The position numbers were made by a program, and so were the translations under genes. 58,450 nt of DNA from Chara braunii. Its lineage: Eukaryota > Plantae > Charophyceae. The number at the start of each line of letters is the position of its first letter. The first letter of the stretch is position 1. Below the pieces are notes generated by a model. It saw only the letters and a program-made list of their open reading frames with translations, made no database searches and had not been told where the DNA came from. This document shows, one piece after another, positions 1 through 58,450 of the stretch. The stretch is from assembly GCA_003427395.1 (NCBI GenBank), contig BFEA01000006.1, positions 7,504,213 through 7,562,662 on the forward strand. Reading direction: 5' to 3'.

Positions 1-134
1 ATGTGGATACGATATCTTGAGTACTGAGTGGGCGCCTGTCGCCAATTTGCTGTTTCGCTGTTTGCATACATGACAAGTTGAATAATCGTAGTGTGATTTC
101 AGTGCAGCCCAAATGAGCTTGAACAATGACTCAC

Positions 135-268
135 GATTCTGCGTTATCTTCCTCAAAAGGGATGGTTGATTGGTTCCATGGCTACCTGCTCTTGCTTTGA
201 TTACTTGGACCTCAGTGTGCTTTTGCGATTTGGATTTCTGTGCTTTGTCCACATTCATGTACCTTGCA

Positions 269-339
<71 letters not shown>
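135..339. repeat. Interspersed repeat segment ending in (TTA)n, homologous to 2229-2390
   Basis: 135-255 (gattctgcgttatcttcctcaaaagggatggtt...ggatttctgtgctttgtccaca) aligns by eye with 2229-2350; both are followed by (TTA)n tracts (271-339 and 2350-2390). Confidence 0.75.
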
Positions 340-341
<2 letters not shown>

Positions 342-741
342 TTGTCATTTGCACAGTAGGTAGAATACATGTGGGATCTGTCTGAGAAGAATCAAGGTAG
401 TAAGGGAAGTGAGAGATTTACTTGATGATGAGTCACACGACATTTGGCCGTGACGTGCTCTAACGCGGAAGGGCCGTTATCATCTTCATCTGGCACTATA
501 GTAGTCTTGAGCTAGATGGGACCTGCCGACTGTAGTCTGGGCACTGAACGCCATATGGGACTCCAAAATCGGTTCTGCGTTAATGATGGTGACGCTGTTA
601 TCAATCATAAGCTCTTGGCGTCCTCTTATTTGGGGAAACTTGTGTTGCAATTCTGATGTTAGCTCAGGGTCACGACTATTTGGTTGCATATATGATGCTG
701 TTTAATTGTTGAAGTTCGCTATTACTAATCTTTCTTGCTAC

Positions 742-785
<44 letters not shown>

Positions 786-1420
786 GTGAAATCAAACTCG
801 TTTTCATTCATACTTTTCATGCATGCAAACGTATGCACAACAAAACGGTGACGATCGCTCGCTCAAACTCAGAAATACACAGTTCAGACACAAGTTCACT
901 TCATTGACTATGACCACGCAGCGCCCCCACAACTCTCTGTTTGCACCCACCGGATCACGCTGGATATCCCACGCGCTACCTTCTACACACACGCAGAAAG
1001 AGAGATGGGGGCAAACGGACAAATAGACAGACAAGAAACAACAGGCAGACAAGATATTGTGACAGTCATGCACACAGCGACGCAGTCACACAACTGGGAC
1101 ACTGTGATGGTCACACACACAGTGACACAGTCATGCAACTGATACACTGTGACAGTCACCCACACGGTGACACAGTCCTACACAGTCCTACACAGTCCTA
1201 CACAACCAATCGCGGTGACACAGTCACACAACAGGGACGCAGTCGCACACGCAATGGCGCTAAAACACCCATACTGCACTCTCTAGGCCTGTGCAGACCT
1301 CCGTGCACGAGTCGCTGCCACAACACTTTCGCATGGCTTCCGCTTGAATGAATGAATGGCAGGGCACAGCCTCTTGATTTTTACTTCTGTGTCGCGTTGG
1401 TCTGCCCTGTGCCCCTGACC
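742..1420. repeat. (TTA)n followed by diverged repeat unit 1, paralogous to 2350-3010
   Basis: Shares blocks with unit 2: aaatcaRactcg, gcatgcaaac, tcagaaata, agttcacttc, tgcagacctcc, gtcgctg, aatgaatgaatggc, gcctcttgattt. Confidence 0.7.
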
Positions 1421-2228
1421 CGTGGTGCATACAGTCCCAGACGGTACTTGCTTGACATGACCGGACTGACTAGACTGGGACTGTTGACTCGGCGGGGTGG
1501 ACTACCACCACTTGCCACTTGCCTCTGCCTAGACTGAGGCAGCCCCGGAAGGCCACCACTAGGTCCTTCAAGAAGGCTGTGGACGTGGCCTTTCGGTTCG
1601 GTTGCAGCTACGACCTTGACTCTTCAGGACTGGGCTAGCTGCGACCGTGACTCTTCGAAAAGCCTACAGCTACGATTGTGACCCTTCAGGAAAACTACAG
1701 CTAAAACCTCTGGACCATCTAGACTCCTACCCGACAGGTCTACAGTTCAAATCCCTCCTAACCTGTAACCTACGGAGTCCTACCTACCACTGGAGGTCCT
1801 ACAGGTTGCAGGTTCAACTCTACGGGTGGACGCAGGTTCTGTACACAGGTAAGGTGGGGAACTAGGGATCGAGCTCTGGGATCTGCATCAGCTACTGCGA
1901 ACTGATGAATACTGTTTCATTATTTATTATTAGTTATTAATTGCAAAGTTGGGACCACGTGACATATATGCGGGAGTACTTACCGGGTCTTGATGCGTGC
2001 GGCATTGACCGCTGCCTGCTAGTACTCCAGAAGCACTGTGTCGTCAACTTCAGCACTGCAGATAGGCTAGGCAGGAAGTGCCAGCTATAGTCTGGGCGTC
2101 AGGATGTCTCCATACTGAAGCTACAGTGTTGAGATGTAGGATAGGTAGGGCATCGGGTGCCGCTCAAGAGAGAGAGCTGCATTGGGTTGTGCCATTGGTG
2201 ATGCCCGATTGGGCCTGTACATTGACCC

Positions 2229-2348
2229 ATGATTCTGTTGTATCATTCTCAAATGGATGGTTACTCGGTTCCATTGTTCTATCTGCTCTTGCTTTGATTG
2301 GTTGAGCTTTAGGGTGATTTTCCGATATGGATTTCTGTGTTTCGTCCA

Positions 2349-2390
<42 letters not shown>

Positions 2391-3010
2391 CGGCAAAAAT
2401 CAGACTCGCCTTCAATCACGCCTTCACGCATGCAAACAGTGGCGTAGCAGACTAGCAGCATGCGCCCACTCAATATTCAGAAATATGGCTTCTAGATGAG
2501 AGTTCACTTCCACTAGCTATGGGCAACAACGCCCAACAACACTCTGTTGCACACACACACACAGGGCGATGTTGGATACCCCACAAGTATAATTGTCACA
2601 CGCACGTGGAAAAAGAGAACTGCAGAAACAGATGGGAAGCAGGCAGGAACAGGCAGAAATGCAGACAGACGGGTGATAAACGAAAACAAAGCAGACAAAG
2701 ACAGACGAACAGACCAACAACCGAACAGACAGAACGGGCAGACGGTGCGCCGTGACAGTCAAACAGACACTGTGACACGCACACACGCACTGTGATACTG
2801 AAAAACACACATTATACTGCACAACTGATAACCTATGGCTATACCCTTCCTCTCGCCTACTGCGTCCTCCGGGCTCCGAGTCTCTGCAGACCTCCTCATA
2901 CGGGTCGCTGTGACAGCACTTCCGCATGACTTACATAGAAATGAATGAATGGCGGGATGCTGCCTCTTGATTTATACTGTTGTGACTCTCTTCTCTGTCT
3001 CTTCCCATCA
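2229..3010. repeat. Diverged repeat unit 2 (tail segment + (TTA)n + body)
   Basis: Homologous to 135-339 and 785-1420 as described above; a further degenerate (TTA)n lies at 3931-3960. Confidence 0.7.
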
Positions 3011-5429
3011 GCCCAGGGCTCACACAGTCCCTGACGGGATTTTGCTGGGCTGGACTGGGACGGACCGGGCCAGTACCGCTGACTGCAGGGGTTTGCACCA
3101 GTCACGCCGCCAATATACTGAGGCTGGCTCTTCCACTTGGCCATTGCTTCTTGCCAGTTGCGGCGGCTACAGCTGCAACCTTTCGACACTACAGCAGCTG
3201 CGGCTGCAACCTTTTCAGCACCACAGGCAGCTACAACTGCCACCTTTTAATGTTGTAGTAGCTACGGAACCACGAATCAACCCCTGCATCGACACAGACC
3301 TACGACCAACAGACAGACGGGCAGGCAGCACGGGCAGATAACAGACAGCGACTAACACAGGGGACGCAGAGTCCACGATGACTGTGATAGCTGCTGTGGC
3401 ATACACAGCGGGATACAGGCCGTGACATGCACAGCGTGACATAGGCTGTGGCATACAAGGTAAGATACGGGCTGTGATGTACACGGTGACACAAATGCAT
3501 GAAGGACAGTCACCCGCACACAGTCGCCCGCATACAGACCTAAGGGTTGGACAGACTAACGGGCAAAATACGCTGTATAACCCACAGAGACACACAGATA
3601 CCGTGACACAAACCCACGGTCACGCGGTAACACACGCACGGTCACACTGGGACGCACACGTAGTTGCTGTAACGATCATACGTACATGGCAGCCGCCTAC
3701 ACGGGTACACCAGTACGCTGAATGCCAGATAGAGAAATAACAATCTTGAAATGCTTCGCTGATGTGGCCACAGATGCGAGCATTGGTTCACTATTCTCGT
3801 ATTGCCCCATTTGACGAGATCCAAGGGCTATTGCACTCAACCTATACTCCTCTACTCGGGCGTTTATGTGAGCTCGCAGCTCAGCTTCCTACGTATCATT
3901 CACACTCATATCCTTGTTGTAATTATTGTGTTATTATTATTATTATTATTATTACTATTACTACTGTTGGTATTGACTATTCCAGTAGCCTACGATTCCA
4001 GATAGCCTCGTGCCCGCCCCTACTAAGTGAAGTCAGGCCTGGATGTCTGCTAAGAGCACTTGCCCCTACATTTCCCCAATAAGGGTTTCAGGGCAGATGA
4101 TGCACACTGATTGGTCAGAGTGAAAAACTAAGCCGCATCCTAGGTCCTCTAGAAGAAGACCGCTGCATCAGGTGAGTGAGACCAGGACAAAGGGGGTGTC
4201 GTACTCTGGGCACACATAGCCATGAAGCTGGCACATTACAAAGTGAGCATAAACCACTAGGAAACACAGCCACGACACCACTTTCGCACGCAGGCGCAAG
4301 GTGGCATGATCCGCGGATTGGGCAGTGGGACACTAGCTGGCTATAATTAGACATGATAGGAAGCAAGCATGAGATCACACAATCGCAGACAAGCACGGAA
4401 TGTTGGTCTGCCGATGGCCATGGGAAAGCATGCGAAACAGCTAGTGTGTGCGCATGTACTCAAGTATGTGGGACATTCAGGGTCTTAATTGACTAATGAA
4501 GGTACAACGATCAAGAAAGGGGCTCTGTGGATTGTTGTATGTCATAATCATGAGTCAAAGAAAAGGGGGTTGAGCTCAATTGTGTTCCTAATCAAATTCA
4601 TGTCTCTGGGAGTTGTAGGTATTTTCGTCAAAACACCAATCATCAGGCCTGACGGCTTCTNTTCCGTTCATTCTCCTCCGCCCTTTCTATGTCTAACCCC
4701 TTGCTCATCGACCCTTCCAAGCAACGAAATGTGGAATGATGTTCAAGCAAACCTTAAACACAGTGAGCTTCCTATTCCGTATTTGATCAAGCTAGGCGGA
4801 TCACAAATGACAGGGCGATTGCGGGAGCTCTGCCGGAGTTCAGGCGGGACTCTGGAGGCAGGGAACAGTGAGGTATGAGTACATAAGCACTAAACCCTAA
4901 ACCCTAAATCTACAACCTATGACTGGGTTAGCAAAGAAAGTACCTTGAGTCAGGGATCCTCCTGGACTAAACCTGAAGGCAGGAAGGCAGACAGTAATGC
5001 TTGAATAAGGAAGGAGTATGATCTGTCTGGGGTGTATCTAACTGATGATTGGTAAACTTGGAGACAAAGCGAGAAGTGCTAAGTTGTTGTCACGCTATGT
5101 GAATATTTCTTTTGTATTGGACAAAGGGGTGTACTTCTGACAGTATTCCCTCGCTTATAGGTCACCTGACCATGGGATAAAGGGTTGGGGATCGTGAGAA
5201 TGCTGTCAAACTATGAGTGACGAAACCTTCTTGTATGATGAATTGCCTCAACTAACCTTAGCCAACGACTAACCTTGATCTATGTGCAAAAGGGGGATTT
5301 AGACTGACTCAACTTTGAATCAGCCGGATGGATTTAGGACACGAGGTACAAGTCCCGTGTGCTCCACCTACGTGATCCTAAAGGCTTCCGGATGGTTCAA
5401 GGGCCGGGACGGGCATCCATACCTGTTCT

Positions 5430-6715
5430 ATATATTTATGAACTAGGCGATCGAGAGAAGCGAGGCTCTATGAAGCCTGCCTCATCGCCATATATCAATC
5501 TATATACATATACTAGGCGATCGAGAGAAGCGATGCTCTATGAAGCCTGCCTCATCGCCATATATCTATCTATATATGAACTAGGCAATCGAGAGAAGCG
5601 AGGCTCTATGAAGCCTGCCTCATCACCATATATCTATATATATATGAACTAGGCGATCGAGAGGAGCGAGGCTCTATGAAGCTTGCCTCATCGCCATACC
5701 TATATCTATATACACTAGGCGATCGAGAGGAGCGAGGCTCTATGAAGCCTGCCTCATCGCCATATCTATAAACATATACTAGGCAATCGAGAGAAGCGAG
5801 GCTCTACGTGATCCTAAAGGCTTCCNNNNNNNNNNNNNNNNNNNNNNNNNNNNNNNNNNNNNNNNNNNNNNNNNNNNNNNNNNNNNNNNNNNNNNNNNNN
5901 NNNNNNNNNNNNNNNNNNNNNNNNNNNNNNNNNNNNNNNNNNNNNNNNNNNNNNNNNNNNNNNNNNNNNNNNNNNNNNNNNNNNNNNNNNNNNNNNNNNN
6001 NNNNNNNNNNNNNNNNNNNNNNNNNNNNNNNNNNNNNNNNNNNNNNNNNNNNNNNNNNNNNNNNNNNNNNNNNNNNNNNNNNNNNNNNNNNNNNNNNNNN
6101 NNNNNNNNNNNNNNNNNNNNNNNNNNNNNNNNNNNNNNNNNNNNNNNNNNNNNNNAAGCCTGCCTCATCGCCATATATCTATCTATATATGAACTAGGCG
6201 ATCGAGAGAAGCGAGGCTCTATGAAGCCTGCCTCATCGCCATATATCTATATATATATGAACTAGGCGATCAAGAGAAGCGAGGCGCTATGAAGCCTGCC
6301 TCATTGCCATATATCTATATATATATATACACTAGGCGATTGAGAGGAGCGAGTCTCTATGAAGCCTGCCTCATCATCATACCTATATCTATATACATAA
6401 GGCGATCGAGAGGAGCGAGGCTCTATGAAACCTGCCTCATCGCCATATATCTATATATACATATACTAGGCAATCGAGAGGAGCGAGGCTCTATGAAGCC
6501 TGCCTCATCGCCATATATTTATCTATATATACATATATTAAGCGATCGAGAGGAGCGAGGCTCTATGAAGCCTGCCTCATCGCCACACCTATATACGTAT
6601 AACTAGGCGATCGAGAGGAGCGAGACTCTATGAAGCGTGCCTCATCGCCATATATCTATCTATATATGAATACTAGGCGATCGAGAGGAGCGAGGTTCTA
6701 TGAAGTCTGCCTAAT
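5430..6715 (+). repeat. Tandem repeat of ~60-68 bp self-complementary units, spanning an N-gap
   Basis: Unit actaggcgatcgagaGRagcgaggctctatgaagcctgcctcatcgcc plus a variable (TA)-rich spacer; about 15 units visible. Confidence 0.95.
5826..6155. other. Assembly gap
   Basis: Run of N. Confidence 1.
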
Positions 6716-8292
6716 CGTCGTAATAACTTATACTCTCCACGCCAGATACCGACAAAGTTGAATGTGTCTTGATCAATCCACTGCCAGATGCTTGTTTTCA
6801 TATAACTAATTCAACCCATTGCTAACTTGCTGATTCCAGTGAGAAAGGGATAAGTGAGATCTTGACTCAGAGAGAGACTTGTCAAACCTTTGAAATTCTG
6901 AATTGATCTCTATCATGTGATTTCCTTTCTAAATTGAATGAATGGTATCGCTTGAGGTCATTAGGGACATGGGGCTCATAATTAACTCTTAAGAGGGAAG
7001 AAACATAGCGGAACCGTTGGGACAAACAAGTTGGGAATGAATTTTGTTCATTACCTAGACCGATCAGGCAAGCGAAACGATGATGAGGGTAGAAGTTAGG
7101 CAGTTGGTTGACGGTGAGCACAAAACACTGGGTCACAAGGCTAGAAGAGATCTTCTAGATCTCAACGTCGAAGAAAATACGTTAAGATTATTTCGGACTG
7201 TGTTGTGTTTACAGGGTTCTGCGCTCTTGGAGAGGACTACGGAAGAAATCCGTAAGGGAACTATAAATTCTGTTATCATTGGATTACAGGTCGGTAGAAC
7301 TCCGACTCAACTTCCACCATGGCTTAACACCCACACCTAAGACAAGACCTAAGAAGGGAACAGATAAATATTCCCCCTGTATCTATGCCTAAATTGTCCA
7401 AATCATACTCAGGAGTCTTCAAAAATGTGTGGGGCTGGGGTAAAAGGAGTCAGGGTTAGGAAGGAATGCTGTTTTCAAGGTTTGGGGCGTGAGTGGCACG
7501 CTATGAATGGATTAAAGGTTGACGCTTGTAGCGCATTTTTGTGTCTGCATCTGTATGTGTGTATGTGATGTCTTGCATCTGCACAGGTGTTGGACGTTTG
7601 TGCTGTCCTCTGAGTTTGGGATTGTCTGAGAAATTTGGACAAAGGAACACGACAATCGTGAAAGTGAGGACCACCGCTCAGTCAGCTCCCCTGATCTACA
7701 TACAAACATTTATATATATACATGGGAATGAGATCGTAGTTGATCGGGTTCTGAAAGTTATTCGTCTAGGCTTTTATTTTGAGAAAATATGAGACTACAA
7801 AGGGGATCGACCCTGGCATTCTCACATGAAGATCAAAGTTGACGTTGAGTCATTGTCATAGTTAGTTAAGCGTGGAAGACTGTCCGAGAAATCGACTTGA
7901 TTAGATAGTCGGTCCGGAGAGTTAGTGCTTCGGGCTCGACATATGGGTCAGTCTCAAGGCGTTCTACCGCGCGTATGCCTATGCTATGGCGATTGATAAA
8001 ACGCCCTCGGTTGGCCTACCTCTGCGATTGTATGTAAAAGCCTTCGCACATGGGTCAGTAGCTCAGCAGGGATACGCCCACCTAAGGGATGGTGACAGCT
8101 CCCGTAGGTGGAGGTAATGTTGTACCTCGTGGAGCCCTAACCTGTCGTAGGGAGTCGCGAGAGGTATAACACGCGCGCACGGTCGGAGTTGGTATCGATT
8201 AAAATGACAAGGAAAACTCTTGCGTGACACGACCGTGAGGTCCGACACAAAAATTTATTTCGCGTCTGGGTGTGGGACCGCCGCGCTCGACA

Positions 8293-9993
8293 ACGTTCTG
8301 GTTGTCCTTGACATTCTCACCATTGTGGCTTTGTGAGTGAAATAAAGGAATGACAAAAAGACAATAAGAACTGTGCGAACCAAAAAGGGTTCGTTAAAGT
8401 GAAGGAAGCGTGATTATCAATGAAAGATTTATGAGAGACTTGAAGAGTCCAGAAAACTATATGAAGAGAGAGGTTATGCCTGAAGGCAGCCTAAGTGGTT
8501 ATTGATTTCATCTGGACTCATCTTCAAGTGGAAGATATGTTAAAAGGATATATGGATAGTCCATCCGTGAGTGAGAGGATGACTGATAATTTTTTTTATG
8601 GTTGATTCTCCTTCAAGTGGGAAGGGGTCTTGATACATTTTTATGGAAGGTCCATCCTTGAGTGGCAGGGTGGCTTGAAAGATTTTTTATGATATAAGAG
8701 TTTTATCCTCCGCCAGAATCGACAACTCTATGTTGTTGGTTCTCAATTGCCGGTGGGGGCGTCGTCTGTGGCAGGGAAACCCGCCTGATTCTGGGACCCC
8801 TCATGTTTGGCCCTTGGTTGTGAGTCACAGGTGACTTTGTGTGCGGCAGAGGGTAAGGAAAGAGCTGCGACAATCGGCATCCCAGTTTGTTTAAGTCATA
8901 TGGTAATCGGTGGAGGTGTCACCTGCGGTAGGGAAACCCGTCAGATTCAGGGACCCTTCACTTAACTTGTTATATGCTGCAAACAGTCTAGCGCGCAGTA
9001 GTGATTTCCATGATTAAGAGGATTAAGTTTTGACTAATAGCCGGTAGGAGCGTCATCAGCGGCTGGGAAACCCACCTGATTTTGGGGACCGTCCAATCGG
9101 CTTTAGTTTTGTTGAAAGTGGCGTCGTTGTCAATGAGTGTGAAATAAGTGAGTTTTAATTGGAAGAAGATTATGAGAGTTTGCTGACTGAGCAAAAGCTT
9201 AAGGGTGAGATTGACAAGGTGTATGATGAAAACGAAAAACCCTACTCAAAGAGGTAGGATTTATGAGCATAAGGGGTGGTTTTCTTTTATTTTGAAATAC
9301 TTAGTGAATACTCCCACCCATCTGTTTGATGAATCAGTAAAATGAGTAACTTTTGCGTGATAGTAATGACTTGAGGGATTGGGCTTAACAAGACCCTACC
9401 CATAAAGTACATTCGTGGTATGTAGGATGGGGTCAACCACCCTATTCTTCTAGTTAGCTGAGAGATTGAGGTGTCTGATTGTTCCTTACAATAGAGCATT
9501 ACTTTGAGAAAAACTTGAAGAAGGTGTATGATTGAGTTGAGTCTTAACGATCGTTGTAACCCACCACTGAGTTTGAGTTTTAGTGAGTGGTAGGATGATC
9601 TGGGTGTCCGGTGTGATAAAATATCGCCCAAAGAGATCGTAAATGAGGTAGTCTTAAGTGTGGCATTGAATGACTTCCTGTTCGTGATTGCAGTGGGTGG
9701 AAGGTGGTTTTGTCCACTTTGTTAAATTAGAGGTTAGAAAGTGTTCGTGCTTAGCCGATTATTCGGCTACTATAGATTGCTATTTTAATCAGGAATTAAA
9801 AGATACTCTTAACCGATGATTTTGTCCATCTCTTTTGAAGGATCAAGGCTTGGAGTGGATACAATGGCCGTTTTAGTTTAAGGTAAGAATTCTAGAAAGT
9901 TATCATATACTTTTTTTGAAGGCTATGTTTGAATGGTACTTGGTTTAAGCATCGGTTGCAACGGGGACATCGCTTAATAAGGTCCGGGCACGC
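8293..9993 (+). mobile_element. Internal region adjoining LTR A, homologous to the reverse complement of 46562-48140
   Basis: Colinear matches include gttctggttgtc..cattctcacca, gaggttatgcc, ttagctgagagattgaggtgtc, gacttcctg.tcgtgattgcagtgggtg, and cgcttaataaggtccggg just before TGTCG. Confidence 0.85.
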
Positions 9994-12900
9994 TGTCGTA
10001 CCAAATACCCTTCCAAGGGCATTTGGCGTGTTTTCAATAAGTTGCATTGGTGCAGCCCCGTCTGCTCGACGGCGTGAGTACGGAAGGAAGGTTAGGCCCT
10101 CGCCGGGGTGAGCGATGCTCGCAGGGTATCGGTGGCAAGGCGCAACCACGTGCGGCATAGATGTGCGCGGCGTCGCGGGCCAGCAGGACGCGCGGCGTCT
10201 AATCTTATTTTTGTTATTCATTTATTTTATAAATTTTTATTGTTTTCCAAGCTTTTTCAGCTCGGTAATCTGTTCTCAGGTCAACGCCAGGGCACGGTGG
10301 GCGCTTTGGCCACGACATGGAAGAAAAACTGGGTGGCGGAGGTCGCCAAGGATGCGCTGTACGCTAACAACGATCTTCTATGAGAGGATGAGCGTGGTGA
10401 GCATGCCCGATGGGGCCCAATGAATGGGGGACTTTATCGTTGGCACAACGAGTCTCAAGGGCGGGACACTAGTGGGAGGCTGCTGCAGTGCAGGCTGTGC
10501 GGCAAGCTCTCCCAACGGTCGTTCCCACGGAAACCGCCCCGCCTCAGTCTCAAAGTTTTCGTTTGAGGGTTCGCTACTACCACCAAGATCTGCACTAAGA
10601 TCTGTTCTGCCTAGGCACACGCTGCAGGTCGCAGCAGCAAGCCCAACGCCCATTCACGCGCTAAGGCGTCGGAGTCACGGTGGCGGTCGGGCATAGGCAG
10701 AGCAAGCTTCGACGTCGTCCAGTTCAGGGCTAGGCTTGACCCAGTCGACCAGGGGCATCAGGGCAGAAGCCCGCAGCATCACCGTGCAAATCGTCCGTCG
10801 GGCTTGGGCATAGGGGTGAGGTACTTCTTGAACCGCCCAGTAACCGGTTCTGGCCGACGTTTCCCTCAGGATAGCTGGAGCTGTAAAACAGCTTGTCGGA
10901 CACTACAGGGTTCATTATTGTCGGGAGCAGCGTTAGCTGAAGAAGCAAGGCAGTGCAGGGCCAGCGCTAAGGCAGCGGGTGGTAGGAGGTAGAGCCGCTA
11001 GCAAGCAAGGGAGAAGCAGGCAACGGGCAGCGGGCCAAGCGGCGACATGAAAGTTTTAGGAGGTAAGACGAGCAGTGAAGAAGGAAGGGATCTGGACACC
11101 CTTCTGTGCGATGTGAAGGCAGGGCAGACAGAGTGCAACGTGAAGGAAAGACAGAAAGGAGCGTTGCAGGCGGGACGGGAGTGGTGGAAACAAAGGGTGA
11201 ACTGGGACAGGCGCTTGCACCAGGTGCATCCAGAATCGAAAGAAAGGGGAGTGTCGGCTATGGTGGAAGCAAGGACCGCGTAACTCACCCGTTTGTTGGT
11301 GAAAACGGGTAAATGAAGAATAGTTGTAGAGGTTTTAAAGAGGGGCGAATCTGAATATAAGGTTAGTTCTAGTAGTAGATTAGTGAAAAGAAAGTTAGAG
11401 TGCGTGAGAGATATCGGGGTTAATGGCTATGGCGGGAGAGAAGAGGGATCACTCCCTCGATTCTCTGTGAAATCGAGCGGGAGGAGAGCTAAAGTAGGGA
11501 TTTCCGGGGATGGCGACCCCAAATCCGAGGTTAGAATTAGTAGAGAGTTAATAAGGAATGAGATAGAGAGAGAATGAGCCTCGCCGGCGATGGTGGAAGC
11601 TCATATGGCAGGAGGGCGAAAGTTAAATATCTCGCTCGTTTCTCAATGAAATCGAGCGGAAGAAGAGTCGATTTCGGGGTTTTTAATTGCTGCGAACCAG
11701 GAGGTCGTGCCGGATTGACCATTTAGGAAGTGGATTGGCTGGTACAAGCAGAAAGGGCTGCGCACGAAAGGGGAAAGTCGAAATGGGAATGTATCTTTCC
11801 GTGTTTTAGCGGAGGATTCATTTTTTTTTTTCCACGTTTCGAAGGGAGTGCAGAATGCACATCTGCGAGCGAGAGTGGCAAAACCATCGATGAAGAAAGC
11901 GCTACTAATCGAGGTGGTGATGGTAGCTTCGATCAAGGTGTTCGTTTGCATGCTGCCAGAATATACGTACTTACCTAGTCGAGGTGCTGGTCCGATTCAT
12001 TAGAAAAGGGGCTTGTGCGTAACCGAGAGTTTGCTCATAGGTTCCTTGCATTGGGCAGCGACACTGCTCAACATACCCATCTTCAGGATCCTGCAGCTGC
12101 TTGCCGTGCCTCCTACTCCAAGTCGTTGTGGTATAGTGGTAGGCAGCTTTGCCCTTAGCCTGTTCATCTTTATTAGTATGATAGGATTGAGCGAACCTGG
12201 TCGAAAGGGTTAGCTGGAATGATAGGGAGAGGGAGAGAGGCAAACAAAGAACAATGCATACCCGGCGGGCCGAGGCAACAATGCGGGATGAACCGAGAAG
12301 CAAGTCGTCGGAAGATCGACTTACCTATAGACAGGTGAGACGTTCACCCCACTGATCGGAGCAGTTGGTTTGAGCACCACTCAGTCCACCGAACGAAGTA
12401 GCAAGCAAGAGAGTTGCAGGCTTGGGGGCTTGCCTGTTGGCTGGTACGTTGCTCATCCTGACGACGGAGTAGCCTCTCTCGATCTCCTTGCGCGCATGGC
12501 TGGAAACGTGGTATATCCGTCCATATTCTAGCGGAGGAATCATTAAGTTTGAGCTCGGAGCGGGCGATCAGGTCACAAGCAGCGGGCGCAGCGACTGCAG
12601 TTCGCGGAGAGAGAGAGAGACAGAGACATCACTTACTTGGTCGAGTTATGCCTGCAGTAGGACGAGTACTACAGTGGGCAGCGTGAAGTCAGCCGCCCAG
12701 GTGGGGACTTACCTGTTAGCCAGTGTGTTAGCTCGCCTTGAGAAGTACATCCGGCGGTGTTTTCCTTTTTCCCCTCAAGAAGAGACTTGTCTATTGGTCG
12801 ATGAGCCGCTCACCCCCGCGATCGAGAGAATAGGAAAACGAGTGGCGAGGGTCAAACGACCTGTATGTTGGAGGAGTACCTCTCACCTTGCAGTACTGAG

Positions 12901-13850
12901 TAGTGGGGCCCGACTGTGTGTAGGGAGTTAGCAGAGGTTTGGTGAGGACTACACATACAGTCTGCCTGCTGCATGGCCGGTAAGGCCACGCCGCTATCCC
13001 GCTGCTGAGTGAGGAAGACGAGACTGGGTTGGTAAAGAGGAGGCTTTGCTGCGATTTGGAGAGTCGTCTGGGAATCAGCAATTGGCGGGTTGACTTTTGT
13101 TTGAATTGAGTGATTGCGTGTGAGTGTTGTACGTGTAATGTCTTGTTGAGGCTCCACGAAGTTACCTACGTTTTAGGGTGTCATGGAGCGATGGTTGTTC
13201 TAAAGGAGAGATGTTGGGGCTCAGAGAAGTAGTCAAGCTTTGTAAAGGAGGTCACTGCTCCGGGCTAGTGAGTCGTCAGGCGGTTGATTTCAGCGATTTG
13301 ATTTCAGTTTTGGTCAAGTTGCTGCCGTTTGACCAACATTGCGGGGCCCTCAGGCGAGTGAAGATAACAAGGCCCTCTCCTGCGAGTTGAGTCAGTCCCC
13401 CTCCTGTATCTCGAGCGTTTGAAACCTTTACTTCTACCCGTCTTACTCTAAAAAGTTTAATCCCGGTTCTGAGAGGAAGGCCGCATGCGGGATTGCAACC
13501 CGTAAGACCGTAGCAAGACTCTGTGGGGAGTCATCCCATTGATTGTGGGAGCTCTGCCGGAACCTAGGAGAGGTTCTGGAGGCAAGGGCCCATCAGATAT
13601 ATCCTTTTCTATCTGTATAACCCACTACAGCCATGTTTTGACTATCTCCCTTTAGTTTAACTGATGTATACGTGAGATTGCCCCTATGACTTTGCCTTCT
13701 TTCGTGACTTAATCAGACTGAATGGAAGGAATGTATGGGAGTAAAGCATAAGTTTCATATTTATTTTGACTGATAGCAAACAAAGGGATGAACTGGGGGG
13801 AGGTGGAAGGAAGAAAGATTGCATGCGTTTGACCGGGTCAACCAAGGATT

Positions 13851-14460
13851 GGGCATTGTTTCTAAGTTGAATGACCCAGGGCTATGTTTATTTGGTTGTT
13901 TTCTGAAGGGTTAGGCATTGTTTCTAAGCTGAATGGCCTGGTTGCCATGTTTATTTTTTGAGGGTTTGCCTGATGTGAAGGGTTTTCTTGTTTTGTTCTG
14001 AGGAAGGATTTTGGTCTAAGGTTGTGCATTATTTCTAAGCTAAATGGTTTAGCCTGAAAACCACGCACAGAAGTATAAACTGAGTATAAAAGAAAGTATT
14101 CTACTTATATTTGCATGTGAACTAACAGTTGGACATTGTTTCCAAGTCGAACGGTCCATCACTAAGCCATATCACTAAGAAGAGAAAGAAAATTACAGAG
14201 TATAATTGAAAATAGTCTGGGTAAGCTGAACATTATTTCCAAGCCGAATGGTTCAGTCCCCCGCCCATATTTGCACTTTCTTTTGAGAACAAAGTCAGAA
14301 ATTTATTAAATTTTGGATGTTAAACAGTTCAGGGCGACTAAGCATTGTTTTCAAGCTGAATGGTCTTGCCATATGCCCAAAGAAGAGAGAAGTAGTAGTG
14401 CAACCTGTTCGTGTGTATCTTAAGGCACGCTGGACGTTGTTTCCAAGCCGAATGGTATAG
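13851..14460 (+). other. Short-hairpin array in LTR A (7 units, core CATTGTTTCYAAGCYGAATGG)
   Basis: Units at ~13851, 13913, 14026, 14131, 14226, 14341 and 14431, most flanked by unit-specific inverted repeats, e.g. ctgaacatt...aatggttcag. Confidence 0.85.
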
Positions 14461-14744
14461 CATTGTGCCATATGTAAGTTGGGTATAAGGGCTAAATCAT
14501 CTGAAGATTCATGAACTATCTTATGTGAAATAACTTGGGGTTTGTGAGAGTACTTACCTTTGTGGGTTGGTTTGCATGTAGCTGAGTGAGATTATTGTTT
14601 AGTCTGAGTTTCAGGTTGATAGGTAGTTGCTTTAGTTGTTCGCCACGTGCTTGAGTCATAGGAGTTAGTTTCAATTCCTGCTTTTGCTGAGCTCTAAGGT
14701 TTTTTACTTAGATCAATTTCTGCATTTTCTAAGGATTTTTATTA

Positions 14745-15310
14745 TACTTGGTCTTGTATAAATCTTGGTAAGCCACTTTCTCTACGGGAAGCGCTGCCGA
14801 AATTTCTACAAAACCAGGGAGTTAGTAAGATTTTGTCCTTTAAAGGGTTCAATTTTTCTATCGTTTGGTTTGGTAAAAATATGAGAAGTCTACCTTTCTA
14901 AAGGAAGTGCTGCCTAAATTTTTACTAATTCAGGGAGTTAGATAAAATTGAACCTTGAGAAGTCAAAGTCATTTTTAGATGTTGAATTTGGTTTTGTATA
15001 AATTTTGGTAAGCTACTTTCCGTACGGGAAGCGCTGCCGAAATTTCTGCAAATCCAAGGAGTTAGTCAAAATTTGACTTTTCAAAAATTCAACTTGTCTG
15101 ATTTTTATATATGGCTTATAAAAAATATGGGAAGTCTCCTTTTCTAAAGGGAGTGCTACCCAAATTTTTGTTAATTCAGGGAGTTAGACAAATATTAGCT
15201 TTGGAAGGTGGAATATTATTTCTGTTTTCATATTTAGGCTGATATAAATCCTGGAAAGGTACTTTTCGTACGGGAAGCGCTGCCAAAATTTTCTTAGTTT
15301 AGAGGAGATA
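14745..15310 (+). repeat. ~120-bp-period long-hairpin array in LTR A (5 units, alternating types)
   Basis: Repeats of aaatYttggtaagc.actttc..tacgggaagcgctgccgaaattt...ggagttag alternating with a ...tttctaaaggRagtgct.cc.aaattttt... variant. Confidence 0.9.
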
Positions 15311-17248
15311 GATTATATTTTGATAGGTGGCGACTCTGGCGATCAACTCTGTATGGGGGAAATTCTGCCATAGGTCTACCTTTCTTTGGGCACTGGCTTA
15401 GGGGTACCCCTAGGCTTGACTATCAGGAGAATCTTGAGTGAGAACGTGTCATGGGGATTTGATTGTCATACATTGACGATTTAACTTTGACATTGACCTA
15501 TCGTATGATACAGGTTTTCTTTGTACATTCGATCCACAATTTGAACTAGCTTCAACTTGATCCTACGAGGATCAATTTCTGTTATCAATGATAACAAGTC
15601 GGTTGGTTGATCGCTGACTTGTCAGCTCACGACACAACTTTGCTTACACCTGTACCTCAAATCGATTGCCTTAACCCTGAGATTTGATATGATTCTTTGA
15701 AGGTTTTAACCGAGCTTCTTGTAAATGACCATTATAAAGAACTTATGAGATTTATGGAAAGTTGAACTATGACTGGGGCTTGAGTGTGTGAGGCGTGGTG
15801 TGAGTTACAGGGAACTGTAAAGTTAACCACATTGGTGTATGGCAATGTGACTATCGTGTGTGCCTGTGTTTTATGCAGGTTAGTATTTGGGAGTTTGGTA
15901 TATGGGTCATACGTTGGAGGCAGTGAAAATGACAACCATGTGCCGCACGATCTGCATACCTGATGGATTTATGTTTCCTCCTTATTTTGTTGTTATCTCA
16001 AGTCCTCATTTGATGTGTGAGTGTTAGGATATTTATTTATTTATTGGGTGATTTTGCTTGTTAATTTTTATAGTTGGACGTTGTAGTCCGTGACAGCCGT
16101 CAAAATCAAACCCCTTGACTTTTTTCCAGACCCTGGATGATGGAGCTGGTCTCCAGGGCAATAAGAGACTATTGCCACCACAGGTAGTGACTGTGACATT
16201 GAGGGTTATAGTGGGAAAATATTAAGTGGCATCGGGAAAGAGGCCCGCGTCACTTAAAAAAAGCGGAAAACACTTCAAGTATCAAGTAGGTAGGTACCAT
16301 ATAGAGATACATGTGCCCGACACTTGAGGTCGCGTAGTGGAAGACAATTGGTAGGGACACTTTTCTATCGGCCCCCCCGGCCGCATGGTCGGGGCTTAGT
16401 CTGCTTTCGAGGTGGAGGCGTCAAGACCTGTTGGTTCTCCCATACCGGTCGGTCCGACGCCACTGGAATCGATCTAATTCGTTTTTACCTTACCGTCTGA
16501 AATTTTGATTGTTTTAGATCATGGTCGCCGCATACCGTGCGACCTCTTTCTTGTTTCGTTCCAGTCCTCTGGCCCTTGCGGCCGAAAACTTTTACTTTTA
16601 CTAACTTGTATCTGTTGTCGTACGTGTCGTATTATTGCGCATGGTTACCTAGCGACCTCGGCCTCAATGGTCGAGAAGTTTGCTTCACGTCGCCATGCCA
16701 TAAAAATTCTGACTTTTTAATCCAGACTGTCCCCCGTACGACAACTGGCGTCAGTATTGTATTGAATGGAAAATGGTGAGCAAATACCTTTGTAAGCGTG
16801 TTTGCTCCGACAGCGGCTCCACCATACTGCCTGACCATTGCCTATTAGGGCAGGGGGGCGACATGCATCGCCGTAATTGTGAGAAGGAGCTATGCTTGCA
16901 GGCGTGCTGTAGGCTTGATAGGGCCAGAAAAAGAGCCTTTATGTTCATAGGCACAAGCCTCAAACTCGAAAACAACCAAGAAAAAAAAAGTCATATTTAC
17001 AGGGCCCCAAAAAGATCATTTCTGTGCATAGGCAAAACAAGCCAGGAAAAATTCATATTTGCAGGGGCCCAGAAAGAGTCATTATGTGTACAGGCACAAG
17101 CCTCAAACCCGAAAACAACCAAGGAAAGTCTCAAGAGCCTCCCTCGTCCCAACAAGTGTTCTACAGACTCAAAAACAATTTGCGATATATCATTTGTTTG
17201 GATTGGAAGAAAACGTTTGGCAAGTCACGAAATCTACGAGCTGGAGTC

Positions 17249-17943
17249 CACTAGTTCAAAAAACATTGGGCATCTTGCCCCTTTTTGTTGTGTGTCTATT
17301 CAGCGGAAAACGAAAAAGTTTCAACGTCGTTGTACCCGTTGAATAGCCCCCAGGGCCCCATTGAATCCTCGTTGAATAGTACAACAGACCCTCCCCGTTG
17401 AATACTGTTCAACGGGGAGGGCGTATTGGGCCTCCGACACATCGCTGGACGCGCCTGGAGCAAAAAACAATTGTCATCCTGTTAAATCCCGTTGAGTCTC
17501 GTTAAATCCCCGTTGAATCCCATTGAATCCCCATTGAATTCCCGTTGAATTCCCGTTGAATCCCGTTCAATCTCGTTGAATTCCATTGGAAAAAAAAAAT
17601 GGGCGTCAGTGTTGGTTTTTTTTTTTTTTCTTTTTTTTTTTAGTGGATGGAAAAAAAAAATGGTCGTGTGGTGTTTGAAAAACCCTACATGCCCATATTT
17701 TTTTTCTAATTTTGACAATTTTTTTTAATAAAAAACTATATAAAAAAAAAGAACATTTTATTATACAACCCTGTGTGTGTGTGTGTGTGTGTGTGATTGG
17801 GTGGGGTGGGGGGGGAGGCGGGGGGGGCGACCTCTCCCCCACCAATCAATCAATCAATCAATCAATTAACCAATCAAAAAAAAAAAAAAGTAAAACAAAA
17901 AAACGAAAAAGCAGTTTTCAAACCCCACGCAAGTAAGCGAGAG

Positions 17944-17983
<40 letters not shown>

Positions 17984-18372
17984 TGTGTGTGTGTGTGTNN
18001 NNNNNNNNNNNNNNNNNNNNNNNNNNNNNNNNNNNNNNNNNNNNNNNNNNNNNNNNNNNNNNNNNNNNNNNNNNNNNNNNNNNNNNNNNNNNNNNNNNNN
18101 NNNNNNNNNNNNNNNNNNNNNNNNNNNNNNNNNNNNNNNNNNNNNNNNNNNNNNNNNNNNNNNNNNNNNNNNNNNNNNNNNNNNNNNNNNNNNNNNNNNN
18201 NNNNNNNNNNNNNNNNNNNNNNNNNNNNNNNNNNNNNNNNNNNNNNNNNNNNNNNNNNNNNNNNNNNNNNNNNNNNNNNNNNNNNNNNNNNNNNNNNNNN
18301 NNNNNNNNNNNNNNNNNNNNNNNNNNNNNNNNNNNNNNNNNNNNNNNNNNNNNTTTCAAACCCGGCACAAGT

Positions 18373-18421
<49 letters not shown>

Positions 18422-18474
18422 TGTGTGTGTGCGTGTTGTGTGTAATTGGGTGGGGGGGGGGAGGGCGACTCATC

Positions 18475-18511
<37 letters not shown>

Positions 18512-18825
18512 TAGAAGAAAAAAAAAAACAATCGATGTGTTTTGAGTCTAGTTAGGTTTTTGATTTTTTAAACATAATTTAAATGCTTAAAAAAAAAAAA
18601 GGGGGATGTAGAGCGCAAAAAAATCTACACCCCCATTTATTTTTATTTTATATTTTTTGCTGCCGAAATTTTTTTGGCGGGCTGCGTTGTACCACGTTCT
18701 AACGCGGTATAACTCGGCGTTGTAACGGGGGCTCAACGGTCGTTGAACCTTTCAATGGGAAACCCCCGTTAAACCAAAAATCAGACACACAACTTTTTTC
18801 GTCTCTATAAATGCATGTACTAGTG
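17249..18825. mobile_element. Non-autonomous CACTA (EnSpm) element
   Basis: Ends CACTAGTTCA...TGTACTAGTG; flanks GTC/GTT (3-bp TSD, one C>T); subterminal ccgttgaat/ttcaacgg repeats; internal (GT)n and (ATCA)n; N-gap 17999-18353. Confidence 0.75.
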
Positions 18826-18871
18826 GTTTTCGTTTTGGTACTTTCCTGCAGTTACTTTAGTCTCTAAGTCT

Positions 18872-19043
18872 CTGGTTTCGGTAACGAAACCCCGAATGCA
18901 CCTCGAGATATAAATCTAGAAGTTTTTTTTTTTTTTTATAATAAATCTAGAAGTGACTATGTAGAATCACAAAATCTGAGAGTCTATTTTCGATAACGAA
19001 ACCCCGAATGCACCCCGGGATATAAATCTAGAAGTGACTATGT
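18872..19043. repeat. 81-bp satellite, left part (interrupted by LTR B)
   Basis: About 2 units of the repeat that resumes at 27478. Confidence 0.9.
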
Positions 19044-22000
19044 TGTCGTACCAAATACCCTTACAAGGGTATTTGGTGTGTTTTCTGCAAGTCGCAGAAA
19101 TGCAACCTCGTCTGCTCGACGGCACGCGTACGGGAGGAAGTTAAGGCCCTCGTTGGGGAGAGCGGCAGGTGCGGGGTATCGGCGGCGAGGCGCAACCAGG
19201 CGTGGCCCCGGTCCCCTTACCTTTTTGTGTTCACTCGTGTCCGACTTTATTTTTATTATTGTTTTTTCTACGTTTATTTTATTGATGCCTTTGAATCGAT
19301 GACCGATTGCGAGGCCAATGTTGGGACCAACGGGCCTGGCTCAGTTGCTGCATCACCGGACAAAGGGGCGTCGACGAAAATCCTCCATCCTATGCGCGTC
19401 GAAACATGGACTAGAGGGGTCAACGGGCGTGAGAGTCGAAGGGTCTGTGGTCGTGACTTCCCTCGCTTCCCATTTGCAGAGCGTCGATAGTATAGAGTGG
19501 AAGAGGATTGGAGAACATTCTAAGCGAGTCGGTGGGGCTGCAGCCAGGGAATGGCTGGGGTTGTCGCGGGTGCAGTGTCGGCCAACCACGATCTGCTGTA
19601 AGAGCTTTGAGTGTGAGCATGCCCGGTCCCGCTGGCTGTTGAGGGGAAGCTGGGAGAGAGCAAGCCGTTGGGACCTGAACAGTGGGAAAAAGCGTTGGTT
19701 ACAGTGGGCCAAGGGACAACTACATTATGGTCCTGTTCATATGTGGGAGTATTCGCTACCACCACCAAGATCTGTACCAGGACCCGTCTCACCGCCCATG
19801 CTGCAGGCCCCGCTGCATTTGGCCTGCGCCCTCTTGCTTGCTGCGACGGAGTTGTCTCAACGGCGGAGCAAAGCTCCTGTGCCTTAGCGTCACCTGAAGT
19901 TCGGGGCTAAATGATCCGGCACGGAGGCTGCTGTACCCAACAGATCTCGACTTCTATGAGCACCGTCCTGCTGCCGGTATAGGCCGACACTCCTATGCGT
20001 TGCCTCGATTAGTGCACAGGTTGGCATCGGCAGGGAGGCGAACGAGAAAGCATAGCGATAGGCATGAGAGCACGGAGACAACAAAAAAGGGGAGGATGAA
20101 TCAGGACGTGATTCCGCTCCAGGGTGCATGCAGAGAGGGAGGAAAGCAGCGACGGGAGAAGAAGCTATGGCGGAGGGATGGGCTTGTAACTCATCCGTTC
20201 CTCATTGGTTTTAGGCAGGGGAAGATGGTAGATAGGGGTTTTTGGACCAGGCGAGTTCAATAGTTATGTTAGTTTTGGGAGTAAATTAGTAGAAGGGGAA
20301 CTAAAAAGAAAACGAGGTGCGCGAAAAAAAATGACGAAAACAGATATAACAAGAATTGAAAATTGGTATATCTCGGTCATTTCTTGGTCAATTTTGTTGA
20401 AGTAAAACTCAGAACTGGGGTTTTGGGGCGTCGTGAGTTGAATGACGGCATCGGATTCGGCGATGGAGTAATAGCTTTGGCACGAGAAGGGAAGTGAGTT
20501 GTGCGAAGGTATCGGGGAGGAGCGGTGGAGGGAGTAAAGACGAGCTATCTTGGTCCTACCTTAGATGTTTTGGGCAAACCAAGATGCGAAACGGGGGGTT
20601 AGAGGTGAAGCGAACGCAGTAGCAACACTAATTTTTGTACTGGGACATTAGTTTGGCCGGGACTAGTACTAGCAGTTGCGCCCAGGAAGAGAGGCAAAAA
20701 CGATGATGTACACTTCCGTGTTTTAGTGAAAGATTCATCCGAATCTTTGCTCGTTGTAGTGAAGGATGTACCGACTGAAGAAAAGGGAGGATAAAGGTGA
20801 AGAAAGACAAGGGAAGGACTTACTTGGAAGCGGGCAGTAGGGGAACGGGGCAGGAGTGTGTGCGCATCGTTGAGCTGGCCACGATGATACTGTTGCAGGT
20901 CGAGGTTCTCCTTCTCGCCACTGTGGTACCCCTTCTCACGCGGTGGCTTCCTCTCCATAGTAATACTCCTCTTCATCGTGGGGTTGCACCAATCTGGGCG
21001 AACGAGACAGAGAAGACAGGGGAGGGATTGAGGAGATCAGCTACGATGATACCAAGTTTCGAAGGCAGGCTCGGTGTCGAATTTCGGCAATGAACCTAAC
21101 CGGATTTTAGTAGGAGGCTCATTTTGACTTTGCTCGTCGGAGAGAGAGTTAGAGAGCGGAAGAGGGGATTAGCAGAGCTGAGAAGTAGGAAGGGAGAAGG
21201 AACATATGGGAAAGAAGGCATACCTGATCAAGGCAGAGCGGAAAAACAGCAGCTAACGGGCATTGCATCTTCCCGTACTGTAGTAGAAGCTTCGTTCTCA
21301 TTGGTGCACAAAATATGAGGCGATCCCAGTCCTGCTCCGCCTGCCATGCCCTAAGCTCTCTCAATATCCTTTGTGACCACCCATTATGTTCGCTACCAGG
21401 TTGATCCCACCAGTAGTCATATGCCTGTCTCAAGAGACTGAGTCATACATGACTAAATGCGAGCACTTTGCACTGTCGGGCTGCGAGTGGCTTACTGAAT
21501 CAGCTACCTTTTTTATTTTATTATTTTTTTTATTTTGTAATCTCCCTACCACTCGAATAACCACGATAATTCTAAAAATTGATACGTGCAGCCTATCTTA
21601 ACTTCTGAAAGAAGTAAAAAAGATCAGTCCTGATTTACTGTTGCGCGGCCAAGCGGGTTTAAAGTGCGGTCAGACCTGGTTGAATCTACAGTTGAAGGCA
21701 GCGGTTGTCTCTAACGGGTCGAGTTAGTTTGTTGTCTAAACAGCAGGGTAGCAGTTGTCGTTGGGTAGCTATTGTAGTCGGTCGAAGAAACAGCCGTTGT
21801 TGCCCCATTTGTACTACCACAGTGCTTTGCAGTTGTGCATGGCTTGCAGTGCACATTGCTTACTTTGGGTTTCGACTACGCTTGGCCCACAGTCGAACAG
21901 GGCACAACAGAGTGTTCTATTTTAACGCATTCCTACTGGCTATGTAATGGCGGATTGGCAGGAGAGGATCTCGTAGTAGCAAGAGGAAGTGATCAAACTC

Positions 22001-22659
22001 GGCAAAGAGGAACGACGTTACCTTTTGACGGATTGGTCATGTCACGCTTGGGGTCTTGAGTTCTACGGAATGGTTCAGTCCTTGATAAGGGTCCTTGCTG
22101 CAAGATGGGAGAGCCGCTGGCGAGTCAGCAACAGACTTTGACTGCGGTTCGGTTGTTTTTGCTGTGCATTTTGGCTACCATTGCTGGACCCTCAGGCGCA
22201 TCAAGGCAACAAGGCCCTCTCCTGGGAGTTGAGTCAGTCCCTCTCCTGTATCTCGAGAGTATAAGACCCCTATCTCATGTCCTTCTTCTGAGAGGACGAC
22301 CGCAGCAAGGCTTTGTGGGGAGTCTGCCCACTGATTGTGGGAGCTCTGTCCGAACTCAAGAGGAGTTCTGGAGCCAGAGAATTAGAAGGTAAAAGCTTCG
22401 TTTCCCTTCTATAAACCAAGGTATAAACCATATTTGTATTTTTTGCTATGGTTGACTGAGTATATTGTCTGCATCCCTATTTTGACTTTTAGTTTGACTT
22501 TCAGGATAAACCGGACTTAATAAGGGAATGATTGTGCAAAATCCAGTTTCACTTTTTGTTGTATTGACTGAAAGCAGTTTGTGAACAGGGGTTGCATCTG
22601 GGGGGAAATGGTGGGAAGAAAGGTTGTATTGCTTGTGCCTGACTGGGTCAACCAAAGGC

Positions 22660-23330
22660 CGGGAGAGTTTTCACAAGATTGGAGGGCCCCGTGCTATGTT
22701 TATTTTCGATTGCATGAAGGATCAGACAGATTCCCATAAGTTTGGGTGGTCTGGTTGCTTTGACTTGCGAGGCCTACCTGTGTTTGACTCTTGGAACCAA
22801 TCATTTTTTCATAAGATTGGATGGCTTGGTTGCCTTGTTTTATTTGGGTTTCCTGATGTTTATTAGTTTCTTCGTGTTTATTATGAGGGGAATTCAGGCA
22901 AAGGACCGAACAGGTTCCCATAAGATTGGGTGGTCTAGTCTGAAGCCACACACATGCTGAAACCAAAAAGTTAAATTTGTTTATATTTTATACTACTTTA
23001 TTTATGAACAGGCTAGTCAGACATTTTTCCATAAGATTGGATGATCTGACTATAGTTTATCAACAATTGAAGAGAGTATGAATTGAGAATAAACTTGTGG
23101 TAAGAAAGGACAGACTGAATCTTGATCTAAAATGACCAGTTCAGTCGTATGTTACCTTAAAAGACAAAGTGCAGTCAGTTATATATAACTTGAATACTTA
23201 AATGGTTCAGGGCTACTAGGTTGGCTAACCTAGTCATGTGCCCAAGGAAGAGAAAAGTTGTAGTACCCTATGTTTGTGTATATTTTATGGTTGAGCTAGA
23301 CAAGTTCCCATAAGATTGGGTGGCGAGAGT
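22660..23330 (+). other. Short-hairpin array in LTR B (core CCATAAGATTGGRTGG, ~6 units)
   Basis: Examples: agtcaga-catttttccataagattggatga-tctgact; accaa...ttggt; cagac...gtctg. Confidence 0.8.
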
Positions 23331-23506
23331 GACCTGTATGTAGCTGAGTGAGATTACTGCTTAGTTTGAGTTTTAGTTTGATAGGTAGTTGCTTTAGCTG
23401 CTCGCCACGTGCTAGAGTGATAGGAGTTAGTTTCAATTCCTGCATTTTCTGAGCTAAGTTTTTTTTACTTAGGTCGATTTCTGCATTTTCTGGGATCATT
23501 TGTTAT

Positions 23507-24075
23507 ACTTGGCTTCGTATAAATTTTGGTAAGCTACTTTCTCTACGGGAAGCGCTGTCGAAATTTATGCAAATCCAAGGAGTTGGTCAAAATTTGGCTT
23601 TCCAAAGTCCAAATTGTCTAAATTTTATATATGACTCAGTAAAAATATAGGACGTATCATTTTCTAAAAGGAGTGCTACCCAAATTTTTATTAATTCAGG
23701 GAGTTAGACAAAATTGGACCTTGAGAAGTCAAAGTTACTTAAGATTCTGAACTTAGCTTTGTATAAATCTTGGATTAACACTTTTTTAAAAGGAGTGTTG
23801 CCAAATTTTTTACAAATCTAAGGAGTTAGTTAAATTATGTTTTAGTTGAACTCAGGTTTTGTTTTGGGTTCATCTTTGACTTAGTAAAAATTTGAAAAAC
23901 CTTCTTTTATAAAGGGAGTGCTACCCAAATTTTTACTAATTCAGAAAGTTAGACAAAATTTGATTTTCCAGAATTAGAGATTGTTATATTTTCATATTTA
24001 AATTAATATAAATTCGGAGAAGGCACTTTTCCTAGGAGAAGCGCTGCCGAAATTTTTCTAGTTTAAAAGAGGTTA
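23507..24075 (+). repeat. ~120-bp long-hairpin array in LTR B (5 units)
   Basis: Same units as 14745-15310. Confidence 0.9.
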
Positions 24076-24351
24076 AATTATATTTCGACCGGTGACGATT
24101 CTGGTGCTTCACTCTGTATAGGGGAGATACTGTCAAAAGGTCTACCTTTCTTTGGACACTGTTTAGAGGTAAACTTAAATTTTGTCGTGGGAAGATTTTG
24201 AAAGAGGGTGTGATATGATAATTTATTCTCCATACACTCATAAGCATAGTTTGATAATCAGTTTGTCTTGTGGTATAGGTCCTTTTGATCGTTTCGATTC
24301 GGGACTGAGATTAGATTCACTTTTATCTTACGAGGATCATCTTCTATTATC

Positions 24352-24864
24352 CTAAGTGGCAAATCCGGATATCCGGCATATCAATTTTATCCGGAATTTC
24401 CAATCCGGATAAAAATTCCGGATTATTTCCGGATATGGAAAATCCAGCCCTGCGCAAAATATTTTTTTTTTTACAAAAAAAAACAATTCAAAAAAATCTG
24501 GAAAACAATTATGTTGTTCATATCAATGATATGAATAACTTTTGGCTTGATGCCATCTTTGATTACTCAACAAATATGAAGATAAAAAAAGAACAAGAAA
24601 ATAATATTTAGATAAAAAATCATAGAATGAATTAAGCATCCCCCCTTTAAACCCCTTTATTCCCTATCTTATCCCCTTTGAACCCTTACAGGCCCTATCA
24701 AGCTTTTCATGTAATAGAAACATAGTTCTATTGTATTTTGCCTGCGCAATATCATTTTTTTATATTTTTTTTTTTTTTTTTTTTAAGTTTTTTTTTTTAA
24801 ATCATTCGAATTTTCGGATGATCCTACCCCCCGATCATCCGGCCAGATAACCCATGCTACCTAG
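24352..24864. mobile_element. hAT-type MITE nested in LTR B
   Basis: Absent from A/C/D at this site; 8-bp TSD ctattatc/ttattatc (empty site in C is ctgttatc); TIRs CTAAGTGGCA and CTAGGTAGCA (8/10); subterminal atccgg repeats. Confidence 0.85.
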
Positions 24865-25909
24865 TTATTATCACTAATAAGACGTCGGTTGGTTGATCGC
24901 CGACATGTTGGCTCACGTCACAACTTTGCTTACACCTGTACCTCAACTTGATTGCCTTAGCCCTGCGATTTGATATGTTTCTTTGAGGGTTTTAACCGGA
25001 CTTGTTTTAATGGTCATTGTAAATAACTTATGAGATTTATGGAAAGTTGGGCTATGACTGCGGCTTGAGTGTGTGAGGCGTGGTGTGAGTTATAGGGAAC
25101 AACAAAGTATACCACATTGGTGTATGACAATGTGGCGTTCGTCTGTGTCTGTGTTTTATACAGGTTAGTGTCTTGGAGCCTATGTACAAGTCTTACTTTG
25201 GAGGCAGTGAGAATGACAACCATGTGTCGCACGATCTGCATACCTGATGGGTTTATGTTTCCCCCTTTGTTTTTTTTTATCCCGAGTTCTGATTTGATAT
25301 ATGAGTACTGGGATGTTTATTTATTTATTGAGTGATTTTGCTTATTAACTTTTATGGTTGGACGTTGTAGTCTGTGGCAACCGTCAAAGTCAAACCCTTT
25401 GACTTCTCTCCAGGCCCTGGATGATAGAGTTGGTATCCAAGACAATAAGATACGATTGCCACCAGAGGTATGAACCTGTGTACCACCCACTCTCTGCAGG
25501 GTGTAAAAGAGGGTGTGGCTCTCAACCTCACTTAGCGGTTGTCTAGCGTCATGAGATTAACCCCTCAAGGTGCATGTCAGTCGACACTTGAGTGTCGAAT
25601 GCAACCCTCGAGATTAGTGAGGATCGCATGAGTATGGGTACTACATAGTACGTCTTCATTACGACTGCTTGCGTGTACATGTATTGCGAGTCGATATAAG
25701 AAGACCCTGCGTCCGCGCGGTTTTATACTAAGTGTCGCACGCGACGCTTATCCGATTTCTGCATCGGAGAGTTATGAGATGGCTACCAGGGGACTAGGAG
25801 TGTTGTAGCGCTTGTTTGTTCTGTGTCGTTTTGTGTATGTGTATGTGTGCGTGCTTTTATTTTTAGGTTCCTTGGAGTGGTGTACGTGTGGTGTGTGGGA
25901 TACGTCCTG

Positions 25910-26169
25910 CCGTCTTAACCCGAAAACAAGGTACGTACCTTATATTCAAGTTACCTCCGAAAAACGGGTTCCGAGAAATCGGCGCTAAATTTTCGAATAT
26001 AAGGTATCCTCGAATACAAGGTACGTACCTTGTATTCGAATATAAGGTACGTACCTTGTATTCAAATAGAAGGTACGTACCTTGTATTCGAATATAAGGT
26101 ACGTACCTTGTATTCAAATACAAGGTACGTACCTTATATTCGAGGTATGCCTCTCTCTCTCTCACTCTC

Positions 26170-26202
<33 letters not shown>

Positions 26203-26343
26203 NNNNNNNNNNNNNNNNNNNNNNNNNNNNNNNNNNNNNNNNNNNNNNNNNNNNNNNNNNNNNNNNNNNNNNNNNNNNNNNNNNNNNNNNNNNNNNNNNN
26301 NNNNNNNNNNNNNNNNNNNNNNNNNNNNNNNNNNNNNNNNNNN

Positions 26344-26384
<41 letters not shown>

Positions 26385-26430
26385 CGTGCGCTGTTCACGC
26401 ATGCGACTGCTTCCACACGCGGGCGCTATG

Positions 26431-26464
<34 letters not shown>

Positions 26465-26490
26465 CATTGGTTGTTCACACGGTCGCTATG

Positions 26491-26548
<58 letters not shown>

Positions 26549-27057
26549 CGTGTTTGGAAAGAGAGGAATGCGTGCGGGATCGTTAGCGCCGAGGCAAGAT
26601 TTTCTTCTCCAAGCACTTTTCACGATCACGCGAAGTCCAAGAACAAGTACGCGACCATGAGAAGGCACCTGCAAGAAAAGGTACATATAATGTTTTTGAA
26701 AAAGTTCAAGAAGTTTTTGTATGACGTACGTACCTACTTCTTGGAGTTGTGTGTAGACGGTCCTGGTTCTGGACATATCTTCCGCAGAGATGCATAGCAG
26801 CAGATCAATNGAGATGCTTTGCACCTCTCCCCAAAGGCATTCGGATTCAGGCACCAAATTTGATGCTGAAACGACATATAGGGACCTTGCCCGACAATCC
26901 TACACAAAAGCAAAGAAAATGAGGAAGGGTTCCCTCTTATTTCTTTATTACTAATATTTACTTTATATTTTTTTATTTTTTTTCTCCCTCACTTTAGGAA
27001 AGTTGCACCCTAAAATTCGTTCTACAAGGTACGTACCTTGTTTTCGGGTTAGGACGG
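25910..27057. mobile_element. Tc1/mariner-type non-autonomous element nested in LTR B
   Basis: 32-bp TIR ccgtcYtaacccgaaaacaaggtacgtacctt; inserted at the TA of gtccTAgtcgac seen in C/D (flanks TG/TA); internal tandem 26-bp palindromes; N-gap 26203-26343. Confidence 0.88.
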
Positions 27058-27477
27058 TAGTCGACTGATGATGAGTCGCGCTTGGGACCTCAGCCCCCCT
27101 AAGGCATCGGTTCGCGTGCGGGTCTGATAGAGGGGTAAAACCGCGCATACCCCCTGTGCTACAGCGAACGAGAAACACCCTCGGTTGGTCCACCTTTGCG
27201 ATTGCAACTGATTAGCTTTCGTATTGTGGACCTAAAGCTCGACGGGGATACGCCCAGCGAAGGGAGGTGACAACTCCCGTAAGGTGGAGGTAAGGCGTGC
27301 CTCGCGTGGGCCCATCCTTTCGTAGGGGCTCGCGAGAGGTATTGCTAATGCACTCGGCCTAAGCGACTTGCGGAAACTCCATGTGCATATCACGACGAGG
27401 AATAAAGCAACTCCTGTGTGACGTGGCTGGGAGGGTCCCGCCCTGTTTTGTGCGGTGCCTGATCGATGCGCTCGACA

Positions 27478-28745
27478 ACGTAGAATTATGAAATCCCGGA
27501 GTCTATTTTCGGTAATGAAACCCTGAATACACCTCGAGATATAATATAGAAGTGACTAAGTAGAATTCCAAAATCCCGGAGTCTATTTTCGGTAACGAAA
27601 CCCCAAATGCACCTCGAGATATAAATCTAGAAGTGACTAAGTAGAATCCCGAAATCCTGGAGTTTATTTTCGGTAACGAAACCCCGAATGCACCTCAAGA
27701 TATAAATCTAGAAGTGACTAAGTAGAATCCCGAAATCCGAGGTCTATTTTCGGTAACAAAACCCCGAACGCACCTCAAGATATAGAAGTGACGAAGTAGA
27801 ATCCTGAAATCCCGGAGTCTATTGTCGGTAACGAAACCCCGAATGCACCCCGAGATCTGAATTTAGAAGTGACTAAGTAGAATTCTGAAATCCCAATTCT
27901 ATTTTCGGTAACGAAACCCCGAATGCACCCCGAGATATAAATCTAGAAAGTGACTAAGTAGAATCCCAAAATCCCAGAGTCTATTTTTGGTAATAAAACC
28001 CTCTAATGCACCCCGGGATATAAATCTAGAAGTGACTAACTAGAACCCCGAAAAGTCGGAATCTATTTTCGGTAACGAAACCCCGAATGCACCTCGAGAT
28101 ATAAATCTAGAAGTGACTAAGTAGAATCCCGAAATCCCGGAGTCTATTTTCGGTAACGAAGCCCCAAATTCCCCTCGAGATATAAATCTAGAAGTGACCA
28201 AGTCGAATCTCGAAATCCCGGAGTCTATTTTCGGTAATGAAACCCCGAATGCACCTGGATATATAAATCTAGAAGTGACTAAGTAAAATCTCGAAATTCC
28301 GAAGTCTATTTTCAGTAACAAACTTCGAATGGACCTTGTGAAATAAATCTAGAAGTGACTACGTACAATCCTGAAATCCTGGAGTCTATTTTTGGTAACG
28401 AAACCCCAAATCCACCCCGGATATAAATTTAGAAGTGACTAAGTAAAATCTCAAAATCATGGAGTTTATTTTCGGTAACGAAACCCCGAATGCACCTCGA
28501 GATATAAATCTAGAAGTGACTAAGTAGAATCCGGTAACGAAGCTCCGAATGCACCTCGAGATATAAATCTAGAAGTGACTAAGTAGAATCCCGAAATCCC
28601 GGAGTCTATTTTCGATAATGAAACCCCGAATGCACCTCGAGATATAAATCAAGAAGTGACTAAGTAGAATCCCGAGATCCCGGAGTCTATTTTTGGTAAC
28701 GAAACTCTGAATGCACCTCGAGAAATAAATCTAGAAGTAACTGAG
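27478..28745. repeat. 81-bp tandem satellite, ~16 units
   Basis: Unit ctagaagtgactaagtagaatcccgaaatcccggagtctattttcggtaacgaaaccccgaatgcacctcgagatataaat; ORF 28040..28321 shows 27-aa periodicity. Confidence 0.97.
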
Positions 28746-28889
28746 TAAACATTTGCCGAAGTGCATTAGAGATACATTATATTTCATAAAATATATAGCA
28801 TTCATTAACCACTTCTCCCCAATCTCGAGCTCGGTCGTGGATGTGTTTGACGAGGTGTTGCTCAGATCTATTTGTCTACAAACTTGAAG

Positions 28890-29306
28890 TCGTGGTCTGG
28901 AGCCACTTCTCACGCCGAATACCCTGATTTCGCACAAATTGTTTGAATGCAGGGAGAAACACGTCCATATTCTCAATCGTCAGGCGGATAGGCAACCTGT
29001 CAGGTCCTAGAGGAGATGGCTCAGCGCGTGCATCCTCACCTCAACCTCCTTCCGCGTCTGCGCCTCTCTCTTGATCCGCACAATTGACTCCTTAAACCTC
29101 TCCAAGACCTCGTATCATCTCCGAAACTGTCTACCCCATTGCCACTGTGTGGCTCGAGAAATCATTGAGGAAGAGCTCAATATCTCCATCATCATAGATT
29201 GGTGTATGCTCTATCCTGAATGACCCTCGCTGCCCCTCGCCTCCTGTGGCCCAAAGGTCGCCTCTCCCGTCCACCTCTTGGAATGGTTGTCTTCGAAAAG
29301 TCAGAC
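28890..29306 (-). pseudogene. Decayed capsid/gag-like ORF downstream of integrase
   Basis: Stitched frames read GSFRIEHTPIYDDGDIELFLNDFSSHTVAMG*TVSEMIR / ERFKESIVRIKREAQTRKEVEVRMHAL / PSPLGPDRLPIRLTIENMDVFLPAFKQFVRNQGIRREKW; preceded by acceptor-like tttccctcacttgtttgtgcAG. Confidence 0.55.
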
Positions 29307-29544
29307 CTGCACAAACAAGTGAGGGAAACGACAAACGCACAAGGGGGTAAGCAAAAATAAAAGCATACTAAGGTTAGCAACATACAACCAGTTCATGTCC
29401 TTAGACATACCAAACATCACCTCTATATACCAAATAAACAGGACGCTTGTAACCACTCTCACAAGACATTTCCATTCTAGAGCTATTAGTGCTATCTTAT
29501 TAACCAAAGAAACCATTTCTCCTTTTTGAAGCCCTATCTTCATC

Positions 29545-30057
29545 TCACCTCTTCGTGTGCCACAAACTTTTTCGGCTTTGATCACAATACCCACTCTTTC
29601 TATTTTGTCTCATCCAACTCCTCAATCTAATAGGCCCTAAAATCTTCACATTCTACGATTTTGTATGGACCCAACCCACCTTTTGTCGAGTTTCCTCGAC
29701 CACTGCTTCTCCAATGAGGAATCGTACATCAAGATCACGTCCCCCACTGCCAAGGGTTCCTTTCGTATGCGCAGCATTGATCCCAACGGATCTTGTCATC
29801 CGTGCGATTTTTCTGTAATCGGTTCGACACCTCTCGAACCTTTTGTTCGATAGCTCCCACTTGTCGAGCCTCGATATCGAGTAACTCTTCAAACGATAGG
29901 TTTGTCTCGAGATCATGGCGCCTCCAGGTCTGCAAGAAGCTTTTTATGTGAAAGGTTGCATATCGTCCATACCATAATGTGGTTGGTGCATACTTAGCCG
30001 TCCTTTTGACAGTAATATTTTCTACGAAAAATGCAGTCCGTAGATATCTTGGTAGAG
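29545..30057 (-). pseudogene. Ty3/Gypsy integrase C-terminal fragment with GPY/F module, frameshifted
   Basis: PRYLRTAFFVENITVKRTAKYAPTTLWYGR...LSFEELLDIEARQ / RKEPLAVGDVILMYDSSLEKQWSRKLDKRW / LGPYKIVECEDFRAY*IEELD..KKFVA; the GD-V...W-GPY-I...Y pattern is the GPY/F module. Confidence 0.85.
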
Positions 30058-33000
30058 CTCGCAAACTCCTGTTTTTTCTACAGCCATGCCCGACCCATAT
30101 TGGACCTCCATAATATTTGGCAATCGTAGCCATCCAAAACTGCTGTTTAAAAATCCCCACAACCTGACCCAGCCGCAGCTGCTGCGCCTAATTTGAGCGT
30201 ACAAACCTGGGCCTACCCACACTGTCGGTGCGAATACCCTTACAAGGGTATCCGCCGTGGTTTTTGCAAATGCCAGAAAATAAGTTAGATGAAAGTTTGA
30301 GCATGTGATGCGAGTCGGGGCAGTGTCTGTAAATTACGTTGATTGGATGATTGACTAGGATAAAAAGTGTGTGGGTGCGCGGGTTTGAGGCGCGCGTGAT
30401 CTTTTATTTTTGGTTGATGATTGTGAAAGTCGGCGTAATTGCCGACCAGATTTTATTTCCTCTGATTAAACAGGGATTAAAAAGATTTTATCTTGTTGAT
30501 TGATGTGCTTGCTTGTGACGCATGCGCACGTGAGGAGAACGACATCGACAACAAGGAGGCTTTGAAGTGTTTTTGGTAGACCGGTGCGTTGCGCGGTGTC
30601 CGTTTGTTTAGGCGTTCGCTGGAGTTAGACCCAGACTTGGGCCTAACACTATTAATTACGGTGTCAGACTTCTATCTGAGATTTAGGGATCGAGGTCGAG
30701 CGGCAGCAACGCAGGAATATCAGAATAGCGCGAAGGGACTGAGGGGTTGAGGGCCCGACGGGGCTATCCCCCTTGGTTTTGCCATCGGCAACGTTAGGAG
30801 GGTGCTAACATTTTCACTCTCCTCGAATTCGTATATTCTGACGTCCGTATTATTATTTATCCTTGCTCCAGCGTCCCGTTGACTTGGACGCAACGCCGAA
30901 CTTAGTGGTCGTCATGGTAATCAGGGGACCTTGAGTATGCACTTCTTTCGACGGGTCGTTCGGGTTCAGAGTGTTTGTGATGTCGGCAAGATACCTGTGC
31001 CTTGCATATCTTGGGACGCGAACTAAGGAGCTCAACGTGCATACGAGCCAGTGAGCGGATTAGCCGTGGGGGGAGTCCGCGGTGGAGGGGTTGGGTGTGA
31101 TTATACCCACGGGACTTTCCTCCGCTTCGGTCCTCAAGGTTCTCATTTGAATAATTGCCACTACCACAAAGACCTGCGTCGGGCCATTTCACATAGGTGG
31201 GGCTTCACGGCTTGTTATGAGAGGCCTGAGTGGGACTTACCTGTTGCAGGGCCGAAGGGGTGGCGGGCCCAGCTTGGAGGAAAGAGGGAAAGAAAAATAG
31301 GAGTGTCGAAGTAGCGAGCGCAGAGGAGAGGGGGAACGGGTCGGACGCCCGTCAGTGTGAAGCGCGGCGGGGCGGGGTAGACAAACACAACAGTGCTAGT
31401 GAGTAGGAGCGACAGGCAGTGAGGCTGGTCGGGCGGCGCTGTGCAGCAGCGAGGCGGAACGCTGAGACAGGGCCGACGGGCGGGCCACTGTGGGGCGCTG
31501 TCGAGGCGAGAAAGGACGAATGAACCTGACGGGGTTTTGCGCTTGGTACGAAGGAAGTCGGGGATGGTGAGAAACGAAGCCCGAGAGGGAGAACGGGCCC
31601 TTGCGACTACTAGGGCGCTGCGCTATTAGCAGTAGGCGGGACAAGCAGTGAAGTGACGGGGAAAGGTGAGTGATGAAAACGATGGAGTGAACCCGGCGCC
31701 GATTCTCGCCAGGTACATTTTGAGTGGTGATGGCGGAAGATTAGTCAGGCGCAACCATAGTTGTCCTATTTACTCGATTCTTTGAGGAATCAGGCGGGTA
31801 AAGAGGCGAGTCTGGGGCTTTGAGGGCGGGTGAACACGACCGTGAAAGCGGATTAGGAAGAAAGTTTGTAACATAAGAGTGAGATAGAGAAAGGGGTGCG
31901 CCGGGATATGGCGGAGAGGGAGGAAGATGGGAGTGAAAACTTTGAATCTCGCTCGATCCTCGACGGATTCGAGCGGGGTAAGTTGCGAACTTGGGGTTCT
32001 CGCACCGGGCGACTTGCATAACGGGGTTAGGTTTGGAGGTAGGTTAGAAAGATAGATGATAGAGAAGAAAGAGTGTGCACGGATATGGCCGGAGGGAGCG
32101 GAGAAGCAAAGGGGTGGGAGTAGCACAACTCGCTCGTTTCTAAACGAAAACGAGCGAGTAAAGGTTCAATTTCTGGGTTTTTGGATAGGGCGAGTTTGAT
32201 GGTAATATTAGTTTTGGGGTTAGTTGAGTAGAATTAGTATTAGCTGAGGGAGACATTGCGAGGAGAATGGCGGGAGAGTGAGAAGGAGAGGTTGCATGTC
32301 AATTGAGAAGCTTGGGTGAAGAGAGGATGTAGATGAGGGGATTCAAGATCGGGCGAGCTAACTGGTGAAGGAAGATTAGGAGTTGGAGTGAGTAAACTTG
32401 AAGTACGAAGTGGAGTGGTCTGCGGGGTTGCGAGCTACGTGAAAAAAGGGGGGGGGGGCACTTCGGACTGGTAATATATTTGTCCGTGTTGTAGTGGAAG
32501 ATTCATTCGATTTTGCCCGTAGTTGCAGCGGGAGGCTGGCCGAAAAGTTGGAGACTTACCTGTGAATTGATGCGTGGCCCAACCTTGTGATGGAAGTAGA
32601 ACCTCTCTATCTCATTTTCGTGCATGCATCTAGTTGGTTTTATTGGAAGAATCATCCAGGTTTGGCTGGTTTTGCCATCAGAGGCAGCGCGGGGCTAACA
32701 GCGGGGTTGGACAGTCGTAAGGTCGGGGACTTACAAGTGGGCAGGTGCATGCTAAACAGAGGAAGGAGGAGTGGTCATACCTGGCCCTGCGAAGGTCTGA
32801 TTACGACGGCGATATAACAAGTGATTGGTACATGAATGTATCTTTCCACATTCTAGTGGAAGATACAGTCCAACTTCACTTTTTCTAATCAGCCGAAGTA
32901 GCCTCCGGCCAGCTGCGGGGCCGGAGTCATACTTGTTGGCCGACGCACACCTTCGGGAGAGTCAGTCGGCTTTGCCCAAATCGAAACAGCTCTGCTCCAC

Positions 33001-34074
33001 TCGTCCACAGGGAAGGCAGCGAGAGGCGGGCCATACATGGCAGGCTTGCCTGCTGACTGAAGTAGCGGGCGACCGAAGCTTGAGCCACGCTATCATGACC
33101 AGCGCCGGTACGCACTTCGTTTGATTCTGCTGGTTGCGACGGTCGGCTACGGTCAACTACAGGCTACCACAGATCTGTTGATGACTGCACTACTTCTGCT
33201 CACTATTACACTAAGCTTATTGTTGTGCCATCTTCATTTGCTGCGTATTCGTGTTAGTGGCCACAGCCGGTTTTTTAGTACACCCGACCGTTGCTCGATC
33301 AGCCGGGGTCGCGCTGCTACCTCACTGCGGGGAGGGAGAATACTATTTTTTTGACCCACAGGCCGTGTCTTCAGCCGCGGCCAGCGCATTTCGGGCCACG
33401 AAGCTCTGGGGAATGACGGCGTCTTGTTGAGGGGATAGATGATGCAGTTGTGGAAGGACGTCAAGGAATTCAGTACCGCGAATCGGAGAATCGTCAGAGT
33501 GTTGACTTCGGCAGGTTGGCTTCAGTTTGACCAGACTACGGCGCACTTTTGCTATCATTGCGGGGCCCTCAGGCAAATCCAGGAATCAAGGCCCTCTCGC
33601 GCGAGTCTGAGAGCACCCTTCGTGGATCTGAGAGTCTCAAACCTACCTCATTCTGTCCTTCTCATTCTAAGTCTAGTCCTGATCTGAGAGGAAGGCGACA
33701 GGCGGGATTGCGACCCGTAGGACCGCAATAAGACTCTATGGGGAGTCATCCCACCGATTGAGGGAGCTCTGCCGGAACTTAGGAGGAGTTTTGGAGGCAG
33801 AGAACTGAAAGGTAACCATTGCTTCCCCTCTAAAAACCCAGATTATAGCCTTATCTGTACTACCTATTGTGTTTTGACTGAGTATGTTGCATGTATCCTA
33901 CTTTGACTTTTTGACTTTCATGATAAAACCAGATTAAGTAAAGGAATGTGAGAAGAATTTCAGTTTCAGTTTTGTTGATTGTATGAAAGCAGATTGTAAA
34001 AAGGGAATGCATCTGGGGGAAGGATTAGAGAAAGGAAGGTTTTGCGTGAGGGTTGACTGGGTCAATCGAGACTG

Positions 34075-34940
34075 GGAAGTCCCCATAAGTTTGGGGAGAT
34101 TCAGTGCTATGTTTATTTTGGATTGTGTGGAGCATCAGACTATTTTATAAGTTTAGGTGGTCTGATTGCTCTGAAGGTTGGGAAGTCCCCATAAGTTTAG
34201 GGAGACCTAGTACTGTGGATTTGCATTGAGAATCAGATCATTCTATAAGTTTAGGTGATCTAGTTGCTCTGACTTGTGAAGGCTAATTGTGGTTGATTTT
34301 TCAGGGACCAAGTGCATTATGTAAGTTCAGGTGCCTTGGTTGCCTTGTTTATTTTGGGTTTTCCTCTGTTTATTTGGTTCTGAACGAGGGGTTCTGAGCC
34401 ATTCGATAAGTTTAGGTAGCTCAGTCTCTTCCTGTTTTATTCTGGGGAAATGAACTTGACAGAGGGCAGACCATTCTATAAGTTTAGGTGGTCTAGCCCA
34501 ATGCCACGCACAGGCAGAGAGCCAGACTGTTCTGTAAGTTCAAGTGGGCTGACTCAAAGTCTCGCACATGTTGGAACCCAAGGGTTATAATTTGACTATA
34601 TTCTATTACTATTTTTACCTATGAACAGGCTAGTCAGGGTCCCATAAGTTTGGGTGGCCTGACTATAGCATATCACAAACTGAAGAGATTATTAATTAAT
34701 AGTATAACTGAGGGTAACTTGAGTCGGCTGAGCATTGTTTCTAAGATGAATGAATCAGCCATACACTCACTTTGAAGATTAAGTTCAAAGAGGTATATAC
34801 AACTTGGCTATTTAAACAGTTCAGAGCGACTAGAACGACCTAGTCATGTGCCCAAAAGAAAAGAAAAATAGTTGTGCCCTCTGTTCTGTGTATACTTAAT
34901 GGCTGGGTCAGCATGTCCCATAAGCTTGGGTGACCTGACT
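34075..34940 (+). other. Short-hairpin array in LTR C (~11 units, core YATAAGTTTRGGTGG)
   Basis: Examples: atcagac...gtctgat, ctgagc...gctcag, tagtcagg...cctgacta, accaag...cttggt; one A-type unit at ~34732. Confidence 0.85.
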
Positions 34941-35224
34941 CTACGCCTTATGTAAGCTGGGTATAAAGGGATAAATCATTGAAAGACTATGAATTATTGT
35001 TTGCTAAGTTGACTTTGGGGATCGTGAAAGTACTTACCATTGTGGTATGACCTGCATGTGGCTAAGTGAGACCTCTACTTAGTCTAAGTTTCAGTTTGAC
35101 AGGTAGTTGCTTTAGTTGCTCGCCACGTGCTAGAGCGATAGGAGTTAGTTCAATTTCTGCATTTTTTAAGCTAACTTTATTTTTATTTAGGTCAATTTTT
35201 GCATTTTCTGTGATCTTTTGTCAT

Positions 35225-35545
35225 ACTTGGCTTTGTATAAATTTTGGTAACTACTTTCTCTACGGGAAGCGCTGCCGAAATTTTTGCAAATCCAAGGAGT
35301 TGGTCATATTTTGACTTTTCAAAGTTCAACTTGTCTAAAGTTTATATATGGCTTAGTAAAAATCTGGAAAGTCTCATTTTCTAAAAGGAGTGCTGCCCAA
35401 ATTTTTGCTAATTCAGAGAGTTAGACAAAATTGGACTCTGAAAAGTTGAAAACTATTTCTGTTTTCATATTCGGGCTGGTATAAATTTTGGAAAGACACT
35501 TTTCCTACGGGAAGCGCTGCCGAATTTTTCTTAGTTTAAAGGAGA
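35225..35545 (+). repeat. ~120-bp long-hairpin array in LTR C (3 units)
   Basis: Same units as in A/B/D, one dimer shorter. Confidence 0.9.
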
Positions 35546-38189
35546 TAGGTTATATTTTGACAGGTGACAATTCTGGCGATCCACCCAGTGTAGGGGTGCT
35601 TATGCCAATATCTACCTTTGCTTTGGGCACTGCTTAGCGGTAGATTCAGGCTTAGTCAATTAGGATGATTTGAGTGAGATCGAGATATGGAGATTATTCT
35701 CTATGGACTTATAGATTTAGCCTTGGGGATTGGCATGTCATGTGCTACAGGTCCTCTTGATCGATTGATTCAGGATTTGAGTTAGATTCAGCTTGATCCT
35801 ACGAGGATCATCTTCTGTTATCACTGATAACAGGTCGGTTGCCGATTCGTCGGTTCACGATTCAACTTCAATCCACTCTTGTCACTCAACCTAAAGGTTT
35901 TAGCCCTGTATTGTGTTTTTACCCGGACTTTATTGAATGACCATTTAACAAAGATACTGAGTATTTTATTGCTGGGAGGGTGCGTTAAGGTTGAGGTTTG
36001 TATGACTAAAGCAAAGGGTATGAGGGCAGAGAATGGTTAAAGTTGACCCTGTGTAGTGAGTTGACTTTTGTTGGATCTTTGATGTAATTGCACGTGTGTT
36101 TGTGGTTCGGAATTTGGATATGGCTGTCTATGATCACATATATATGGTTGAGAGGAGTCTCACTGTGACTGTGAAAAGTGATCGTCCTATATTAATGATC
36201 CTTATTCATATATATATATATACATATATATATATACATATATATATATATATTTATGGCTTGGGTGTTTCGTGCAACTTACTGTGACCATGCGTAAAGG
36301 TTAAACAAATTATATTCTTGAGAGAAAAGGGAGATCCCCTTTTATCCCTTTGCTTTTTAGAATTTCTATGGTTGGACGTTATAGTACGTGGCAGCCGTGA
36401 AAGTCAAACCCCTTGACTTCTCCCCAGGCCCTAGATGATGGAGTTGGTCTCCATGGCAATAAGAGACGATTGCCACCACAGGTATGAATCTGTGTACCAC
36501 CCACTCCCCGCAGGGTGCAGAAGAGGGTGTGGTTCTCAACCGCATTTGGCGGTTGTTCAGCTTCGAGAGATTAACCCTCAAGGCGAGTGTTAGCCGACAC
36601 TTGAGTGTCAAATGCGACCCTCGAGACTAACGAGGACCGCATGATTATGGACACTACATAGTACGCCATCCTCGCGACTGCTTGCGCATTCATGCATTGC
36701 GAGTCGATATGAGCTAGCCCTGCGTCCGTGCGGTTTTATACTAAGTCTCGCGCGCGACGCCTATCCGATTTGCGCATCGGAAAGTTATGGGATGACCAGT
36801 AAGGGACTAGGAGTGTTGTCGCGTTGTATGATGTGTGTGTGCGTGTGCGTTTTGTTTTGTGTTCGTTGAGTGGTGTGCGCGTGGTGAGTGGGCTACATCC
36901 TAGTCGACCGACGACAAATCACGCTCGGGATCCTAGCCTCCCAAGTGCATCGGCTCGCGTGCGGGCCCGATAGAGGCATACTACCGCGCGCACCTCCTAT
37001 GCTATAGCGAACGAGAAACGCCCTCGGCTGGCCTACCTCTGCGATTGCACCTGATTGGCTTTCGTATTGTGGACTGGTAGCTCGGCGAGCATACGCCCAT
37101 CGAAGGGAGGTGACAACTCTCGTAAGGTGGAGGTAAGTCGTACCTCTCGTACGCCCTATCCTGTCGTAGGGGCTCGCGAGAGGTATGGATGACGCACTCG
37201 GCCGGAGAGGCTTGTGGAAGCTGCATGTATACTCACGACGAAGGGCTAAAACCTACTTCTGCGTGACGCGGCTGGGAGGGTCCCGTGCTGCCTCGTGCGG
37301 TGCCGGACCGATGCGCTCGACAGCGCCCAGGCCTTTTAAAAAGAGTTGCAACCAGACCTTCCCAGACCTAGACATTAGTTTCATCACATACCCCCGCCCA
37401 GACCTTCAAACATAATCCCACCATCAGAGGGAGAGAGAGAGAGAGAGAGAGGGAATGCAGCAGGGGCAACCTCGGGGCTGTACGGTACCGCCTCTGAGCC
37501 GAGTACCGGTTCCCCTTCGTGCTTCTCCTGTTTCATGGCAGCATAATCGTAAAAAAAAAAAAAAAAAAAAAAAGTAACAAAGAAATAGCGTGGGCATGGT
37601 ATCGCTCTGTCCGTAAGAGATAAACAGCAAGGTCCTCCCATCTATCGATAAATACTCCATACTACAACTTCATTCCTTGCCTTAGTGATGTCAAGATGAC
37701 TCGGTCCATGGTCCCTTCCCTTCTGCTCTTCCCGTGCCTTAGATGACCTAGCTAGCAAAGAGATCCCTCCGCTAAATCTTGTGCCTTAGATCACCTAGCT
37801 AGCAAAGAGATCCCTCCGCTAAATCCTTCAGTTGTCACTTGGTGCATACATGAGGCAGTACATAGTCAATCTGGTCCGCTATATCTGCCAGAATCTTCGA
37901 CTGTCACCTTGTGCACACATCAGGTAATATCTAGTAAATCTGTTTCGCTATTTCTGCCCAGATCCTAGCGTGTACATCAGGTAATATCCAATGAATCTGG
38001 TCCGCTATTCCTGCCAGATCCTTTTCTTCTCCGTGACGAAGTGCATGTAAGCTCCCCTCCCATTCTTCAAAGCCAATGTGAATTCACGGAAATACTCTAC
38101 CTTTCCCGTAAAATGAAACAATAAAATAAACGCCTGTAATAGCCACTCTATCGTTTACCAAACCACCTCGCTCTCCTCTTTCCTCTGAT

Positions 38190-38325
<136 letters not shown>

Positions 38326-40237
38326 ACTTTGTCGATCTCCATGCTGTGTCTAGTTATCCACTGTTCCTAGCATGAGTTGTTTCGTTCCAAGACCACCACA
38401 GTTTTTTGTTTGTTGTTTCCTTGCTTTTGGTTATGGTTTGCACCCATGAATCTTTTCTCAGGAGGGCAGTGGTTTTGAAAAAAAAAAAGAAAAAAAAGGG
38501 GATTGGATGAAACGCTTGAATCGAGGTGTGTTTGTGGAGAGGTGCAGAAACGGATACCGATGCCTTTCCGCATGTCAGCCTAAAACACATCCACATTCAG
38601 CCTCTTAATTCAATCTTTGCTAGTGGGACTTTGCCCTAGAGGATGGTCATGTATGGGCGAACTTGACGTGGGGGAGGACGAGAAGAGGTGGAAGTCGAGG
38701 ACGATGACAGGGACAAGGTGAGGATAGAGAAGGAAGAGGAGAGGCGGGGGTGGTTAGGAGGGCGAATGCACCTCAGTTCTCGGCGTTCTCACGACTGCCA
38801 GTGACGAGCAGCAACACCTGCCTTCTCACGACTGCTCGTGTTGCACACTGTGTATAATGCGACATGCAGCGATGTGCAGTGCACAACGTCGAAGAGCATC
38901 GAGCCAAGCGGGTAGCTACCACCGTTTTCCCTCCAGCATAAGGGACCCTAATAATAAATGTGTGCAAGTTGTGTTTACGACCACAAGCAGAACACAATGA
39001 AACCTCATAATGAATGTATGCAAGGTATGTTTCCGGCCACGAACAACCATAATAAGGGTCCGTTGTGTTGGGGAGAAGACAGTGGCAGCCCATGGGACGC
39101 TGGGAGCCAAACTCGACACACTTCAAATATTTTCCACAACGACGCTGTCGAGCGCATCGGTCTGGCACTGCACAGGGCAACGCGGGACCCTCCCGACCAC
39201 GTCACGCAGAAGTCGGTCTAAATCCTCGTCGCTAATATACATGGAGCTTCCGAAAGCCGCTCCGGCCGAGTGCGCCAGCCATACCTCTCGCGAGCCCCTA
39301 CTACAAGATAGGGTCTACGCGAGGCACGACTTACCTCCACCTTACGGGAGTTGTCACCTCCCTTCGGTGGACGTATCCCCGCCGAGCTACCAGTCCACAA
39401 TACGAAAGATGATCAGTTGCAATCGCAGAGGTGGACCAACCGAGGGCGTTTCTCGTTCGCTGTAGCATAGGGGGTACGCGCGGTATTACGCCTCTATCAG
39501 ACCCGCACGCGAACCGACATCTTGGGGGGATGAGGTCCCAAGCGCGACTCGTCGCCGGTCGACTAGGACGCATCCCACACACCACGTGCACGCCACTCTA
39601 AAGAACATAAAAATAAAAACACACACACATACATATACACGAAACGACACAGAACAAACAACGCGACAACACTCCTAGTCCCTTAGTAGTCATCCCATAA
39701 CTCTCCGATGCGGAAATCGGATAGGCGTCACGCGCGAGACTTAGTATAAAATCACGAGGACGCAGACCATACTCATCTTGACTAGCAGTGCAATCATCCG
39801 CAAGCAGTTGCAATGATGACGTACTATGTAGTGCCCATAATCAAGCGGTCTCTCATGGATCTGAGTACCGCTTATGACACTCAAGTGTCACACTCGAAGT
39901 ATCTTGAAGGCTTGCCCCTTCAGGATATTGAACGGCTGAAGGAATAGTCGTGAGGCCTCCGCGGCACCTCCGACCTTTAGGCTGGGTGTCCCAGTAGGCA
40001 CGACAAATAGCCTCTACACGAGGGGAGATTCCTTCCATGCAGAGTCCAGGGTCTGGGATGTCATAGACAAGGACCTCGAATCTCGACCCAGTACTAACGT
40101 CCGACTAAGAAATCTTTTAAGAAACATTCAGCAATAAAACGGAGTTTCTTTCTCTTTTCTCAACCCCAATTCCGATCTCACCTCTAAGCGTAGACCCCTC
40201 AGGCCACGCGACTATCCTGCATAGGTACACATACAAA

Positions 40238-40282
<45 letters not shown>

Positions 40283-40284
<2 letters not shown>

Positions 40285-40399
40285 TCACAAACAGAACTGC
40301 CCGGTAAAACCGTAGGCAGAGAGAGAGAAGAGGACAACAAACGAGGCGCTGTGACAAACTGCGCTCGTTTGTTGTCCTCTTCTCTTTCTCTGCCTACGG

Positions 40400-40404
<5 letters not shown>
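40283..40404. mobile_element. Small foldback insertion within (TA)n
   Basis: 40-bp arms 40306-40345 and 40364-40403 are complementary with one mismatch; the equivalent site in C (36208-36255) is plain (TA)n. Confidence 0.7.
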
Positions 40405-40446
<42 letters not shown>

Positions 40447-41114
40447 ATACGTATGTGACGATCACTTCTCACAGTCACAGTGGGTCTCCTCATAACTATA
40501 TATATATGTTTGTGATCGCAGGCAATCAAATCCGAATTCGAACAACCATACATACCTGCAATCACATCAAAGAGTCAAACAAAAGTCAACGTACTTCACG
40601 GAGTCAACTTCAATTAACCTCTACACTCATACCCCTCGCCTTAGCCATGGAAGCCCCAGCCTCCTGTCCAGTCAGCCATAATTAAATACTCAGTACCTTT
40701 GTTAAATTACCATTCAATAAAAGTCCGGGTGAAACCTTAATAAAACAATAAAACCACCAGGGCTCAAGTCTTTCAGGTTGAGTATTGAGGATGCATTAAA
40801 GTTGAGTCGTAAACCGACGAATCGGCAACCGACCTGTTATCAGTGATAATAGAAGGTGATCCTAGGATCAAACTGAATCTAGCCGAAATCTTGAACCAGT
40901 CGATCAAGAGGACCTGTAACACATGACCGACCAATCCCCCAGACCAAATCTATAAGTCCATGGAGAATAATCCTCATATCACGATCTCACTCAAATCATC
41001 GTAATTAACTAAGCCTAAGCCTATCTTTAAGCAAGTGCCAAAAGAAAGGTAGACCCTGGCAGAATCTTCTCTATACAGAGTGGATTTTTCAGAATTGTCA
41101 CCTGGCAAATATAA

Positions 41115-41685
41115 TCTAACTCCTCTAAACTAAGAAAATTTCGGCAGCGCTTCCTGTAGGAAAAGTGCTTTCGCAGAATTTATATTAGCCTAAATATGAA
41201 AACAAAAATAAGCTTCAACCTTCTAAAGTCAAATTTTGTCTAACTCCCTAAATTAGCAAAAATTTGGGCAGCACTCCCTTTCGACAGGGAGACTTCCCAA
41301 ACTTATACCAAGTCAGATATTAACTCAGGAAACAAGACCCGAGTTCAACCAAGACAAAATTTAATTAACTCTTTAGATTTGTAGAAATTTCGGCAGCGCG
41401 TCGCGTAGAGAAAATGTTATTCCAAAATTTATACAAAGCTAAATTCAGAATCTAAAGTGACTTCGAATTTTTAAAATATAATTTTGTCTAACTTCTTGAA
41501 TTAGCAAAAAATTGGGCAGCACTCCCTTCAAAAAAGGGGGTGTTCCAGATTTTTACTAAGCCAAATAGTCAGAAAAGTTACACCTAAAAAAGACAAAGGC
41601 TGACTAACTCCTTGGTTTTGTAGAAATTTTGGTAGCGCTTCCCGTAGAGAAAGTGGCTTACCATGATTTATACAAGGCCAAGTAT
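41115..41685 (-). repeat. ~120-bp long-hairpin array in LTR D (5 units)
   Basis: Reverse complement of the A/B/C units. Confidence 0.9.
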
Positions 41686-41967
41686 AACAAAAGATCCCAG
41701 AAAATGCAGAAATTGACCTAAGTAAAATAAACTTAGCTCATAAACTGCAGGAATTTAAACTAACTCCTATGGCTCTAGCACGTGGCGAACAAATAACGCA
41801 ACTACCTATCAAACCGAAACTCGGACTAAGTAGTGGCCTCACTCAGTCACATGCAGGCCAAACCACAAAGGTAAGTACTCTCACCATCCCCAAAGTTATT
41901 TTAACAAACAATAATTCATAATCTTTCAATGATTTACCCCTTTATACCCAGCTTACATAAGGCGTAA

Positions 41968-42695
41968 AGCTAGACCACCCAAACTTATGAAACACGTCTA
42001 GCTCAGTCATGGAGTATACACAAACACAGGGCACAATAACTTTTCTCTTCTTTGAGCATATGACTATGCCACCCTAGTTGCCCTTAAGTGTTTACATATC
42101 CCAACTTTATATAATTATCTGCACTTAGTCTTTTGCGGTAGCATATAGCTGAACCGATCATCTTTAGCTCAAGATCAAGTCTGCCCCTTCGTACCACAAG
42201 TTTACTCTTAATTAATACTCTCTTCAATTTGTGATAAGCTATAGTCAGACCACCCAAACTTATGAAATTTTTTCTGACTAGCGTGTTCATAGACAATATA
42301 ATAGTAAAGTATAGCCAAATTATAACCTTCTGGTTCGACCATATGCGAGGCGTTGGACCAAGACCACCCAAACTTATGGAATATGTCTTGGTTCTCAGTC
42401 GGGTTCATTTTTCTCAAAGCCAAAGCAGGAAGAGGCTGAGCCACCCAAACTTATGGAACATGCTCAGACCTCCTCGTTAAGGAACTAAAGAAACTGACAA
42501 CAACCCAAAGTAAACAAGGCGACCAAGCCACCCAAACTTATGAAACATGCTTGGTCTCTGAAAAATCATTCACATTCAGCCCTCACAAGTCAGAGCAACC
42601 AGACCACCCAAAGTTATGGAACATGTCTGGTTCTCCAGGCAATCCAAAAATAAACCTAGTACTGGGCCCTCCAAACTTATGAAGACTCTCCCAGC
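41968..42695 (-). other. Short-hairpin array in LTR D (7 clear units, + strand core CACCCAAACTTATG)
   Basis: Perfect unit-specific stems: agctagac/gtctagct, tagtcaga/tctgacta, accaagac/gtcttggt, ctgagc/gctcag, gaccaagc/gcttggtc, aaccagac/gtctggtt, ctggg/cccag. Confidence 0.9.
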
Positions 42696-44029
42696 CTTTG
42701 GTTAACTCAGTCAAACGTGCAATACTGCCTTCCTCCCACCTTTCTCCGAGATGCAATGCCACAATCTGCTTTCAGTCAAACAATAAAAACTCAAACCGAA
42801 TTTGCACAATCATTCCTTTATTAAGTCTGGTTTGTCCTGAAAGTCAAACTCAAATTGAAATAGGGGGTGCAAGCAATATATTCAGTCAAACATAGCAATG
42901 AATACAAGTACAGGCTATACTGGGTTTATAGAACGAAGGCAATAGTTACCTTTCAATTCCCTGCCTCCAGAACTCCAACTGAGTTCTGGCAGCGCTCCCG
43001 CAATCGATGGGATGACTCCCCACAGAGCCTTGTTACGGTCCTACGGGTTGCTGTCCCGCCTGCCGCCTTCCTCTCTGAACAGGATTAGACTGAGAGTAAA
43101 AAGGATAGAAGTAAGGGGTTTCGCGCTCGAGATACAAGAGAGGGAGTGACTCAACTCGCAGGAGAGGGCCTTGATACCTTCATGCGCATGAGGGCCCCGC
43201 AATAATGGCCAACATGAATGGTAACTTGGTCAACTGACGCTGAACTATCAGTTGTTTGACTTTCCGACCCTTCTCCCATTCGCAGCAAAACCTCCTCCTA
43301 CAACCTCAGCCCCTTTTCAACGTTCGAGGTCTGAAAAGCACTGGCCGCTGCCCGAGATATGAGTCGAGGACCAAAAACGCAGCCCTCTCCCTCCTCGTAG
43401 TGAAGGAGAGCGTGACCTAGCCGGCCGTGCAATGGCGAAGTGTATGCAGATATCGGATGTGCAGTCCTCACCAAACCTTTACAAGCACCTCTGCTCACAG
43501 CCAGACCTCGCCGCCTCCCTCGGTAGGATAACGGCGTATCGTTCAGCAAGCGAGTTTTCAAACCCCGCCGTTCGCTCCTCACCACTCAGTATGTCGAAAT
43601 GTGCAGCATACCGGCTAAACAGGTAAGTCCGCCTCGCTTCTCTGTGCGGCAGCATGGGTAGTGCACTGGCAAATAGTCAGACCTGTACCTCCGTGGTAAG
43701 CCTATTGCTGCGCAGGCTGATGGATAGAGCGACACAATTGTCAATATCCAGACCTACAGCCTTTGCAGCTGGTCTGTTGCATTTTCATTTGTCGATCTGA
43801 GGTCTCCCTCCCAGCGGCTCACCTTCCCGCGGTCCCACGACAGGATGAGCACAGCGTGGATTAGCAGATAAACTTTTGGTTCTCGCCCTATCTCTTCACT
43901 ACCTCAACCACCGGGAGTGGGCAGCTACTTCAACTGGTAGGTAAGTCGCCAATTCCGCAACTTGCCCTTTCGTTCGAATCTACCATCTAACAGGTAAGGG
44001 CAGCAGGTAAGTTCGTAACTTCATTGTTC

Positions 44030-44185
44030 CAGGTAAGCCCGTAAATTCACAGTTCCAGCAGTGCAGCGGGCAACAGGTAAGCCCGTAACTTCACAGTTCC
44101 AGCAGTGCAGCGGGCAGCAGGTAAGCCCGTAACTTCACAGTTCCAGCAGTGCAGCGGGCAGCAGGTAAGCCCGTAACTTCACAGT
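44030..44185 (+). repeat. 44-bp tandem repeat x3.5, each unit containing CAG|GTAAG
   Basis: Unit starts at 44030, 44074, 44118 and 44162. Confidence 0.95.
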
Positions 44186-47100
44186 TTCTCTCCCGCTTCT
44201 AACTTCTCCTTTCTGCTAATCCCCTTCCTCGCCCGTGTACGGTGGATAGTTGGTCCCGATTGTGGTTGCAGTCCGAAGATGGCAGACACAAAGTGGACTT
44301 TGACGTCCGTTACGAGTGTTCGATACGACGACCAATCGATAGCAATACAACCGTCGTTTGACTTTGAGGAGGCGATTATTAGCAACACGTCAAGTTGAGG
44401 AGACGATTATTAGCAACGGCCACGACTTTAGCCATGGCTATAGACCTCACATCGTCCCTCAGGTTACGAAATATGCAAAATAAGAGTGAATCTTCCGCTA
44501 AAACACGAAATTATACACTTATTTTTTCTGCACGCTGCCCCCACGGTAGTACGCTCCGCAACAGCTATACCATTTCATGACTCGAGGATCCAAGCTTACC
44601 ATTTCCCTCATACTGTGTAAAAAAAAAAAAAAAAAAATCTTCGAAATGCCATCTCCCTCGCTGGAGTTCGTCAAGAACCGAGCGAGGCTTCACCTCCTTC
44701 GTGTGGCCATATCCTCCCTCCAAATACTTTTGCGCACTGCTTTCCCTACTGACCTCCAACTTGATTAACTTAGCCTTAAATCTAACCTCATCATTCGATT
44801 CACTCGACTCTAGAACCCCTACTTTACATTTTGGTTTGCTCGATTCCACTAAGGATCGAGTATACTACGCAAATTTTTATTCCACTATATCCACTACTTC
44901 GGTTATCTCTACGGAACTTTTATGACTACTAACTCTATTTCTACTAACTCTCTACTACTTTCGACTGCGAAATCAGGGTCGCAAGGGCCAAACCCCCCCG
45001 ACTCGAGTCCTCCCTCGCCCGAAACCGGTCAGAAACGAGAGAGTTACACTTCTTTCCATTCCCCTTCTCCTTCACCTTCGCCATCTCCGCGCACCCCCTT
45101 TTTCTTCTAACCTCCCTTCCTATTGACTCTCCACTAAAACAGATGTTAGATTCGGTTTCGCCTTACCCCAAAACCTCTACTTACCATCTCCCCTTGCCTG
45201 ATTCCACTAAGGAACGGGCGGGCTACATAATCTTCACTCCCGCCATGCCTACTCCCTCCGCCACTACGCTCCTCTTTGCCGTGCATGTATTCGGCGCGCT
45301 TTCCGGTTCAGATTCATCCACCTTCTCTGCAGCCCCGCTTCAATGCCTTAACGCCCATCGCTCCACTGCCTTGCCTCGCCCGATGCTGCTAACACTATGC
45401 CCAACTATCTCAGTGGTCAGGACCTATCACTCGACAGCCCAGTCACTCCATTCGTGTACTCACCTCGTCTTCACATTCGCTCGCCTTGCTTCTCTATATG
45501 TATCCAGCGCGGCTCCCTGTCTTGGTTCATTCCCCTCTTGCCGCATTCGTTCCCTGCCCCACCCGTTCGAATCTTCGAGTGGGCTCGGCGCAGCTCCTCA
45601 TGTGGATCAGCCTCTGCTCTCTGGTGCTCCGCTCTCCCCTGCCTTTCGTCGCTGCGCTCAGAGTTACTACTGTGTAACGAACTGCCCACAAACTACAGGC
45701 AGTGCTAAATTACGTGATGGCCCAGATAGCGGACAGTGGCCATAGAAGTCGAAATCCGCCAAGGGGTTGGTAACAGCTCACCGATGGGCCCGGTCTACCC
45801 CCAGAAGACAGCGTTGCAGCACCCGGCATGTACTCGGCTGCGACAACTCCAACGTTGTACCGAGTAGGAGGACGCGGGCCCGATGCTAAGCCAGCAGCGT
45901 GAGCCCGGCTAATGCGGTTCGCGGTGCAGGTCTTGGTGATAGTAGGGAAATTATTCAAATCAGAACTTTGGAGGCCGAGGAAGGAAGGGGTTCCATGAAA
46001 ACAACTGTCGGGATACCTTGCCGCACAACCAAATATTGCGGCAGTATCCCATGGGTGCTCAGGCATGTCCCGCCATCTCGTGTGACCCAGCGGGCATGCT
46101 CATACTCAAACCTCTCACACCAGATGGTGGGGAGCGGACGGTGCACCGCATCGGCAGGCCCTGCTACTCAGCCTTTTCTCCTGCACCGTGGGCCAACCCG
46201 AAAGGCGTGCACCCAAGGCCCTCGACCGCCATGTCGGCCATCCGTCCTCGGCAATACCGTACCGGAGCCAAGCGAGTTGGCCTCGAAACCGACCACTGAG
46301 TCAAAGTGATAAACATAGAAAAAATAGCAAATTAAGAGTAGGAATAATAATAATAATAAAAAAAAAAAATAATTAAAAAATAAAGATAATTCGAGGACCA
46401 CCACGCCCGGTTGCACCCCGCTGTTGACGTACCGTCGCGCCGCTCATCCAAGCAGGACTCAATTCTCACCCGCAAGTGCGCCATCAACTTCGGACGAGGC
46501 CGTACCGGCGTGACTTGCGAGAAGCACGCCAAATACCCTTGTAAGGGTATTTGGTACGACAGTCTTCCCGGACCTTATTAAGCGACGCCCCCGTCGCACC
46601 AAGCATTCCCTTTCAACTGTTGTTTTAAACATAGTCTCGAGAAAAATTATATAATATCCTCTCTCGAGTCGGTAACTTAACAAAAAACGATCATTAAGTT
46701 ATATCGACTCCAAGCCTCGATTTCTCAAGAAAGTGGACAAAATCATCGGTCAAAAATATCATTTAACTCCTGACAAAAATAGAGGTCTACAATAGCCGAA
46801 TAATCGGCTAGGCACAGACACGCTTCAACCTCTAATTTAACAAAGTGGATAAAACCACTTTTCACCCACTGCAATCACGAGCAGGAAGTCATCCAATGCC
46901 AAACTTAAGACTACACCACTTCCGGTCTCTTTGAACGATATTTTATCACGCCGGGCACACTGATCATCCTGCCACTAGAAAAAAACTCAATCCAGTGGTG
47001 GATTACAAAGATCATTTAGACTCAACTCAGTCATACATCCTTTTCAAGCTTTTCTCAAAGAAATATCCCATTGCGTGGAATAATCCGACACCTCAATCTC

Positions 47101-48707
47101 TCAGCTAATCTAGAAGATTAGGGAGGTTGACCCCATCACACAAGCCACAAATGTGCCTTATGGGTAGGGTCCCGGTAAGCCCAATCCCACAAGTCGTTAC
47201 TTTCATGCAGAAGTCACTCACTTTTAGTTATTCACCAAACGGATGGGTAGAGGTATTCAACAAAATAGAAGAAAACCTCTCTTTTTTTTCTCATAAACCC
47301 TACTTTTATAAGTAGGGGTATTTCGCTTTCTTCATACACTCTGTCAATCTCACCTATAAATTTTGCTCAGTGAGCAAACTCTCATAATGTTTTTCCAAAT
47401 AAAATTCAAATTTCATACTTCCCAAAATCTCACCATAATCAACCATTTTCCCTTGGGTTTTCTCAATCACGAGAAATACTGTCGCAGGCTAGCCACTCGC
47501 AGTTCACAACCAAGGGCCAAGTAAGGGTCCCATATACATGACAGGTTTCCGTGGCGTGAGTCTCCCTTACTGGCAACTATGAACCTTGGGTAGGGTGACA
47601 TTGTTGTATACATGACAGTATAACCTCTACCCTCTGACGCAGACTAAACCACTCGCAGTCCATAACCAAGGGTCAAGTGAGGGTCCCGTATACATGACCC
47701 TGCCGCGAGTCCCTCGCTGACAGCTATGAGCCCAAGGCAAAGTGGTCACTGTATACATGTCAGAAAGGCAAATTTCTTAACCAAAACCTTTCAGCCATCC
47801 TTCTCACTTAAGGATAAACATTCCATATAATCTTTAAAATATCTTCCCCTCGGAGATGGGTCCCAATAAAACCATCAATCGTTTAGGCCGCCCTCGGGCA
47901 TAACCTCCCTCTCAATATGATTTTCTGAATGCTTTGAATCTCCCATAAATCCTCCACTGATAATCACGCTTTCCTCACTTCATTGAACCCTCCCCGGTTC
48001 AAACAGTCTTCAATGACCTTTTAGTTGTCACACTTTCATTATACACAGTTAAGACTCCCCTTCTCATATGTCAAAATAGAATAAGTACAGAAAAACCCAC
48101 AAATTTACCATGGTGAGAATGCTAATGACAACCAGAACACGCACGATTTTGCAATCAAGGAAAATCAAAACCCATACCAAGATGGTCCTTTAGAAGAAAA
48201 TCAGATTATCCCGAGTTCCCAAATCCTCACATGCCTTGAAATCATCACAAATCCAAGTCTCAACCAGAAACAAATTACCTTGTAGACCATACTTTATTAG
48301 TCATAGAAGACAGATATACACAAAACAATCTCAAGCGTTCCCGCAAAGATGAAAGGACATCAGCGTAAGGACAATCAAGCCTTACATGACCTCTACTTAT
48401 ATTCAACCGTGCCTAGAATCAGTTTAGAGGATGGATAGTCAAAATTGGGGCATACGCACATCATAAATATACACAAGATAACATCTATGTTTCATAAAAC
48501 TTTGAGACTCAACTTAAAAGCAAAATGAGCAGATGATCGTCTATTAGTCCAGCAACTGAGTCTTCCACACCGTCATAGTCTCTCAAATGTTTATCTATAA
48601 GTCGTTTTAAAACTATTGACATCATTCTATCGCTTTCTGGCTATGAGACAAATAAAATAGTGATAGTTATTGAGAGGAACCGAGCTCTTGCCTCAAGCAC
48701 AACTGTC

Positions 48708-49784
48708 TCACCCCTTAACGTTTTCCCTTACCATCTTACATCTACGAGGGGTATGACCAGTCTTTCCGCAACAAGCACATACTATCTTTGTCTGTCGGTC
48801 TCGCATTATTTTCATTCTACGATCCGTCTTTCTTTCATATGACAATATATTCCATTGAGCACGTTCCTTTTGAGGACCGGATGTAGCAATATGTGGGGCC
48901 ATATCTACTTGCTTCTGTCCTCTTTGCCCTCCTTTTCTCTCCTTACTCGGGACGTCAATTGTCCTCTCACAGGTATGAGGCGCGACGTTTCTGACTTCAA
49001 CCTCCCCTGCTTCATTAATGCAGACCCTCGCCATATTCTCTTCATCCCACTTGTGATTTCGATTAAAGTTCTTAACCTTCTTCTGAGGCTCGCCTTCCGT
49101 ATTCCCTCTGACACCTGCCACAACTTCCTTTGTGCCTTCATCAAGCCTGCTCTTACCACAACTTTGCAACTCCTTTTTTTTCCTTGCTTCCCGCAGAGTA
49201 TGGCAGAGGTACTGGTCGAAATCCCTCTGTTTAAAGTTCTCTCGGATCTTATCTTATATTAGTCTCCCCTCTGTCCCACAAATCAAGTCGCGCTACTCGA
49301 TGTCCGTGAAGTTCATGAGGAAGACAAAACATTTGTCATGTTTAGACAATGCTCAGACCTTGCGTGATGCAAGCTCATACTCCGCCAGGAAGTGCCCTAC
49401 TGACACATAACAATATCGATTTATTTTTTCAAAATCGTTTTTGGTCAGTTGTTCCTTACCTAGCCGGTATTTATTCCACATGTCATCGTAAAACCTCCTC
49501 CATGACAACCCCACTCTTTTAATCAACCCCCTGACTTCATCCTTCAAACCTATATGGATATACTTTATCACCTCTTTCAGCATTTGCTCCTCATTCCATT
49601 TGCAGTGGGACGCTATCTGCTCAAACTTATCAAGGAAGTCAGAAACATGATAGCCCTTGAAAAAGTTGATCTCAACCTTGGGTATGTTGTCTCGCTCCCA
49701 ATCTCGCAGACCCAGCAGATAGGCAAGCTCCTCGACCCCAATCTTCCCTTTAGAGCCTTCCATCTCGAGCTCCCTCGACCCCAT
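48708..49784 (-). pseudogene. gag: Retrotransposon Gag (capsid + CCHC zinc knuckle), with stops and a frameshift
   Basis: MGSRELEMEG...IPKVEINFFKGYHVSDFLDKFEQIASHCKW...SWRRFYDDMWNKY...VGHFLAEYE; three in-frame stops from 49355 onward; C-terminal CACCGKTGHTPRRC fits CX2CX4HX4C. Confidence 0.85.
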
Positions 49785-49787
49785 CAC

Positions 49788-49815
49788 CTGTTGAAGAACA
49801 ATGAGCGACGTTAGG
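49788..49815 (-). promoter_or_regulatory. Candidate 3' splice site immediately before the gag ATG
   Basis: Minus strand reads cCTAACgtcgctcattgttcttcaaCAG|gtgATG: branch point, pyrimidine tract and AG. Confidence 0.55.
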
Positions 49816-52800
49816 GTCGAGGCTCGAAGGAATTTACATATCTTAGCCAAAAAGATAGAATATACCTCACTAAACCAACCCCGACACTTATCATGAAGGC
49901 GCACAAAAAAACCTATTTAGAACAATCGACGATACCGAAGAGAGTCCTTAAATAAATATCCACCTAGAATAAAACATAAGTAGTCGTTGATAAAACCTTC
50001 AAATTATAACTCAGACACTAACCACTTATAGTTTTTATTATCAAGGAACGACACAATATACATATGCCACACAGGTGGGTACTCCAAACATGAATCCAAA
50101 TACATCACAAACAACGATAAAAAACATGTACTGCTAACAATACTTCATGGCATGATAAACACCAATTATTTGCAAGGGTTGTAGCTGAAGAGCACAATAT
50201 GCTTTATAAACAACAATATAAACCCAACTGAACTGCTAGTCAAATAATATGATAAACAACCTCTTTCATATTTTATAGGGCAAAAATAAGACTAGCAATG
50301 AGTAAATAACATGATACAATTGTCAACCCTTTAATTCTTAAGCGAAGCATTTCATATAGAAGGGCGGTGTAATCCTTATGAGATAACATCTTGACTTTTG
50401 CGCCTCGCGCTAAAGATCAAGCCTCACTGCAACCCTCTCTGATTCCAGCGCTTGCACCTCACTGAACCTAATCATGGTCAGATGGACAACCCCAGTCATA
50501 CCTATTAAGGCAACGAATAGTGAATTCGCGCCCTTACAAATATGATGGCCGTGCTTAATGCGAGACGAGCCTAGGTCGCTGCTCCAGAACCGCTCTCACT
50601 AAGCAGTAGCTATTCCACTTGGCCATCACAGTTTCGGTAAGGTAACGAGCCCCTTCCTCTTCTCTCAACAGAAAATGTAGTTACTCTCCTATCATAGGAA
50701 AGGTAACAACACCCCACTAATGTACCAGGAACATAATTCCGACGTGGGTCTTACTATCATTCTTGAGACTAATAATTGTTTCCTTAAACCTTAACGAGGG
50801 AGTAGCAATTCAAGAATGCACTTCTACTGAGGATGACTATACATGCCGACTTACTCCCTTGAGCTACGTTGCATGGAGTACACGTACGGGGGCTTCCCGT
50901 ACGAAACGTACATGTTATTTCTGTACGGGAACTTGTACGTCTTCTANNNNNNNNNNNNNNNNNNNNNNNNNNNNNNNNNNNNNNNNNNNNNNNNNNNNNN
51001 NNNNNNNNNNNNNNNNNNNNNNNNNNNNNNNNNNNNNNNNNNNNNNNNNNNNNNNNNNNNNNNNNNNNNNNNNNNNNNNNNNNNNNNNNNNNNNNNNNNN
51101 NNNNNNNNNNNNNNNNNNNNNNNNNNNNNNNNNNNNNNNNNNNNNNNNNNNNNNNNNNNNNNNNNNNNNNNNNNNNNNNNNNNNNNNNNNNNNNNNNNNN
51201 NNNNNNNNNNNNNNNNNNNNNNNNNNNNNNNNNNNNNNNNNNNNNNNNNNNNNNNNNNNNNNNNNNNNNNNNNNNNNNNNNNNNNNNNNNTCCGTACTCG
51301 TACGAAGGTGCGTACAAGTGGCAACGTAGCCCTTGAGGAAGAACCACCTTCCCCAGGAATGAGTCATCCCATTCACCTCTGGTCCCATGCCAGATGTGGG
51401 TTTCATGCAAAGTTTATGTCCCCTCTAGAGACAATCCATGCATACGTCGTCAATCAGACATCAAACAAAATACAGAAAAACGCATATATGGCAATAACCA
51501 GATAAAAACCGTTATAAAAATAAATACATATATATATATATATAATATATACTATACATAAGCATAGCTAAGTAACCATTACTTCTCAAACTTTATCGCT
51601 AGTTACATCTATACAATCCCCTAGGTGACTCAATTTTATCGCCAACTGATACCACCGGAGGGTCAAGGCACAATGTTAATTGCACCAGGGTTGTCGAGCC
51701 CCGGCCCCGAGGGCCCGGCGGGGGTCCCGGGGGCCGGGGGTCGGCACCCCTGACCCCGACAAAAAAAGTAAAAAAAAAAAAAAAAAATCCAAAAAAAAAA
51801 ATAAAATAAAAAAAATACAGGGTGATGTGCAACCGCAGCCTGCACCCCCTGGGCCAAACTGCAATATTGCAGTTTTGGCCTGACCTCGGCCGCCCCCCAG
51901 GGCTACACCCCACCCTCGTGAGCCCGGGGTAGTGTGGGCGCGGTGTCGGAGGGCCCGACGTTCTGGTCCTCCTCGGTGTGTTAAATTTGCCACACCAGTC
52001 TGACGTTCTAACCTGCGGGGTAAGACGTACCCCACTAGTCCAATTTGAGGGAACCACGGTGTTGTCCGCTCTGCTGAATGGCAAGACGCTGCGCTGCGGG
52101 TTATCAAACTAATTAGCATGACTTTTCCGTAGTCAATCCTGCCGAGACCCTACCGCTGGATTCTATTTTTATTTCTATTATTATTATTTTATTATTATTA
52201 TCATTTTTTTTGCGAAGGGCTCGATTAGCCTCGACAGCAAATAAAATAAAAATAAATAATACTGCAAGAAAATAATGAGTCGGCCTAAGTGGTGGCGGTA
52301 CTCGCGTTGGCCAGGCCTAGGATCCAAACCGGAGGGTGCATGCCGAGACTGTATTTCTGCAGNCGGGCCTGGAAACCAGTTCCACCAGCGGGACTACCGG
52401 ACCTGGAATCAGCGTCAGCGGTAGTACCGCTGGGCCTGGTCTAATTAGGCAGAACCCTCCTCGGTTCCACGGGCACCGTACGAGTGTGCTCTAGTGCCAA
52501 GCGTCGACGAGCACAGCGGCCAGTTGTCGGCCCAAAGGGACTGCCATCTGGCGGTGACAAGAATGAATTTTATATATGCGTACGTCCCAAGTGTTGACGC
52601 GTGGGACTGTGCTTAGCCGTTACAGGACCTAGGGTTTTGACCTTTTTGCTCAGTTTTGAGACGCATGTAGGGCGACCAGCGAGAACTGGGCGCATAAAGG
52701 CGGGCGACTAGCATGAACGTAGCTCGCTGGTGCTGCCGTGGCTGTGGCAGCCATGAGTGTGCAAACACGGAGGGGCCAGCTCCACTGATCAGTCAATCAA

Positions 52801-55800
52801 GTATTCTGCTGGCCATCCAATCAATTTTTTCTACTGATAGCGGGAACGGCCATTGTCACTGATTGGGCAGCTGAGCTTTCGCCGGTCAACTATTCGAGTA
52901 TTCCCACTCCCCGAGTAAGATCACTAAATTTGCAGGCAAACAGGTACGTGTAACTCTGATAGGAGAGAGAGAGTGCACAGAGTCAGAGAGTGTGAAGGGA
53001 GGGAGTGTGCAGTGAGAGAGAGAGACGTGGAGTGCTTTCCCGTCGAACTACAAACGCCGCCGTGGTAAAACTCGAATATGGAACGAACGGCGCGGTGTTC
53101 GTTTCACGGTATAAATGATTTTTTTCTAATTTTTCTGTTATTTTTCCTGGAACGATCATGAGCAAATATACGGGCCCTCAAATTCTCAGAGTTTTTGACG
53201 CGTTCTTTCGAGCGGGAAAAATCACAGAAGTTGAGGTACTTTTCCCGTTGGCCTGCGAACGCCCCGTGGCAAAACTGGAATATAAAACAAGTCTGCGCGG
53301 CGATAGTTTCATGGTCAAAATGATTTATTTATATTTTTTTGATATTTTTCCTGGAAAGATCACGACCTAATCTACCAGTGGTAAAATTTTCAGAGTATTT
53401 GGTGGATTCCCTTGAGCACGAAAAATCGCCAAAGTCGCCGCCATCCCGCTGATGATGAACANAGTCACTTCCGTTGGTCACGAGAGCACCCATTTTTAGA
53501 GACGAGAGGAATAGCCATCCCGCCATTTTCAGAGGAGAGAGGGATAGCCATCCCGCAGACGGTGAACACAGCCACAGCATGGTGGAGATGTCGTCCCTGC
53601 CATGTCAGCAACTCATGGTTGCTTTTGTTTTCATCCTATTAAGGAGTGGCCTGTCACCGCCCCCCCTGGTGCAGTTCTGGTCCAGTTTGATGAGAGAGTG
53701 AATGAGGGAGGAAAGATGAATGTTAGGGAGACGGGGTATCAAGCAGCAGGCAGTGACCCCAATCATCTGCAGTTGTCAGCTATCATAACCAATTAAGCAC
53801 TATTTGTCCGCAAGATTGAGTAAGGTGCACAAGGTCCTAAATGACTAACTACTTATGGGCTATAAGCCTAAAGGTATTGGATGGGGGGGGGGTCACTAGT
53901 TCGATTGGATATGAAGTGCGCGTGACCAAGACATGTAATGCATCAGTCCACTTAGAGTTCAAGGTGGCGGACATGAGAAAGCCATCATTGATTACCACCG
54001 TTCATTGGCATTGTTGATTGGCAGTGTTGTTTAATGTTGCTGATGTATCCACGAGGAAGGTCATTAATGGTGGTGTTCAAGGTAGTAGAGCCGATAACTA
54101 ATTACTACTTCTGCATTGGAAATCATTCCTATTTCTCTCGCCTGGCAATTGAGTGAGCGGGCAGCAGTACACGATGGGTAAGGAATGCCGCAGGTTATTC
54201 TTCCAGGATCTAGTGGAAGGTTCGTTGTCATCTCCTCATTTGGTGAGAGATTGAGCGGGCTCCATGTAAGCTCGAAAACAGGAGAGTTTGCCCTGATCAA
54301 CACGCATGAACCTGACGATAAATGCGCCCAGATGCGAGTGCTTACAGGCAAGACTTGATGGGCATTTCAACTGTTTGATGATCCATCTCAGGTCATATTT
54401 TGACCAGCTATACTCATGTGTGCGTGTGGGTGTCGTGAAAGAGCAAGAAAGTGCTCTGGTAGATCTGTCAGCCCACAGATAAAGTAAACAGATAAATAAA
54501 TAATGATAATAATAGAAAAGGAGATGAGTNGCATTGACGAAGCAGGCCATATGGCGACAACTGGAAAGATATGTGATCAGCTGTTGGATACGCTCCACTG
54601 ATCGTGAACCTGGACATGCCTAGTCCAATCAAGCGAATACTAAATACCCCCCCACGCAGCACAAATTTCGAAAATGCCATTGAGGGAAGCTCAAATTCCG
54701 AAACTGCCTTCAAGGAAGCGCGGATTCCTAAAATGCCACTGCATTTTGCGCGAATTTCAAAAATGCCCCTCCCTGACACAGCAGGTTGAATACAACCATT
54801 TTCTATGAAACTTCACTACAACTTCGAGGAACATGCTTTCTGGACAACGCATGCTCCTATCACGATCTGGAAGGCTGACAACTACTCTGGTTGGGCATGA
54901 ATTGGGAATGGATTTGGGTGCGAATCGTGATTCAAACAAGTTCAGAAGATTTGTTGAGCCGAACTCACCAAACTGTGCTCACAGGCTCAGACAATGAATT
55001 TCAAAAGGTTTCTACTCAACTTAGGGGATACCTCACATCTAGTGGACCCTTCTCAGTGGTTCTGTTGAGCCAAAGTCAGGGAACTGTATTATGCAAGCTC
55101 AACCTTGATACAACCAGATCGAACTTTGACTCCACATTGCGACTAAGTGGAACTGCAACAGTGGGAGCCGATTCACCGGATGTTGGGGAGGCTGTCTGGG
55201 CGAGATTGCAGACTCAGAGAGACTTGGGGATTCCACAAAGCGGACTTAGTCTCAAGGACGCGGGCGGGGCGTAGTCAGACCCAGCAGAAAAATATAGGCT
55301 CAGATCTCAACAGGCTATACAAACTCGAGAGAGTTCAAACTATACCAAGATACAGACTGGACAAGAGGCAGAGNCAGTGGAAGCTCAGCAAACAACAGAT
55401 AGAGGAACTTCAAACAGCGAGATTTAGTCAGAGTGCTCATCGGTTGATTGCCAGAGTTGTAGACTCGGGGCGCACTGTGATTGACCAAACGGCAAAAGAC
55501 CCAAAAATCTGAGTGTCTGGTTACACGACGGATTGCTCAGATGTAGACTCGAGATATGCAGCTGCAGATTGAGCTCAGAAGCTGACTTGCAGCCACAGTG
55601 CCAGCGCCCAGACCCGGGGACTTTCACCTTTCAGATCGCCGTTTTCAGGTACGGCAAGTTCATGTGTCAGATCAGACAACAGTTTAAAGCTTGCGATCGA
55701 CCATCAACCGTCATTCAATTGCAGCCACGCTGGCTCAGTAAGCAGGAAGCTCAGGGAGAGTGAGCCGCAGACCGCTGTCTCCGCTTCCTAGAATCTCAAA

Positions 55801-57366
55801 ACTGAGTAGGCTTTGGACTCAGCCAACGACGGACTCAAGTCCAAGTCTGTAGTTAGCAGCAGACTCTGGGTTGATTCTGTGGCGAACAACAAGGTCAAAG
55901 TTGGGTCTGTAGCAAACAGCGGATTCAGGATAGCACAGATTTCAGCCATTGAGCAAACTCATGAGAGCTCAAGAGCCAGTATCCTATGGACTCTAGGCAG
56001 TAACAGAAGAGCTGGTGGGAACAAGTGAATCACAACGATTGTCGAGGGGCTGTACTAGGACAGTAGCAACACGAACTGAGACTGCAAACATCCCATTTCA
56101 GCACACACTAGAATACAGCTTGATGTCAGTAAACCAGTTTCCTAGGGAGAACATGTTTCACACCTACTGCTCGTAAAGCCAGTTTCGTTGATAACGCGTG
56201 TCCGGATGCCTGGGTTTGGTACTAAAACAGGGTTGTTTGCAGGTTGTCGGAGCCCCGATCGACCCTCCCGTGGGTGACAGACACGGCGCGAGGTACAGGG
56301 TCCATTCGGCGTACCGGCAGAGCACTTCTACCGGTTGACACCGTGTTGTACAAGAACAGGGGCAGTGCTGAGCTGCACCCTACGTTGACTTTAAACTGGG
56401 GCTGGTCATAGCAGCAAGTTTCTCCTTGAATAGCTTCAAGTTCCGTTTCGAATCTCACTCGAGTTCAGTTGAGGTCTCAGTNTTAAGATCAGTACCGTTG
56501 AAGTTCAGTTCCAACTCCTGCTTTGGGTTCAGTTTCAAGACAAGTTCCAGTTCAGGTTCAGGTTGAGTCTTGGATTCAATACCAAGTTCAGTCCTTTGAG
56601 TTCATGTTCAAATGCAGTTTACTATTTTGAACACAGTTTTGAGTTGCATCGAACTTTAATCTGTTCCCGAGGGGTTAATCAGTGCACAGCGGACACACTC
56701 CGTTCCCATGAAGCGGGGCAGGCAAGCTCGATCAGTTTGTATATCTTACATAAGCAACTTTTACTACGAGTCTTAGTAAAATACCAGATCTGTTTCGGGT
56801 CAGGCCTCAGCGGAATCTCGTATACATTTACAGGTCAAATTTCGACTAGATCTCATGGCAGTTTCCGCATAAGATTTCGGCAAGATTTTAAAGCAGTTTT
56901 CAGGTCAGTGCTCAGTTCAGTCCTTGCTGAGCTCAATGTGGACTCGGTGTAATCAGTTCAGTCTTTCAGTAATTTCAGTTCAGACTCAGTGAACTTGGTT
57001 GTCTCGATAAGTACAGTTCAGCCTCAGAACTAAGATCCAAGTTCTTCACAAGAGTTCCAGTTCTATTCTCAGTATTATATCAGCGAATTCATCTCACTTT
57101 CAATAAGCTCAATTTGGTGGACCTAATCTCCACAAGTTCATATCAGTTTTCAGTGTATTCAATAAACTCTGACCGGACTCAATGATTCCAGTTTCATCTC
57201 AGAAGGTTCAGTTCAACTTGAGTGAGTTCATTTCAGATTCCGAGAAAACAGTTCGGTCTCAGTCAATTCATATCAGATTCAATGAATTCAATTTTGATCT
57301 TAGTAAGCTCGGATTGGCTTCAATCAACTCAGTCTCTGTAAGTTAAGTGCAGCATCAGTGGACTCG

Positions 57367-57520
57367 GATCAGTTTCAGTGAGTTCATTTCATATTAAAAA
57401 AAAATCAGATCAGTTTCAGTGAGTTCATTTCAGATTCAAAGAAATCAGATCAGTTTCAGTGATTTCATTTCAGATTCAGAGAAATCAGATCAATTTCAGC
57501 AAGTTCACTTTGGATTCAGT
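57367..57520. repeat. ~40-bp tandem repeat (~4 units) within a TTCAG-rich degenerate region (56420-57730)
   Basis: gatcagtttcagtgagttcatttcagattcaaagaaatca repeated. Confidence 0.85.
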
Positions 57521-57757
57521 GAAGTCAGCCTGATTTTTCTTCAAGTTCAGTTCGATTTCAGTAAGTTCAGTTCAGGTATGATTTCAGTTATTTGAGTGCT
57601 GCTTTCAGGGAAAGCATCAATTCAGTTCTCAGTTTGGTCTCAGTGGCCCCAATTCCAGTGAGTTCAATTCTCAGTCTCAGTGAGTTCAGATTAAGTTGAA
57701 CTCTATCGATGATCTCAGTTTGCTCTCAGTGGGTCCCATTCTCAGGGGACATGACGA

Positions 57758-58115
57758 TGGTCACAGCGGACAGTTCCGGTGACAACAGCGGCAATGCTGG
57801 CCATAGCGGGAAGTCCCGGTGGTAGCAGCGACGACGCTGGTCACAGCGGACAGTTCCGGTGACAGCAGCGGCAGTGCTGGCCATAGCGGNCACAGCGGAC
57901 AGTTCCGGTGACAGCAGCGGCAGTGCTGGCCATAGCGGGAAGTCCCGGTGGTAGCAGCGACGACGCTGGTCACAGCGGACAGTTCTAGTGACAGCAGCGG
58001 CCGTGCTGGCCATGACGGGAGGTCCCGGTGGTAGCAGCGACGATGCGGGTCATAACAGGCAGTCTCGGTAACAACAGCAGTAGCGTTGGTCATAGCGGGC
58101 TATCCTGGTGACAAC
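57758..58115. repeat. GC-rich minisatellite, 40-bp monomers in 80-bp dimers
   Basis: tggtcacagcggacagttccggtgacagcagcggcagtgc alternates with tggccatagcgggaagtcccggtggtagcagcgacgacgc. Confidence 0.92.
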
Positions 58116-58450
58116 GGCAACAATTATGTCACAATAAGTGTTCTTGGTGACATCAGTGCTCAGCAAGACTGATCAGATGATAAGTGAGCAGTTTTAGAAT
58201 CAGCAAGTATTTGAGTACGGCAGACTCAAGGCAAGTTTTTTTTAGCACGACAAATATGTTGGGAAGCAGACTAAGGACTTGAGCACAATCGTGAAGTGCA
58301 AGCTGCAATAGACCTCCTCTTGAGTACCAGTCAGCATCAAGCGGAACCGCTTAAGGACCACTTGACATCATATTAACCATTGTCTGATATCTGAGTGTGA
58401 TATCATCTTCAGGGAGAAGAGAGAGAGCTGACTATAGTGACAATGGTTCT

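Follow-up and report, generated by a model that had tools for sequence, protein, structure and literature searches.

Arrays of bulged hairpins with subfamily-specific tips in giant Ty3/gypsy LTRs of Chara braunii: a candidate protein-binding RNA module

Little is known about how the LTR retrotransposons of plants and algae export their RNA and how they select it over other RNA. The hairpins of HIV TAR, IRE, and MS2-type operators share a geometry of a stem, a U-rich bulge, a 3-4 bp stem, and a hexaloop, and act as one or a few copies. Sireviruses, which belong to Ty1/copia, are known for hairpin-forming units in their LTRs. In the excerpts of PMC4728375, the palindrome arrays of the maize Sireviruses Ji and Opie are described as family-specific symmetric units, predicted to form hairpins, in the cis region of the LTR. 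According to the portions of PMC5735166 used here, the targets of VANC are short, tandem-amplified, family-specific motifs of double-stranded DNA that evolve as a set; the words "hairpin" and "secondary structure" never occur in that paper. Among structured viral elements, HERV-K RcRE is a cis element in U3 that is present in RNA only via the 3' LTR (PMC6916052, in part), and Rev-type elements are presented as multivalent, partner-selective scaffolds with virus-specific partners (PMC10746203, likewise in part). In the sections of an LTR survey drawn on here, the NCGN target is confined to Phygy, the largest LTRs are of ~5 kb, and LTRs were limited to 6 kb (PMC6317226). A literature search, in which subscription papers were mostly not covered, found no published description of the element reported below; the Chara genome paper may describe these LTR families.

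The window, which is the whole stretch of 58,450 nucleotides of C. braunii analyzed here, was subjected to self-comparison and a terminus scan to define LTR units. The scan identified four related units that start with TGTCG, the complete ones of which finish with CGACA; in total, four TGTCG 5' ends and four CGACA 3' ends were found, as in the TG...CA termini of Ty3/gypsy LTRs.

39146..46561, minus strand: giant LTR D, 7,416 bp, TGTCG...CGACA, right flank GCGT, placed as the 3' LTR with respect to the gag region
30223..37322, plus strand: giant LTR C, 7,100 bp, solo, flanks ACAC/GCGC
19044..27477, plus strand: giant LTR B, 8,434 bp, solo, flanks ATGT/ACGT
24352-24867 and 25909-27057: later insertions in LTR B, both with terminal inverted repeats
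9994..16186, plus strand: LTR A; homology stops at 16186 and the 3' end was not found

The lengths of 7.1-8.4 kb, the termini, and the gypsy gag beside D bear out the claim of giant LTRs made in an earlier note on this DNA, albeit the intervals that the note gave as LTRs A-C turned out to be hairpin arrays and not LTRs. The right flanks are NCGN in 4/4 cases. For an expected target site duplication of 4-6 bp, the two flanks match at 3/4 bases in B and 2/4 in C, and the mismatches are CpG-type transitions. LTR B is embedded in an 81-bp satellite. A and D have a common upstream internal junction, at which the PPT check found no clear purine tract, and self-comparison detected no LTR pair within the window, which contains no 5' LTR-internal junction at which a PBS would lie.

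Altogether, the window is a eukaryotic repeat graveyard. An extra 3' end at 8292 delimits the 3' portion of a more distant LTR (~7100-8292), which was inserted at ACGT and has no clear array of the type described below, a single core-like match lying at 6926. A short hairpin is conserved at the extreme 5' end of all LTRs (46530-46561 on the minus strand, 9994-10025, 19044-19075, and 30223-30260; z ~-5 in D), and an old internal repeat of ~180-200 bp with ~60% identity occupies LTR positions ~1260-1960, in the 5' half, of A, C, and D. In LTR D, a MITE-like, hairpin-shaped insert lies between (TA)n runs at 40305-40460 and attracts heavy cross-mapping of both RNA and DNA. Satellites of 81 bp (27474-28747 and 18829-19043) and 68 bp (5427-6717) were found, and a separate gypsy-type coding fragment (28795-30052, minus strand) lies directly upstream of LTR C.

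The coding remnant associated with LTR D is as follows.

48711..49826, minus strand: broken gag of Ty3/gypsy type, bearing a CCHC-type knuckle and lying upstream of LTR D

Its open stretch at 49356-49763 matched proteins of Chara braunii solely (8 matches, 50-86% identity). A gag profile search recovered 162 related proteins, and 20 of the 25 long gag relatives scanned carried pol domains, namely protease, RT, RNase H, or integrase; those with several of them have the gypsy order. The termini, the NCGN flanks, and the pol domains of the gag relatives together identify the 7-8 kb units as Ty3/gypsy LTRs. Neither Pfam nor tblastn detected a pol remnant between gag and LTR D, and there was no Pfam match, and no Rev-like or VANC-like protein, among 14 ORFs and 12 read-through frames. 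The predicted fold of Gag was of low confidence (pLDDT 39.6). D probably belongs to a gag-only element, represented by one decayed copy; as such it resembles TR-GAG, described in the excerpts of PMC6022998 as gag without pol. The NCGN target is shared with Phygy. However, elements of Phygy are described as short and as having little DNA that is non-coding in the part of PMC6317226 used here, whereas the LTRs here are of 7.1-8.4 kb.

Each of the four LTRs carries a series of hairpins, termed array 1 here.

41964..42699, minus strand: array 1 in D, 7 units, core CA-UGU-UYCA-UAAGUU-UGGG-UG-G; loops at 42679, 42616, 42540, 42453, 42376, 42262, and 41987
42057-42083 and near 42140-42180, minus strand: a remnant and a degenerate unit, respectively, in array 1 of D
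13843..14467, plus strand: array 1 in A, 7 units, core CA-UUGU-UUC-YAAGYY-GAA-UG-R
22654..23330, plus strand: array 1 in B, 6 clear units, loop mostly UAAGAU, with a remnant at 23109-23151
34066..34944, plus strand: array 1 in C, 11 units, with a two-unit duplication near 34075-34270

The count of 7-11 motifs per LTR given earlier thus holds for A, C, and D but not for B, in which the right arm of the last unit has been removed by a deletion. Core-less remnants also occur in B, C, and D, and C retains one A-type unit (34722-34765). Loops are spaced 44-279 bp apart in A-D. The B/C/D-type core was matched 19 times against 0.66 expected and the A-type core 9 times against 0.21, both patterns being derived from the same units; except for the one at 6926, all of the core matches fall within arrays, and every one is on the element strand. 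A, most units of D, and two further copies introduced below (L002 and L004) all retain a C-A/U-G pair, with a U-rich bulge on the 5' side and a purine bulge on the 3' side. In 13 of the 15 units of A and L002, the first and last bases of the loop are alike (U..U or C..C), which suggests that a mismatched pair of pyrimidines closes a loop of four bases.

Five different perfect 8-bp basal stems in D, as well as the differences in upper stem among A-D, are as the earlier note described. On the other hand, its basal stem of 5-8 bp for every motif is too narrow a range, as Watson-Crick stems are of 1-6 bp in A, 2-8 in B, and 3-8 in C. We exchanged arms between units within one LTR and compared the basal pairing. 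Own arms paired over 7.3 bp and swapped arms over 3.4 bp in D (permutation p = 3.5e-4), and the corresponding values were 5.4 and 3.1 bp in C (0/20000 permutations), 4.8 and 3.0 bp in B (p = 0.006), and 3.7 and 2.6 bp in A (p = 0.018). Stems of at least 8 bp are found at ~0.4% of random positions in the window. Covariation was assessed in three alignments comprising 16, 20, and 17 of the 61 units, which came from 8 LTR copies of probably one genus. In the 16 A-type units, 88.5% of positions were paired against 81.7% after shuffling, with 23 double-change cells against 9.3; the 20 B/C/D-type units yielded 70.8% against 65.0% and 28 cells against 13.5, and the 17 units of L001, another further copy, 78.2% against 62.9% and 20 cells against 9.8 (0/500 shuffles for both measures in each set). 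The covariation score was also beyond all 500 shuffles in the three sets, and slid partners gave lower values of both percent paired and score. As the units are related to each other, these shuffles overstate significance and are not true probabilities. In none of the three alignments did the number of pairs or of pair types reach significance (24-293 of 500 shuffles). After six recently duplicated units were removed from L001, 24 Watson-Crick cells remained against 16.6 (p = 0.008). The claim that pairing is kept while the sequence changes therefore stands in all three unit sets.

A metagenome scan with the motif of a second array (see below) returned 8 loci, 4 of which are further LTR copies (L001, L002, L004, and L005); L003 and L006-L008 lack LTR homology and were dropped. 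A two-unit pattern search of metagenome contigs and a search of viral contigs with the array-2 motif gave 0 matches each. L002 is ~75% identical to A with the units in the same slots, but bears the loops TACTGT (four times), TACCGT, CATGGC (twice), and CATGGT, so that the loops are switched at all 7 shared positions. Between A and L002, 24/42 loop positions (57%) differ, as against 8/105 (8%) in the lower core, 22/84 in the basal stems, and 88/437 (20%) in the spacers (p = 7e-7 for the loops, and a further p = 0.002). The reverse was observed between D and C, in which 2/42 loop positions, 18/56 upper-stem positions, and 126/505 spacer positions differ. All 17 units of L001 have a 5-nt loop closed by A-U and C-G, beneath which the stem covaries freely, and the single unit of L004 stands between the A type and the D type. 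The hexaloop is accordingly not the shared part that it had been taken for, given the loops of L002 and the pentaloop of L001. In A-D, cores are more similar within an LTR than to the same slot of other LTRs (0.78 vs 0.63), while flanks show the opposite (0.46 vs 0.62). From these similarities and the loop and stem switches, the tip can be regarded as a subfamily barcode that changes array-wide, on scaffolds that are specific to the slot. A covariance model of the 16 A-type units weakly matched units of D, B, L001, L004, and L005 on the same strand (E 0.003-4), indicating that the units constitute one family; 3 of its 19 non-training matches fall outside array 1.

The spacers, described earlier as unrelated, are mutually related in A, C, L001, and L002 (0/200 shuffles each), and the p values of 0.09 for B and 0.31 for D indicate no clear kinship there; C and L001 also contain visible block duplications. 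This partial kinship shows that tandem duplication was the origin of the array. Hence the earlier argument against simple tandem duplication fails for the origin, but holds for the kept pairing and the concerted tips, which go beyond duplication. Two other readings were rejected: the spacers are orthologous between LTR copies, which does not suit a CRISPR-like array, and self-complementarity is seen in some loops only, which does not suit a kissing-loop role.

Array 1 is accompanied by other structured or conserved modules.

42950..43215, minus strand: region Z, conserved, GC-rich, predicted to be multi-branched, immediately 5' of array 1
13325-13595 in A, ~22166-22390 in B, and 33545-33810 in C: orthologues of region Z
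41128..41681, minus strand: array 2 in D, 5 long hairpins with a ~120-nt period and a conserved internal loop
14748-15300 in A, 23509-24065 in B, and 35226-35540 in C: array 2, with 5, 5, and 3 hairpins, respectively
40914..42949, minus strand: predicted intron of 2,036 nt, U-rich, spanning both arrays, proposed from splice-like sites
45723..46011, plus strand: degenerate fragment of eukaryotic LSU rRNA, antisense to LTR D

Near the arrays, no other part is as conserved or as well covered as region Z, which has no Rfam match; the fold of Z over four sequences has 61 pairs, 8 of which show a double change. It ends at a donor-like AG|GT, a site found in 4/5 copies covering it, and an acceptor-like site follows array 2 in 6/8 copies (A, B, C, D, L001, and L002; not L004 or L005). 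Array 2 is also present in L001, L002, L004, and L005, and its caps alternate between C(UACG)G, found in many hairpins, and C(UAAA)-like loops. The C(UACG)G tetraloop class is known from RNA. The same LSU region is found antisense to the LTR at 10512-10733 in A, 19746-20029 in B, and 31107-31177 in C; the best alignments of these antisense pieces have 63-84% identity, with E values as low as 2e-30. Sense LSU pieces lie at 10766-10894, 19549-19623, and 46057-46147, and the 5' end of 18S rRNA at 21386-21611 in B. An antisense ORF that seemed to be conserved among the 5' halves of the LTRs proved to be rRNA-derived sequence. As rRNA references, 19 viral loci were discarded as chance matches (13/19 scanned, 0 Rfam matches). 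A eukaryotic LSU motif was also present in bacterial and archaeal genome records (L028-L079); the four scanned contained eukaryotic rDNA, which is likely assembly contamination. Donor-like sites on the antisense strand are numerous in A and D (6 and 8; 43600-44200 and 41877 on the minus strand, 11280-12810, and 14552), and a spliced antisense transcript from the LTRs of A and D is possible.

Raw RNA reads of three runs (X5, X6, and X7) were mapped at 80% identity, and a cross-mapped rRNA spike at 46086-46147 indicated that first mates are opposite to the RNA. Over array 1, coverage in the two stranded libraries X5 and X7 was thin and biased to sense, with a sense depth of 0.1-4.5 against an antisense depth of 0-1.5 in X5, and 0-6.6 against 0-1.0 in X7, while antisense exceeded sense about twofold in X6 (55-72 vs 24-41). 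From the end of region Z into the array, the sense depth went from 49 to 2.4 in X5 and from 110 to 3.7 in X7, a 20-30-fold drop located at the donor-like site. In X6, both strands fell ~12-15-fold at the end of Z and recovered over the array, so that a part of the drop is due to mappability. Antisense RNA of X6 peaks at 41770-41886. The transcription check proposed in the earlier note thus found sense RNA over the array, weak and nearly all cross-mapped from other copies, as reads at least 99% alike amounted to 1/230, 36/4908, and 0/447. The mapped reads included no splice junction and no pile-up of starts or ends, and the 2,036-nt intron holding both arrays is a prediction. In the upper stems, 30 G-U oppositions were counted against 6 A-C ones; relative to a composition-matched null there was no G-U excess (23 G-U vs 11 A-C, 69.5% expected, p = 0.67). 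Both strands of D folded similarly above shuffles (z = -2.05 and -2.26). Altogether, action as RNA rather than DNA is weakly supported.

The earlier note recognized no described element in the array and proposed a search of Rfam, which gave 0 gathering hits and, among the 36 matches at E<=5, no overlap with any array 1. The units have the geometry of TAR, IRE, and MS2-type hairpins, but differ in the many copies and the lack of an Rfam match. Sirevirus arrays are alike in comprising multiple family-specific, hairpin-forming units in the LTR. Nevertheless, those are near-perfect GC-rich palindromes in LTRs of ~1.3 kb, as far as described in the excerpts of PMC4728375, whereas the Chara units are bulged hairpins with covarying stems and loops of 5-6 nt in 7-kb Ty3/gypsy LTRs accompanied by a gypsy gag. 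The likeness to VANC targets is a family-specific motif in tandem repeats, and the analogy drawn in the earlier note fits the family-wide switch of the motif; VANC targets, however, sit in VANDAL DNA transposons that encode VANC, while the present element has LTRs and no VANC-like gene among the frames scanned. The array also resembles RcRE and RRE as a multivalent scaffold and as a structured cis element in what would be U3. RcRE and RRE are each one branched domain with a dedicated Rev-like protein, in contrast to the many small hairpins with concerted turnover in Chara.

The array is real, looks selected, and has more specificity than the first description gave it; its LTR context is new. 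As for its function, we consider it about an even bet that array 1 gives unspliced genomic RNA a multivalent platform to which a subfamily-specific factor, likely Gag, would bind. Instead, the array may act at the DNA level, with sites that are specific to the family and that a transcription factor or an anti-silencing factor recognizes in double-stranded DNA or in extruded hairpins. RNA accommodates asymmetric bulges and G-U pairs better than DNA does, and double-stranded DNA could be recognized whether or not the variable basal stems pair, yet that pairing is kept. In favor of the DNA-level reading, a TATA-like GTATAA(A/G)G lies after the array in 5/8 copies (A, C, D, L004, and L005); against it, the site is absent from L001 and L002 and deleted in B. 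The strand tests were mixed, family-wide turnover of a motif in tandem repeats is how VANC targets behave in the portions of PMC5735166 used, and Sirevirus LTRs hold ~7.3 palindromes upstream of the TATA box in those of PMC4728375. On balance, we regard a DNA-level array as unlikely.

Slightly less expected is that the array is a neutral by-product of tandem duplication, stem-perfecting template switching, and short core-homogenizing conversion. The kinship of spacers and the block duplications agree with such an origin, one loop of D (TAACTT) is an inversion of the usual one, and template switching can create, repair, and maintain stems according to excerpts of PMC8794818. These processes nevertheless leave unexplained the invariant unpaired bulges and loops (2/42 differences in loops between D and C), the kept G-U pairs, the conversion limited to the tips, and the two other conserved structured modules beside the array. 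We hold it to be similarly improbable that the structure works without a specific protein, by helping reverse transcription across a 7-kb LTR or by blocking or decoying RNA silencing, with the tips turning over to escape small RNAs. The loops of A and L002 change three times faster than the spacers, antisense RNA covers the arrays in X6, and the palindrome regions of Sireviruses are siRNA hotspots in the part of PMC4728375 consulted. Escape from small RNAs would, however, favor diverse rather than uniform tips, the stems seem short for dicing, and the same loop is kept in D and C.

Thus, the multivalent protein-binding RNA module proposed in the earlier note is still the best reading of array 1, as a candidate only and without its premise of a conserved hexaloop. 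In the platform that we favor, array 1 would lie in U3 and hence near the 3' end of the genomic RNA, and the variable basal stems would serve as scaffolds presenting the tip of bulge, stem, and loop. Both arrays would be part of an intron that has to stay in the genomic RNA, and the platform would mark the unspliced RNA for export or packaging, as RcRE of HERV-K does from U3. A new tip may pass from unit to unit through short events of conversion or copy choice, and tips that match the factor would be kept by selection; the simplest candidate for this factor is the Gag that D retains. A bolder version, on which we place rather low confidence, is a code for self-recognition: each gag-only subfamily with giant LTRs would rewrite all of its RNA barcode hairpins at once, in step with Gag; the code would sit in an intron retained by genomic RNA only, so that competing subfamilies export and package their own RNA, and the antisense rRNA pieces would be a further RNA module.

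Concerted evolution in these arrays is confined to ~20 nt within a hairpin. Elements of this kind readily escape notice, as the LTRs exceed the 6-kb limit of a standard survey (PMC6317226, in the sections used). The arrays of the eight copies constitute a natural series of matched variants with the same scaffold and position but different tips, and the specificity between tip and Gag would therefore be directly testable by swaps.
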